From assembly GCA_051313645.2 (NCBI GenBank), contig JBNRSN020000161.1, forward strand, positions 682,001-746,000: a stretch of DNA of 64,000 bases. Direction: 5' to 3'. Below are positions 1 through 64,000 of this stretch, piece by piece; within the stretch, counting starts at the first letter, position 1, and each line of letters starts with the position of its first letter. The notes beneath the pieces were generated by a model. That model was not told where the DNA came from, did no database searches, and was given only the letters and a program-made list of their open reading frames with translations. Source of the stretch: Centroscyllium fabricii. Its lineage: Eukaryota. The position numbers and the translations under genes were made by a program.

Positions 1-2375
1 TATACGTTTCAATAAGATCGCCTCTCATTCTTCTGAACTCTAAAGAGTAGAGTCCCAACCTACTTAACCTTTCCTCATATGTCAACCCCCTCATCGCTGG
101 AATTAACCGTGTAAACCTTCTCTGCACTGCCTCCAGGGCAAGTACATCCTTTCTTAAGTATGGACACCAAAACTGCACACAGTATTCCAAATGCGGTCTC
201 ACCAATACTGTGTACAGCTGCAGCAAGACCTCCCTGCTTTTATACTCTATCCCCCTAGCAATAAAGGCTAAGACTCCATTGGCCTTCCTAATCACTTGCT
301 GCACCTGCATACTAACTTTTTGTGATTCATGCACTAATACCCCCAGGTCCCTTTGCGTTGTATTACCATGCAGCTCCTCCCCATTTAGAGAATAACTTGC
401 TCTATGATTTTTTTTTCCAAAATGTATAACTTCGCATTTATCAGTATTAAATTTCATCTGCCAAATTGCTGCCCAATCACCTAGCTTATCTATGTCCTTT
501 TGCAGGCTTTTTCTGTCCTCCTCACTCCCTGCTTTTCCTCCCATTTTTGTGTCATCTGCAAACTTTGATATATTACACTTGGTCCCCTCCTCCAAATCAT
601 TTATATAGATTGTAAACAGCTGGGGTCCCAGCACCGACCCCTGCGGAACACCGCTAGTCACCGATTGCCATCCCGAGTATGAACCATTTATCCCAACTCT
701 CTGCTTCCTGTTTGAAAGCCAATCCTCTACCCATGCTAATATATTTCCCCCAATCCCATAATTTTTTATTTTAAGCAATAGTCTCTTATGTGGCACCTTG
801 TCAAAAGCCTTTTGGAAGTCCAAGTATACCACATCCACCGGTTCCCCTTTATCCACCCGAGATGTTACTTCCTCAAAGAATTCGAGCAAATTAGTTAAAC
901 ATGACTTCCCCTTCGTAAAACCATGCTGACTCTGTCCGATTAAGTTATGTTTATCCAAATGCCCCGTCAGTGTTTCTTTAATAATGGTCTCTAACATTTT
1001 ACCCACCACAGATGTTAGACTGACCGGTCTATAGTTACCAGCCTTCTGTCTACTTCCCTTTTTAAATATAGGTGTTACATTAGCCATTTTCCAATCCACC
1101 GGGACCCTTCCTGACTCCAGGGAGTTTTGGAAAATTATCACCAATGCATCTACAATCCCCACCGCTATTTCTCTCAAGACCCTAGGATGTAATCCATCAG
1201 GCCCAGGGGATTTATCCGCCTTAAGTCCCATTAATTTACCTAATACCATCTCCTTAGTGATCTTAATAGTGTTTAACTCCTCCATTCCTATAGCCCCCTG
1301 TTTATCCAGCGTTGGAATATTTTTAATGTCTTCTACGGTAAAGACTGATACAAAATATTCGTTTAATGCTTTTGCCAGCTCCATGTTCCCCACCAACAAA
1401 TTCCCAGTCTCACCCTCCAATGGACCAACATTCACCTTAGCCACCCTTTTTCTTTTTATATAACTATAAAAACTCTTGCTATTAGTTTTTATGTTTTTCG
1501 CTAAATTACTTTCATAATCTATTTTCCCCTTCTTAATTAATCTCTTTGTTATTTTTTGCTGACTTTTAAATGCTTCCCAATCTTCTGTCTTCCCACTGTA
1601 TCTGGCTACCTTATATGCCCTTGCCTTTAGCCGAATACTATCCTTTATTACTTTACTTAGCCATGGTTGGCTGTCCTTTCCTTTACCCCTTTTTTTCTTC
1701 AGTGGAATGTATTTTTCTTGAAGGTTGTACACTAACTCCTTAAAAGTACACCACTGCTCATGTACCGTCTTATTCTTTAGTCCGTTATCCCAATCTACTT
1801 TAATCAATTCTGTTCTCATACCTTCATAATCTCCCTTGTTTAGACTAAGTACCCTGGTTTGAGTTTCAAATTGCTCCCCCTCTAGTTGAATATGGAATTC
1901 GACCATATTGTGGTCACTCGTTCCAAGAGGGTCCCTAACTATGACATTTTTAATTAATCCTGCTTCATTACACAGGACCAGATCCAAGATTGTCTCCCCC
2001 CTTGTCGGTTCAGTGACATACTGTTCTAAGAACCCATCCCTAATACACTCTATAAACTCTTCCTCTAGTCTACCCTGCCCAGTTTGATTTGCCCAGTTGA
2101 TATGAAAGTTAAAGTCCCCCATGATTACAGCAGTTCCCTTATTACATGCTTCAACTATTTGCTGATTTATGTTCTGACCAACAGAGTCACAACTATTTGG
2201 AGGTCTATAGATTACACCCACTAGTGTTTTTTTCCCCTTATTATTCTCTATCTGTACCCAAGCTGTTTCACTATCCTGATCCTTTGACCCAATATCCTTC
2301 CTTTCTATTGCAGTTATTCCATCCTTTATTAAAAAGGCCACCCCACCTCCTTTTCTTTCCTGTCTGTCTTTTCTG
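1..2375 (-). mobile_element. CR1 LINE ORF2 (APE endonuclease + reverse transcriptase), 5'-truncated, runs off the left edge
   Basis: The minus strand reads RKDRQERKGGGVAFLIK (endonuclease) near 2375, YLDFQKAFDKVPH, GVPQGSVLGP and KFADDTK (RT), and LGLYSLEFRRMRGDLIETY near base 1. No stop-terminated minus ORF is listed here, consistent with one open frame to the edge. Confidence 0.92.
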
Positions 2376-3016
2376 AGAAAGGAAAGATCAGGAAATGGGG
2401 AAGAGAGTGACAAACAAAAGTCACATCCAAATGATTTCCTCATCCCTGTGGGAGGATGGGGGTGGTAATTCTGCACATTAAATTACTTTTATTATCAGAG
2501 TCCCCAAAATAAATATCTATGCCCTCTTTTAATGAGCCTATTAATGTCAAAAACAACAGGATTAATATAACAACAACGCATTTATATAGCGCCTTTAACA
2601 TAGTGAATCATCCCAAAGCGCTTCACAGGAGCGATTATCAGACAAAATCTGACACCGAGCTGCATAATGAGATATTAGGACAAGTAACCAAAAGCTTGAT
2701 CAAAGAGGTAGGTTTTGAGGGAGTGTCAAAGGAGGCGAGGTAGAGAGGCGGAGAGGCTTAGGGAGTGAATCCAGAGCTTAGACAGCAGAAGGCACGGCCA
2801 CCAATGGCAGGGCGGAATATGGGGGTGCTCAAGAGGAACGCAGAGATCTCAGAGAGATTTAGGGCTGGAGGAGGTTACAGAGATAGGCAGGGGCGAGGCC
2901 ATGAAAGAATTTGAACACAAGGATGAGAATTTTAAAATTGAGGTGTTGCTGGACCCGGAGCCAATGTAGATTGTCAAACACAGGGGTGGTGGGTGAACAG
3001 GACTTGGTGCGAGTTA

Positions 3017-3417
3017 GAAACATAGACATAGAAACATAGAAACTAGGAGCAGGAGTCAGCCATTCGGCCCTTCGAGCCTGCTCCGCCATTCAATGAGATC
3101 ATGGCTGATCATCCAAACCCAGTACCCCGCCCCTGCCCTCTCCCTATATCCCTATCGAACCTGCATCAACACATATCCCACCCTATCCCCGTAACCCCAC
3201 ATATTCAATCCCCCTAACACTAAGGGTCAATTTATCCTGGCCAATCAACCTAACCCGCACATCTTTGGACTGTGGGAGGAAACCGGAGCACCCGGAGGAA
3301 ACCCACGCAGACACGGGGAGAATGTGCAAACTCCACACAGATAGTACCCGAGGCTGGATTTGAACCCAGGTCTCCAGTGCTGTGAGGCAACAGTGCTAAC
3401 CACTATGCCACCGTGCC
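3017..3417 (-). mobile_element. tRNA-derived V-SINE (HE1-like) inserted in an L2 3' fragment (~2575-3480)
   Basis: Reverse complement has a tRNA-like head GGCACGGTGGCATAGTGGTTAGCAC...GGGTTCAAATCC, a V-domain TGTGGAGTTTGCACATTCTCCCCGTGTCTGCGTGGGTTTCCTCCGGGTGCTCCGG, and a CR1-type (CTATGTTT)n tail. Confidence 0.88.
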
Positions 3418-4119
3418 TTATGAGTTAGGACATGATCGGCAGGGTTTTGAATGATCTTAAGTTTACATAGGGTGGAAGAAAAAGACAACCAACAATCAGT
3501 CTTGTGTACCTTGTGCTATCCCTTGAACTGACCTTATTGCCACAAGTTTAATTTTATGAAACTTTTTGTCTAGGGTTTCAGGCCTACTGATCAGGCTGCT
3601 GGTGCCTCCAACTCGTCAACCCAGTGTTTGTGGTCCCGGTGCACATCTGGACATGTGTTTCACAGCCACCTGTTATAGTGACCACTTTTTTATCTTGGGT
3701 GCCAGCTGTGGTTGTGGGCGGGGGGGGGGGGGGGGGGGGGGGATGGAGAGGAGAGGGGGAAGCGCAGGGAAGGGGAGGTGGGACTGGTGGAATGTGGCAC
3801 TGGCCAGAAGGACTGCAGATTCAGCAGCATGTTGAAATTTGCACTTTTCTAAGAGGGCTGATTTCACTGCATCTGAAATTTCTTCCCTGAATTGTTCCAG
3901 GCTCTAACCCCGGTCTGTGGCCACTCCACTCCACTGAACCCCGGTCGATATCTTGCTGACATCCAGTTTGTTCGGGGCACAGGAGGTGTCAGCAGCAGGA
4001 ATTCTGGCATGTGATGCCATCTCCCACTGGTTTTGCCTCCTTTTCCTTCGTCAGGCTCCCATCCTCCTGAGGAAATTCCCTCACATGGAAACATAGAAGA
4101 TAGGACATCCTTTATAATG

Positions 4120-4650
4120 GACTATAGCATTTCCCCCATTACCGATGTCAGGCTTACCGGTCTATAATTCCCCGTTTTCTCTCTACCACCTTTTCTGAAT
4201 AGTTTGGTAACATTAGCTACCCTCCAATCCATGGGTACTGTTCCAGAGTCTATTGAATTCTGGAAGATGACCAGCAATGCATCTACTATTTTTAGGGCCA
4301 CTTCCTTAAGTACCCTAGGATGTAGATTATCAGGCCCTGGGGATGTATTGGCCTTCAATCCCATAACATAATTTCCTTACAAATATTGATTTCTTTCAGT
4401 TCCTCCCTCTCATTAGACCCTATGTTCCCCAACATCTCTGGGAGGTTATACGTGTCCTCTCTTTGTGAAGACAGAACCAAAGTATGTATTTAATTGGTCA
4501 GCCATTTCTTTGTTCCCCATTATAAATTCCCCTGATTCTGTCTGCAAGGGACCAACACTTGACTTCACCAATCTTTTTCTCTTCACATATCTATAGAAGC
4601 TTTTACCGTCAGTTTTTATGTTCCCTGAAAGCTTACTCTCATACTCATAC
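4120..4650 (-). mobile_element. CR1 LINE internal fragment
   Basis: ORFs 4122..4364 (SPGPDNLHPRVLKE...GNYRPVSLTS) and the end of 4446..4838 (KSFYRYVKRKR) are CR1 ORF2 segments. Confidence 0.85.
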
Positions 4651-5352
4651 TTATGGTGGAAACCTAGTGTTTCCAGGTCTCTGCTCATTTCCCTGCCCTG
4701 CCTGCCCTTGCCCACATGGATTACTCTGATCCCAGACCCCAGGCAAATTCTGGGCCCTGAAACAGAAACGTAAAATGTTAGTGTCTGCGTCTGTGGAAAG
4801 AACAGATAAATGACCAGGAAATTGTGCGCAGTACACACCCCGATTTCCTGTTGTGGTGAGCGGGGGCGTGGAAGATAACTGGCTTCCTGTTTATTCGCTG
4901 CAGAATGCAGTATCTACTTCCTTTCACAGTGATGTTTTCACAGTCTGCTCACATCACCATGAAGCGGGGCTAAGCCAGAGACATGAGTAAATTCATAGCA
5001 CACTGCCAAATTGGCCTCCCATTGCCAGTGCACTCGTCCCTGTAGTTACCAGGCAATGTGGATCAGTAGCTGTGACAATAATTGAAGATAATCATTCACC
5101 TAATGCGGCCATATCAGCAGAAACAAGACATTAAATTCAGATAAACACATGGACAGGGTGTCGCCTGTGGCTTTTGCGACTGATCTATCTTGGTGCTTTT
5201 CCCCTCCCCTGTTCCATCCAATTTATTTGTGGCAAAAAGTGGAAGACACTGCAGGGAGGAGGATTTCTGTCTGTTACAAGCAATGGGTTTTAATTTTTAA
5301 GTAGGGTATTAGTATCACCAATTGGTAACAATTATGATGTAATGCACACAAC

Positions 5353-6515
5353 TGTGGTACCGCTAACATCCTACAGATGGTGCTGTTGGCGAGCGATAGC
5401 TTTTAATTTTTAACAGGTTTGCAGCACCACCATATGGCATTTAAAAAATTTAAATAAGCTTCAAAACAACAAGAAATAAGTACATGCAAAGATGCCTGTT
5501 TACCTTCTGTATAGTAATATAACATGTACATTTTAATTCCACAGAAAATAAATCCGGTTGCAGATGGTACCGTAGTTAGTTGTAATAAACTTCACACCCC
5601 TGTGGTACCAAAATATCCCCACAGATGGAACTGTGGCAAGCGATGGGCATTACAATTAGTTATAATAATAAAATTCTAAATAATACTAAAATATTCCTAC
5701 AGATGATGCGCTTGCAAGTAATGTTTTTTAAAAGAGAGACTTGCATTTATATCACGCATTTCACGATCTCCGGCCATCCCAAAGCGCTTTACAGCCAATG
5801 AAGTACTTTTTGAAGTGTAAGAAGTCACACAACACCAGGTTAGCGTCCAACAGTTTTATTTGAAATCACAAGCTTTCGGAGCGCTGCTCCTTCTCAGGTG
5901 AAGTGGAGAGATGCATATAGGCACAGCATATACACAGCATATTATTGAAGTGCAGTCACCATTGTAATGTCGGATATGTGGCAGCCAATTTGAGCACAGT
6001 AATCTCCCACAAACAGCAATGTGAAAATGACCAGATAATTTAGTGATGTTGATTGAGGGATAAATATTGGCCAGGACACCGGGGTTAACTCTCCTGCTCT
6101 TCTTCGAAATAGTGGCCATGGGATCTTCTACGTCCACCTGAGAGAGCAGACGGGGCCTCGGTTTAATGTCTCATCCGAAAGACGGCACCTCCAACAGTGC
6201 AGTGCTCCCACAGTACTGCACTGGAGTGTCAGTCTGGATTTTTGTATTTAACCGTCTGCAGCGTTAACATTTGGTATTTCATAGAATCATAGAAATTTAC
6301 GGCGCAGAAGGAGGCCATTCGACCTGGATATTTATTGGCACTGTCGTTAGTTATAATAAAATGCAATTTGCATGTAATTTATTTGCACTACTCTCGGGAG
6401 AGTCGAGTCTTCGTCTCGTTGTATTGTACTAATACTCTGCAATGACAAAACTTGAATTGAATTGAATTGAAAACTCACACCCCTGTAGTACCAAACGATT
6501 CCTACAGATGGCGCC
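5353..6515 (+). promoter_or_regulatory. Cluster of co-oriented CTCF-like sites with upstream (M2) motif
   Basis: TGTGGTACC-N8-CCTACAGATGGTGCT (5353), TGTGGTACC-N8-CCCACAGATGGAACT (5601), TGTAGTACC-N8-CCTACAGATGGCGCC (6484), plus a core-only CCTACAGATGATGCG (5696). Sequence and spacing fit the extended CTCF motif. Confidence 0.6.
5740..6240 (-). mobile_element. Deu-domain SINE (SacSINE1-like) with L2-type tail; contains a Penelope hammerhead fragment
   Basis: Contains GAGGGATAAATATTGGCCAGGACACC...CCATGGGATCTT...CTCATCCGAAAGACGGCACCTCC. The same family recurs at 33775-33980, 40495-40671+45427-45560 and 62820-63145. Confidence 0.7.
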
Positions 6516-6683
6516 ACCTGAACAGGCAGTCCCTCGGAACCGAGGACGACTTGCTTCCACTTTAAAAATGAGTTCTCAGGTGACTGATGAGACCAATGCG
6601 GGACCTACAGTCTCTGTCACAGGTGGGGCAGACGGTGGTTGAAGGGACGGGTGAGTGGGGTGCTTGGGTTGACGTGCACTCCT

Positions 6684-8007
6684 TGACGTATCGTCAATAA
6701 GACAAAGACGAGTAGTTACCTTAACTATAGGCTTTTAATCACTTAAGAATGGAGCTAGCCTCCAGTCGAACATTGAGTACAGAATGAATGGGGGCAGGTC
6801 AGACCTCACCTATAAGGCTCTCACCTGAGGGGAGGAGTTAGAGGTGTGGCTGACCTGACCTCGCGACAGTGTCCTTATACAGTGCACCCAGCCACTATAC
6901 ATGCTGGTCTGTAGTGTAACTCAACTACATACAATGGTAATATGATTATCACATTCACCCCTTCTTTGAAAATGAGTCCGGCGGGGTGAATGGACAGAAC
7001 CGGTTAGTGCAAAAAAAATTTGTATGAGTCCAGATCAACAGTTCTCAATGAGTCTCTCCGGCGGTCGTGTCTGCCGTGAGGACCGCCGGGGTTCCGGTAG
7101 CGGCGCTGGTGCCGGTTGTGGCGGCGGGGCCGGGTCCGGGTCCTCCAGCAACTGTGCCTGCGGTGTGGCGTCTGGTCCTGGGTCCTCAGCTGATAGTGTC
7201 GGGGGCCCCGGTGTGTGCGTGTGCATAGGTGGTGGTTGGTGTGTAGGCCAGTGGTCGGTAGGCGGTGGCTGGTCGGGCTGAGGCTCGACCAGGGGCTCTG
7301 CTGTAGTGCTCCCGGCGGGCGCTAGGTCCCTGATGGAAACTGTGTCCTTGCGCCCGTCCGGGAACTGCACGTAGGCATACTGCGGGTTGGCGTGCAGCAG
7401 CTGTACCTTTTCCACCAGGGGGTCGGTCTTATGGCCGCGGACATGTTTCCTAAGTAAGACCGGCCCCGGCATCGTGAGCCACGGTGGGAGTGCCGTCCCC
7501 GAAGTCGGCTTCCTGGGGAATGAAAATAATAAATCATGAGGTGTGGCATTTGTAGCCGTACACAGCAGTGGGCGGATGGAGTGGAGCGCGTCTGGGAGGA
7601 CTACCTGCCAACGGGACACTGGAAGGCCTCTGGACTTCAGGGCCAGGCTGACCGCCTTCCAGATGATCCCGTTCTTCCTTTCTACCTGGCCGTTCCCCCG
7701 GGGGTTGTAACTGGTCCTTCTGCTTGAGGCAACCCCTTTCTGAAGCAGAAACTGACGCAGTTTGTCGCTCATGAATGACGAACCCCGGTCGCTATGGATG
7801 TAGCTGGGGAGACCGAAAATGGCGAACAGCGTGGTGAAGTTTCTTATCACTGTTGCGCTCATCATATCTGGGCAGGGGAGGCGAAGGGGAAGCGGGAGAA
7901 CTCGTCCACGACCGTGAGGAAGTACGAGCTGCGGTCGGTGGAGGTGAGGGGGCCTTTGAAGTCCACGCTTAGACGTTCAAAGGGGCGGGGTGGCCTTAAT
8001 GAGGTGC
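6684..8007 (-). mobile_element. Gypsy element A: 3' LTR (6684-6953) plus integrase, truncated
   Basis: TG...CA LTR preceded on the minus strand by the polypurine tract (PPT) GGGGTGAA. ORF 7035..7865 has the rve core (IHSDRG, YNPRGNGQVER). It is cut at ~8007, where the tandem triplication starts. Confidence 0.9.
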
Positions 8008-9382
8008 GCCATGATCTCATTGAATGGCGGAGCAGGCTCGAGGGGCTGAATGGCCTACTCCTGCTCCTATCTTCTATGTTTCTGTGTTTCTATGAAAAGC
8101 AGCGTGCTGCAGGGCCCGCGCAACCGGTGAGCTGGCTTCTGAATAGAAAAAACGTGCACGTGCTGAATTTTCAATGGGCCGCACAACAAATTAGAGGGAC
8201 CATTGCCTACAACTCTCCGACCATATAATAGAATGGTTGCAGCACAGAAGGAGGTCATTCGGCCCGTCGAGCCCATTCCAACTCTCTGCCAGAGCACTTC
8301 AGCTAGTTCCACACACCCCCGCCCTTTCGCCGTAGCCCTGCAAAATCTTTTCCAACAGGTATTTATCCAATTCTCTTCTGAAAGCCACAATTGAATCTGT
8401 CTCCAGGACCCTTTCGGGCAGTGATTTCCAGATGCTAACCACTCACTGCGTAAAAACGGTTTTCCTCATGTCGCCTTTGATCTCTGTGCTCCTGCAATTC
8501 GGGCCTCTTGCGTATCCCATACTTTATTCGCTCCACCGCTGGCGGGCGTGCTTTCAGCTACCTCGGCCCTGAACTCTGGAATTTCGTCCCGAAACCTCTC
8601 CGCCTCTGTCTCTCCTCCTTTAAGACGCTCGTTAAAACCTACCTTTTCGAACAAGCTTTTGGTCATCTGTCCTAATATCTCCTTCTGCGGCTTGGTGTCA
8701 AATTGTGTTTGATAACACTGCTGTGGAGTGCCTTGGGACGTTTCACTATGTTAAAGACGCTATATAATTACAAGATGATGAGTAAATAAGGAGAAACTGT
8801 TTCCGGTGTCAGAAGGGTCAGAAACCAGGGGTCACAGATTTAAGAAAATTTGCAAAAGAACCAGAGGTGACAGCAGGATGTTTCCCTGCCTCCCCCTACC
8901 GTACCTCGAGGTGACATAAGGTAAAAAAAAATGATGCAGCAAATTGTTGTGACTACTGGAGTGCACTGCCTGATAAGGTGGTGGAAGCAAATTGAATAGT
9001 AATGTGGAAAAGGTAATTTGGATAATATTTGAAGGTAAAATAATTGCAGGACTTTGGTGAAAGAACAGAGGAGTGGGATTAATTGGATAGCCCTTTGAAA
9101 GAGCCGGCAGAGGCACGATGGGCCGAATGGCCTGGTTCTGTGCTGTATCATTGTTTGGGAGTTAATAAGTTTGAACATTTTGCCGAAGTGCAGAGTTGGC
9201 ATGCAGCTTTGAAAAATTGGTTGTATGCGATGTATAATTGTTGATTTTTTGTGCAAAATGTGTAATTTGTGAGTTGTAAGGCTGAAAATAACTGTGATGG
9301 GGAGGTGCCGGTGTTGGACTGGGGTGGACAAATGCAAGAAGTCACTCAACACCAGGTTATAGTCCAACAGTTTTATTTGAAA

Positions 9383-9419
9383 TCACAAGCTTTCGGAGCG
9401 CTGCTCCTTCATCAGGTGA
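9383..9419 (-). ncRNA. Minimal type I hammerhead ribozyme in a Penelope-like pseudo-LTR
   Basis: Minus strand TCAC-CTGATGA-A-GGAGC(AGC)GCTCC-GAAA-GCTT-GTGA: CUGANGA core, stem II, GAAA, palindromic helix III and stem I TCAC/GTGA. Confidence 0.8.
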
Positions 9420-9989
9420 AAGAGAAGTTGATCCAAAGACAGCACATATACAAGTGAGAGAGAAATCGAATCTCTCCCACATCTCACCTCAGCAGAGAGA
9501 CAAACAGAGCAGACAAAGGTGTTTTCACATATTTTAACATATTAATCAGGCATCAGTCTGAGATCAATGAGGCACAGTCACAAAGGGTCAAATGCTGCAG
9601 TCCTGTGTCTGTGCGAAAACACACAGAATGATTTTTTTTTTAAAGGATTTTCCTTACAAGGCAAAGACGACTCTAGTCTGGATGACTCTCCGTCAAGCAG
9701 GGTCACATGTAGCGCGACATGAAGCCAATATCACGGTTGAGGCCGTCCTCATGGGTGCGGAATTTTGGCGATCAGCCTCTGCTCGACGCTTTTGCGTTGT
9801 CGGGTGTCTCGAAGGCCGCCTTGGAGAATGCTTACCCGAAGATCGGAGGCTGAATGTCGTTGACTGCTGAAGTGTTCCCCGACTGGGAGGGAAGACTCCT
9901 GCCTGGCAATTGTTGTGCGGTGTCCGTTCATCCGTTGTCGTAGTGTTTGCATGGTCTCGCCGATGAACCATGTCTTTTCCTGCAACGAA

Positions 9990-10360
9990 TCACCGGTACC
10001 CAGCTACCGTCAATGGAAAGCATCTACCTCAAACGCTGCTTACTGAGGTCTATGAACATTATTAAAGTCCCCACACACCCCAGCCACAGTCTGTTCGCCC
10101 CCCTGCCCTCCGGGAGACGCTACAGAGCAATTCGCACCCGCACGACTAGATTTAAGAACAGCTTCTTCCCCAGGGCTGTCAGCCTCCTGAACTCTAAAAA
10201 TAAACTCCGGTACCTGCACGCCTGATAATGTACTTTACTGTATGCAATTTGCATGTAATTTATTTGCACTACTCTCGGGAGAGTCGAGTCTTCGTCTCGT
10301 TGTATTGTACTAGTACTCTGCAATGACAATAAAACTTGAATTGAATTGAATTGAATTGTC
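9990..10360 (+). mobile_element. Rex1/Babar-type LINE 3' end (duplicate at 13253-13622; related pieces at 6360-6470 and 17768-17945)
   Basis: Encodes THPSHSLFAPLPSGRRYRAIRTRTTRFKNSFFPRAVSLLN, followed by AATAAA and a (TTGAA)n tail. Confidence 0.8.
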
Positions 10361-10835
10361 ACATTCACTCACTGTGGTTGAAATATTTCACCAATAAACC
10401 TACCTTCTTTTGTTTAAGTGGGTTTCACATTTTTTGTCTTATAATAGTCCTGTGAAGCACCTTGGGACGTTTTTACTACCTTAAAGACGCTATATAAATA
10501 TAAGTTGTTGTAGTTTGCAATCTTTCTCACTCTTTTCAGTTTGATCATTGTCCTCATAGTGAATAAATGATATAAGGAAAAGCCACATTAAGAGCTTAAA
10601 GACAAAGCTGGAAAATAAATGTTCCTTAATGTTGTTATATGTAAGGGAGACACTGGAAATATGAGGTATTCGAGCCAACAGTGCAGCAATCGTAACTTCC
10701 TCCAGCATGGTCAGTGCTTCTAGTAAGGCTTTCTCCTGTTCCGTCTCAGTCATGCCTGAAATCAAAATGATGTCCCGTGGCAGGGAATATGACCAGGACC
10801 TTCTAAGAACCGTGGCATTTTCCTTTGCAAACAAC

Positions 10836-11350
10836 ATGAGAGGGCTGTCCTATGATGAGAGATTGTGTAGAATGGGCCTATACTCTCAGGAGTTTAGAAG
10901 AATGAGAGGTGATCTCATTGAAACATGCAAGATTCTGAAGGGGATTGACAGGATAGAAGCTGAGAGGTTGTTCCCCCTGGCTGCAGTGTCTAGAACTAGG
11001 GTGCACAGTCTCAGGATAAGGGGTTTCGCCCTGGCTGCAGTGTATAGAACTGGGGGGCATAGTCTCAGGATAAGGGGTAGGCCATTTAAGACCGACATGA
11101 GGAGGAATTTCTTCACCCAGAGAGTGGTGAACCTATGGAATTCTCTGCCACAGAGGGTGGTGGAGGCCAGTTCATTAAATATATTCAAGAAGGAGTTAGA
11201 TATATTCCTTAAGGCTAAAGGGATCAAGGGATATGGGGAGAAGGCACAGACAGGTTACTGAATTTGGATGATCAGCCATGATCTCATTGAATGGCGGAGC
11301 AGGCTCGAGGGGCTGAATGGCCTACTCCTGCTCCTATCTTCTATGTTTCT
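10836..11350 (+). mobile_element. CR1 3' end with an internal ~58-bp duplication (duplicate at 14099-14615)
   Basis: GLSYDERLCRMGLYSQEFRRMRGDLIE...FFTQRVVNLWNSLP, then the CR1 hairpin and CTATGTTT tail. Confidence 0.85.
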
Positions 11351-14300
11351 GTGTTTCTATGAAAAGCAGCGTGCTGCAGGGCCCGCGCACGGTGAGCTGG
11401 CTTCTGAATAGAAAAAACGTGCACGTGCTGAATTTTGAATGGGCCGCACAACAAATTAGAGGGACCATTGCCTACAACTCTCCGATCATATAATAGAATG
11501 GTTGCAGCACAGAAGGAGGTCATTCGGCCCATCGAGCCCATTCCAACTCTCTGCCAGAGCACTTCAGCTAGTTCCACACCCCCGCCCTTTCCCCGTAGCC
11601 CTGCAAAATCTTTTCCAACAGGTATTTATCCAATTCTCTTCTGAAAGCCACAATTGAATCTGTCTCCAGGACCCTTTCGGGCAGTGATTTCCAGATGCTA
11701 ACCACTCGCTGCGTAAAAACGTTTTTCCTCATGTCGCCTTTGATCTCTGTGCTCCTGCAATTCGGGCCTCTTGCGTATCCCATACTTTATTCGCTCCACC
11801 GCTGGCGGGCGTGCTTTCAGCTACCTCGGCCCTGAACTCTGGAATTTCCTCCCGAAACCTTTCCGCCTCTGTCTCTCCTCCTTTAAGACGCTCGTTAAAA
11901 CCTACCTTTTTGAACAAGCTTTTGGTCATCTGTCCTAATATCTCCTTCTGCGGCTTGGTGTCAAATTTTGTTTGATAACACTGCTGTGGAGTGCCTTGGG
12001 ACGTTTCACTATGTTAAAGACGCTATATAATTACAAGATGATGAGTAAATAAGGAGAAACTGTTTCCGGTGTCAGAAGGGTCAGAAACCAGGGGTCACAG
12101 ATTTAAGAAAATTTGCAAAAGAACCAGAGGTGACAGCAGGATGTTTCCCTGCCTCCCCCTAACGTACCTCGAGGTGACATAAGGTAAAAAAAAATGATGC
12201 AGCAAATTGTTGTGACTACTGGAGTGCACTGCCTGATAAGGTGGTGGAAGCAAATTGAATAGTAATGTGGAAAAGGTAATTTGGATAATATTTGAAGGTA
12301 AAATAATTGCAGGGCTTTGGTGAAAGAACAGAGGAGTGGGATTAATTGGATAGCCCTTTGAAAGAGCCGGCAGAGGCACGATGGGCCGAATGGCCTGGTT
12401 CTGTGCTGTATCATTGTTTGGGAGTTAATAAGTTTGAACATTTTGCCGAAGTGCAGAGTTGGCATGCAGCTTTGAAAAATTGGTTGTATGCGATGTATAA
12501 TTGTTGATTTTTTGTGCAAAATGTGTAATTTGTGAGTTGTAAGGCTGAAAATAACTGTGATGGGGAGGTGCCGGTGTTGGACTGGGGTGGACAAATGCAA
12601 GAAGCCACACAACACCAGGTTATAGTCCAACAGTTTTATTTGAAATCACAAGCTTTCGGAGCGCTGCTCCTTCGCCAGGTGAAAGAGAAGTTGATCCAAA
12701 GACAGCACATATACAAGTGAGAGAGAAATCGAATCTCTCCCACATCTCACCTCAGCAGAGAGACAAACAGAGCAGACAAAGGTGTTTTCACATATTTTAA
12801 CATATTAATCAGGCATCAGTCTGAGATCAATGAGGCACAGTCACAAAGGGTCAAATGCTGCAGTCCTGTGTCTGTGCGAAAACACACAGAATGATTTTTT
12901 TTTTGAAGGATTTTCCTTACAAGGCAAAGACGACTCTAGTCTGGATGACTCTACGCCAGGCAGGGTCACATGTAGCGCGACATGAAGCCATTATCACGGT
13001 TGAGGCCGTCCTCATGGGTGCGGAATTTTGGCGATCAGCCTCTGCTCGACGCTTTTGCGTTGTCGGGTGTCTCGAAGGCCGCCTTGGAGAATGCTTACCC
13101 GAAGATCGGAGGCTGAATGTCGTTGACTGCTGAAGTGTTCCCCGACTGGGAGGGAAGACTCCTGCCTGGCAATTGTTGTGCGGTGTCCGTTCATCCGTTG
13201 TCGTAGTGTTTGCATGGTCTCGCCGATGAACCATGTCTTTTCCTGCAACGAATCACCGGTACCCAGCTACCGTCAATGGAAAGCATCTACCTCAAACGCT
13301 GCTTACTGAGGTCTATGAACATTATTAAAGTCCCCACACACCCCAGCCACAGTCTGTTCGCCCCCCTGCCCTCCGGGAGACGCTACAGAGCAATTCGCAC
13401 CCGCTCGACTAGATTTAAGAACAGCTTCTTCCCCAGGGCTGTCAGCCTCCTGAACTCTAAAAATAAACTCCGGTACCTGCACGCCTGATAATGTACTTTA
13501 CTGTATGCAATTTGCATGTAATTTATTTGCACTACTCTCGGGAGAGTCGAGTCTTCGTCTCGTTGTATTGTACTAGTACTCTGCAATGACAATAAAACTT
13601 GAATTGAATTGAATTGAATTGTCACATTCACTCACTGTGGTTGAAATATTTCACCAATAAACCTACCTTCTTTTGTTTAAGTGGGTTTCACATTTTTTGT
13701 CTTATAATAGTCCTGTGAAGCACCTTGGGACGTTTTTACTACCTTAAAGACGCTATATAAATATAAGTTGTTGTAGTTTGCAATCTTTCTCACTCTTTTC
13801 AGTTTGATCATTGTCCTCATAGTGAATAAATGATATAAGGAAAAGCCACATTAAGAGCTTAAAGACAAAGCTGGAAAATAAATGTTCCTTAATGTTGTTA
13901 TATGTAAGGGAGACACTGGAAATATGAGGTATTCGAGCCAACAGTGCAGCAATCGTAACTTCCTCCAGCATGGTCAGTGCTTCTAGTAAGGCTTTCTCCT
14001 GTTCTGTCTCAGTCATGCCTGAAATCAAAATGATGTCCCGTGGCAGGGAATATGACCAGGACCTTCTAAGAACCGTGGCATTTTCCTTTGCAAACAACAT
14101 GAGAGGGCTGTCCTATGATGAGAGATTGTGTAGAATGGGCCTATACTCTCAGGAGTTTAGAAGAATGAGAGGTGATCTCATTGAAACATGCAAGATTCTG
14201 AAGGGGATTGACAGGATAGAAGCTGAGAGGTTGTTCCCCCTGGCTGCAGTGTCTAGAACTAGGGTGCACAGTCTCAGGATAAGGGGTTTTGCCCTGGCTG

Positions 14301-15907
14301 CAGTGTATAGAACTGGGGGGCATAGTCTCAGGATAAGGGGTAGGCCATTTAAGACCGACATGAGGAGGAATTTCTTCACCCAGAGAGTGGTGAACCTATG
14401 GAATTCTCTGCCACAGAGGGTGGTGGAGGCCAGTTCATTAAATATATTCAAGAAGGAGTTAGATATATTCCTTAAGGCTAAAGGGATCAAGGGATATGGG
14501 GAGAAGGCACAGACAGGTTACTGAATTTGGATGATCAGCCATGATCTCATTGAATGGCGGAGCAGGCTCGAGGGGCTGAATGGCCTACTCCTGCTCCTAT
14601 CTTCTATGTTTCTGTGTTTCTATGAAAAGCAGCGTGCTGCAGGGCCCGCGCACGGTGAGCTGGCTTCTGAATAGAAAAAACGTGCACGTGCTGAATTTTG
14701 AATGGGCCGCACAACAAATTAGAGGGACCATTGCCTACAACTCTCCGATCATATAATAGAATGGTTGCAGCACAGAAGGAGGTCATTCGGCCCATCGAGC
14801 CCATTCCAACTCTCTGCCAGAGCACTTCAGCTAGTTCCACACCCCCGCCCTTTCCCCGTAGCCCTGCAAAATCTTTTCCAACAGGTATTTATCCAATTCT
14901 CTTCTGAAAGCCACAATTGAATCTGTCTCCAGGACCCTTTCGGGCAGTGATTTCCAGATGCTAACCACTCGCTGCGTAAAAACGTTTTTCCTCATGTCGC
15001 CTTTGATCTCTGTGCTCCTGCAATTCAGGCCTCTTGCGTATCCCATACTTTATTCGCTCCACCGCTGGCGGGCGTGCTTTCAGCTACCTCGGCCCTGAAC
15101 TCTGGAATTTCCTCCCGAAACCTTTCCGCCTCTGTCTCTCCTCCTTTAAGACGCTCGTTAAAACCTACCTTTTTGAACAAGCTTTTGGTCATCTGTCCTA
15201 ATATCTCCTTCTGCGGCTTGGTGTCAAATTTTGTTTGATAACACTGCTGTGGAGTGCCTTGGGACGTTTCACTATGTTAAAGAGGCTATATAATTACAAG
15301 ATGATGAGTAAATAAGGAGAAACTGTTTCCGGTGTCAGAAGGGTCAGAAACCAGGGGACACAGATTTAAGAAAATTTGCAAAAGAACCAGAGGCGACAGC
15401 AGGATGTTTCCCTGCCTCCCCCTACCGTACCTTGAGGTGACATAAGGTAAAAAAAAATGATGCAGCAAATTGTTGTGACTACTGGGAGTGCACTGCCTGA
15501 TAAGGTGGTGGAAGCAAATTGAATAGTAATGTGGAAAAGGTAATTTGGATAATATTTAAAGGTAAAATAATTGCAGGGCTTTGGTGAAAGAACAGAGGAG
15601 TGGGATTAATTGGATAGCCCTTTGAAAGAGCCGGCAGAGGCACGATGGGCCGAAAGGCCTGGTTCTGTGCTGTATCATTGTTCGGGAGTTAATAAGTTTG
15701 AACATTTGCCGAAGTGCAGAGTTGGCATGCAGCTTTGAAAAATTGGTTGTATGCAGTGTATAATTGTTGGTTTTTGGGCAAAATGTGTAATTTGTGAGTT
15801 GTAAGGCTGAAAATAACTGTGATGTGGAGGTGCCGGTGTTGGACTGGGGTGGACAAATGCAAGAAGTCACACAACACCAGGTTATAGTCCAACAGTTTTA
15901 TTTGAAA

Positions 15908-15944
15908 TCACAAGCTTTCGGAGCGCTGCTCCTTCGTCAGGTGA
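15908..15944 (-). ncRNA. Minimal hammerhead ribozyme (intact core)
   Basis: Minus strand TCAC-CTGACGA-AGGAGCAGCGCTCC-GAAAGCTT-GTGA. Confidence 0.8.
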
Positions 15945-16857
15945 AAGAGAAGTTGATCCAAAGACAGCACATATACAAGTGAGAGAGAAATCGAATCTCT
16001 CCCACATCTCACCTCAGCAGAGAGACAAACAGAGCAGACAAAGGTGTTTTCACATATTTTAACATATTAATCAGGCATCAGTCTGAGATCAATGAGGTAT
16101 AGTCACAAAGGGTCAAATTGCTGTAGTCCTGTGTCTGTGCGAAAACACACAGAATGATTAAAAAAAAGGATTTTCCTTACAAGGCAAAGACGACTCTAGT
16201 CTGGATGACTCTACGTCAGGCAGGGTCACATGTAGCGCGACATGAAGCCAATATCACGGTTGAGGCCGTCCTCATGGGTGCGGAATTTGGCTATCAGCCT
16301 CTGCTCGACGCTTTTGCGTTGTCGGGTGTCTCGAAGGCCGCCTTGGAGAATGCTTACCCGAAGATCGGAGGCTGAATGTCGTTGACTGCTGAAGTGTTCC
16401 CCGACTGGGAGGGAACACTCCTGCCTGGCAATTGTTGTGCGGTGTCGGTTCATCCGTTGTCGTAGTGTTTGCATGGTCTCGCCGATGAACCATGTCCTTT
16501 CCTGCAACGTATGAGGTAGACAACGTTGGTCGAGTCACATGAGTATGTACCATGTACCTGGTGTGTGGTGTCCTCACGTGTGATGACGTAGAGTCATCCA
16601 GACTGGAGTCGTCTTTGTCTTGTAAGGAAAATCCTTTTTTTTTAAAAATCATTCTGTGTGTTTTCGCACAGACACAGGACTGCAGCATTTGACCATTTGT
16701 GACTGTGCCTGTTTGATCTCAGACTGATGCCTGATTAATATGTTAAAATATGTGAAAACACCTTTGTCTGCTCTGTTTGTCTCTCTGCTGAGGTGAGATG
16801 TGGGAGAGATTCGATTTCTCTGTCCTTTGTATTTGTGCTGTCTTTGGATCAACTTCT

Positions 16858-16894
16858 TCACCTGACGAAGGAGCAGCGCTCGGAAAGCTTGTGA
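16858..16894 (+). ncRNA. Minimal hammerhead ribozyme, stem II closing pair mismatched
   Basis: TCAC-CTGACGA-AGGAGCAGCGCTCG-GAAAGCTT-GTGA. Confidence 0.65.
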
Positions 16895-17164
16895 TTTCAA
16901 ATAAAACTGTTGGACTTTAAGCTGGTGTGTGATTTGTTGCATTTGAAAATAACTGAACGTAGAGATGAAATGTGAGCATTTGGATGGCTTATGAGGCGAT
17001 TTGAAGAGACTGTATGCTGAGTTGTTGAAAAAGTATTTTTTTGTGTCGCAGCTCCCTCTGTCGGGAAGAAAGCAAAATTAAAATTGAAAGCAAAGGTAAC
17101 GGTGCAGTTGACATGTTAATTGAAAAGGGAAATGCAGTTGAAATTCTAATTTTAATTGTAAAGC

Positions 17165-17328
17165 CAGGGGAGAGCGCGAACGCAGTCCCCCACTACCACA
17201 AATTTTGCAGTCGAGTATCCCGCATTTGGGGACATCGCAGGCGTCAGCACACCCGAAGTGCAATGGGTTAGCCTCGTCCTGGGAGAACCACCTTCTTGAT
17301 CATGGTCTCTCCCCTACCAGGTAAGTAT
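17165..17328 (-). ncRNA. RNU1: U1 spliceosomal snRNA gene (copy 1, 164 nt)
   Basis: Minus strand ATACTTACCTGGTAGGGGAGAGACCATGATCAAGAAGGTGG...CCATTGCAC...AATTTGTGGTAGTGGGGGACTGCGTTCGCGCTCTCCCCTG, with the 5' splice-site pairing end, U1-70K loop, U1A loop, Sm site and SL4. Confidence 0.97.
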
Positions 17329-17370
17329 AATTTTTATTTGCACACACTGCCTCGCCACATCAAATACTGC

Positions 17371-17532
17371 CTCTTACCGTCTCAACGACTCATTTTGGAA
17401 ACTCACAATGTCCCTTCATTCACAAAACGCTGTGCTTTCTCCTGTCGATTCTGCCAAAATATTGCAATATATAATGTTATACCCTTTGACAAAACGCTGC
17501 AGCAATACAGAGCCGGCCATCAATATTTGCAT
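17371..17532 (-). promoter_or_regulatory. snRNA promoter of U1 copy 1: PSE-position motif (17371-17390) and DSE octamer (17525-17532)
   Basis: A perfect octamer ATTTGCAT lies ~200 bp upstream of the start. The motif ending TAAGAG lies 42 nt upstream and is shared with the other copies. Confidence 0.7.
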
Positions 17533-17945
17533 ATTGCCCTTAAAAGGAAACCAACGCTCCTTCAGTAATTTTCCTTCAGGCCACGGAAAGTTTTCCGGAA
17601 ATAAATCCCTGGTTATATTTATTGCATCTGAAGTAAATGTTTGTCATATCTTCATATGAAAAATAATTCAGAATCTGATGTGTTTGAAAAAGCAATTTTC
17701 AAGTTTTGCCCATAAAGACCAATAGAGACAGAGTGAGGTTCTGGCCCATCAAGTCTTCATCACTTGTACGAGATTTCAGAACAGCTTCTTCCCCAGGGCT
17801 GTCAGCCTCCTGAACTCTAAAAAGAAACTCCGGTACCTGCACGCCTGATAATGTACTTTACTGTATGCAATTTGCATGTAATTTATTTATTTTATTTGCA
17901 CTACTCTCGGGAGAGTCGAGTCTTCGTCTCGTTGTATTGTACTAG

Positions 17946-20900
17946 TGTGACCGAAATAACGACCTCGTGGACGAGTAGTTAGGAAGAGAAACAATGCGGC
18001 TTTTATTAACTAAAGGTGGGACATACACCAGCTAGTCGACCGTCCCCCGGCATGGCCGGGCGATGGGGAGGCCACCACTTATATACCCCCTCCTGGGAGG
18101 GAGGAGATGTGGGCGGAGCCAACCTGGGCATATCCCAGTAATCGTGTCACAGGTTTATGTACAGGTACATGGTATTGGGTACGATTACATCTATACAGGT
18201 AGGGTAAGTATATACAACAATAACAATGAGAAACAGTGGTTTATCACATTCACCCCTTCTTTAAAACAAAAGTCCGGCGGGGTGAATGGAAAAGTTCTTT
18301 ATTTATAGGTTAAGTCGCTCCGGCGGTCTGGTGATCCTTGTCGAGCGTCGCACCGCTGGTGGTGTCCGCGGACGCGGAGTGGCCGGCCGAGTCGGTTGTA
18401 GCGATGGTGCTGCTGCTGGTTGGCAGGCGGTGGTCGTCGGTTGGTTTCTGGGTGGTGGTGGTGCCCTTATACTGACAGTAGGACGTGCGCTCTCTCCCTT
18501 GTCGTCTGACTCTAGGGGGCATGCGCTGTGGAGCCATGCTGGGGGCCATGCCGTGCTGCTCGCAGGTGCCGGGTGGGCATACTGGGGTACTGGGTCCACG
18601 TGCCGGGGAGCGTACCTTGGCGCCGGTGGCTGGGGTGGCGTGACTGGGCGTCTTGGGTGCGCTGGCTGCTGGGCGGGGCTTCTTGGGTGCGCGGGCTGCT
18701 GGGCGGGGCTTCTTGGGTGCGCAGGCTGCGGGGCGGGGCTGGGTTTGGGGACTCCTGCTGGTGCCAGGTCCTTGATGGACACTGTGTCCTCCCTCCCGTC
18801 GGGGTACGCCACGTAGGCGTACTGGGGATTGGCGTGCAGGAGATGGACCCGTTCGACCAGGGGATCTGCCTTGTGGCCCCTCACGTGCTTCCGTAGTAGG
18901 ACCGGTCCCGGGGATAGCAACCACGATGGTAGCGAGGTCCCGGAAGCCGACTTCCTGGGGAAGGCAAAATGTCGTTCGTGAGGGGTGGCATTAGTGGCAG
19001 TACACAGGAGGGACCGGATAGAGTGGAGCGCTTCAGGGAGGACGTCCTGCCATCGGGAGACTGGGAGGTTTTTAGACCTTAGGGCTAACAGGATGGCCTT
19101 CCAGACAGTGGCGTTCTCCCTCTCTACCTGTCCGTTCCCCCGGGGGTTGCAGCTGGTAGTCCTGCTAGTCGCGATGCCTTTGGCTAGCAGAAACTGACGC
19201 AGCTCGTCACTCATAAAGGACGCCCCCCGGTCACTATGAATGTAGTTGGGATAGCCGAACAGGGAGAAGATGCTATTGAGGGCTTTCATGATGGTGGCGG
19301 AGGTCATGTCCGGGCAGGGGATGGCAAAGGGGAAGCGGGAGTACTCATCGATAACATTAAGGAAGTACACATTCCTGTTGGAGGAGGGAAGGGGTCCTTT
19401 GAAATCGACGCTGAGTCGTTCAAAGGGGCGAGTGGCCTTAATCAAGTGCGCCCGGTCTGGCCGGTAGAAGTGCGGCTTGCACTCCGCGCAGACCTGGCAG
19501 TTGCTGGTCAGGGTCTTGACCTCTTCGATAGAGTAAGGGAGGTTGCGGGACTTCACAAAGTGAACCAACCTGGTGACCCCCGGGTGGCAGAGGTCATTGT
19601 GCAGGGTTTGGAGGCGGTCTGTCTGTGCGCCGGCACAGGTACCGCGGGATAGGGCGTCTGGGGGTTCGTTAAATTTCCCGGGCCGGTACAAGATATCATA
19701 ATTAAACGCGGAGAGTTCAATTCTCCACCTCAAGTTCAAGTTCAAGTTAAATTTTATTGTCACATATTTAAAACACAATTTAAACAGTGAAAAGCTTGCT
19801 GCTACCCGACACACCGTGCAACAACAACAACAACCGCGCAACAATTAAGCTGCCCGGCGCAACGAGCCCGCAAGATGTCAGCCATTCTCCGGCGCCATCC
19901 TCATGGATCCCGTTCCTGCTCTGGCCACTCAACCGTTGGTAAATTGTCCTCTCTCGCCCAGTCAATTCGCACTGCCACTGTTCCTTGCGTGGCCGCTCTC
20001 AGTCCGACTCCCCGAATCCACGGAGCTCCGAACTCCGGGCGCAGCGTCCTGAGGCCTGAAGCCTAGCCCTCTCCGAGTGCTCCATCCCAGCTCCCCTGAG
20101 CTCCGAACTCCAGCGCTCCCCTGAGCTCCGAACTCCAGCGCTCCCCGCAGCTCGACGCAGGCTCCCCGGAACGCCAAGCCAAGGCCGTCCCGATACCCCG
20201 GAGGTCCGAACCCCGGACCGAGGCCGAACTGATGCGGCGTCCTGGGGCTGAACCGTGCCCCGCATCTCACCGGCTCTCACCCGGCGCCGCCGACGTCAAA
20301 TGGCGGTCGACCAGAACGGATTGACTCTACGAAGAGGAGTCGAGGTACAGCCGCCCGATGGCGGCCGTCCTGCCAGAACCGGAACCGGAATTCTCTTGTC
20401 GTTCTTGATTTTACCCCGCTCCTTGTTGTTGAACATAAAAGCGACTGATCGTTGGTCAGTCAGCAGGGTAAAACGCTTGCTGGCCAGGTAGTGCTTCCAG
20501 TGACGCACTGCTTCAACGATGGCCTGGGCCTCCTTCTCGACTGAGGAGTGACGGGTCTCGGGGCCCTGGAGGGTACGCGAGAAGAAGGCCACGGGTCTGC
20601 CCGCCTGGTTAAGGGTGGCGGCCAGGGCAAAGTCCGATGCATCGCTCTCGACCTGAAAGGGGACGGACTCGTCCACAGCGTGCATCGTGGCTTTTGCAAT
20701 GTCGTTCTTAATGCTGCAGAACGCCGAGCTGGCTTCTGCGGACAGGGGAAAAGAGGTAGATTTGAGCAGTGGGCGAGCCTTGTCCGCGTAATTGGGGACC
20801 CACTGGGCGTAATACGCAAAGAACCCCAAGCACCGTTTAAGGGCCTTGGGGGAGTGGGGGAGGGGGAGCTCCATGAGGGGGCGCATGTGGTCCGGGTCGG

Positions 20901-22250
20901 GACCGATGACCCCATTCTCCACAACACTGCCAAGGATGGCCAGACGGGTAGTACTAAACACGCACTTTTCGGTGTTATAAGTTAAGTTAAGTGTTTTGGC
21001 GGTGTGGAGACATTTCTGGAGGTTGGCGTCATGGTCCTGCTGGTCGTGGCCGCAGATGGTCACGTTATCGAGGTACGGGAAAGTGGCTCGCAGCCCGTAC
21101 CGATCGACCATTCGGTCCATCTCCCTTTGGAAGACCGAGACCCCATTCGTGACGCCAAACGGGACCCTAAGGAAGTGATAGAGGCAACCGTCAGCCTCGA
21201 AGGCTGTATAGAGACGGTCCTCTGGGCGAATGGGAAGCTGGTGGTAAGCGGACTTGAGATCGATGGTGGAGAACACCCTGAACTGTGCGATCTGGTTCAC
21301 CATGTCCGATATCCGGGGAAGGGGGTAGGCATCTAACTGGGTGAACCGGTTTATGGTCTGACTGTAGTCAACGACCATCCGGTTCTTCTCTCCGGTTTTG
21401 ACCACCACTACCTGCGCCCTCCAGAGGCTATTACTGGCCTCGATGACCCCCTCTTTCAGGAGGCGCTGCACCTCGGACTTAATAAAGTCCATGTCCCCAG
21501 CACTGTAGCGCCTACTCTTGGTGGTGACGGGCTTGCAGTCTGGGGTGAGGTTGGCGAAGAGTGAGGGGGGGGCGACCTTAAGGGTCGAGAGGCCACAGGT
21601 AGCGTGCCGGGGGTGCTGCACTGAGCGCCGGTTTCTGACCGTGAGCGAGGGAAGGGGCCCACCGAACGCCATGGTAACACTCTGGAGGTGGCACTGGAAG
21701 TCCAGGCCCAAAAGAAATGGGGCGCAGAGCTGCGGCAGCACGAAAAAACTAAAATTATCAAAGAGCGCGCCCTGTACCGTTAGTGCAACTGTGCAACGCC
21801 CGGAGACGTCCGCGGATTCTGATTTAGAAGCCATCGAAATTCTTTGGCTCGCAGGTATAACCTTAAGGGAGAGGCGCTCTACTGTCTCGGGATGAATAAA
21901 ACTCACCGTGCTCCCACTGTCGAAAAGGCACACCACTTCTTGTCCATTTACTTCTACAGGCATCATCGAATTCCCGAGCGGTTCGGCCTTGTTCTGGCCG
22001 AGAGTCACCGATGCCAATATTGGGTCAGCCGATTCTTCTTGATCCAAAGAGTAGTCCTCCGGTGCTGATCCCCAAGATGGCTGCCGCCATGTGGTGTACT
22101 GCGGAGGGGGTGGCTGGGTCCAATATGGCGACTGCTGCCACGCGGGGAGCTGAGTGGGGGATGGTTGAGTCCAATATGGCTGCTCCCATGTTCCACACGC
22201 GGCGCTGCCCGGTTTCGGTTTCGTGGTTGATGTGGTCGCCTTACAGACTT
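17946..22250 (-). mobile_element. Gypsy element B: 3' LTR 17946-18248, PR-RT-RNaseH-IN, 5'-truncated in gag
   Basis: ORF 20296..22047 (LFDSGS protease, PYLDNV RT, ESDASD RNase H) and ORF 18303..19844 (HHCC, rve integrase). PPT GGGGTGAA. Interrupted by an insertion at ~19735-20392. Confidence 0.95.
19735..20392 (-). mobile_element. GC-rich non-autonomous non-LTR element inserted in Gypsy B RNase H
   Basis: Splits the KNDK|ILRWRIEL motif. The minus strand ends in GACAATAAAATTT(AACTTG)3, and there is an internal 29-bp tandem repeat at ~20089-20146. Confidence 0.7.
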
Positions 22251-22767
22251 TGGCATCAGTCTGAGATCAGTGAGGCACAGTCACAAAGGGTCAAATGCTG
22301 CAGTCCTGTGTCTGTGCGAAAACACACAGAATGATTTTTTTAAAAGGATTTTCCTTACAAGACAAACACGACTCTAGTCTGGATGACTCTACGTCAGGCA
22401 GGGTCACATGTAGCGTGACATGAAGCCAATATCACGGTTGAGGTCGTCCTCATGGGTGCGAAATTTGGCTATCAGCCTCTGCTCGACGCTTTTGCGTTGT
22501 CGGGTGTCTCGAAGGCCACCTTGGAGAATGCTTACCCGAAGATCGGAGGCTGAATGTCGTTGACTGCTGAAGTGTTCCCCGACTGGGAGGGAACACTCCT
22601 GCCTGGCAATTGTTGTGCGGTGTCCGTTCATCCGTTGTCGTAGTGTTTGCATGGTCTCGCCGATGAACCATGTCTTTTCCTGCAACGTATGAGGTAGACA
22701 ACGTTGGTCGAGTCACATGAGTATGTACCATGTACCTGGTGTGTGGTGTCCTCACGTGTCCTCACAG

Positions 22768-23168
22768 GGCGGCACGGTGGCACAGTGGATAGCACTGTTG
22801 TCTCACAGCACTGGAGACCCGGGTTCAAATCCAGCCTCGGGTACTATCTGTGTGGAGTTTGCACATTCTCCCCGTGTCTGCGTGGGTTTCCTCCGGGTGC
22901 TCCGGTTTCCTCCCACAGTCCAAAGATGTGCGGGATTAGGTTGATTGGCCATGATAAATTGACCCTTAGTGTTAGGGGGATTAAATAGGTGGGGTTACGG
23001 GGATAGGGTGGGATATGTGTTGATGGAGGCTCGATAGGGATATGGGGAGAGGGCAGGGGCGGGGTACTGGGTTTGGATGATCAGCCATGATCTCATTGAA
23101 TGGCGGAGCAGGCTCGAAGGCCCAAATGGCCTACTCCTGCTCCTAGTTTCTATGTTTCTATGTTTCTA
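22768..23168 (+). mobile_element. V-SINE (HE1-like); further copies at 32543-32963(+), 34510-34915(+), 31420-31700(-), 38470-38728(-), 40793-41026(-)
   Basis: tRNA-like A/B-box head, V-domain and (CTATGTTT)n tail. Confidence 0.88.
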
Positions 23169-23344
23169 TCATCCCCTCCCGGCACGCCAGCATTGGTGCC
23201 TCCATCCAACTAGGCCTCACACACTGGCATTCCCCTCTTAAAGCCCTCCCCTTCTGCACCTCTCACTCTTCCTTTTACGGTGCTCCTTAAAACCCACCTC
23301 TTGTACCAAGCTTTTGCTCACCCCCCCTAATATCTCAATGTTTG

Positions 23345-24242
23345 ATAAGAACATAACATAAGTAGGGGCAGGAGTAGGCCATACGGCCCCTCGGGCCTGC
23401 TCCGCCATTCAATAGGATCATGGCTGATCTGAACTTAGACTCACGTCCACTTCCCTGCCCTCTCCCCATAACCCCTTATTCCCCTATCAGTTCTCTGAAC
23501 TGCCTCGAGAGCAAGTATATCTTTTCTTAAATATGGAAATCAAAATTGTACGCAGTATTCCAGGTGTGGCCTCACCAGTACCCTGTATAACTGCAGCAAG
23601 ACTTCCCTGCTTTTATACTCCACCCCGTTGCAATAACAGCCAAGATTCCAATGGCCTTCCTGATTACCTGCTGTACCTGTATACTAACCTTCTGTGTTTC
23701 ATGCACTAGGACCCCCAGATCCCTTTGTACTGTAGCACTTTGCAGTTTCTCTCCATTTAGATAATAACTTGCTCTTTGATTTTTTTCTGCCAAAGTGCAT
23801 AACCTCACACTTTCCAACATTATATTCCATCTGCCAAATTTTTGCCCACTCACCTAGCCTGTCTATGTCATTTTGCAGGTTTTTTATGTCCTCCTCACTC
23901 ACTGCTTTCCCTCCCATCTTTGTATCGTCGGCAAACTTGGATACGTTGCACTCGGTCCATTCCTCCAAATTGTTAATATAGATTGTAAAGAGTTGGGGTC
24001 CCAGCACTGACCCCTGCGGAACACTACTAGTTACTGATTGCCAATCCGAGAATGAACCATTTATCCCAACTCTCTGTTTTCTGTTAGATAGCCAATCTTC
24101 CACCCATGCCAGTATATTGCCACCAATCCCATGATTTTTTATCTTGTGCAGTAATATTTTGTGTGGCACCTTGTCAAATGCCTTTTGGAAGTCCAAATAC
24201 ACCACATCCACTGGTTCCCCTTTATCCACCCTGTTTGTTGCT
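23345..24242 (-). mobile_element. CR1 LINE RT fragment with internal deletion and 3' tail
   Basis: ORF 23699..24253: VYLDFQKAFDKVPH...SVPQGSVLGPQLF...SKFADDTK. Confidence 0.9.
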
Positions 24243-25112
24243 TCAGTGTTCAATTTTTCCTTCTGCCTCTGAAGTGTTGCGGGATCTATTTTTCCACATT
24301 AAATGTATGTTGTTGGGTGGTGGTGGTCAACCATTGGCACAACCCCAACAAAATGTCATCAGGGATACCAGGGGCCTGTCTGCAAACATGCGTTTGGTCA
24401 AGGCTCACTCAAGCCAATTCTTTGGCATAAATTTGAACAATGTTATCTGATTCAGTGATTCTCAAACTTGTTGAGCCTGGAGGAAACACTCCTGCTCCTC
24501 CTGACCCACAAACAGTGCTGTAAATGTACTTTCCTCGTGGATTCAGCCCATCTCGCCTCCTTTTACCTGCCGGGATTCCTGAAGCCAGGGAAATCCGTCC
24601 AAAATGGGTTTAAAAAAAAAGAGAAATCTTGTTATAATGAAAGCACGCGGTCTCCTTAAAAGGTTTCAATGACCATTCCGCCTCCCGAGAGCGAATTGGT
24701 CACCCGCCCTTTGTCCCGCAGCCATTAAAACTGGAAGTAGGTGGGTTGGATTCCTGTTTCAGATTTTTAACATTTTTAACCTATCACTTGACCCTAGCCC
24801 ACCCGTTTTCGGAGGATTAAAATTAGCCTCTCTGTTTCTCTCACCCCTCCAGCTATGGATAGCGAGAGTGGTACAACCGCAAGAAAAGGTTTCTCTACTC
24901 CGTTACTCCTGTTCATTTTCTCTGCCTCTTTCGCTCTACCTCCTCCCCTACTCCTCCTTCTCGTTCACTGTTTACTCTCTCCTTTTTTTACTCCTGTGCG
25001 TCTCTCTACTCCACTCCCCTTTCCCTCCCCTCATTTTAATATTTCTCATCCAGTGCAGAGTGGGACTAATTGGAGAGCTCTTTCAAAGGGCCGGCAGAGT
25101 CACGGTGAGCTG

Positions 25113-25399
25113 AATAATAATAATACAACTTTATTGTCATTATACAATGTACAAGTACATGAACAATGAAATGTGATCTTGCAAGCTCCCTAGAGTCCAG
25201 CAAAGCCACTGCGTCTGTGCGCGCCGCCATTCCATCTTTCTGACCATCTTCAGCCAACCGCCCCTCCCCGAGGCTCCTTTCGTGACCTTCTGCACCTGGC
25301 ATTCCCTGGTATTCCCCCATCCAAGTACTAACCAGGCCTGGCCCTACTTAGCTTCCAAGCCTTGCCAGTGACCCTGACCCTAGTCCCAGGAACAGGGCT
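25113..25399 (-). mobile_element. 5S rRNA-derived SINE (SINE3-like), copy 1
   Basis: Reverse complement of 25807-26094; contains GGAAGCTAAG...GGCCTGGTTAGTACTTGGATGGG, the 5S internal control region. Confidence 0.75.
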
Positions 25400-25590
25400 C
25401 CTTCTGTGCTGTCAGATTCAATGATCCACTTTTATTTCTCCCCTCCCTCACTTTTGTCTCTTTCCCTCTCTCTCACGTGCCTCTTCCTTTTCGCTTTCCC
25501 TTTTTTTATTATGGTTTGTACCTCTTTCTCCCTCTGCGACAGTTTATTTTTCCTCCCTGTGGTGCAGCACTGGTGCTGCCACCTGAGGAA

Positions 25591-25605
25591 CCAGCAGGGG
25601 GCAGC
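25591..25605 (+). promoter_or_regulatory. CTCF core motif
   Basis: CCAGCAGGGGGCAGC is a near-consensus CTCF core in non-repeat sequence. Confidence 0.55.
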
Positions 25606-25806
25606 ATTGTCAAGGCGAGTGAGCAGAATGAGTCTCTCCAGCAGTCAGGGAATGGGACTTTACAGAGAGCCCGCTGCTGAAATAATAACTAACAAGCCCT
25701 GCTGGTGCTAAATATTGGTCAGGACTTTCTCAACCATCCTGTGTAACCACAGCATAGTAATATCTGGTCATTACAGCAACTTGCATTTATATAGTGCCTT
25801 TCATAT

Positions 25807-26094
25807 AGCCCTGTTCCTGGGACTAGGGACAGGGTCACTGGCAAGGCTTGGAAGCTAAGCAGAGCCAGGCCTGGTTAGTACTGGGAAGGGTCACCACCAG
25901 GGAATACCAGGTGCAGAGGTCACGAAAGGAGCCCCGGGGAGGGGCGGTTGGCTGAAGATTGTCAGAAAGATGGAATGGCGGCGCGCACAGACGCAGTGGC
26001 TTTGCTGGACTCTTGGGAGCTTGCAAGATCACATTTCGTTGTTCATGTACTTGTACATTGTATAATGACAATAAAGTTGAATTATTATTATTAT
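25807..26094 (+). mobile_element. 5S rRNA-derived SINE (SINE3-like), copy 2
   Basis: GGAAGCTAAGCAGAGCCAGGCCTGGTTAGTACTGGGAAGGGTCACCACCAGGGAATACCAGGTGC aligns with the 3' half of 5S rRNA (box A/IE/box C). The tail is GACAATAAAGTTGA(ATT)n. Confidence 0.78.
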
Positions 26095-27169
26095 GTAGTA
26101 AAATGTGATCAACCAAAGAATGAGATATTAGGGCAGGTGACCAAAAGCTTGTTCAAAGAGGTAGGTTTTAAGGAGCGTCTTAAAGGAGGAGAGAGAGGTT
26201 CAGGGAGGGAATTCCAGAGCCCAGGGCCCAGACAGCTGAAGGCACGACTGCCAATGGTGGAGCGAAGGAGGTGTGGGATGTGCAAGAGGTCAGACTTGGA
26301 GGAGTGCAGAGATCTCAGAAGGGTTGTAGAGCTGGAGGAGGTTGGAGAGATAGGGAGGGGGCGAGGGATTTGAAGATGAGAATTTTAAAGTCGAGCCTTT
26401 GCCGGACCGGGAGCCATTGTAGGTCAGCGAGCACAGGGCTGATGGGTGAACGGGACGTGGCATTCGCGCAGTTAAAATCTCACTGCAAATAATGAACAGC
26501 GGAACTCCTCCTTCATTGTTGAGGCTGAGAAGAGGGTCATTTGTTTGCCACCTGGCTGTGTAATAGCTGAGCTGGTATTCCTCACCTAGATGAACATTAA
26601 AAAAAATCCAAAAATAAATGTTAAAAATAGCAATGATTGCATCAGTAAATGCAATGCCTATTGTGGTACTGAGCCATACTGAGCAGGAAGGCCCTGGGTT
26701 GGGTTCTTGGTATGCTGACAATGAAGGGTCCAGACTATTGAACCAGGGGTGTCACCCAATGTTCCCGTTCATTATTGTTGGGGTGCATGACCCTTTTAAG
26801 GGGTTGCGTGGCCCATTCAAATTATCACGCAACCGCGATTTTTGCCACATAAAAGCCGGCGAGCGGCCTGCGCAGGACCACCAGTCTGCCATGCGGCCGC
26901 GCAGCTTAACGGGCACATTGGTGTCCTCACAGTTGTGCCTTCACATGACATTGACTAGACGCATTATGCAGTCAGGGTCACTAAACAGCAAAATGACTGC
27001 TTATCCTCCTCCTTGCCCCGGGTACAAGTGGATACTACTCATCTGGCTTTAGTGTTTCTGGGCCAGGGGGAGGAGAATTGCTCAACTGCCTAGTGACCCA
27101 GGCAGGAGAGTGTGTGGATATCAGTGCAGAGCTGGACTATGATGGCGTCTCTGATCAAATAGTGTGTTA

Positions 27170-27655
27170 ACTCGTACCAAGTCCCGTTCACCCATCACCC
27201 CTGTGCTCGCTGACCTACATTGGCTCCCAGTTAAGCAACGCCTCGATTTTAAAATTCTCATGCTTGTTTTCACATCCCTCCATGGCCCTCACTCCTCCCT
27301 ATCTCTGTAACCTTCTCCAGCCCTATAATTTCCCCAGACCTCTGCGCTCCGCCTATTCTGGCCTCTTGAACATTCCTGATTATAATCGCTCCACCATTGG
27401 CAGCTCTGCCTTCAGTTGCCGAGGCCCAAGGTTCTGGAATTCCCTCCCTAAATCTCTCCGCCTCGCTACCTCTCTTTCCTCCTTTTAAGACGCTCCTTAG
27501 AACCTACCTCATTGACCAAGCTTTCGGTTATCTGCCCTAATTTATCCTTATGTGGCTAAGTGTCAAATTTTGATTTTTTTGATAACACTCCTGTGAAGCA
27601 CCTTGGGACGTTTTATTACGTTAAAAGTGCTATTCAAATGCAAGTTGTTGTTGTT
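27170..27655 (+). mobile_element. L2 LINE 3' end (others on minus at ~26110-26460 and ~29735-30030)
   Basis: PITPVLADLHWLPVKQRLDFKIL...AFSCRGPRFWNSLP followed by the GCAAGTTGTTGTTG tail. Confidence 0.8.
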
Positions 27656-27889
27656 GGGGGCTACTTGGAGGAGTAAATGGAGGAAAGGAATTGGGGAGCA
27701 AATGACTGTGTCTGGATAAACTGGGACTTCTCGGTTTCAAACTGTGCACAGATCAGGCGTTTTCCTCCGACACGAATCTATATAATTTTGATGGTAATTT
27801 GCTGTGTTCTGTCCCCGTAATACTTTACCTGGATAATGTTTGTTACTGCTGACAAAGTGATGTGATGGGCAGCCTCTCCATTGTTTTAG

Positions 27890-27968
27890 GTGAAGTTGTG
27901 CAAAGCATTCTTTGCTCTCCAGGGACATATTCTGACACGGGAGCCCAGCCCTGCCGACTGTGGACAAA
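27890..27968 (+). CDS. TNF receptor superfamily gene (TNFRSF4/9/18-like), exon A: first half of the cysteine-rich domain
   Basis: ttttag|GT GAA...ACA AA|gtaagt; encodes EVVQSILCSPGTYSDTGAQPCRLWT(N). An in-frame ATG also lies at 27865. Confidence 0.88.
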
Positions 27969-28490
27969 GTAAGTGTTGCCGATTTGCTTAATATGTACAC
28001 TTGTCAATTTTGTTACTGCCATCAAAAAAACACTGGGTGACCCTGAAAATAAGTCTAGTCATGGTTTTAGACCACTTCCTGGGTTCTTCAGTAATGTCCC
28101 TTTTAATACAATTCACTAAAACTGGACTTCAGCCAGCTATTTCCTGCTTTGTGACGCATCTGTTTTCTTGTTAAATCACTAACACAAATTCTTTTGGCTA
28201 CTCAAAGTTACTACGAGCATTCTTTATTTCTGGGTTTCTCCAGAGGAATAATAGCCAGAGGAGCAAAGCACCTCCCTTGCCATATATCTTGCCTGCCTCC
28301 CTCAGGCACTATCCTAGATATCAGCAGTTTGTGTTAGGATTTGCGGAGACTTCTTCCCCTCCTCCCTCCGTCCATTTTTCCTCCCCACTGCCTCTCCCTT
28401 ACTGAGGCGATGCTCAGTGTATTTCCAGGGCCACTTGGGTGATGAGAGTTGACAGGGAGTGATTCTGTACTCCCATGATGCTGTAACTCA

Positions 28491-28603
28491 GAAACAACCC
28501 AGCCCACATTGAGAGTTCTTTCATTCAACCCAGCCCACATTGAGAGTTCCTTCATTCAACCCAATCCACATTGAGAGTTCCTTCATTCAACCCAGTCCAC
28601 ATT
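28491..28603. repeat. 30-bp minisatellite, ~4 units, intronic
   Basis: Unit CATTCAACCCAGCCCACATTGAGAGTTCCTT-like. Confidence 0.85.
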
Positions 28604-29043
28604 TGGGTCCTTCTTGGATGTCCCTGCTCAGTTACGGTCAAGGAGATTCATGGATGCAGTCTCAACATGCAGCTAAGCATCGGCAAGTGCCATCATGAAA
28701 AAATGTTTGTTGTGCTGTTTTAAGTGGTACTGCACTTCCAACATTGGCACACTTGGGTGCGCGTGACAACAAGCCAGCTCATTGGAGATGATTTTCTAAA
28801 TGAGGAGAGATGTGCAAAGGGTTCTTTCAAAGGGAATTGTGTAGCACAGCTAGGAGTCAGGGTGGGCTATGCTAATAGGTGGAGGAGAGGGAGAGGATTT
28901 GCACCTGTCCTTCTCCGAGGAGACTCAAGTTAGGAATTTGTAAGCTGGAGGGTTTTAAAGATGTAAACTTGAACAGTGCACTGGTGAATGCGTTTTCATT
29001 CCTTCTCAGTAATGCGCTCTTTATTCATCCTTTTTGTTAAAAG

Positions 29044-29138
29044 CTGCACCGCACTGGGTCATATCGAAATTACACCTGCAAATCAAACCAGTGACGCAAT
29101 CTGCAATGATATCACAAAGGAACCCTGCAGTCAGAGAG
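29044..29138 (+). CDS. TNFRSF gene exon B: second half of the cysteine-rich domain and stalk
   Basis: aaag|C TGC...AGA G|gtaagc; encodes (N)CTALGHIEITPANQTSDAICNDITKEPCSQR. The phase-2 join with exon A makes WTNC, resembling OX40 CKPWTNCTLAGKHTLQPASNSSDAIC. Confidence 0.9.
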
Positions 29139-30308
29139 GTAAGCTGTGTTTAAAAACACATTTACATCATTTGGCGAATTTACGCAGGTTAAAACATTCC
29201 CCATTTACACTGTGCCATCGGTCACTCCCAAATGTGCCCCACCCCAATCACCTCACCCCACCTTAATCAGCGCCCCCCCCACCCCCCGCCCCGGCCCCAG
29301 TCGGTGCTCCAAGTTGACCGTATTTGGTGTAATGACCGAGGGTGCGATGTGGGATTTATGCAGTTGTCTTCTCAGACTGTGGTTTAAGTAGGGTGCTTTT
29401 GTGAGGGGTATATTATAGAGGAGGGAGCCACAACCATGTGCGCTGTACTGTTATATTCGAAGGGTGATATATGAAAGAATGGAAGGGAGCTACTTGCTGT
29501 ATCAGACTTTCTTCAAGTGATGGGTGTGTACATTTCCTTGTTTCCTTGATCTGTAAACAAGGAACTTGCATTTATTGGACACTTTATCAGGACGGTCCAA
29601 AGCACCACATACAATGAATGACTTTGAAATGAGGTAATTGTTTTGAAGGCAAACAAGGCAATTATATTGCGTACAGCAAGATCCCGTGTGGCTCAATCAA
29701 GAAAGGAACGTACATGCTAATTTACAAATTAACAACTTGCATTTATATAGCGCTTTTAATGTAGTAAAGCGTTGCGCGGCGCTTCATACGAGCGACTATC
29801 AGACAAAAGGTGACACCGAGCCATAGAAGGTGACGTGAGGAGAGGTGACCAAGCACTTGGTCAAAGAGCTAGGCTGGAAGCCGAGTCTTCAAGGAGGTGA
29901 AGAGGTTTAGGGAGGGAATTCCAGAGCTTTGGGTGTAGGCAGCTGATGGCACAGCCAGTAATAGTGGGGCGAAGTAATTGGGGGATGCACAAGAGGTCAG
30001 AGTTGGAGGGACGCAGATTTCGCGGAGGGTCTATTAAACAGCTGAAAACATCAAATGGGAATAAATCCCTCTTGCTCAGTTAGTAAATGCACCACATCGA
30101 TGTAGCCCCGAGCAACATTTCCGTTTAGCTGCGCGTGCAGCCGGCCCTGAATACGCCTGGGATAGGAAAAGGAGGGAATATCGACCTGATCCCAGGAGAG
30201 TCAGCAGTTTCAGTAGGAGAAAGTAGAGAAAATTGGATTAAATCCCTTCAGTGGTACACATACTGCGCACATTTTCGAAGACATTTTGTGTTTTCTCTCT
30301 GACCAAAG

Positions 30309-30440
30309 GTTCAACTGACAAAGTGAAGGTTGTATTAGTCGTTATGGTCATTGGCAGTTTCCTCCTGCTGTGTCTATCGATTGGGATGCACATCGTCTTA
30401 TGGAGGAGGCAGAGAAGGAATGAATTTAAGTTGTTAACCG
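30309..30440 (+). CDS. TNFRSF gene exon C: transmembrane segment
   Basis: ccaaag|GT TCA...ACC G|gtacgt; encodes GSTDKVKVVLVVMVIGSFLLLCLSIGMHIVLWRRQRRNEFKLLT, a hydrophobic helix followed by a basic stop-transfer. Phases are 1/1. Confidence 0.9.
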
Positions 30441-33400
30441 GTACGTGAAGGTTTTTACAGTCACTTCCTCCCCTTTGGTTTCCTTACCAGTGGAGAAAAT
30501 GAATTGGAGCTCCCTCGGTGACAGTGGGGGAAACGATAGCCTGCTGCAACACAAAGGCACACACACAAAGGTTCCAAGGTGGCTGGGTTTTCAGCCTCTG
30601 CTCTGTTTAATTGATCTCACCCATGGGGGGAATTTTCCTGGAGCCGACAGCTGGCTTTTTCGGCAGCCGGGGAGGCAAAATCGCAGAAACGGGGGGTCGC
30701 GACCCCTCCCGCCGGTATCCCGCCAGCTTGTGCGTTTCAGCCCAGCGGGTCTGATCAACCCGCTTCAGTCCTGCCCACCACCGGCGGGGGTGGTCGTTAG
30801 GCTCATTAGGGACCCTTAATTGACATGCATAATGCCATTTTAAGGGCCCCTTGCAATTTTCAGCCTTTTCCCACACAAAACCGACCAGCTGGAAACCCTG
30901 CCATTGAAACCTAGTGGGGACACCAGTGACTTCCTGACTATCATTGAAGCAGCTGCAGTAGCAGCAGTCCCTGGATTCCAGTCTGCATCGGCACTAACTG
31001 TATCCCTAGGGTGCAAAAGATCAGTGGGAGAAAAGCTGTCACAAACTCACCTTGTAGCTGTTTTGAGAGATAACACCTAAGTTCTCAATGAAATGGCTCT
31101 GCTGGAGCAGGCAGCCAGTGAAACAGACAGCAGCTGTTACTCAATCTCTGTGGTTGAGAGCACCCATTGTGATGTCATAGACCTCTTTGATAATCCATTG
31201 AAACAGACAGCAGCTGTCACTCAATCTCTGGTTTAGTAGGCTAACGACCCTGTTGCTGAAACAGCCGAAACCCGCCGGCTTCCTGTCTGCAAACAGTCCT
31301 GAGGCAAGGGCTGCCCACCCGTGGGGATTTAATTGGCCAATTAAGCCAAAATTGCGTGGGGCTCCCACACCCCTCAGAAAGCGGGAAGAAAACATGATCA
31401 GTGGGGAACCCACCAATTCACAGAAACACAGAAGATAGGAGCAGGAGTAGGCCATTCGGCCCTTTGAGCCTGCTCTGCCATTTTTTGATGAGATCATGGC
31501 TGATCATCCAAACCCAGCACCCCCCTCCTACCCTCTCCCCATATCCCCCGACACCCCCAACTCTAAGAACTATCTCTCACACACATACTCATGGGCAATT
31601 TTTAGTATCTCCAATTCACCTAACCTGCATGTCTTTGGGTGATGGGAGGAAACCGGAGTACCCGGAGGAAACCCACACGAACACGGGGAGAACATGCAAA
31701 CTCCTTTTACTTTTTTTCCCCCTACACCTTGAGGAAAATTGACCCCATTGAGTTGAGTGTTGCAAATGTCCTTGGTGTTTCTGAGATGGAGAAATTTAAA
31801 AAACAAATGTGAGCTGCACTTTGTTCTGCGCGGACTGTTTCTTTTGATGTGCGGTTCCTTTAAATTTCTGCACCTGCGCGGTATTCACAGTGTAAAAGCC
31901 GGTGAGCGGCCCGCACAGGACTTTCAGATTACTGTGTGGCCATGTGCGCGCCTTAGCGGGAACATTGCTTCCTGATCACCATCCAGTGGCCTCTGCTGCA
32001 AGTGTGAATGTGTGGACATCAGGTAAGGGGAATCGGGCACCCACGGTTGAAGGCCCCATTGACACGTGGGCCTGGAGTTTAGCTCGGAGGCGCGATCCAT
32101 TGCGGGGAGCAAGGGGGGCTGTTTTGAAGTCAGTGGGTGGGGGGGGGGGGGGGTGGAAACCTGGAGGTACCAGCTAAAAACTGCAGGACGCCTTTTTAAA
32201 AACAAATGTTCTGCCCCACAGCCAGCCCGATTGACAGACTGAAGGCCTGTCAAGCGTGAAAGCCTGCAACACAAGGCGGCAGCTGAACTGGGTTGAGAGC
32301 AGGTAGGCCTAGTTGCGGGGAGATGATGGGTGGAGGTTTTCCGATCGCAGGGGGCAGATGGTCAGCAGTGGTGGGGGTCTGATGGTGATCAGGGAGCAGA
32401 CAAATCTGTGCAGGGGTGGGGAGGGGAGGTTTACTGGGTAGTTTGTTGAGCCTGGAGGAAGCACTCCTGCTCCTCCTGGCCCACAAGCAGTGTTGTAAAG
32501 GCACTTCCCTCATGGATTCAGCCCTTCAGCCCTTCAGCCCGGGGCGGCACGGTGGCATAGTGGTTAGCACTGTTGCCTCACAGCTTTGGAGACCCGGGTT
32601 CAAATCCAGCCTCGGGTACTATCTGTGTGGAGTTTGCACATTCTCCCCGTGTCTGCGTGGGTTTCCTCCGGGTGCTCCGGTTTCCTCCCACAGTCCAAAG
32701 ATGTGCGGGTTAGGTTGATTGGCCACGATAAATTGACCCTTAGTGTTAGGGGGATTGAATATGTGGGGCTACAGGGATAGGGTGGGATATGTGTCGATGC
32801 AGGCTCGATAGGGATCGCGGGATATGGGGAGAGGGCAGGGGCGGGGTGCTGGGTTTAGATGATCAGCCATGATCTCATTGAATGGCGGAGCAGGCTCGAA
32901 GGGCCGAATGGCCTACTCCTGCTCCTATCTTCTATGTTTCTATGTTTCTATGTTTCTATGTTTCTCTCCTCCTGGCCAACGTGAGTTTAAAAATAGAATC
33001 ACTCTTAAAATGTCCAACCCACCTCCTGCGAGCAGATTGGTCGCCCAACCCCTCACCTCACCTCCATTAAAACCGTAAGTGGGCGGGTTGGGTTCCTGTT
33101 ACAGATTTTTTAAATTTTAACTTCTGACCTGACCCCAACCCACCCTTTTTTGGGAGTTAAGGTTCAATCCATGATGTCTATGCTCACACCTAAAGGATGG
33201 CCACCTGGGCAAGGTACTGGATAACTTAACCCATTCTCCAGCAACAGTCAGTGCCTTCAGGAGAGGAGAGAATTGTGGTTCCTTTTTATTTAAAAAAAAT
33301 TATTCAATAAAATGACCTCTATATACGATAAGTGGGACCAGCCTATATACATTTGCAATTTTGCTCAAAGTAACAGACAAGAGGAAGTCTCCACAAACCT

Positions 33401-33495
33401 GGTCACAAGGTTAGTATAGACAGAGAATGAAAGTGTTCATGCAGTTTGGACAACCATATTTACCCATGCACTTTTATCCTTTTGCTTTGTGACAG

Positions 33496-33638
33496 CTGAG
33501 ACGAGTCCACGGCTCCTGAGGGCACAGGCGGAAGACACCTGCAGCACGCACTTCCCAGAACAGGAGTGCGGAGGGATATCGCACCAAGAGAAAAAGAACA
33601 TCGAGCAAGCCCATGTTGCTGTAAATTGTGGTTGCTGA
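33496..33638 (+). CDS. TNFRSF gene exon D: cytoplasmic tail with TRAF-binding motif and stop
   Basis: gacag|CT GAG...TGC TGA; encodes AETSPRLLRAQAEDTCSTHFPEQECGGISHQEKKNIEQAHVAVNCGC*. EDTCSTHFPEQECGG resembles 4-1BB EDGCSCRFPEEEEGG and GITR EDARSCQFPEEERG. Confidence 0.88.
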
Positions 33639-36600
33639 TCTCTTTTTGCATGAGGAAGACGTAATTGGACAGACAGTGGGGTTTATTCGGGTGTAAATGC
33701 GACACAGTGGGCCAGAAATTGCTGCAGTGACAGGTTTGGTGGCAAACTGACGTTAGTTGGACTTTTCCTGGTCGATATTTATCCCTCAACCAACATCACT
33801 AAAACAGATTATCTGGTCATTATTACATTGCTGTTTGTGGGAGCTTGCTGTGCGCAAATAGGCTGCGGCGTTTCCTGCATTACCACAGTGACTACACTTC
33901 AAAAAGTACTTCATTGGATGCAAAGCGCTTTGGGACGTCCTGAGTTCGTGAAAGGCATTCTAGAAATGCAGGTCTTTATTTTACGTTCATCGTTGACATA
34001 TACTTGCGCCGCAGATTGCTGGAACACCAGTTCCAAAACGGCTCAGCGATGTCCATGTCGCATCTGGAGCCTCGTGAACGTCGTGCCCATTGGCCTATCT
34101 CCCTTGACCAATGAAAGGAAAGGATAGAGAAAGAAACAGAGTGAAAGACGGAGGAGGATCTAGGGCAAATTTGAATCCAATGAAAGTGGGATAAGAGAGA
34201 GAGGGGAGGAGGGGAAGGGACAGGATGGAATGGTAGGAAAAAATGTAAAAAGAGCAAACAGCAGAAGAGAACATTGTAAGCTAGCTGCGTTTGGGACTTG
34301 GTCCTTGAGGAGTTAATGAGCGAATGGCAGGGTAGGTGTGCGAAATGTACAAACGTTCCTGACCCATGACGTATAGAACCAGGGGTCCTGTCCGTCATAA
34401 TCAGGAACAGTGGAACACCCAGTAGGCATGCCATGGCACTGCTATCATAGCAACATCGGAATTGCTAGACAAAAGCACGCCATCTAGTTCGCCTTCTGCC
34501 ATCCTGGTAGGCACATGGTGGCACAGTGGCACAGTGGTTAGCACTGTTGCCTCACAGCACTGGAGACCCGGGTTCAAATCCGGCCTCAGGTACTATCTGT
34601 GTGGAGTTTGCACATTCTCCCCGTGTCTGCGTGGGTTTCCTCCGGGTGCTCCGGTTTCCTCCCACAGTCCAAAGATGTGCGGGTTAGGTTGATTGGCCAT
34701 GATAAATTGACCCTTAGTGTTAGGGCGATTGAATATGTGGGGTTACGGGGCTAGGGTGGGATATGTGTCGGTGCAGGCTCGATAGGGATCGAGGGATATG
34801 GGGAGAGGGCAGGGACGGGATACTGGGTTTGGATGATCAGCCATGATCTCATTGAATGGCGGAGCAGGCTCGAAGGGCCGAATGGCCTACTCCTGCTCCT
34901 AGTTTCTATGTTTCGATGATACAGTGATCATATTTTTTAATTCATTCATGGGATGTGGGCGCCGCTGGCAAGGCCGGCATTTATTGCCCATCCCTAGCGG
35001 CCCTCGAGGTGGTGGTGAGCCGCCGCCTTGAAACAACTGAGTGTCTCACTGGGCCATTTCAGAGGGCAGTTAAGAGTCAACCACATTGCTGTGGGTCTGG
35101 AGTCACATGTAGGCCAGGCCGGGTAAGGAAGGCAGATTTCCTTCCCTAAAGAACATTAGTGAACCAGATGGGGTTTTATGATAATCTGGTTGTTTAATGT
35201 TTACCATTAATGGTACCTTGAAAAAAAAAATCCAGATATATTTAATTAACTGAATTTAAATTCCCCAGCTGCCGTGCTGGGATTTGAACTCCTGACACGT
35301 TAGCCCAGGCTTCTGGCTTACCCGTAACATAACCGCTATGCTACCATCCCAGTTAAAATGAGTCATTGACTCATCATAGCAATCAATCGCTAATAATTAG
35401 TCTGCAACAGACCCATGAGGTGCTGAAAGCCCTTCCCCCACCACCCCTGTGAACCATAGGTCCAAGGTCACCTTTCTCCTTCCAGGCATGCTACACTCAC
35501 CACATAGCATGACTCAAATTATTCATATACTGTGTCCTAAAATATTAGTATCTAATTTGTATTTGAATGATGGACACTCTCCTGAGTGTCGAAACAGCTT
35601 TGCATCCTGAAAATCGACACGAACAGGAGGGTGGATGGCAAAAGTGACACAAAAATTATGCCAAGACTGATAAAAACCCTAGGAACAATTCACTACCTGC
35701 TGGAGTGAGACTCCGCAGCGTCATTGTTCCCCTTCTAGGCCTCCAAGGTAGAGTGTCATGTCAGGACCACAAATCCTGTCACGAACCGGATTCTCTGCGA
35801 CAGTCATTACCAGCTGCAGCGGGAATCATTTGCACTAATGTGAATCTAGAAATTTCACAATTGGCGGTAATTTCTTTGGGGAGCCTCACCGCAAGATGTG
35901 ACTTTTATCGGCCTTGGCACGGCTCACAGCAGTGAGGCGCAAATCGTCCTGAGAATTGGAAATCACAGCGTACCACTTTTATTCCGCAAATTGCTGGACT
36001 TTTTACGAATTGCTTATGGCGAGCGCTGTTTATGCGACATTCTAATGCTGTGACTTCCCAGCAATTTCTAGTCCAATACCTCTTATCCCAACGGGTGTAG
36101 TTGGGGAAGGGGGGTGGGGGTTGGCCGGGTGGGGGGCGTGGAGGAGGATGGGGGGGTGTTGTACAATTTTCCTCCAAAATCCTTTGGAGGGGGGTAAAAC
36201 CAGGGAGGGTTCCCACTACTGGTTGCTTTCTTGGGATTCCCTGCTGGAAAGTGGTGATTGTGTGGACCACAGCAGACCAGATGCTAATATTGATTATCCA
36301 GGGTCATACGTGAAGAAGAGCCACCTATGCAACTACCAATGTGGTAAAAGTGGAATTTAATTTCCTTTTATTTTAATTTATTCTCGCGATGCACGTGTCA
36401 CTGGCAAGGCCAGCATTTATTGCCCATCCCTAAGGTGGTGGTGATCCACCTTCTTGAACCGCTGCAGTCCGTGTAGTGAAGGTGCTCCCACAGTGCTGTT
36501 AGGGAGGGAGTTCCAGGATTTTGACCCAGCGACGATGAAGGAACGGCCGATATTCTTCCAAGTCAGGATGGTGTGCGACTTGGAGGGGAACTTGGAGGTG

Positions 36601-36640
36601 GTGGTGTTCCCATGCGCCTGCTGCCCTTGTCCTTCTAGGT

Positions 36641-37254
36641 CAGAGGTCCCCAACCGCCGGTCCGCGGGACATTTTTACCGGTCCGCGGAAGGGTCTGTGC
36701 CTTTTTTTCTACAACGCATTTTTTGGACCGCTTCCGTCTGTGCCTCGGAAGACGTTTAATGAGGCACAGACGGAAGCAGTTTAACCGTCCCAAAACCCTC
36801 TGCAGCACCCCCCCCCCCCCCCCCACTCAGTGAAAAAAACTCCGCCAGCAGCACCCCCCCCGCCGGTCAGTCCTAAAATCTCCGCCAGCATCCCCCCCCC
36901 CGCTCAGTGAAAAAAACACCGGCAGCACCCCCCCCCCGGTCAGTCCTAAAAACTCCGCCAGCACCCCCCTCCACCCGGTCAGTCCTAAAAACTCCGCCAG
37001 CACCCCTCCCCACCGCCCCCCGGTCAGTCCAAAAAACTCCGGCAGCACCCCCCCCCCCGCGGTCAGACAAAAAAACTCCCCCAGCACTCCCCCCCACCCA
37101 CCCGGTCAGTCCTAAAAACTCTGCCAGCACCACCCACCCCCCCGGTCAGTCCCAAAAACTCCACCAGCACCCCCCAGCCCTCCCCCCCCCAGGTCCGTGA
37201 AAAAATTGACTAGCCCAAAATGGTCCGCGGTCCCAAAAAGGCTGGGGACCCCTG
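36641..37254. mobile_element. hAT-type MITE with an internal C-rich minisatellite
   Basis: Terminal inverted repeats CAGAGGTCCCCAACC / GGCTGGGGACCCCTG and an 8-bp TSD TTCTAGGT (36633-36640, 37255-37262). About 9-10 units of CCGGTCAGTCCTAAAAACTCCGCCAGCACCCC lie inside. Confidence 0.88.
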
Positions 37255-39184
37255 TTCTAGGTGGTAGAGGTCACGGGTTTGGGAACATAGGAACAGCCCC
37301 TTGACCCTGTTCCACCATTCAATGAGATCATGGCTGATCTGCGACCTAACTCCATATACCCGCCTTTGGCCCATATCCACTGATACCGTTAGACAGCAAA
37401 AATCTATCAATCTCAAATTAATAATTGGTGTAGCATCAATTGCCATTTTTGGAAGAGAGTTCTGGATTTCCACGAGCCTTTGTGTGAAGAAGTGCTTCCT
37501 GACATCACCCCGGAACAGCATAGCTGTAATTTTAAGGTTATGCTCCCTTGTTCTGGACTCTCCCACCAGATGAAAGAGTTTCTCTCTATTTACCCTCAGC
37601 TCCTTTAGGCATCTTAAACACCTCATCTAATAGGTTGAGCTTTTTCTTTTGAAGTCTCTTTTCTCCTAAGTCTCTTTTCTCCTAAAAACAAAATGTAACA
37701 TTTATAGTCACATTTTGAACCAAATAATTCTGCAACTGACTTACATTCCGTATCAAGTAATTTGGTGATTAAGTTTAGGGCTCTGTCGACCTAACCAATT
37801 ATTGTTGTCAGAGTCTTCAGGGGGAGCTCGTCCGCCCCTGTGCCGGTGACTAGGCGGTTGACCATATCTAACCAACAGCGGTGTCTGTTTAGAAGCCGCA
37901 CTGTAGCTTGGTGCAGTCGCCACAAATGCTCGATGGGGAAAGGCCACGGTTTAAGGCCGTCCCGTCTTTGTACACCGAGGGGCTCAAACCAGTGTATAAC
38001 CCCCTTGGGCTCTCAGTCTTAGAAAATGTTAAATGTAAATGTCCATGTAACCTTTCTGTAAATGGAGTGCCATGTAATGCATTTAAACTGTATTGTGGTA
38101 CAGGGTATATGAAATGTGATATTTGGATTGAACTGTAATGTATCTTGACAAGTTTTATGAATAAAGTATATTTTTGGGGAAAAAACTGGTCGCTGTTTCA
38201 CGGTCTGCGTTTCTTGCTGCTGGGAACCTCAAATCTGCTCCAACCATTTCAGTTTGACAACATTCCTTCTTATAGAAACATAATGATTCAGCAGAGAAGG
38301 AGGCTATTCAGCCCATCGTGCCTTTGCTGGCTCTTTGAAAGAGCTGTTCAATTACCCTGCCCTTCCCCCCCCCCTCTCTTGCACGTCCTAAATCATGAAC
38401 AAAATATAAATTCCTTATAATTATGCAGTTCCTTTAACATCAAAAAGAGGGAGAGGTTGCTTACATAAAAACATAAAAGATAGGAGCAGGAGTAAGTCAT
38501 TCGGCCCTTCGAGCCTGCTCCACCATTCAATGAGATCATGGCTGATCATCCAAACCCAGAACCCTGTCCCTATATCCCTCGATCCCTATCGAGCCTGCAC
38601 CGACACATATCCCACCCTATCCCCGTAACCCCACATATTCAATCCCCCTAACACTAAGGGTCAATTTATCCTGGCAAATCAACCTAACCCACACATCTTT
38701 GGACTGTGGGAGGAAACCCATGCAGACTCGAAGTAGAATCGAAAGCAGGTTTGACGTTGATACTTGGTAAAAGAACCTGTGCAAATTGCTTTAAAGGGCA
38801 ATGAACATATTGGGGGCAAGGTTAGAGCAATAGAAACGAGCGCATAATACTTTCAGACAGTTGATCGAGATAACATGCTCTAAAAGGTGTGTGTTCGCAG
38901 AAACAGCACTTCCTTCCTACTAGAAATGCAAAAAATATTGCGGATGCTGTAAATCGGAACTATTGGCCCCCTTTTGTGCTTCCCTGGCCGGCTGTTCCCA
39001 GCATTTTGAGCTTTTATTTTGTTGCTACTACGCGGGACGTTGTTGGGAATCGATTTGCAATTAAGAAAGATAGCAATTGAGAAATTGAAGAGGTAAAGTG
39101 ATCCAGAGTAACAATGCAGGGGGGAAGAAACCCTCATCCAAACTTTTGCTGACTGGAAAAAATAAAGCAAATACTTTTAACATA

Positions 39185-39485
39185 AATGCAAGAAGTCACA
39201 CAACACCAGGTGATAGTCCAACAGTTTTATTTTAAATCAGAAGCTTTTGGAGCTTCTGCCCCTTCGTCAGGTGAAAGAGAAGCTGACTTAAAGAAGGCAC
39301 ATATGGGAGAGGAAGAGAGAAATCTGATCTCCCACATCTCACCTTAGCAGCCATAATGCGGAGGTGCCAGTGTTGGACTGGGGTGGACAAATGCAAAAAG
39401 TCACACAACACCAGGTTTAAAGTCCAACGTTTTATTTTAAATCACAAGCTTTTGGAGCTTTTGCCCCTTCGTCAGGTGAAAGAGA
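39185..39485 (-). mobile_element. Tandem pair of Penelope pseudo-LTR fragments with degenerate hammerheads (39237-39274, 39442-39479)
   Basis: Both read CTGACGA-AGGGGC...GCTCC-AAAAGCTT on the minus strand, so the GAAA core is changed to AAAA. Confidence 0.7.
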
Positions 39486-39641
39486 AACTAAAGTCAAGCG
39501 AGAGACAAGAACACACAAAGGCATATTAACATACAACTAACATTTAGCATAAATGACCGAAACATAAAGTGATGACAAAGAAAACGTGACGACATTGAAA
39601 ATCGCGTAAACCAAATTCATCTATTTTTTTTTTAAACATGT

Positions 39642-39805
39642 CAGGGGAGAGCGCGAACGCAGTCCCCCACTACCACAAATTTTGCAGTCGAGTATCCCGC
39701 ATTTGGGGACATCGCAGGCGTCAGCACACCCGAAGTGCAATGGGTTAGCCTCGTCCTGGGAAAACCACCTTCTTGATCATGGTTACTCCCCTGCCAGGTA
39801 AGTAT
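39642..39805 (-). ncRNA. RNU1: U1 spliceosomal snRNA gene (copy 2, 164 nt)
   Basis: Minus strand ATACTTACCTGGCAGGGGAGTAACCATGATCAAGAAGG...CTCTCCCCTG. The 3' box GTTTAAAAAAAAAATAGA follows, and a variant octamer ATCTGCAT lies at 40003-40010 (~-200). Confidence 0.97.
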
Positions 39806-40671
39806 GCTCAACTTTAGCACACACTGCCTCCCGACATCCTTTACTACCTCTTATCATCACAACGCCTCGTTTTTTTAAATCACAATGTCCATTCAATCAG
39901 AAAGTGATTGAGCTCTGACATGTGAATATTGCTAAAATATTGCAATATAGAATGATATCCCCTTTGACAAAATAGTGCAGTGATACAGAATCTGCCGTGC
40001 TAATCTGCATATTGCCCGTAAAAGGAAATGAACCCGCCCTCAGGAACGTTGCCCAAGGCCCGCCACAGAAAGTTTTCCGGAAATAAATCGCCATATCTAT
40101 TTATTGCATATTAAGTAAATGTTTGTTGTAGCTTCTTATGGAAAATTATTCAGGATCTGATGTGTTTGAAAAAGCACTTCTGCGGTTTTGCACAGAAAGA
40201 CCAGTGCGGACACAGTGAGGCTCTGGCCGCTCAAGTCTTCATCACTTTGAGATTCACTCACTGTGGTTGAAATATTTCACAAATTTCCCATAGCTGATCT
40301 CGCTACAGAATAAAACTACCTTCCATTATTTCAGTGGGTTTGCAATCTGTCTCACTCTTTTGATCATTGTGCACATAGTGAGTGAATGATATAAGGAAAA
40401 GCCACATTAAGAGCTTAAATTTGAGACTTAGATGGAAAATAAATGTTCATTAATGTTGTTAGGCAAACCAAAATAAAGGAAAAAGAAAGAAATTTTGCAT
40501 ATCTATAGAGCCTTTCACGGCGTCTCAAAGCACTTTGCAGCCAATGAAGTACTTTTGAAGTGGAGTCACTGTTGTAATGTGGGAAATGCAGCAGCCAAGT
40601 TTGCGCACAGCAAGCTCCCACAAACAGATAATCTGATTTGTTGTGTTGGTTGAGGGATAAATATTGGCCAG

Positions 40672-43600
40672 TGATGTGCCATCAATACCTCAAAGACAAG
40701 AAGTTAAAGGATTCAACTGTAGGCTTTTAATCGCTAAGAACATTGCACGTCATTCCCCATCGGGTTCCTCTGGCAGAATGACTCATACAGCTCATAGAAA
40801 CATAGAAACATAGAAGATCGGAGCAGGAGTAGGCCATTCGGCCCTTCAAGCCTGCTCCACCATTCAATGAGATCATGGCTGATCATCCAACCCCAGCACC
40901 CCGCCCCTGCCCTCTCACCATATCCCTCGATCCCACCCTATCCCCGTAACCCCACATATTCAATCCCCCTAACACTAAGGGTCAATTTATCATGGCCAAT
41001 CAACCTAACCCGCACATCTTTGGACTCCTGAGACCTTTATGTGACAAAAGACAGGGGCGGAGCCAATACAGACAGGGGCGGGGCCAATACACACAAAGGG
41101 AAAAGGGTGCGGTACACACAATACAATACAGGTAAAACCACAGGGCTGATGAAAGACATATATTTCATCAGATTCACCCCTTCTACAGATTTAGTCTGTC
41201 CGGGGGGGTGATAGTCCTTCCTGAACGTCGCAACAGTGCCTCGGGTTCAGGCCGGGAGTCCGTGGTGCCCTCCTGGGCATACCCATGTGCTGGGGGTGTT
41301 GCAGGTACTTCTGGGGGTGGTGAGGATACCTCTGGGGATGGTGAGAAAGCATTGTTGTTGCTTCCTGCCGCGGCAAGGTCCTTTATGGACACAGTGCCCT
41401 CACGCCCGTCGGCGTGCTTGACGTGTGCGTACTGTGGGTTTGCGTGGAGTAGGTGTACTGCCTCCACGAGTGGATCTGTTTTGTGGCCCCTCACATGCAT
41501 CCGTAGTAAGACTGTCCCTGGGGTGGAGAGCCACGAAGGTAGGGACACTCCGGAGGTTGATTTGCAGGGAAACATAAACATCTTCTCGTGAGGACTGGTA
41601 TTAGTAGCCGTACACAGTAGCGACCTTATCAAGTGGAGTACGTCTGGGAGGACCTCTTCCCAACGGGAGGTAGGGAGGCCTCTAGACCTTAGCACGAAGG
41701 TGACCGCCTTCCACACCGTCGCGTTCTCCCTCTCCACTTGCCCATTACCCCGGGGGTTATAACTAGTGGTCCGACTCGTGGCTATCCCCTTTGACAGCAG
41801 GTATTGGCGCAGTTCGTCGCTCATGAACGACGCCCCCCTGTCAGTGTGGATGTAGTTCAGCATGTCAAACATGCAAAACAGGCTGCCGAGGCACTTGATG
41901 ACCGTGGCACTGGTCATGTCTGGGCAGGGGTAGGCGACTGGGAAGCGGGAGTACTCATCCACAATGTTGAGAAAGTACACATTGCGGTCGGTGGAGGGGA
42001 GGGGTCCCTTGATATCTAAGCTCAGGTGCTCGAATGGCCGTGTAGCTTTGATCAGGTGGGCTCGGTCGGGCCTGTAAAAATGGGGCTTGCATTCCGCACA
42101 GGTGCGGCAGTCCCTGGTCATAGACCGGACCTCCTCGATGGAATAGGGCAGGTTACGGGATTTTATAAAGTGAAATAGCCGGGTGACCCCCGGGTGGCAG
42201 AGGTCATTGTGGAGGCCCTGTAGCCTGTCCCACTGGATGCTGGCACACATCCCTCGTGATAGGGCGTCAGGGGATTCGTTGAGGGCCCCGGGCCTATATA
42301 TTATGTCGTACTCAAACGTGCAGAGTTCGATCCGCCACCTGAGAATTTTGTCGTTCTTAATCTTCCCCCACTGTTTGTTGTTGGACCAGTTTTCGATCGC
42401 CTAGATGGGTCAGAGAGGAATTTCACAGATTTTTTCTCCCAAATTGGCCACTGGGTTTTTTATCTGGTTTTTCGCCTATCCCGGGTGATCACATGGGTTT
42501 GGGCGGGATGGAGAGTAAAAATAAAATTGAGGTTAGGATCAGATCAGCCATGATCTTGTTGAATGGCAGAGCAGGCTCGAGGGGCCGATTGGCCTACTCC
42601 TGCTCCTATTTCCTATGTTCTTATGTTAAACATGAAGGCTACCGACCACTGGTTGGTAAGCAGGGTGAAGCGTTTTCCGGCTAGGTAGTGCCTCCAGTGC
42701 CGCACTGCCTCCACTATGGCCTGGGCCTCCTTCTCTACCGAGGAGTGCCTGATCTCGGGCCCTTGGAGGGTTCTTGAGAAAAAGGCTACAGGCCGTCCAT
42801 CCTGGTTGAGGGTGGCTGCTAAGGCAAAGTCGGACACATCGCTTTCGACCTAGAAAGGGATGTTTTCATCCACTGTCCACAGCGCGGCCTTCTCAATGTC
42901 GTGTTTAATGTTGAAGGCAGTGTGGGCTTCGGCCGTGAGCGGGAAGGACGTTGATTTCAGGAGGGGACGGGCCTTGTCGGAATAATTGGGGACCCATTGG
43001 GGGTAATAGGAGAAAAACCCCAGGCACCTTTTCAGGGCCTTGGGAGTGTTTGGTAGGGGTAGCTCCCGTAGGGGGCGCAATCGGTCGGGGTCTGGACCGA
43101 TTTCCCCATTTTCCACCACGCAGCCCAGGATACAGAGGCGCGTGGTGCTAAAGACACACCTATCCTCGTTGTAGGTGAGATTGAGTCTGCGGGCGGTTTT
43201 CAGAAATCTCGCAAGGTTCGAGTCGTGGTCTTGCTGGTTGTGGCCGCAGATGGTGGCGTTGTCTAGGTATGGATAGGTGGCTGTTAACCGGTTCTCATCG
43301 ACCATGCGGTCCATCTCCTGCTGGAAGACCGAGACCCCATTCGTTACCCCAAAGGGGACGCATGGGAGTGGTAGAGGCGTCCGTTCGCCTCAAAGGCAGT
43401 GTATGGACGGTCCTCCGGCCTAATGGGGAGCTGGTGGTATGCCGATTTTAGGTCGATGGTGGAAAACACCCGGTATTGTGCAATTTGGTTAACCATAACC
43501 GCTATGCGGGGCAGAGGGTAGGCATCTAGCTGGGTGTATAGATTAACCGTCTGGCTATAATCTATCACCATCCGCTTCTTATCGCTACCCTTAACTACTA

Positions 43601-45426
43601 CTACCTGGGCGCTCCACGGGCTGGCACTGCATTCGATAATACCCTCCCGCTTGAGTCTTTCTACTTCAGACGCAATGAACCGTCTGTCCTCCCAGCTGTA
43701 CCGCCTACTCTTGGTCGCTATGAGTCGACACTTAGGTGCGAGGTTGGCGAACAGAGAGGGCGGCTTGACCTTCAGGGTAGCCAGACTGCACACTGTGAGG
43801 GGCGGCTGGGACCCACTGTAGGTAAGTGTGATACTTTGGTGGTGGCACTGGAAGCCCAGACCCAGGATCATGCTCACACAGAGGTCTGGCATTATCAACA
43901 GTTTAAAATCTCTGTAATCATTGCCTTTTACCAACAACATAACCGCGCAGAAACCTGTAATATGTGAGGTATGAGTCTTATCAGCCATGGTGATTTTGCC
44001 CTGTGTAGGGACTATCGTTAGTGAAAGTCATTTTACCAGGCTAGGATGAATAAAGCTTTCGGTGCTCCCGCAGTCAATCAAGCATTTAACCTTGTTCCCG
44101 TTTACCTCTATGTCCATCATCGATTTAGACAACGGATACGGCCTGGATTGATCCACTGTGATTGAGGCCACCCGTGGGTCCTGGGGGTCCGTGGAGTCGG
44201 GACAAGATGGCATCCAAGATGGCTGCCCCCACGGCGTGCACGCGGCGGGACAAGATGGCTGCCCCCACGGTGCGCACGCGACGGTGGCGGAGTTAGAGGC
44301 GGGGTTCCCTCTGCAGACTTTGCTGAAATGTCCTTTCTTCCCGCATTTAAAACAGGTGGTGCCCTTCTCTGGGCACAGATGCCTGGAGTGTCTGTCCTGG
44401 CCGCAAAAGTAGCATTTCGGGCCCCGATGCATCGCGGCAGTAGTGGGGCTCCTGGGTGGAGGCTGGGGCTCCGATGGTGCTGGGCTGGCCTGAAACCTGG
44501 GAGGTGAAGATGGCTTCCAAGATGGCTGCCCCCATGGTGCGCATGAGGCGGTCTGGGCCGCGTGGCCTGAGGAATAGGATTCAGCGTTCCTCTGGGCCAT
44601 ATCCAGCGATCGCGCTATGTCTATAGCCTGTTTTATGCCAGTCCCTCCTTTTCAAACAGTCTCTGCCGAATGTAATTTGGACTGAGGCCCGCAATAAAGG
44701 AGTCGCAGATCAGCTCCTCCGTGTACACGGTGGCAGACACGGCCTTACAATTACAGTCTCTGCCCAGTACTTTCAGGCTTCGCATGAAGTCCTCTAGTGG
44801 CTCACCATGCCACTGCATGCGAGTAGTCAGAAGATGCCTGGCATACACCTCGTTTATTGGCCGCACGTAGTGGGCCTTCAGGATGGTGCAGGCATCCTCA
44901 TAGTTGACAGCATCTTGGATGAGAGGGGAGACCCGATGACTCACCTGGTTTCGCAGGATTCCCAGTTTCACATCTCCAGTGGCGGTCGCGGCTGCTATGG
45001 CGGTGGCTGAGGTTTCAATGAAAAATTCAAAGCATTGGAACCAGTGTCTGAACTGTGTGGCTGTGTCTGTGGCATGGGGGTCCAGATCCAAGCGCTCAGG
45101 TATCAGGAGTCAATCCACCTTGGTGTTTTAGCGATTAAAATTGATGTGCCATCAATAACTCAAAGACGAGAAGTTAAAGGATTCAACTGTAGGCTTTTAA
45201 TCGCAAAGAACATTGCACGTCATTCCCCATCAGGTTCCTTAGGCAGAATGACTCATGCAGCTCCTGAGACCGTGTGACAAAAGACAGGGGCGGAGCCTAT
45301 ACAGACAGGGGCGGGGCCAATACAGACAGGGGCGGGGCCAATACACACAAAGTGAAAAGGGTGCGGTACACACAATACAATACAGGTAAAACCACAGGGC
45401 TGATGAAAGACATATATTTCATCACA
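40672..45426 (-). mobile_element. Gypsy element C, full length, decayed; LTRs 45142-45426 (5') and 40672-41172 (3', SINE-interrupted)
   Basis: 5-bp TSD GCCAG on both sides, inside a Deu-SINE. Gag with CCHC knuckles, protease LIDCGS, RT, RNase H and integrase are broken over several ORFs. A secondary insertion lies at ~42383-42626. Confidence 0.95.
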
Positions 45427-45569
45427 GCCAGGACACCAGGGATAACTTCCCTTCTCTTCGAAATCGTGCCATGGGGTCTTTTACATCCACCTGAGACAGC
45501 AGACAGGGCCTCTGTTTAACATCTCATCCGAAAGATGACACCGCCAACAGTGCAGCATACAGTCACAAA

Positions 45570-48500
45570 TGGCCGAAAAATTGGCACTCTAGGGCCGGTG
45601 CCAAATTAGCGCCCAAAATGGCACCCCGCGCTAAATTCAGCTGGGCGCTAAGTTGGGGGCTAACTGGTAGCACGCCAACGAATTTTGCGCCCAGTTGGTC
45701 ATCGTGAATGATGTCGTCAGTCTGCGCAGTGCCTGGGAGGCGCTGCGCGGCCGCAATTAGGCAGCGCCCGCCGTTTAATCGCGGGGTGCTGCCCGCGCCA
45801 GCTTTATGCAGTCCTAGCAGCAGCACCCGAGCGCTGCTTAAAGGGAAGTGCGGCGGTCGGCAATTTTATTACTGGCCGACCGCCAGCACCTTCCAACATT
45901 CCATAGACTCTCGATCAGTTCCGATGGAGTGGATGGTGGCTAATGTAACCCCACCTTTTAAAAAAGGAGGGAGGGAGAAAACAGGGAATTACAGACTGGT
46001 CAGCCTGACATTGGTAGTGGGTAAAATGATGGAATCAATTATTAAGGATGTCATAGCAGACCATTTGGAAAGTGTGGATTTGTGAAAGGGAAATCATGCT
46101 TGACAAATCTTCTGGAATTTTTTGAGGACGTTTCCAATAGAATAGACAAGGGAGAACCAGTGGATGTGGTGTACTTGGACTTTCAGAAGGCTTTTGACAA
46201 GGTCCCACACAAGAGATTGGTGTGCAAAGTTAAAGCACATGGGATTGGGGGCAATGTGTTGACGTGGATTGAGAACTGGTTGGCACACAGGAAACAAAGA
46301 GTAGGAGTAAATGGGCAGTTTTCAGAATGGCAGGCAGTGACCAGCGGGGTACCACAAGGTTCAGTGCTGGGGCCCCAGCTGTTTACATTATATATTAATG
46401 ATTTGGACGAAGGGATTAAATGTTGTATCTCCAAATTTTCAGATGACACTAAATTGGGAGGCAGTGTGAGCTGCGAGGAGAATGCTAAGAGGCTACAGAG
46501 TGACTTGGACAGGTTAGATGAATGGGCAAATGTATGGCAGATGAAGTACAATGTGGATAAATGTGAGGTTATCCACTTTGGTGGTAAAAATAGAAAGACA
46601 GACTATTATCTGAATGGTGACAGATTAGGGAAAGGGGAGGTGCAACGAGACCTGGGCGTCATGGTACATCAGTCACTGAAGGTGGAAATGCAGGTACAGC
46701 AGGCAGTTAAAGCAAATGGCATGTTGGCCTTCATAGCAAGGGGATTTGAGTACAGGAGTAAGGAGGTGTTGCTACAGTTGTACAGGGCCTTGGTGAGGCC
46801 ACACTTGGTATGTTGTGTGCAGTTTTGGTCTCCTAACTTGAGGAGGAACATTCTTGCTATTGAGGGAGTGCAGCGAAGGTTTACCAGATTGATTCCCGGG
46901 ATGGCCGGACTGACATATCAAGAAAGACTGGATCAACTGAACTTGTACTCTCTGGAGTTCAGAAGAATGAGGGGGGATCTCATAGAAACGTTTAAAATAC
47001 TGACCGGTTTAGACAGGTTAGATGCAGGCAGAATGTTCCCAATGTTGGGGAAGTCCAGAACCAGGGGGCACAGACTAAGGATAAGGGGTAAGCCATTTAG
47101 GACTGAGATGAGGAGAAACTTCTTCACCCAGAGAAACATAGAAACATAGAAACATAGAAAATAGGTGCAGGAGTAGACCATTCGGTCCTTCGAGCCTGCA
47201 CCGCCATTTAATGCGTTCATGGCTGAACATAAGAACATAAGAACACAAGAAATAGGAGCAGGAGTAGGCCAATCGGCCCCCCGGGCCCGCTCCGCCACCC
47301 AATAAGATCATGGCTGATCCTACCCTAACCTTCATACCACTATCACCCTTCATCCCACCCAAAGAACCATGTGATCTCCTGGGAGAGGCGAAAAACTGGA
47401 TAAAAACCCAGGTCCAATTTGGGAAAAAAATCCGGGAAATTCCTCTCCGACCCCAATCTAGGCGATCGAAACTTGTCCAGGAGATCACTCAGGTCTTACT
47501 ATACTAACAATAGCTCAGGTCCACTTCCCTGCCCGCTCCCCGTAACCCCTAATTCCCTTGTCTGCTAAAAAACAGTTTTATTCTGTGGAATTCTCTACCA
47601 CAGAAAGTTGTTGAGGCCAGTTCACTAAATATATTCAAAAGGGAGTTAGATGTAATACTTACAACTAGGGGGATCAAGGGATATGGTGAGAAAGCAGGAA
47701 CGGGGTGCTGATGTAGCATGTTCAGCCATGGACGTATTGAATGGCGGTGCAGGCTCGAAGGGCCGAATGGTCTACTCCTGCACCTATTTTCTATGTTTCT
47801 ATGATCTCCCTCGGCTTCCCCCTCGGCCTCCCCCGCTGCTCCCCGGTGGGGTGAGGCCTCCCTCAGCTGAGCCCGGCACTTCCCCCGAGTGCCGAGCTCG
47901 TTATGCGGTTCCCGGTCCCTCGGCGGCCCCGCGGGGCTCTGGCCGCAGCCGCGCTAGGCCCCGCCCCTTTAATGGGGAAGGCCGGCCTGCCGTTCCACAG
48001 GCCGCCGCTGTGGCCTCACTCGCGCAGCGTGACGCCAGCACCCAGGATTTCAGCCGCCTTGCACTAAGAGCGAGGCGGCCCGCTCGATTCCTCGCCTGCC
48101 CAAACGGAATGGGCGATGCGGCCAACTGCGGCATTTTTAGCGCCAGCGATGAGCTGATGCTAAAAATAGTGCATCGCCCGGGTCAGCGCCACAATTTGTG
48201 CGCTGACCAATTTTTCGGCCCAGTCCTAGGGGGAATAATTGGTCAGCGCACACTTTGTGGTGCTGACCTGGGCGATGCGCTATTTTTAGCACCAGCTCAT
48301 CGCTGCCGCTAAAAATCCCGATATTGGCCGCATCGCCCATTATGGTTGGGCGGGCGAAGAATCCGGTGGGCTGCCTCGCTCTTAGTGCGAGCTTGCCGAA
48401 TACCTGGGCACGGGCGCCGTGCTGCGTGACTGAAGCCGCAGCGGCGGCCCGCAGAACGACAGGTCTCCCTCCCCCATTAAAGGAGAGGGGCCGAGCGCGG

Positions 48501-48770
48501 CTGCGGCTGCGGCCAGAGCCCCGCGGGGCCGCCGAGGGACAGGGAGCCGGAGAACGAACCAAGCACTCAGGGGAAGTGCCGGGCTCAGCTGAGGGAGGCC
48601 TGACCCCACCAGGGAGCAGCGGGGGAGGCCGGGGGAGGCCGAGGGGGGAGCTGCTGGCGGTCGACCAGCAATAAAAATGGCCGACCGCCGCACTTCCCTT
48701 CAAGCAGCGCTTGGGCGGGGAAAGCTGGCACGGGCAGCGCCATGAGGCAGGACCGCAGGCGCTGCCCAAT
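45570..48770. repeat. GC-rich MITE-like family, two inverted copies; the first is split by a CR1
   Basis: 45570-45890 plus 47803-48220 begins GGCCGAAAAATTGG and ends CCAATTTTTCGGCC. 48232-48770 is an inverted second copy, and related sequence occurs at 58574-58840. Confidence 0.7.
45890..47802 (+). mobile_element. CR1 LINE RT region and 3' end with nested SINE pieces
   Basis: ORF 46082..47149 (355 aa) carries the CR1 RT motifs. The 3' end resumes at ~47584 and ends in the CTATGTTTCTATG tail. Confidence 0.92.
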
Positions 48771-48772
48771 TT

Positions 48773-49388
48773 CGGTGATAGTACTGTATCCGCATTTCTG
48801 AGTATCTATGTTTGTTGGGCAGAACCCATGGGTGCTGCTCTCTGAATGTGAAGTTGGACTGTTGCAGTCTTCCTCCTACACCGAGTAGTTCGTGTTTGTC
48901 CAGGACTGGTCTGAGTTCTTTGATCTTACAGTCCTTGTTTAGGCCTTTCCCTGCCTTCAATAATTTGATCTCCTGACTGAAACTCTGTTGTTGTGTTACT
49001 TTGGTCCAGTACTTTTCTGCCTCGAGGAGTTTGTCAGCAGTCAGTTCACCTCATGTCGTTGTGTTTGTTAGAGCATTAGCTGTGAATCTCTTTATCCAGG
49101 CAGTCACTCTGAACACTCTTTTTAGTTTGCTGTACCCTTCTAGCTCCAACAGCGTTTCAGTGACGTCTGCGTCATTTGCGGCGAGCTGTACAGCAACCTG
49201 GTGACTGGACTTAAGTTCTGTGTTCACCTCTTCTAGAACATGGTCGTCATCAGTCTCCTCTGACTGATCGGGTGATGTCAGAACACTGGGTCCGTTCCAC
49301 TATAACTGGCTCTGTGTCAAGTTTTAAACAGTTTGTCCTCTTGTAGGGAGGTCGGTTGGATTAAGTCTTCCCTGCGATGTGTGACCAT
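48773..49388 (-). mobile_element. BEL/Pao LTR retrotransposon fragment (RNase H to integrase region)
   Basis: The minus strand gives NPTDLPTRG, WNGP, RVTAWIKRF and LGVGGRLQQS...HPWVLP, with stops. Confidence 0.8.
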
Positions 49389-52300
49389 TGTGGTAAACCA
49401 CTGTGTTATATATCTGTACCATATCTATAACCTTTAGCATTGTATGTATGACCCTCTCTGTGTGTATATAGTTCCCCATGTATAGCTTGCCTGGGCATGC
49501 CCGTGCTGACTCCGCCTGCGGCCCCTCATCCATGGACCAGGTATAAAGGTGACTGTCTCCCTCCCCCCGATCATTCCGGGAGCAGTCGACTAGTTGGGGC
49601 ATGCCCATGTCTTAGCGAATAAAAGCCTTTTATTCACCACATAACTTCTCGTCTCCAAGGTTATTGATAAGGTATCAATTTTATTCACTAAATTTCATCA
49701 TGGAGCTAATGCTAAAACCAGCGACGTTAGAACTGGATCCCCAAGCGCCAGGCGCCTCTAACACGTTTACGCACTGGTTCAACTGCTTCGAGGCGTACCT
49801 TGAAGCCACCGCTTCGATCGTCCAGACGGACAGAGACAAACTGCGCCTTCTCAATGCCCGGGTGGGCCCCCAGGTGTACTTAATAATCGCGGACGCTACG
49901 TCCTATACCGAGGCGGTCCGAATCCTGAAGGCCGAATACACCCGGGCACCGAACATCGTCTACGCCAGACACCTCCTGGCCACCAGAAAGCAGCAACCCG
50001 GGGAATCGGGCGTGGAGTTCCTACGAGCGCTGAGAGTCCTCTGCCGGGCCTGCAACTGTAAGTCACAGTCAGCCTTGGTGCACGCCGAAAGCCTCATCAG
50101 GGACGCTTACATCACCGGCCTCAGGTCAGATTATATCAGGCAAAGACTGTTGGAGCAGGATGGCCTGGACCTGCAGGCAACGGTGAACTTGCAAACTCGC
50201 TGGGCTTGGCGTCCCATAATATGGCCGCTTTCTCCTCTGACCATGCGGGCACATCGCGGACGACGCCATCTTGGACGCAGCCGGCCGCATTGCGACCAGC
50301 GGATGAGATGACTGCGGCTACAACCTCCAGAGGCCAAAAGTGTTATTTCTGCGGCCAGGCTCAGCACCCCAGGCGAAATTGCCCGGCAAGAGACGCGGCC
50401 TGCTCCAAGTGCGGAAAGAAGGGCCATTATGCGAAGGTATGCAGAGCGGCAGCGCAATCGACCTCCAAACCGGGCAGCGCCGCGTGTGACCCGTGGGGGC
50501 AGCCATCTTGGACACAGCAGGCAGCACCATCTTGGACACAGCCATCCTCCACACAGACCGCCGCGTGGGAGCAGACGCCATCTTGGACACAGCCATCTTC
50601 CACACAGCCCGCCGCGTGGCGGCAGCCATCTTGGGACCAGGCCCCAGACCTCTCAACCGACTCCACCGACCCGATACTGGCCTCAATCACCCTCGACCAG
50701 AACAGGAGCCAACCACTCAGCAAGTCGATGATGACGGTGCAGGTGAACGGGCAAAGTACGGACTGCCTTTTCGACAGCGGGAGTACGGCGAGCTTCGTAC
50801 ACCCTGATACGGTAAAGCGCTTCTCCCTAAAGGTTACTCCAGCTAGCCAAAAGATTTCGATGGCTTCAAAGTCCGAATCCGCGGACGTCTGCGGTCACTG
50901 CGCAGTGACCCTGACAGTGCGGGGCGTGCACTTTCAGAATTTTAAACTATTCGTGCTGCCGCAGCTCTGCACTCCCCTACTGCTGAGCCTCGATTTCCAG
51001 TGTCAGCTCCAGAGCGTGACAATGGCGTACGGTGGGCTCCTTCCCCCGCTCACGGTCAGCAACCAGCGCTCCCCGCAGTGCCCACAGCACGCTACCTGCG
51101 GTCTCTCGACCCTTAAGGTCGCCCCTCCCTCACTCTTCGCCAACCTCACCCCGGACTGCAAGCCCGTCGCCACCAAACGTAGGCGCTACAGTACCGGGGA
51201 CAGAGACTTTATTAAGTCTGAGGTGAAACGGCTCCTGAAGGAAGGGGTCATCGAGGCCAGTAATAGCCCCTGGAGGGCGCAGGTAGTGGTGGTAAAGACC
51301 GGAGCCAAGCACCAAATGGTCGTTGACTACAGTCAGACCATTAATCGGTTCACACAGCTAGATGCGTATCCCCTCCCCCGCATAGCAGACATGGTGAACC
51401 AGATAGCCCAGTATCGGGTCTTCTCGACCATCGATCTGAAGTCTGCGTACTACCAGCTCCCCATCTGCCCAGAGGACCGCCACTATACTGCCTTCGAGGC
51501 AGACGGCCGCCTCTATCACTTTCTCAGTGTTCCGTTTGGTGTCACCAACGGGGTCACGGTCTTCCAAAGGGAGATGGACCGAATGGTTGATCAGTACGGA
51601 CTGCGGGCCACCTTTCCGTATCTTGATAATGTTACCATCTGCGGCCATGATCAGCAGGACCACGACACCAACCTCCAGAAATTTCTCCACACCGCCATAA
51701 ATCTGAACCTGACTTATAACACGGAAAAATGTGTGTTCAGGACAACCCGCCTCGCCATCCTCGGCAGTGTTGTGGAGAATGGGGTCATCGGTCCCGACCC
51801 GGACCGCATGCGCCTCCTCCTGGAGCTCCCCTTCCCCCACTCCCTCAAGGCCCTGAAAAAGTGCCTGGGGTTCTTTTCTTCTTATGCCCAGTGGGTCCCC
51901 AACTACGCGGACAAGGCCCGCCCACTTATTAAATCAACCTCCTTTCCCCTGTCGGCAGAGGCCCGCACGGCCTTCTGCGGTATTAAACAGGACATTGCAA
52001 AGGCCGCGATGCACGCTGTGGACGAGTCCATCCCGTTCCAGGTAGAGAGCGATGCGTCCGACTTTGCCCTGGCCGCCACCCTTAACCAGGCGGGCAAACC
52101 CGTGGCCTTCTTCTCGCGCACCCTCCAGGGCCCCGAGACCCGACACTCTTCCATTGAGAAGGAGGCCCAGGCCATTGTTGAAGCAGTGCGACGCTGGAAG
52201 CACTACCTGGCCGGCAAACGATTTACCCTGCTGACTGACCAACGCTCAGTTGCTTTTATGTTCAACAACAAAAAGCGGGGTAAAATCAAGAACGACAAGA

Positions 52301-55300
52301 TGTCGAGGTGGAGAATCGAACTCTCCGCTTTCAATTATGATATCTTGTACCGGCCCGGGAAATTCAATGAGCCCCCAGATGCCCTGTCCCGTGGTACATG
52401 TGCCAGCGCACATGTAGACTGTCTCCAGACCCTGTGTAACCGTCAATAACGTCTTCGGAGTCGAATAGTTGGTTATAATAATCAGGCTTTTATTAACTAC
52501 GTTTAGCAATACTCAACAGAGCTGACTGTCCCCAGAATGGCATGGGGGATGGGGGCAGTCGCTTATATACCTCCTCCAGCGGGGGAGGAGTCATGGGCGG
52601 CGCCAGGTATGTCCCTGGGATCCCATACAGGTATTACAAGGTATTACAGGTATTACAAGGTATTACAAGGTATTACAAGGTGGTTCGTTATATACAGTGA
52701 TATATGGTTTATCACATTCACCCCTTCTTTGAAACAAAAGTACAGCGGGGTGAACAAAACACAGAAGTACAACGGGGTGAAAAAAACTAATAATTACAAG
52801 GTGCTCATTAACACAATATATACAATCAGAGTTCTTATGACTATAAATTCAGTCTTTCAGGCGGTTTCGTTATCCGCGCTGATCTTCGCACCGCTGGTGG
52901 TGCCTGTGGTGTTCGTTGTCGTGGAGTGGCTGGTTGTGTCGGTTGTTCCCTTGCTGCCGGTCGACTGGTGGTGGTTATGTCACTTCTGGGTGGCGGTGAT
53001 GCCCTTATTCCGACAGCAGGGGGCGCGTTTTCTCCTTCGTCCTCTGGCTGTAGGGGGCGCGCGTTGTGGATCCAGGCTTGGGGCCGGGTCGTGCTGCTCG
53101 CAGGTGCCTTGTGGACATACTGGGGTACTGGGCCCACGTGTCGGGGCGTGTACTTCGGCCTCGGTGGCTCGGGGGGCGTCCCAGGACGTTTTGGGAGCTC
53201 GGGCTGCCTGGCGGGGCTGGTTTTGGGGGCTCCTGCTGGGGCTAGGTCCTTTATGGACACGGTGTCCTCCCTCCCGTCGGGGTACTCTATGTAAGCGTAC
53301 TGGGGATTGGCGTGCAGGAGGTGGACCCGTTCGACTAGGGGATCTGCCTTGTGTCCCCTCACATGCTTCCGCAGCAGGACCGGTCCCGGAGTTAGCAGCC
53401 ACGATGGTAGCGAGGTCCCGGAAGCTGACTTCCTGGGGAAGGCAAAAAGTCTTTCGTGAGGGGTGGCATTAGTGGCAGTACACAGTAGGGACCGGATAGA
53501 GTGGAGGGCTTCAGGGAGAACGTCCTGCCACCGGGTGACTGGGAGGTCTTTGGACTTTAGGGCTAACTGGATGGCTTTCCAGACCGTGGCGTTCTCTCTC
53601 TCTACCTGCCCGTTCCCCCGGGGGTTGTAGCTGGTAGTCCTGCTAGTCGCGATGCCTTTTGCTAGCAGGAACTGACGCAGCTCGTCACTCATAAAAGAGG
53701 CCCCCCGGTCACTATGGATATAGTTCGGGTACCCGAACAGGGAGAAGATGCTACTGAGTGCTTTGATGACGGTGGCTGAGGTCATGTCCTGGCAGGGTAT
53801 GGCGAAGGGGAAACGGGAGTACTCATCTATAACATTGAGGAAATAGACGTTCCTGTTGGCTGAGGGAAGGGGCCCTTTAAAATCGACGCTGAGTCGTTCA
53901 AAGGGGCGAGTGGCCTTGATTAAGTGCGCCCGGTCGGGCCGGTAGAAGTGCAGCTTGCACTCCGCGCAGACCTGGCAGTTGCTGGTCATGGTCTTGACTT
54001 CCTCGATGGAGTAGGGGAGGTTGCGGGACTTCACAAAGTGAACCAACCTGGTGACCCCCGGGTGGCAGAGGTCATTGTGAAGGGTTTGGAGACGGTCAGC
54101 CTGTGCGCTGGCACAGGTACCGCGGGATAGGGCATCTGGGGGTTCGTTAAATTTCCCGGGCCGGTACAAGATATCGTAATTGAACGCAGATAGTTCAATT
54201 CTCCACCTTAATATCTTGTCGTTCTTGATCTTACCCCGCTCTTTGTTGTTGAACATAAAAGCGACTGAGCGTTGGTCAGTCAACAGGGTAAAACGCTTGC
54301 CGGCCAGGTAGTGCTTCCAGTGCCGCACTGCTTCAACAATGGCTTGGGCCTCCTTTTCAATTGAGGAATGGCGGGTTTCTGGGCCTTGGAGGGTACGTGA
54401 AAAGAAGGCCACGGGTCTGCCCGCCTGGTTAAGGGTGGCGGCCAGGGCAAAGTCAGATGCATCACTTTCCACTTGGAATGGGACGGACTCATCCACAGCG
54501 TGCATCGTGGCTTTGGCTATGTCCTTTTTAATTCTGCAGAATGCCGAGTTGGCTTCTGCAGAAAGTGGGAAAGAGGTTGATTTTAATAGTGGGCGAGCTT
54601 TGTCCGCGTAATTGGGGACCCACTGGGCATAATAGGCAAAGAATCCCAAAATCCGTTTAAGAGATTTGGGGGAGTGGGGGAGGGGAAGCTCCATGAGGGG
54701 GCGCATGCGGTCCGGGTCTGGACCGATGACTCCATTCTCCACCACGTTTCCGAGGATGGCAAGGCGGGTGGTGCTAAACACACATTTCTCCTTATTATAC
54801 GTTAAATTCAGAGTTTTGGCCGTGTGGAGAAATTTTTGGAGATTGGTGTTATGGTCCTGCTGGTCATGGCCGCGGATGGTCACATTATCAAGGTACGGGA
54901 AGGTCGCTCGCAGCCTGTACCGATCGACCATTCGGTCCATCTCCCTTTGGAAGACCGAGACCCCGTTCGTGACTCCAAACGGCACCCTAAGGAAGTGGTA
55001 GAGGCGGCCGTCAGCCTCAAAGGCAGTATAAAGACGGTCCTGTGAGCGGATGGGGAGCTGGTGATAAGCAGATTTTAGGTCAATGGTTGAGAACACTTTA
55101 AACTGGGCGATTTGGTTCACCATGTCCGCTATCCGGGGAAGGGGGGTAGGCATCTAATTGGGTGAACCGGTTTATGGTCTGGCTGTAATCCACTACCATC
55201 CTATTCTTCTCCCCGGTTTTCACCACGACTACCTGTGCTCTCCAGGGGCTATTACTGGCCTCTATGACCCCTTCTTTTAGGAGGCGCTGCACCTCAGATT

Positions 55301-58300
55301 TTATAAATGCCATGTCCCCAGCACTGTAGCGCCTACTCTTGGTGGCGACGGGCTTACAGTCTGGGGTGAGGTTGGCAAAGAGGGATGGAGGGGCAACCTT
55401 AAGGGTTGAGAGACCACAGGTAGTGTACTGGGGGTACCGCTTTGAGCCGCGGTTTGTGACCGTGAGAGGGGGAAGGGGTCCACCGAATGCCATCGTAACG
55501 CTCCGAAGATGGCACTGGAAATCCAGTCCCAGGAGTAGGGGGGCGCAGAGCTGCGGCAGCACGTAAAAACTAAAATCATTAAACATTGCGCCCTGTACCT
55601 TAAGAGTTACAATACAGCGCCCGGTGACGTCAGCGGATTCTGACTTGGACGCCATAGATATTCTCTGGCGCGCAGGGATTACTTTAAGGGAGAGGCGCTT
55701 AACAGTATTCTGGTGAACAAAACTTACTGTGCTCCCACTGTCGAACAGGCACACCACCTCTTCACCGTTAACTTCCACCGGCATCATTGACCTCTCCAGT
55801 GGCTGGATTTTCCTCTGGTCTAGGCTCATGGATGCTAGTACCAGGTCCTCCACAAAGTCTTGATCCGGAGAGTAGTTATCTTGGTCCAGAGAGTAGTTAT
55901 CTTGATCCGGAGAGTAGTCCTCCAGATCAGCTTCCTGAGATGGCTGCCGCCATGTGCTGTGCTGTTGAGTCCAAGATGGCCGCCGTTGCTGCCTCGAGTG
56001 CTGCCTCGAGGGGGATGGGTGAGCCCGATATTGCTGCTCCCCTGTTCCACATGCAGCGCTGCCCAGTCTTGATTTAGCGTTTGGGCCTTTGCAGACCTTT
56101 GCATAGTGTCCCTTTTTGTCGCACTTGGAGCAGATCGCTTCTTTTGCGGGGCAGCTGCGTCTTAGATGCTGTGGTTGTCCACAGAAGTAACATTTAGCTT
56201 TAGCGTGGGCCGCTGTGAGAAGTTCCTCTGGCGGTCTTTGCGCCAGTACTGTCCAAGATTGCGGGGCTGGGCCCGTATAGTTACTAGAGTAGGATGATAA
56301 ATCCGTAGAGGCGCTATCTAGCGCGTGTCCCAAGTCTATAGTGGCCTGTAAGTCCTGGCCATTCTGCTCTAGCAGTCTTTGCCTAGCATAGTCCGATTTC
56401 AGGCCTGTTACATAGGCATCCCTGATGAGACTCTCCATATGCACCAGAGCCGTTTGCGCTCTGCAGTCACAATCCCGTGCCAGAATTCTGAGGGCTCTTA
56501 GGAACTGCACACTCGACTCGTTATTCTGTTGTTTTCGGGTGGCAAGTATATGTCTCGCGTGGACTCTGTTTGGTGCCCGATTGTATTCCGCCTCGAGGGT
56601 CCTGAGGGCTTCTTGGAATGATGGGGCGTCCACTATCATCGAATATACTTGCGGGCCCACCCGGGCGTGGAGGAGTCGTCGTTTTTGCTCCTCGGTCAGT
56701 ATGACCGCTGCGTTGGCTCTAACGTATCCTTCAAGTACATTTCGCCAGTGTGAGAAAGCGTTTGATGCTCCAGGCGATCGGGGGTCAACTTCGAACACTG
56801 ATGGTTTCAACATTGTAGTATCCATTTCCAGTTGTTAATAAAATTGTAACCGTCAATAACGTCTTCGGAGTCGAATAGTTGGTTATAATAATCAGGCTTT
56901 TATTAACTACGTTTAGCAATACTCAACAGAGCTGACTGTCCCCAGAATGGCATGGGGGATGGGGGCAGTCGCTTATATACCTCCTCCAGCGGGGGAGGAG
57001 TCATGGGCGGCGCCAGGTATGTCCCTGGGATCCCATACAGGTATTACAAGGTATTACAGGTATTACAGGTATTACAAGGTATTACAAGGTATTACAAGGT
57101 ATTACAAGGTGGTTCGTTATATACAGTGATATATGGTTTATCACACCCTGCACAACGACCTCTGCCACCCGGGGGTCACCAGGTTCGTCCACTTTATTAA
57201 GTCCCGCAACCTCCCCTACTCCATCGAGGAGGTCAGAACCATGACCAAGAACTGCCGGGTCTGTGCAGAGAGCAAGCCGCACTTCTTCCGGCCTGACCGG
57301 GCACACCTGATCAAGGCCACCCGCCCCTTTGAGCAACTTAGAGTCGACTTTAAAGGGCCCCTCCCCTCCTCCAACCGCAACGTGTACTTTCTCAACGTCA
57401 TTGACGAGTACTCACGTTTCCCCTTCGCCATCCCCTGTCCAGACATGACCTCCTCCACGGTCATTAGGGCGCTGCACAGCATCTTCTCCCTGTTCGGGTA
57501 CCCCAGCTACATCCATAGCGACCGGGGTGCCTCCTTCATGAGTGACGAGCTGCGTCAGTTTCTGCTCACCAAAGGCATCGCCACGCACAGGACTACCAGC
57601 TATAACCCCCGGGGGAACGGACAGGTAGAGAGGGAGAACGCCACCGTCTGGAAGGCCATCCTATTAGCCCTACGGTCTAAAGGCCTCCCAGTCTCCCGCT
57701 GGCAGGACGTCCTCCCCGAAGCGCTCCAGGAAGTCGGCTTCAGGGACCTCACTGCCGTCCTGGCTATCATCCCCAGGACATGTCCTGCTCCGGAAGCACG
57801 TGAGGGGCCATAAGTCGGACCCCCTGGTCGAACGGGTCCATCTCCTGCACGCCAACCCCCAGTACCCCTACGTGGCGTACCCTGATGGGCGGGAGGATAC
57901 GGTGTCCATCAAGGACCTGGCACCCTCAGGTGCCCCAGAGACCACTACGACCCACCAGCCTGCACCCCCCCCACCCTTGTGGCACCAGCACCACGGTACG
58001 TCATACCCCTCGAGGCACCAGGACCACGGTACGCCCACCCAGCACCTGCAGGCAGCACGGTATGGCCCTCAAACCTACGCACCCGCCAGCCGGACGACGA
58101 ATGGGAGAGCGCACCAGTGATCATAACCGCAAGGGGCCCCGCGTCGGAGCAAGCTCCGTCACCGACTCGTCCGCCGCCGACTCCGCCGCCAATGGTATGC
58201 CGCTCCACCAGGCAGACCAAGCCATCCGACAGACTGAACATTTAAGGGTTGCCCAACATTTACCCCGCCGGACTTTATTTTAAACAAGGGGTGAATGTGG

Positions 58301-58573
58301 TAAACCACTGTATTATATATCTGTACCCGTTAGCATTGTGTGTATGACCCTGCTGTATGTACATAGTTCCTCATGTATGGCTTGTCCGGGCATGCCCGTG
58401 CTGACCCCGCCTGTGGCTCCTCCTCCCCGGACCCAGGTATAAAGGTGACTGTCTCCCTCCCCCCAATCATTCCGGGAGCAGTCGACTAGCTAGGGCATGC
58501 TCATGTCTTAGCGAATAAAAGCCTTTTATTCACTACATAACTTCTCGTCTCCGAGGTTTTTGATAAGGTATCA
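49389..58573 (+). mobile_element. Gypsy element E: LTRs 49389-49677 and 58296-58573, gag-pol interrupted by element D
   Basis: Gag 49699-~50200, a frameshift, then ORF 50206..52449 (CCHC, PR, RT, RNase H). Integrase resumes at 57146 with an internal deletion near 57727. PPT GGGGTGAA precedes the 3' LTR. Confidence 0.95.
52435..57145 (-). mobile_element. Gypsy element D, full length, very young, nested in E
   Basis: LTRs 52435-52716 and 56845-57145 differ only in GTATTACA(A)G repeat count. TSD CCCTG (52430-52434, 57146-57150). ORFs 55098..56825 and 52841..55153 cover gag-PR-RT-RH-IN. Confidence 0.97.
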
Positions 58574-59267
58574 CTGTTTCCCCTCCCCCTTTAAGTGTTG
58601 ACTGCGCCAGCATTGCTGGGAAGGCGAGGAGTGGCAGATGGAGTGCTGCACCCACGCTCGCCACTTAGCGCCTGAATAGTGGCCGTTTGCACCCGCGCAA
58701 CGCTTAATTTAGCGCTGCAATCTGCAAGGCCGGCGCTAAAGCGAATATCGGGGGCTCCGGTGCTAATTTGCGCCCGGTGCTAATTTTAGCGCTGTGCCGA
58801 GGTTAGCGCCCCAAAACGTGCGCTGACCAATTTTTCAGCCATAGAGTCATAGAGTTATACAGCACAGAAAGAGACCCTTCGGCCCATCGCGTCCGTACCA
58901 GCCATCAAGCCCTGTCTATTCTAATCCCATTTTCCTGCATTTGATCCATAGCCTTGTATGCTATGACATTTCAAGTGCTCATCTAAATGTTTCTTGAATG
59001 CTATGAGGGCTCCTGCCTCTATCACCCTTTCAGGCAGTGAGTTCCAGATTCCAACCACCCTCTTGGTGAAAAAGTTCTTCCTCGAATCCCCTCTAAACCT
59101 TCTGCCCCTTACCTTGAAACTATGCCCCCTGGTTATTGACCCCTCTATTAAGGGAAAAAGTTCCCTATCTATGCCCCTCATCATTTTGTACACCTCAATC
59201 AGGTCCCCCCTCAGCCATCTTTGGCTTGCTCTGCAATTTTGAGTAAGAAAAATCATGGTTTTTATAA

Positions 59268-59612
59268 AAAAAGTAATACTGTGGGACTTACAGCAGACTA
59301 GCGTTAGGCCCTGTGACTGCACCCCTTTGATGTGTTTTTTTTTTGCTTTAATAAGGGGGAAAAAAATCATTCTGTGTGTTTTGAGCATGTGACCACCCTT
59401 GCAATTGTGCCCCATTGTTCGCAGATTGAGGTGTTAAGGTATGCTAATATGCTTGTGTGCTCTAGGGGAAGAGGTCGGATTTCTCCCCTCCTCCGATATG
59501 TGTGATCTTTAAATCAGTCTCTTCTGTCACCTGAGGAAGGAGCAGCGCTCCGAAAGCTTGTGATTTAAAATAAAACGTTGGACTATAAACCTGGTGTTGT
59601 GTGACTTTTTGC
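59268..59612 (+). repeat. ~345-bp Penelope-derived segment duplicated at ~63591-63935
   Basis: Near-identical direct repeat AAGTAATACTGTGGGACTTACAGC...GTGTGACTTTTT. Confidence 0.9.
59527..59563 (+). ncRNA. Minimal hammerhead ribozyme (intact core)
   Basis: TCAC-CTGAGGA-AGGAGCAGCGCTCC-GAAAGCTT-GTGA. Confidence 0.8.
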
Positions 59613-60038
59613 ATTTGTCCACCCCAGTCCAACACTGGCACCTCCACATTATTGTTATATGTAGGGAGACACTGGAAATATGAGGTATTCGAGCCAACAG
59701 TGCAGCAATCCTAACTTCCTCCAGCATGGTCAGTGCTTCTAGTAAGGCTTTCTCCTGTTCCGTCTCAGTCATGAATGAAATCAAAATGATGTCCCGTGGC
59801 AGGGAATATGACCAGGACCTTCTAAGAACCGTGGCATTTTCATTTGCAAACAACATGAGAGGGCTGTCCTATGATGAGAGATTGTGTAGAATGGGCCTAT
59901 ACTCTCGGGAGTTTAGAAGAATGAGAGGTGATCTCATTGAAACATGCAAGATTCTGAAGGGGATTGACAGGATAGAGAGAGGGCTGTCGTAAAGAGGCAG
60001 TGTTTGATGTGGCGAGGCAGTGTGTGCAGCTAGAAATC

Positions 60039-60196
60039 ATACTTACCTGGTAGGGGAGAGACCATGATCAAGAAGGTGGTTCTCCCAGGACGAGGCTAAC
60101 CCATTGCACTTCGGGTGTGCTGACGCCTGCGATGTCCCCAAATGCGGAGACTGCAAAATTTGTGGTAGTGGGGGACTGCGTTCGCGCTCTCCCCTG
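60039..60196 (+). pseudogene. RNU1: U1 snRNA copy 3 (158 nt), probable pseudogene or variant
   Basis: ATACTTACCTGGTAGGGG...CTCTCCCCTG with a net 6-nt deletion in stem-loop 3 (GCGGAGACTGC vs GCGGGATACTCGACTGC). Upstream homology to the other copies stops at ~-50, where CR1 sequence abuts. Confidence 0.85.
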
Positions 60197-62099
60197 ACAT
60201 GCAAACAAGAATAGATCCACCTATTTTTACACACTGTCAGTTATGGTTTGACAAAGCTTTTCAACATCCTCATTTTTTGATCATATCTGTAACATCAGGG
60301 CTCCCCCTTCTGTTGTTACTCTGGATCACTTTACCTCTTAAATTTCTTAATTGCTAACTCTTAAGGACGAATCGCAACGACGTCCGCCGTATTAGCAACA
60401 AAATAAAGCCACACAATTCTGGCGTTCTCCTTTACAGCATCGGCAATATTTTACATTTCTAGTCGGAAAAAAGTGCTCTTTCTGCGAACAGCAACATCTT
60501 TTACGGCATGTTATCTCCATCAGCTCTGTGAAACCATTATGTGCTCCTTTCTAACCTTGCCCCCAATACGGCTATTCACTGCCCTTTAAAGCCATTTGCA
60601 CAGGCTTTTTCGCCAAAAGCATCATCAAACCCGGTTTCAAATCGACTTATTCGGAGTCATGTAAGCAACTACGCCCTCTTTTGGACGTTAAGGGAACTGC
60701 CTAATTAAGAGCTATTTATATTTTGTTCATGATTTAGGCCATTTACAGTTAACATTTTCTAAGACTTATAGCCCAAGGGGGTTATACACTGGTTTGAGCC
60801 CCTTGCTGTACAATAGTGGTACATCCTTAAACTGTGGCCTTTCCCCATTGAGCCTCTGCGGCGGCTGCGGCGAGACTCAGTTCATCCTCTCAACTCCCTC
60901 GTCACTGGCACAAGGAGCTCCCCTTGAACCTGAAGACGCTGACAGCAATAATCGGTCAGGTGGACACAGCCCTAAATTAATCACCAAATTACTTGATACA
61001 TAATGTCTTTGCGAGGTCAGTTGTAGAATTATTTGCTTCAAAATCTGATTACAAATGTTACATTTTGTTTTTATGGAGAAAAGAGACTTCAAAAGAAATA
61101 GCTGAACCTATTAGCTGAGGTGTTTAAGATGGCTAAAGGAGCTGAGGGTAAATAGAGAGAAACTCTTTCATCTGGTGGCAGAGTCCAGAACAAGGGAGCA
61201 GAACCTTAAAATTACAGCTATGCTGTTGCGGGGTGATGTCAGGAAGCACTTCTTCACACAAAGGGTGGTGGAAATCTGCAACTCTCTCCCCCCAAAAGCT
61301 GTTGAGGCTGGGGGTCAATTGAAAATTTCAAAACTGTCTTTGATACATTTTTGTTAGGCAAGTTTATTAAGGTTATGGAATCTAGGTGGGCAGATGGGGT
61401 TTCGTTTTATTTCATGCTTTTGGCCCAGTGACGATGCAGGTTCGGCAGATATATTTCCAAGCCAGGATGGTGTGTGACTTGGAGCTGTTGGTGCTGCCCT
61501 TGTCTTTCTAGTTGGAAGAGGTTGCGGGTATGGGAACATTGGAACAGGAGTCGGTCATTTATCCTCACAAGCCTGTTTCACCATTCAATGAGATCATGGC
61601 TGATCTGTGACCTAGCTCCAGAAACAACCGTTGCCTCGTATTCCATAATAGCTTTGGTTAACAATAATTTATCAATACCCGATATGAAATTAACAATTGA
61701 CCCAGCATCAATTGCCATTTGCGGAAGAGAGTTCCAAACTTCTACCACCCTTTGTGTGTAGCAGTGTTTCCCAATTTCACTCCTGAAAAGTCTGGTTGCT
61801 GCCGAAGAAGCCTTGGCAACTTGCTGCACTGCCATCTTGTAGATGGTCCACACGGCAGACACTGTGCACTGGTGGTGGAGAGAGTGGGGCCGCTAAATTC
61901 ACGGACTTGCATCCTAAGATGGGCGCAAGAGGTTTTAGCGCCGGATGCAAAATTCGCCAGGCGAACTCCGGCGGCGCTAACCGTTAGCGCCCGCTGCTGG
62001 GCGCACGGTGAGCATGAGCTGATTTCCTCGTGCAACGGCCTTCCTCAGGGCAGCACCGGAAATTGACCCGCGCCCGCCTACCTAACGCGCAGCGCTGCC

Positions 62100-62828
62100 T
62101 GCAGACACAGTGCACTAGTGGTGGAGAGAGTGGATGTTTAAGTTGGTGGATGGGGTGCCAATCAAGCGGGCTGCATTGTCCTGGATGGTGTCGAGCTTCT
62201 TGAGTGTTGTTGGAGCTGCACTCATCCTGACTTGTGCCTTGTAGAGAGTGGAAAGGCTTTGGATGGTCAGGAAGTGAGTTATTTGCCACAGAATATCGAG
62301 CCTCTGACCTGCTCTTGTAGCCACAGTATTTATACAGATGGTCCAGTTGTGTTTCTGGTCAATGGTGACCCTCAGGATGTTGATAGTGGGGGATTCAGCT
62401 ATGGTAATGCCATTGAATGGAAAAGGGAGGTGATTAGATTCTCTCTTATTGGAGATGGTCATTGCCTGGCACTTGTGTGGTGGTAATGTTATTTCCCACT
62501 TATCAGCCCAAGCCTGGATGTTGTCCAGGTCTTGCTGCATGTGGACAGTGACTGCATCATTATCTGAGGAGTTGTGAATGGAACTGAACACTCTACAATC
62601 ATCAGTGAACATCCCCACTTCTGACCTTATGATGGAGGGAAGGTCATTGATGAAGCAGCTGAAGCTGGTTGGGTCTAGGATACTGCCTTGAGGAACTCCT
62701 GCAGCGATGTCCTGAGGCTAAGATAATTGGCCACCAACAATCCTCCTTTGTGCTTGGTATGACTCCAGCTAGTGAAGAGTCTTTCCCCTGATTCCCATTG
62801 ACTTCAATTTTACAGGGCTTATGTTAGC

Positions 62829-62871
<43 letters not shown>

Positions 62872-63588
62872 GTGGGTTCAAGTCCCTGTCCAGAGATTTG
62901 TGCACAAAAATGTTAGGCTGACACTCCAGAGTGCAATTTCAGCAGTGCCGTATTAAATTTAATGTTAAACCAAGGCCCTGTCTGTTCTCAGGTGGAAGTA
63001 AGAGATCCCATGGCAATATTATGAAGAAGAGCAGAGGAGATATCCTTGGTGTCCTGGCCAATATTTATCCCTCAATCAACATTACAAAAACACATTATCA
63101 CGTAGCTGTTTGTGGGACCTTGCTGTGCGCAAATTAGCTGCCACGTTTCATTGGTGCCACATTTGGTCAAATGCTGCTTTGATGTCAAGGGCAGTCACTC
63201 TCACCTCACCTCTGGAATTCAGCTCCTTTGTCCATGTTTGGACCAAGACTGTAATGAGGTCGAGAGCCGAGTGGTCCTGGGGGAACCCAAACTGAGCATC
63301 GGTGAGTAAGTGCCGCTTGATAGCACTGTCGATGACACCGTCCATCACTTTGCTGATGATTGAGAGTAAACTGATGGGACGGTAATTGGCCAGGTTGACT
63401 TGGTCCTGTTTTTTGTGGAGAGAACATAGCTGGGCAGTTTTCCACATTACCGGGTAGATGCCAGTGTTGTAGCTGTATTGGAACAACTTGGCTAGAGGCG
63501 CAGCTAGTTCTGGAGCACAAGTCATCAGCACAACAGCCAGGATATTGTTATGGACCATAGTCTTTGCTGTATCCAGTGCGTTCAGCCC
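62100..63588 (-). mobile_element. Degenerate CR1-clade LINE RT fragments, split by a Deu-SINE
   Basis: ANYRPISLLSIISKVM...ALDIKAAFDQMWHQ (63148..63558) and MFTDDC...MQQDLDNIQAWADKW (62115..62618). Confidence 0.82.
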
Positions 63589-63851
63589 TTAAAAAAAGTA
63601 ATACTGTGGGACTTACAGCAGACTAGCGTTAGGCCCTGTGACTGCACCCCTTTGATGTGTTTTTTTTTTGCTTTAATAAGGGGGAAAAAAATCATTCTGT
63701 GTGTTTTGAGCATGTGACCACCCTTGCAATTGTGCCCCATTGTTCGCAGATTGAGGTGTTAAGGTATGCTAATATGCTTGTGTGCTCTAGGGGAAGAGGT
63801 CGGATTTCTCCCTTCCTCCGATATGTGTGATCTTTAAATCAGTCTCTTCTG

Positions 63852-63888
63852 TCACCTGAGGAAGGAGCAGCGCTCCGAAAGCTTGTGA
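63852..63888 (+). ncRNA. Minimal hammerhead ribozyme (intact core)
   Basis: Identical to 59527-59563. Confidence 0.8.
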
Positions 63889-64000
63889 TTTAAAATAAAA
63901 CGTTGGACTATAAACCTGGTGTTGTGTGACTTTTTACATATAACAACATTAAGGAACATTTATTTTCCAGCTTTGTCTTTAAGCTCTTAATGTGGCTTTT

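Follow-up and report, generated by a model that had tools for sequence, protein, structure and literature searches.

The window, the whole 64-kb stretch of DNA analysed here, very probably holds exons 4–7 of a seven-exon TNFRSF gene as a 5'-truncated segmental duplicate, likely non-functional, judging from comparisons at the sequence level. Because exons 4–7 have been copied elsewhere in the genome without the first three exons, the window copy is likely a dead duplicate and not a new minimal receptor. The preliminary description had allowed for either a minimal one-CRD receptor or a 5'-truncated paralogue; the second is supported by a complete seven-exon parent on contig C767, while the first is unsupported in view of that parent, the long form of 9/9 orthologues and the lack of a credible replacement leader.

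Exons 4–7 and their reading frame

The four exons (Table 1) have AG/GT ends and junction phases of 2,1,1 and splice into a frame that stays open throughout, with no stop, frameshift or damaged splice site; the motifs CSPGT, PCRLW, SDAIC, EDTCS and FPEQE are found at 27913, 27949, 29090, 33531 and 33552, respectively. The Heptranchias protein P0001 is matched by each of the four exons, in the right order (60–68% identity, E 2e-11 to 1e-6), and contigs from two related species splice out the introns, joining exons 4-5 and 4-5-6 at the window boundaries; the four-exon structure is therefore beyond chance. Coordinates, motifs and the ordered P0001 matches thus confirm the four GT-AG exons, phases and single open frame first described. 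Exon 7 of the window copy carries one private T-to-A change at 33528.

Table 1. Features of the window, with positions in the 64-kb stretch
Feature	Position	Strand	Remarks
Gypsy-like LTR retroelement ORFs (presumed class, from motifs)	18306..22266	-	upstream of breakpoint, at the expected place of parent exons 2-3
SINE-type repeat (taken as such from its copy pattern)	22767..23163	+	directly left of truncation point
Duplicated block from C767 gene, reaching from the 3' part of intron 3 into the 3' flank	23168..36640	+	95-97% identity, long alignments
In-frame ATG	27865..27867	+	intron 3; identical in 7/7 copies, not a derived start
Exon 4 of 7 (79 nt)	27890..27968	+	linker and first half of membrane-proximal CRD; phase-1 acceptor at 27890, phase-2 donor; second possible phase-1 acceptor 27923
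Exon 5 (95 nt)	29044..29138	+	second half of membrane-proximal CRD and short stalk
Exon 6 (132 nt)	30309..30440	+	hydrophobic TM segment (~30329-30403), then basic stop-transfer
Exon 7 (143 nt)	33496..33638	+	cytoplasmic tail; GITR-like EDTCSTHFPEQECGG at 33531-33575; TGA stop at 33636-33638

In the contig from run X1, exon 4 begins at 27890 and is preceded by 461 other letters, while in that from run X3 exons 4-5-6 are joined with 139 letters beyond; this comparison covered exons 4–6 and was judged by letter counts. The X1–X3 contigs are from other species with 4–5 mismatches in exon 4, and their RNA status is a guess. Additional upstream sequence in transcripts, which had been named as the mark of an ordinary receptor, was in this way found for the orthologue in a related species, by length (the 461 letters) and not by content. 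Cover over 27700–27889 is zero in runs X1–X3 and was counted neither for nor against. A 5-nt frameshift concealed in exon 4 and 27923 as the principal acceptor were both discarded, as orthologues align gap-free from 27890 and a contig begins exon 4 there.

The window copy encodes one membrane-proximal CRD with four Cys, which matches TNFRSF chains and orthologues; a Pfam scan of the single exons gave no TNFR (PF00020) match, and PF00020 was found in P0001 (E 4e-12). A single TM and a predicted TRAF-type tail without a death domain are kept at the sequence level. No additional CRD or leader exon was found within the 64-kb window, orthologue comparison and leader scan included, in agreement with the preliminary description. 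A functional TNFRSF type I receptor has a signal peptide and 5' exon as well as ligand-binding CRD1-3; the window copy has none of these, and exons 2-3 are absent from C669, the contig on which it lies. With promoter, signal peptide and CRD1-3 gone, the copy would not be expected to be transcribed as a receptor or to bind ligand.

The parent gene and the truncated copies

The complete parent lies at C767:21613002-21632429; its 837-nt, 278-aa model has consistent phases and encodes a signal peptide, CRD1-2, a short CRD3, CRD4, TM and tail, with 62% identity to P0001 over 266 aa. Its exons 1-3 total 388 nt, and TATA, AP-1, CRE-like and kB-like motifs are found upstream of exon 1; judging from these motifs and from the rest of the family, the parent would be a co-stimulatory receptor of the ordinary kind, induced on activation, clustered by its ligand and recruiting TRAFs. 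Four partial copies lie beside it on C767, three with exons 2-7 and one with exons 2-3. C669 carries three copies, the window copy and two sisters, with the same start within intron 3; exon 7 is lost from one sister, D. Whole-genome DNA searches, whose counts are lower bounds, returned at least one match to exon 1, five each to exons 2 and 3, seven to exon 4 and six to exon 7, and the matches to exons 1, 2 and 3 are all on C767. A tail-like short stretch at C767:22251378-22251440 was rejected as a further copy, there being no companion exons in 22.24–22.40 Mb. The poly(A) hexamers give no information, the AATAAA nearest the parent being a variant within a repeat and those of copy c5 stemming from an insertion.

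Other sharks and rays have annotated full-length orthologues of the parent (62% identity), among them XP_067826175.1, XP_067873088.1, XP_051894979.1 and XP_060708020.1; they were reached by a HMMER search with exon 2, word-based homologue searches using exon 7 and exon 2 having given no match. The elasmobranch orthologues are 38–62% identical to the parent and have the same cysteine pattern with a short CRD3, and in most the TM and tail are the same as the parent's. All 9 in the alignment (A1) contain the signal-peptide region and CRD1-3, whereas the window copy corresponds to the last 149 residues only.

The left end of the duplicated block (window 23168, inside parent intron 3) is common to all three C669 copies; beyond 36640, patchy similarity to the C767 array runs on to ~44175. 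As first described, 6–24 kb of the window is almost wholly repetitive, 89% of it matching repeats of unrelated regions. It is extremely unlikely that the window copy belongs to an ordinary, complete receptor gene with exons 1-3 further upstream on C669 or missing from the assembly: shark introns are long and repeat-filled and the genome search counts are lower bounds, but those searches place exons 1-3 on C767 only, the 128 kb upstream on C669 is free of N and of any exon 1-3 match, and exon 3 and exon 4 are just 6–12 kb apart in the C767 copies. Matches to exons 2-3 were likewise absent from 194 kb of N-free C669 around the window and from 100 kb around each sister copy, and orthologue tblastn returned exons 4-7 only there.

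Intron divergence is 2.4% between the C669 copies and the parent and 0.7% among the C669 copies, which have 46 intron changes in common that are absent from C767 and cluster together at 100% bootstrap. The repeat-bounded block would have been copied once from C767 to C669 and then multiplied there within larger, roughly 99% identical segmental duplications. A very improbable alternative is that C669 arose through an assembly error or by mis-joining of an alternative haplotype, some or all of its three truncated copies not being separate loci. C669 is a 1.7-Mb contig made of 99% identical long repeats, DNA runs X4–X7 contain only 0.59–0.65 of the window's words, and the long contigs of X5 have C767-type alleles (28/32 listed variants as copy c3, 5/32 as sister E); however, assembly error would not make 46 shared intron changes, a common breakpoint and a grouping at 100% bootstrap, variants get lost in contigs, and X5 may come from a different individual or species. 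The duplicates resemble unprocessed pseudogene fragments of a segmental duplication in that introns are retained, the parent is present, the 5' end is gone and several young copies show differing losses; they differ in that the frame of the window copy remains intact. The truncated duplicate matters chiefly for annotation: with one complete gene and seven partial copies in this genome, gene counts would come out too high and reads would be hard to map.

Selection and the ATG at 27865

As the copies are young (2.4% and 0.7%), an intact frame is expected even without selection. Of the private coding changes in the partial copies, 8 are non-synonymous, a conserved W and C being among the residues affected, and 4 synonymous; the parent has 1–2 and 3, respectively. 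The C669 lineage has 1 exon change against 3.9–5.9 predicted from intron rates (Poisson P 0.02–0.10, uncorrected), a deficit that falls mostly on the stem branch, and that branch may be older than the truncation; the two coding changes that arose later on C669 are both non-synonymous. Overall variation is lower in exons (12/449) than in introns (270/5997), but non-significantly so (P 0.07–0.16) after correction for a misaligned 3' flank (80/124 columns).

The start proposed at ATG 27865 does not hold, for the first exon of the window is internal, its phase-1 acceptor lying at 27890; in each of the 7 copies, that of the complete gene among them, the ATG is intronic, 25 nt ahead of the exon. In 127.9 kb, a leader-exon scan picked up 2 identical matches ~96–100 kb upstream of exon 4, none closer and none credible; the scan was run without a Kozak filter, and recovered its positive control along with one false match in 27 kb. 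Leaderless mini-receptors of the BCMA and BAFF-R type have their own start site and a conserved short form; here the ATG is parent intron sequence and 9/9 orthologues are long.

A repeat-derived or cryptic intron promoter could nevertheless drive expression, from this ATG, of a leaderless membrane protein of 157 aa with one CRD, which would insert via the TM segment and modulate signalling through the intact tail; this is considered quite improbable. Two C669 copies have an open frame and intact splice sites, LTR-type and SINE elements are found upstream, the ATG context is a purine at -3 with G at +4, the shortage of exon changes in the C669 lineage is mild but present, and mammalian GITR dimerises through its membrane-proximal CRD (PMC7925557). 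Yet the ATG and its 130-nt context are unaltered intron sequence in 7/7 copies, no orthologue has such a form, the youth of the copies and the nature of the later coding changes apply here as well, one sister is without exon 7, and Leu and His align with the Phe pair that forms the dimer interface in mammals (PMC7925557). It is similarly unlikely that the truncated copies are used at all, either as a leaderless one-CRD GITR-like protein from C669 or by splicing of exon 1 to the tandem exon 2-7 cassettes; the former, with TM and TRAF-type tail kept, would tune co-stimulation or uncouple it from ligand, and the latter would yield several receptor variants from one C767 promoter.

Identity of the parent receptor

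The more useful result concerns the parent, which is likely the GITR (TNFRSF18) orthologue on the basis of gene order and tail sequence; the initial assignment to TNFRSF4/9/18 is supported. On C767, C1orf159 lies at 20.41 Mb, the TTL family at 21.07–21.37 Mb and the parent, next after it, at 21.61 Mb, which on the left side agrees with the human order C1orf159-TTLL10-TNFRSF18-TNFRSF4-SDF4-B3GALT6 (PMC13488206). On the right side of the GITR position, an OX40-like gene and SDF4 lie on the unplaced contig C591, so adjacency of the parent on that side can only be inferred; on C767, PF01762 is matched at 68.8 Mb and PF01416 at 39.2 Mb, neither of them close to the locus. The orientation of the parent relative to TTLL10 is presumably unlike the human arrangement. 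The alignment of P0001 with mouse GITR (full-length chain 7e57_C) takes in the proximal CRD, the TM and the tail (E 8.5e-15), and GITR is the sole PDB match of exon 7 (E 2.8, weak); the TM and tail are closest to GITR, but the PDB holds few full-length chains, which biases the comparison. The A2-type cysteine cluster ahead of the last CRD of GITR also occurs in the shark parent, which differs in having canonical CRD1-2 and seven coding exons.

The ectodomain had been described as OX40-like, for which the evidence is a weak one, the best PDB match of exon 5 being to OX40 (TNFRSF4; E 0.3); gene order and tail favour GITR. The seven-exon layout and phases of the parent are also those of OX40. TNFRSF4 lies directly downstream of SDF4 and has a PxQEE tail and an S/T/P stalk; the parent was rejected as OX40, as these features belong instead to the C591 gene, which is downstream of SDF4, has an S/T-rich stalk and PVQEE tail, and is 25% identical to the parent. 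Exon 3 of the C591 gene has its PDB match to 4-1BB rather than OX40. 4-1BB (TNFRSF9) is the best PDB chain for parent exons 3 (E 0.009) and 4 (E 0.27) and has a similar tail motif; TNFRSF9 is linked to PARK7/ERRFI1, and the parent was rejected as 4-1BB because the PARK7 linkage belongs to a separate gene at C767:33.51-33.53 Mb. This gene has the 4-1BB layout and tail and is 39% identical to the parent over the three exons compared; 0.24 Mb away is a match to DJ-1/PARK7 that consists of one exon and falls short of the Pfam cut-off. Whole-protein PDB ranks, with OPG, RANK and HVEM-type chains on top, name no gene, and an 11-row tree without tetrapod references is uninformative, with long branches and one starred node.

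The B1 module that binds GITRL in mammalian GITR (PMC7925557) is absent from the shark parent; with this module and the Phe pair missing, the parent is filed as a GITR-position receptor with canonical CRD1-2 and not as a shown GITR-like binder. GITRL has not been found in fishes (PMC7674686), which together with the missing module raises the question of the ligand of the ancestral GITR; OX40L is the likely candidate. No paper on shark TNFRSF18 was found in the literature searched, which covers few subscription journals. Gene order points to three distinct co-stimulatory receptors in sharks, one each at the positions of GITR, OX40 and 4-1BB; this pattern is obscured by the automatic NCBI names of the orthologues (TNFRSF9-like, 5-like, 14-like, CD27-like), which conflict with one another and with gene order.

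Exon structure and parent gene

The four exons of the window copy, numbered 4-7 after the complete parent gene c1, are joined in phases 2,1,1 into a single frame open as far as the TGA, as the preliminary description had it; all four align in order to P0001, the orthologous protein of the shark Heptranchias (E 2e-11 to 1e-6), so the structure is not due to chance. The ATG at 27865, which had been offered as a possible start, is intron sequence 5' of the acceptor at 27890. The interval from 6 to 24 kb, described as almost all repeats, is 89% repeat; three near-identical repeat units (8008-9987, 11275-13250 and 14538-16509) are spaced about 3.26 kb apart.

Receptor exons, copies and genes in the Centroscyllium fabricii assembly (exon rows in window positions)
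Feature	Position	Strand	Remarks
Exon 4 of parent numbering (first in window)	27890-27968	+	canonical ends; phase-1 acceptor
Exon 5 (second in window)	29044-29138	+	canonical ends
Exon 6 (third in window)	30309-30440	+	canonical ends
Exon 7 (last in window)	33496-33638	+	frame ends in TGA
Parent gene c1	C767:21613002-21632429		complete; seven exons; 278 aa
Copies c2, c3, c5	C767		exons 2-7
Copy c4	C767		exons 2-3
Window copy and E	C669		exons 4-7
Copy D	C669		exons 4-6, exon 7 lost
Second receptor	C591:38443-73259	-	complete; seven exons; OX40 position, adjoins SDF4
Third receptor	C767:33512736-33529316	+	4-1BB position; first exon not located

Within the 7.2 Gb assembly searched (window at G000:C669:682001-746000), exon 4 has at least seven matches of 98-100% identity, three on contig C669 (1.7 Mb) and four on contig C767 (87.7 Mb). 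A PF00020 scan, with 150 of 346 candidates scored, detected an additional CRD exon 10-17 kb 5' of the copies on C767 but nothing of the kind close to the window; exon 3 and then the leader exon were located by walking along C767. The exons of c1 measure 154, 126, 108, 79, 95, 132 and 143 nt (phases 1,1,1,2,1,1), and motifs that we take to be TATA, AP-1, CRE-like and kB-like occur no more than 140 nt from its ATG. A single promoter and leader exon, then two intact exon 2-7 cassettes and an exon 2-3 remnant, occupy C767:21613002-21790000; an inverted exon 2-7 copy (C767:22014769-22034860) lies 0.24 Mb beyond the other cassettes. Splicing of exon 1 to the later C767 cassettes is possible in principle. 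Copy c5 carries, 60 nt past its stop, an AT-rich insertion of ~740 nt with a microsatellite tail (C767:22014709-22013970, minus strand), likely a LINE end; a tandem array of period ~11.3 kb, seen as evenly spaced identical weak matches, spans about 21.87-22.00 Mb of C767.

Whole-genome DNA searches, whose counts are lower bounds, gave at least one match for exon 1, at least six for exon 7 and, among those listed, at least five each for exons 2 and 3. It is exceedingly improbable that 5' exons of the window copy are present but unseen: exons 1-3 were matched on C767 only, and tblastn of orthologues against the three C669 regions gave exons 4-7 only, besides weak matches (one on the wrong strand with a stop, E 0.31; repeats against the N-terminal extension of protein model P0002, E 0.009-0.12). 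This search and the PF00020 scan agree with the earlier report of no further CRD exon near the window. A leader scan of 127.9 kb returned two identical matches 96-100 kb 5' and none on the reverse strand; its control recovered exon 1 plus one false match.

Origin and coding changes of the window copy

Similarity between the window and C767 starts at 23168, within parent intron 3, and the identical junction occurs in the sister copies D and E; to its left lie a SINE-type repeat and Gypsy-like ORFs, and C669 matches to parent sequence further 5' are dispersed repeats only. This common junction argues against an assembly artefact as the source of the C669 copies, which is highly unlikely. The three copies are embedded in larger blocks of 97-99.8% identity; in introns the window copy differs from the parent by 2.4% and from E by 0.7%, and it groups with E at 100% bootstrap in a tree without D. 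The three C669 copies probably arose through one truncated transfer, with local amplification afterwards. The window copy is very probably a segmental duplicate of recent origin, truncated at its 5' end and likely to be a pseudogene fragment; of the two readings first offered, the 5'-truncated paralogue is supported, with exons 4-7 only, a parent on C767 and a breakpoint inside parent intron 3. The minimal one-CRD receptor is not, given the intronic ATG, the complete parent and the N-terminal domains found in all nine aligned orthologues. Two exons of a different TNFRSF gene, presumably Fas/DR/HVEM-like, lie at 393.5 kb and 384.8 kb of C669 (minus strand), the second apparently without one conserved cysteine; C669 may be a collector of TNFRSF fragments.

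Six copies were compared with a misaligned flank taken out; variable columns number 12 of 449 in exons and 270 of 5997 in introns (P 0.07, or 0.10-0.16 once repeats or CpG are left out). In the C669 lineage one exon change is seen where 3.9-5.9 would be expected (P 0.02-0.10, uncorrected), which would favour an expressed leaderless mini-receptor and leans against non-function, though the deficit is small and falls mostly on the stem branch, which may predate truncation. Such a receptor is nonetheless very improbable, as the 130 nt ahead of exon 4, ATG 27865 included, are nearly identical across all seven copies, and the long orthologues also speak against it. Since the window-E split, one exon change is observed against 1.4-2.4 expected. 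Among the partial copies, private coding changes (8 non-synonymous, 4 synonymous; exons 4-7 comprise roughly 345 N and 99 S sites) hit a conserved Trp in c5 and a conserved Cys in c3, and those of the parent are 1-2 non-synonymous and 3 synonymous; these counts are compatible with neutrality.

Spliced contigs and orthologues

Contigs of four of seven sequencing runs, none on record as RNA, were compared with window 27700-30520. The 655-nt contig of run X1 places exon 4, from 27890, at record positions 462-540 and exon 5 from 541; its 461 letters 5' of exon 4 and the 388 coding nt of parent exons 1-3 agree by length only. The 644-nt contig of run X3 joins exons 4, 5 and 6 and extends past them by 139 letters 5' and 210 letters 3'. 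The two represent two other organisms from two studies (4-5 mismatches in exon 4) and appear to show the ordinary spliced form of the orthologue, the upstream part by length only. DNA run X5 carries C767-type alleles, 28 of 32 listed variants being common to c3 (11 further variants lie outside these 32), which hints weakly at variation in the C669 copies from one individual or species to another.

Over 266 aa the parent and P0001 share 62% identity. Exon 2 as HMMER query gave 18 matches (E up to 0.001); the ten looked up comprise seven shark or ray proteins called TNFRSF9-, 5-, 14- or 1B-like, one stickleback CD40 and two without a name. In the ray models P0014, P0026 and P0018 the last CRD is without its first Cys, the outcome expected from an acceptor corresponding to window 27923, and other Cys are missing as well; a Cetorhinus model skips exons 4-6. 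These are either isoforms or annotation errors.

Receptor identity and gene order

Full-length mouse GITR aligns to P0001 over the proximal CRD, TM and tail (E 8.5e-15), although OPG chains outscore it on the ectodomain. In mammalian GITR the B1 module of CRD2 binds ligand and two CRD3 Phe make the dimer (PMC7925557, available portion); the shark protein lacks this module and both Phe, which weakens a simple GITR equivalence. The accessible part of PMC7674686 reports OX40L and 4-1BBL in sharks, with GITRL not found in fishes; the portions of PMC6001812 and PMC9318831 at hand hold nothing specific to receptor identity.

The human order is C1orf159, TTLL10, TNFRSF18, TNFRSF4, SDF4, B3GALT6 (PMC13488206, in part). 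On C767, C1orf159 (20.41 Mb) and TTL-family exons (21.07-21.37 Mb) lie 5' of the parent (21.61 Mb), and no TNFRSF gene besides the parent and copies was found in 21.39-22.40 Mb. One TTL-family exon is present in triplicate (C767:21073840, 21232287 and 21338341), so the TTLL10-like neighbour gene was partly duplicated too. The receptor on the unplaced contig C591 has a stalk rich in S and T, a tail with PVQEE and a third CRD that retains two modules; upstream of it is an exon that matches SDF4/Cab45 at up to 97% identity, and a PF01762 ORF, presumably B3GALT6, lies about 180 kb from the receptor. The third receptor, at 33.5 Mb, is near DJ-1/PARK7 and Mig-6 matches. Gene order and the GITR alignment together make the parent likely GITR; the receptor on C591 is probably OX40 and the one at 33.5 Mb probably 4-1BB.

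What the first reader, a model, noticed from the sequence alone, without database searches (positions are those of the whole stretch)
45128..56910. Gypsy elements with no tRNA primer site: an antisense copy of their own LTR poly(A) signal follows the 5' LTR, co-varying in three subfamilies
Seen: none of the three elements with a 5' LTR has a TGG-type PBS. In each, one base after the LTR-terminal CA comes a 13-mer complementary to the poly(A)-signal segment of that element's own LTR. E: LTR TTAGCGAATAAAA (49612-49624) vs TTTTATTCACTAA (49679-49691). D (minus): LTR GTAGTTAATAAAA (56898-56910) vs TTTTATTAACAAC (56831-56843). C (minus): LTR TT(T/A)GCGATTAAAA (45195-45207; perfect in the other LTR near 40725) vs TTTTAATCGCTAA (45128-45140). 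The LTRs otherwise look dissimilar, yet pairing is kept (12-13/13), including AATAAA-to-ATTAAA compensation. Gag starts only ~20 nt later in D and E. Known: Tf1/sushi elements self-prime using the transcript 5' end, and retroviruses occlude the 5' poly(A) signal with hairpins. Inference: this is a tRNA-independent self-priming fold and/or a poly(A)-occlusion switch in a chromodomain-less Gypsy lineage. In E the paired segment is ~70 nt downstream of a TATAAA at 49541, so it may not be the transcript 5' end as in Tf1, implying a different mechanism.
Basis: partly seen in the sequence, partly recalled or inferred. Interest (0 to 1): 0.85.

Follow-up and report, generated by a model that had tools for sequence, protein, structure and literature searches.

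The report
Jumping genes primed by own RNA
A large family of Gypsy retrotransposons, abundant in this genome and with relatives across animals, has no tRNA landing site; that site instead pairs with a 13-base stretch of the element's own terminal repeat, and about 200 faulty genomic copies indicate that the element likely primes DNA copying with the first ~50 bases of its own RNA, a longer primer than the 11-base one known from yeast Tf1.

Summary
Confirmed and extended. The leader starts one base after the LTR's CA and pairs 13-14 bp with an LTR segment ending in A(A/T)TAAA(A). Pairing holds with compensatory changes in 23 of 25 gag-defined families, 19 from metagenomes, and in 90 of 90 copies at a polymorphic site. 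Only something complementary to this site can prime, so self-priming is likely. In three lineages the stop rate peaks 4-8-fold within 2 nt of a TATA/Inr start predicted beforehand (50-54 nt upstream of the arm's 3' end), then collapses. The primer is therefore probably the 5' ~52 nt of the transcript, cut right after the poly(A) hexamer, unlike Tf1's 11-nt 5'-terminal primer. No chromodomain. Cleavage, start site and poly(A) occlusion are inferred; no RNA data exist here. The clade could not be named. Ten literature searches found no description; Repbase and key older papers were not visible. The scan earlier noted similar pairing in BEL/Pao and copia elements of other genomes (untested here).

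The parts
49389..49677 (+). Element E 5' LTR (TG...CA)
49542..49549 (+). E TATA box, 31 nt before the Inr A
49573..49624 (+). E predicted primer: Inr A(+1) to the last A of the poly(A) hexamer (52 nt); inferred
   Evidence: copy ends in E-family junctions pile up within 2 nt of 49573
49612..49624 (+). E LTR arm (pairs with the primer-binding site; contains AATAAA), followed by conserved GCC
49679..49691 (+). E primer-binding site, one base after CA; 12/13 here, 13/13 in most relatives
49700..52434 (+). E gag-PR-RT-RH, frameshifted, interrupted by insertion of D
52435..52716 (-). Element D 3' LTR (arm 52488-52500, no PBS after it); 5-bp target duplication shared with the 5' end
52841..56825 (-). 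D gag (two CCHC)-PR-RT-RH-IN, one frame break, no chromodomain
56831..56843 (-). D primer-binding site; position 11 is a private mutation
56898..56948 (-). D predicted primer (51 nt), arm at 56898-56910; inferred
   Evidence: modal copy end exactly at the Inr A in D junctions
56845..57145 (-). D 5' LTR, TATA at 56972-56979
57146..58573 (+). Remainder of an E-type element: integrase, polypurine tract, 3' LTR 58296-58573 (87.6% to the 5' LTR, no matching target duplication, so possibly a chimera)
45142..45426 (-). Element C 5' LTR; Inr 45245-45251; arm 45195-45207 with ATTAAA
45128..45140 (-). C primer-binding site
41183..45109 (-). C gag-pol, broken into several frames
40672..41172 (-). C 3' LTR split by a repeat insertion; perfect arm at 40725-40737; 5-bp target duplication
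17946..22266 (-). Element B of the same clade: 3' LTR 17946-18248 (arm 18001-18014) and pol; 5' end lost
6684..7976 (-). Element A of the same clade: 3' LTR 6684-6953 and integrase fragment; its relatives' leaders pair with their own arms

Best explanation
These Ty3/Gypsy elements have a primer-binding site that pairs with a 13-14-base segment of their own LTR, and they likely prime reverse transcription with the 5' ~50-54 bases of their own transcript, which would be cut just after the poly(A) hexamer. Steps: (1) transcription likely starts at a TATA/Inr site 50-54 nt upstream of the arm's 3' end (inferred from copy ends in three lineages of this genome); (2) the arm pairs with the site one base after the LTR's CA (shown as covarying complementarity; folding in RNA predicted); (3) a cut at AAA|RCC, probably by the element's RNase H as in Tf1 and guided by a short helix starting at RCC, would free the 3'-OH (inferred); (4) plus-strand synthesis copies the retained primer, which would rewrite the PBS each cycle and so keep the pairing; copying of the unpaired 5' tail leaves faulty integrated products (the products are shown, their origin inferred); (5) the same duplex may hide the hexamer in the 5' LTR (untested).
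For: No TGG site; pairing in 23 of 25 gag clusters, 250 of 253 pairs at positions 1-11 against 179 by permutation, up to four pair types per position; with the register set on positions 1-7 and all copies averaged, pairing is 0.89-1.0 through position 12, 0.80 at 13, 0.65 at 14-15, background from 17. Position 8 is C-G in 53 and T-A in 37 of 90 copies, none discordant; of 158 markers only the arm site is perfectly tied to the PBS site, markers between and beside them have 6-12 discordant copies. Family A, present here only as a 3' LTR, has 5,761 junctions and 25-30 of 30 sampled pair at each of positions 1-14. Junctions continuing as the antisense of the LTR: 89, 81, 1 and 102 pattern matches, reversed-pattern control 0. 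Stop rate per base before / within 2 nt of the Inr / after: 0.021/0.120/0.001, 0.021/0.079/0.003, 0.017/0.136/0.006 (86, 79, 49 independent junctions; Fisher wall vs before 5e-9, 8e-5, 1e-8). In D and E no hairpin ends at the wall. 33 wall junctions land in sense element sequence with a mean 2.5 nt of microhomology; 14 short-copy products end in an LTR end with a matching target duplication. The copy matches the element's own LTR variant in 55 of 61, plus 5 with one point change, against 0.20 expected from a mixed pool. RCC follows the arm (G/A 23, C 21, C 19 of 23) and starts a helix longer than in shuffles (89 vs 64 bp summed, 0 of 1000). Tf1 cDNA is known to keep a DNA copy of its primer (PMC11042837).
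Against: No transcript start, cleavage product or RNA-DNA junction was observed. In the B/D2 lineage a 6-bp hairpin does end at the wall, so only D and E are clean tests. The +/-2 window was chosen after seeing B/D2. The 5' RNAs fold no better than shuffles overall (z -0.6 to -0.9). An AG(T) at arm positions 11-9 in 21 of 23 families looks like an initiator and would fit an 11-nt Tf1-type primer; metagenome LTRs show no TATA at a fixed distance, so the long primer is evidenced only for this genome. How normal second-strand transfer deals with a ~40-nt unpaired tail is unexplained. One C-family junction only, and it is a full fold-back.
Confidence: 0.72

Rival explanations
1. Self-priming, but with a short primer (11-14 nt excised by two cuts, or from a second start at the AGT inside the arm); the long antisense copies arise when plus-strand strong-stop DNA re-anneals to the arm of a second, uncut RNA and runs to its cap.
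For: AG(T) fixed at positions 11-9 in 21 of 23 families matches Tf1's 11-nt length (PMC7175516); normal leaders outnumber over-copied ones about 100:1 (8,371 vs 89); a short primer makes second-strand transfer simple.
Against: Compensatory pairing continues past position 11 (42 of 46 at 12-13 vs 18 permuted; 0.94 and 0.80 unselected); position-11 variants show no end-of-template hotspot (3 A, 5 C, 6 G); copy matches own haplotype. The transcript start at the Inr stands under this rival too.
Confidence: 0.13
2. The primer is a separate short capped RNA from the same promoter (released by paused polymerase, or a prematurely polyadenylated LTR transcript trimmed back to the duplex), supplied in trans without RNase H cleavage.
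For: 50-54 nt is in the size range of pause-released capped RNAs (recalled); the hexamer sits at the primer's 3' end in 19 of 23 families.
Against: Copy matches own LTR variant in 55-60 of 61 vs 0.20 for a pool (same-subfamily supply not excluded); a conserved RCC and helix at the cut point suggest structure-guided cleavage; some arms lack the hexamer.
Confidence: 0.08
3. The duplex serves only to hide the 5' poly(A) signal; priming uses a host tRNA or tRNA fragment.
For: Hexamer inside the arm in 19 of 23 families; retroviral poly(A) hairpins are a precedent (recalled).
Against: The LTR's right end fixes where the primer must bind, and that site changes in step with the element's own LTR across 23 families and within copies, which a host RNA cannot track; pairing persists without a hexamer (L068, L146, L124); the register to CA is invariant. 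No tRNA library was searched.
Confidence: 0.03
4. The antisense copies are DNA fold-backs at a 13-bp inverted repeat that pause at a hairpin, and say nothing about an RNA primer or start site.
For: 45 of 214 junctions run more than 140 nt past the Inr, most to the LTR start, and 7 of 11 scorable B/D2 ones have target duplications, so DNA fold-back does occur; a hairpin ends at the wall in B/D2.
Against: D and E have the wall with no hairpin there (pairing probability at most 0.1 over the last four positions) and no excess of stops at their real hairpin base (0.017-0.019 per base). Fold-back that ends at the LTR start itself needs strong-stop DNA carrying a PBS copy.
Confidence: 0.04

Closest known systems
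Tf1/Tf2 of Schizosaccharomyces pombe and the Tf1/sushi group of chromoviruses
   Same: No tRNA site; LTR segment complementary to the PBS; a helix beside the predicted cut; primer copied into plus-strand DNA (PMC7175516, PMC10085805, PMC11042837; passages read).
   Different: Tf1's primer is the first 11 nt, wholly paired; here the paired 13-14 nt lie at the 3' end of a likely 50-54-nt fragment and usually contain the poly(A) hexamer. No chromodomain; gag has two CCHC knuckles; RT reads YLDN.
Predicted self-priming plant elements: Tcn1 (gypsy) and TAR/Houba/Osr-1 (copia)
   Same: Self-priming inferred from at least 10 bp of LTR-leader complementarity (PMC6317226, passages read).
   Different: Other lineages and hosts; in the passages read no start mapping or primer-copy footprints.
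Cigr-1 / Mag-lineage Gypsy clades of animals
   Same: Short LTRs, one ~1,200-aa gag-pol frame, two CCHC motifs, wide invertebrate range (Cigr-1 and Mag features recalled; clade lists in PMC6238403, PMC8556966).
   Different: No reference sequence was available, so membership is untested; I saw no statement on their priming. A recalled-Mag-like RT in a flanking locus is only 29% identical.
Retroviral poly(A) hairpins (e.g. HIV-1; recalled)
   Same: Hexamer base-paired in the 5' copy of R.
   Different: The partner here is the PBS outside the LTR, so the duplex can form only at the 5' end.

Membership tests
Ty3/Gypsy LTR retrotransposon | gag-PR-RT-RH-IN order | tested here: met
   Pfam
Ty3/Gypsy LTR retrotransposon | TG...CA LTRs, polypurine tract, 5-bp target duplication | tested here: met
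   (C and D; E's ends do not share one)
tRNA-primed LTR elements | PBS starting TGG, complementary to a tRNA 3' end | tested here: not met
   PBS starts with T-T/C-T/A in 23 of 23 families
tRNA-primed LTR elements | PBS complementary to an internal tRNA fragment | not tested
   no tRNA library searched; covariation with the own LTR argues against
Tf1/sushi group | LTR segment complementary to the PBS | tested here: met
Tf1/sushi group | Self-primer is the extreme 5' end (11 nt in Tf1), fully paired | tested here: not met
   copy ends map the 5' end 50-54 nt from the arm's 3' end in three lineages; indirect, this genome only
Tf1/sushi group | Chromodomain at the integrase C-terminus | tested here: not met
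   none in six proteins at E<=0.1 nor in the domain lists
Tf1/sushi group | Three-duplex 'pretzel' fold | tested here: inconclusive
   central duplex and a short helix from RCC supported; third duplex not tested; tail-leader pairing not significant (p=0.23)
Tf1/sushi group | RNase H cleavage makes the primer | not testable with these tools
   needs biochemistry
Tf1/sushi group | RT clusters with chromoviruses | not testable with these tools
   no named reference sequences could be fetched
Cigr-1 or Mag lineage | RT/RH tree placement with the reference elements | not testable with these tools
   motif search in papers and readable supplements found nothing; FASTA supplements unreadable
Gmr1 clade | Integrase upstream of RT | tested here: not met

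The most novel reading that the evidence does not exclude
An animal-wide, non-chromovirus Gypsy lineage evolved its own tRNA-free priming in which the capped 5' ~50 nt of the genomic RNA, cut exactly after the poly(A) hexamer, is the primer, so one duplex both starts reverse transcription and silences the 5' poly(A) signal; and failed replication products preserved in a genome map the primer and the start site to the base without any RNA experiment.
Probability: 0.45. Interest if true: 0.87.

Novelty: new variant of a known kind. Interest (0 to 1): 0.76.

Why it matters
In the papers I could read, self-priming in animals is credited only to Tf1/sushi chromoviruses. This lineage has relatives named from sharks, rays, cnidarians, a ctenophore, a nematode, a spider and a tapeworm (their leaders were not seen) and over 14,000 junctions in just two of its families here. 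If right, tRNA-free priming is common in animal genomes and comes in a second geometry (long primer, internal cut at the poly(A) signal). Such elements would escape tRNA-fragment silencing of the PBS and be missed by PBS-based annotation. The footprint search is a cheap test that separates priming from mere complementarity and can be run on any predicted self-priming family.

Tried and rejected
No RNA holder listed for the E junction; read laying not used. Viral contigs gave no relative. An apparently fixed A-A mismatch at position 11 in D relatives was a retrieval bias: the normal base pairs and variants are rare and unbiased, so no end-of-primer mutation hotspot there. My interim reading that AG(T) at positions 11-9 is the start site (11-nt Tf1-like primer) was displaced; the motif stays unexplained. 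AG as a splice acceptor: rejected, GAG/AAG contexts are common. Pairing of the primer tail with the gag start region: not significant across families (p=0.23). Whole-RNA folding energy: not above shuffles. No tRNA gene in the window and no Rfam match in 40-59 kb. A long PPT-to-LTR-end pattern could not be run on this genome, so PBS retention after 3' LTRs was not counted directly. PDB and ESM Atlas searches did not name the clade. Papers not held: Levin 1995, Lin and Levin 1997 (RNA) and 1998, Atwood-Moore 2006, Esnault and Levin 2015.
Full report
WHAT IS IN THE WINDOW. Five related Ty3/Gypsy elements (A-E) lie in the window, in a 7.2-Gb genome whose closest named relatives of these proteins come from sharks and rays (74-84% identity). 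Domain order is gag-PR-RT-RH-IN with no chromodomain; gag has two CCHC knuckles and RT reads YLDN. D is inserted into E; C and D have 5-bp target duplications, E's two ends do not. C, D and E keep a 5' LTR. In each, CA is followed by one A and a 13-mer complementary to an LTR segment about 54 nt upstream that ends in the poly(A) hexamer. Each window copy has one private mismatch; family members pair 13/13.

IS IT MORE THAN CHANCE. I fetched relatives by gag protein, so without bias on the DNA: 80 metagenome loci (best 80 of 178 confirmed). 63 of 78 scorable loci give at least 11/13 pairs one base after a CA, against 1 of 61 coding controls and 3 of 234 shuffles. Where a second LTR was present it confirmed the LTR end two bases before the PBS in 8 loci (output partly cut). 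With this genome's loci they form 25 clusters below 72% gag DNA identity; 23 have the stem (4 from this genome, 19 metagenomic); the two without are single contigs with at most 128 nt before the gag match. On the best copy per cluster, positions 1-11 pair 250 of 253 (permuted 179), 12-13 pair 42 of 46 (18), 14-18 50 of 115 (42), 19-24 background; that choice favours pairing, so I repeated it with all copies and a register set on positions 1-7 only: 0.89-1.0 through 12, 0.80 at 13, 0.65 at 14-15. The metagenome loci come from few assemblies and unnamed hosts; 13 of the 19 representatives also show RT at 45-64% identity. Within one group of this genome, 90 of 90 copies are concordant at a polymorphic pair, and that pair is the only one of 158 markers in perfect association, tighter than markers physically between the two sites. 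Family A, seen in the window only as a 3' LTR, has 5,761 junctions; in 30 sampled, 25-30 pair at each of positions 1-14 across many sequence variants.

WHAT PRIMES. From established retroelement biology the LTR's right end is set by where the minus-strand primer binds, so the primer must be complementary to this 13-mer. A host tRNA cannot change in step with each element's LTR; a poly(A) tail would pair only 3-4 bases. The LTR arm is the only candidate seen. In Tf1 the primer is retained and copied into plus-strand DNA (PMC11042837, passages), which predicts that faulty products record the primer's length. I searched for LTR end + PBS continuing as the antisense of the LTR upstream of the arm and found 89 (B/D2 group), 81 (E), 1 (C) and 102 (D; some are ordinary B-type leaders) matches, with 0 for reversed patterns. 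I examined all 89, all 81 and 59 of the 102 (the second batch skipped B-type leaders and tandem repeats); 2 D loci were dropped as not over-copied and shared junctions were collapsed, leaving 86, 79 and 49. Ends before / within 2 nt of / 3-140 nt past / more than 140 nt past the Inr A were 38/22/4/22, 35/15/11/18 and 18/17/9/5. The Inr and its TATA box 31 nt upstream had been noted before any of these searches (note) and the test in E and D was written down first; the 2-nt window was set after seeing B/D2. The stop rate rises 4-8-fold at the Inr and then falls 20-100-fold. A template that ends at a canonical start site in three different LTR sequences is most simply an RNA 5' end. A DNA hairpin could explain the B/D2 wall but not D or E, and their real hairpins cause no excess of stops. 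After the copy, the sequence usually resumes inside the element in sense with short microhomology (33 wall junctions, mean 2.5 nt), and 14 short-copy products show a matching target duplication within the fetched span: mis-transferred plus strands that were integrated. The long class mostly ends at the LTR's first base, often with a target duplication: fold-back of strong-stop DNA, which also requires a PBS copy at its 3' end. The copied stretch matches the element's own LTR variant in 55 of 61 (5 more differ by one point change; 0.20 expected from a pool).

MECHANISM, SHOWN AND INFERRED. Shown: the complementarity, its register, its covariation, the antisense copies and where they end. Inferred: start at the Inr; a single cut at AAA|RCC, where RCC is conserved and begins a helix longer than in shuffles; RNase H as the cutter (by analogy with Tf1: PMC7175516, PMC10085805, passages); rewriting of the PBS from the primer. 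The arm-PBS helix is in the predicted fold of all three 5' RNAs, but overall stability is not above shuffles. Untested: poly(A) occlusion; 19 of 23 arms hold AATAAA/ATTAAA, one has it across the cut, three lack it. Open: how normal transfer handles the ~40-nt tail, why AG(T) is fixed at positions 11-9, and whether invertebrate families also have long primers (no fixed TATA). A short primer with re-annealing to a second RNA would give the same wall and is the main rival.

WHAT IS KNOWN. Tf1 uses its first 11 bases (PMC7175516); the Tf1/sushi group is chromoviral and folds a three-duplex structure with the primer at the 5' end (PMC10085805; PMC4600332; PMC5341516); self-priming is also predicted for Tcn1 and TAR (PMC6317226); Skipper and bivalve TRIMs lack a PBS without LTR complementarity being found (PMC5006619, PMC6934838). 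All were read as passages around search terms; PMC3601003 as passages and one section; PMC6238403, PMC8556966, PMC13524379, PMC2774666 and PMC3670739 as passages on clades, with supplement term searches for two (three files of one not searched, FASTA files unreadable; these may hold the clade's name). Ten searches showed no account of self-priming in a non-chromovirus animal Gypsy clade or of a long internally cut primer. Repbase Reports, GyDB pages, Simmen and Bird 2000, Butler 2001 and Levin's original papers were not visible, so the complementarity may have been remarked on; I put that at about 30%. The element works like Tf1 but fails two tested Tf1/sushi features (chromodomain; wholly paired 5'-terminal primer), so I do not file it there. 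Cigr-1 or the Mag lineage are recalled leads, untested. The scan's earlier notes report similar pairing in BEL/Pao and copia elements of other genomes (not checked), and nothing for this sequence or genome.

VERDICT. A real feature; self-priming about 0.9 likely; the long 5' primer about 0.7. New variant of a known kind; interest 0.76.

Noticed in passing
G000 loci among L281-L310, L372-L430, L311-L340: Palindromic LTR-only insertions: LTR, PBS, then the antisense LTR back to its first base; 7 of 11 scorable B/D2 cases have a 5-bp target duplication, so integrase accepted fold-back strong-stop DNA.
   Followed up: partly
window 41171-41172; loci L221-L280: The second base of the 3' LTR is changed (TG to TA/TT/TC) in 7 of 38 copies whose 5' LTR keeps TG; possibly error-prone plus-strand initiation.
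   Followed up: partly
window 18249-18290, 6954-6995, 52717-52745, 58258-58295: An inverted repeat (ATTCACCCC...GGGGTGAAT type) encloses the polypurine tract in A, B, D and, with one change, E; a four-base TGAA lies between tract and LTR.
   Followed up: no
arm positions 11-9, all families: AG(T) is kept at a fixed distance from the predicted cut in 21 of 23 families although any pair would do; unexplained.
   Followed up: partly
L357, L363, L367, L370, L371: Five D-type copies share one over-copy junction with most of gag deleted, suggesting a faulty product that itself multiplied; five more matches lie 2,234 bp apart on one contig.
   Followed up: no
L004, L287, L293, L398, L420, L368: Over-copied primer stretches of 3-53 nt sit directly in front of an otherwise normal gag start.
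   Followed up: partly
window 49552-49588 and 56934-56971: An inverted repeat spans the predicted start site in D and E LTRs; it could form only in the 3' LTR RNA or in DNA.
   Followed up: partly
window 8000-16500: A 3,263-bp unit repeated about three times at 98-100% identity.
   Followed up: no
window 46046-47149, 23699-24298, ~22500-22750: Two other RT fragments, and a stretch at B's broken 5' end that recalls a Penelope-type endonuclease (motif recalled).
   Followed up: no
G000:C669 near 0.997-1.002 Mb and 1.237-1.241 Mb: The C and E junctions of this window recur at 98-100% identity at two other places on the same contig: segmental duplicates.
   Followed up: no
L233, L256, L257, L366, L215, L292, L412, L201: Other Gypsy lineages (27-34% RT identity) lie in flanks; unnamed.
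   Followed up: no
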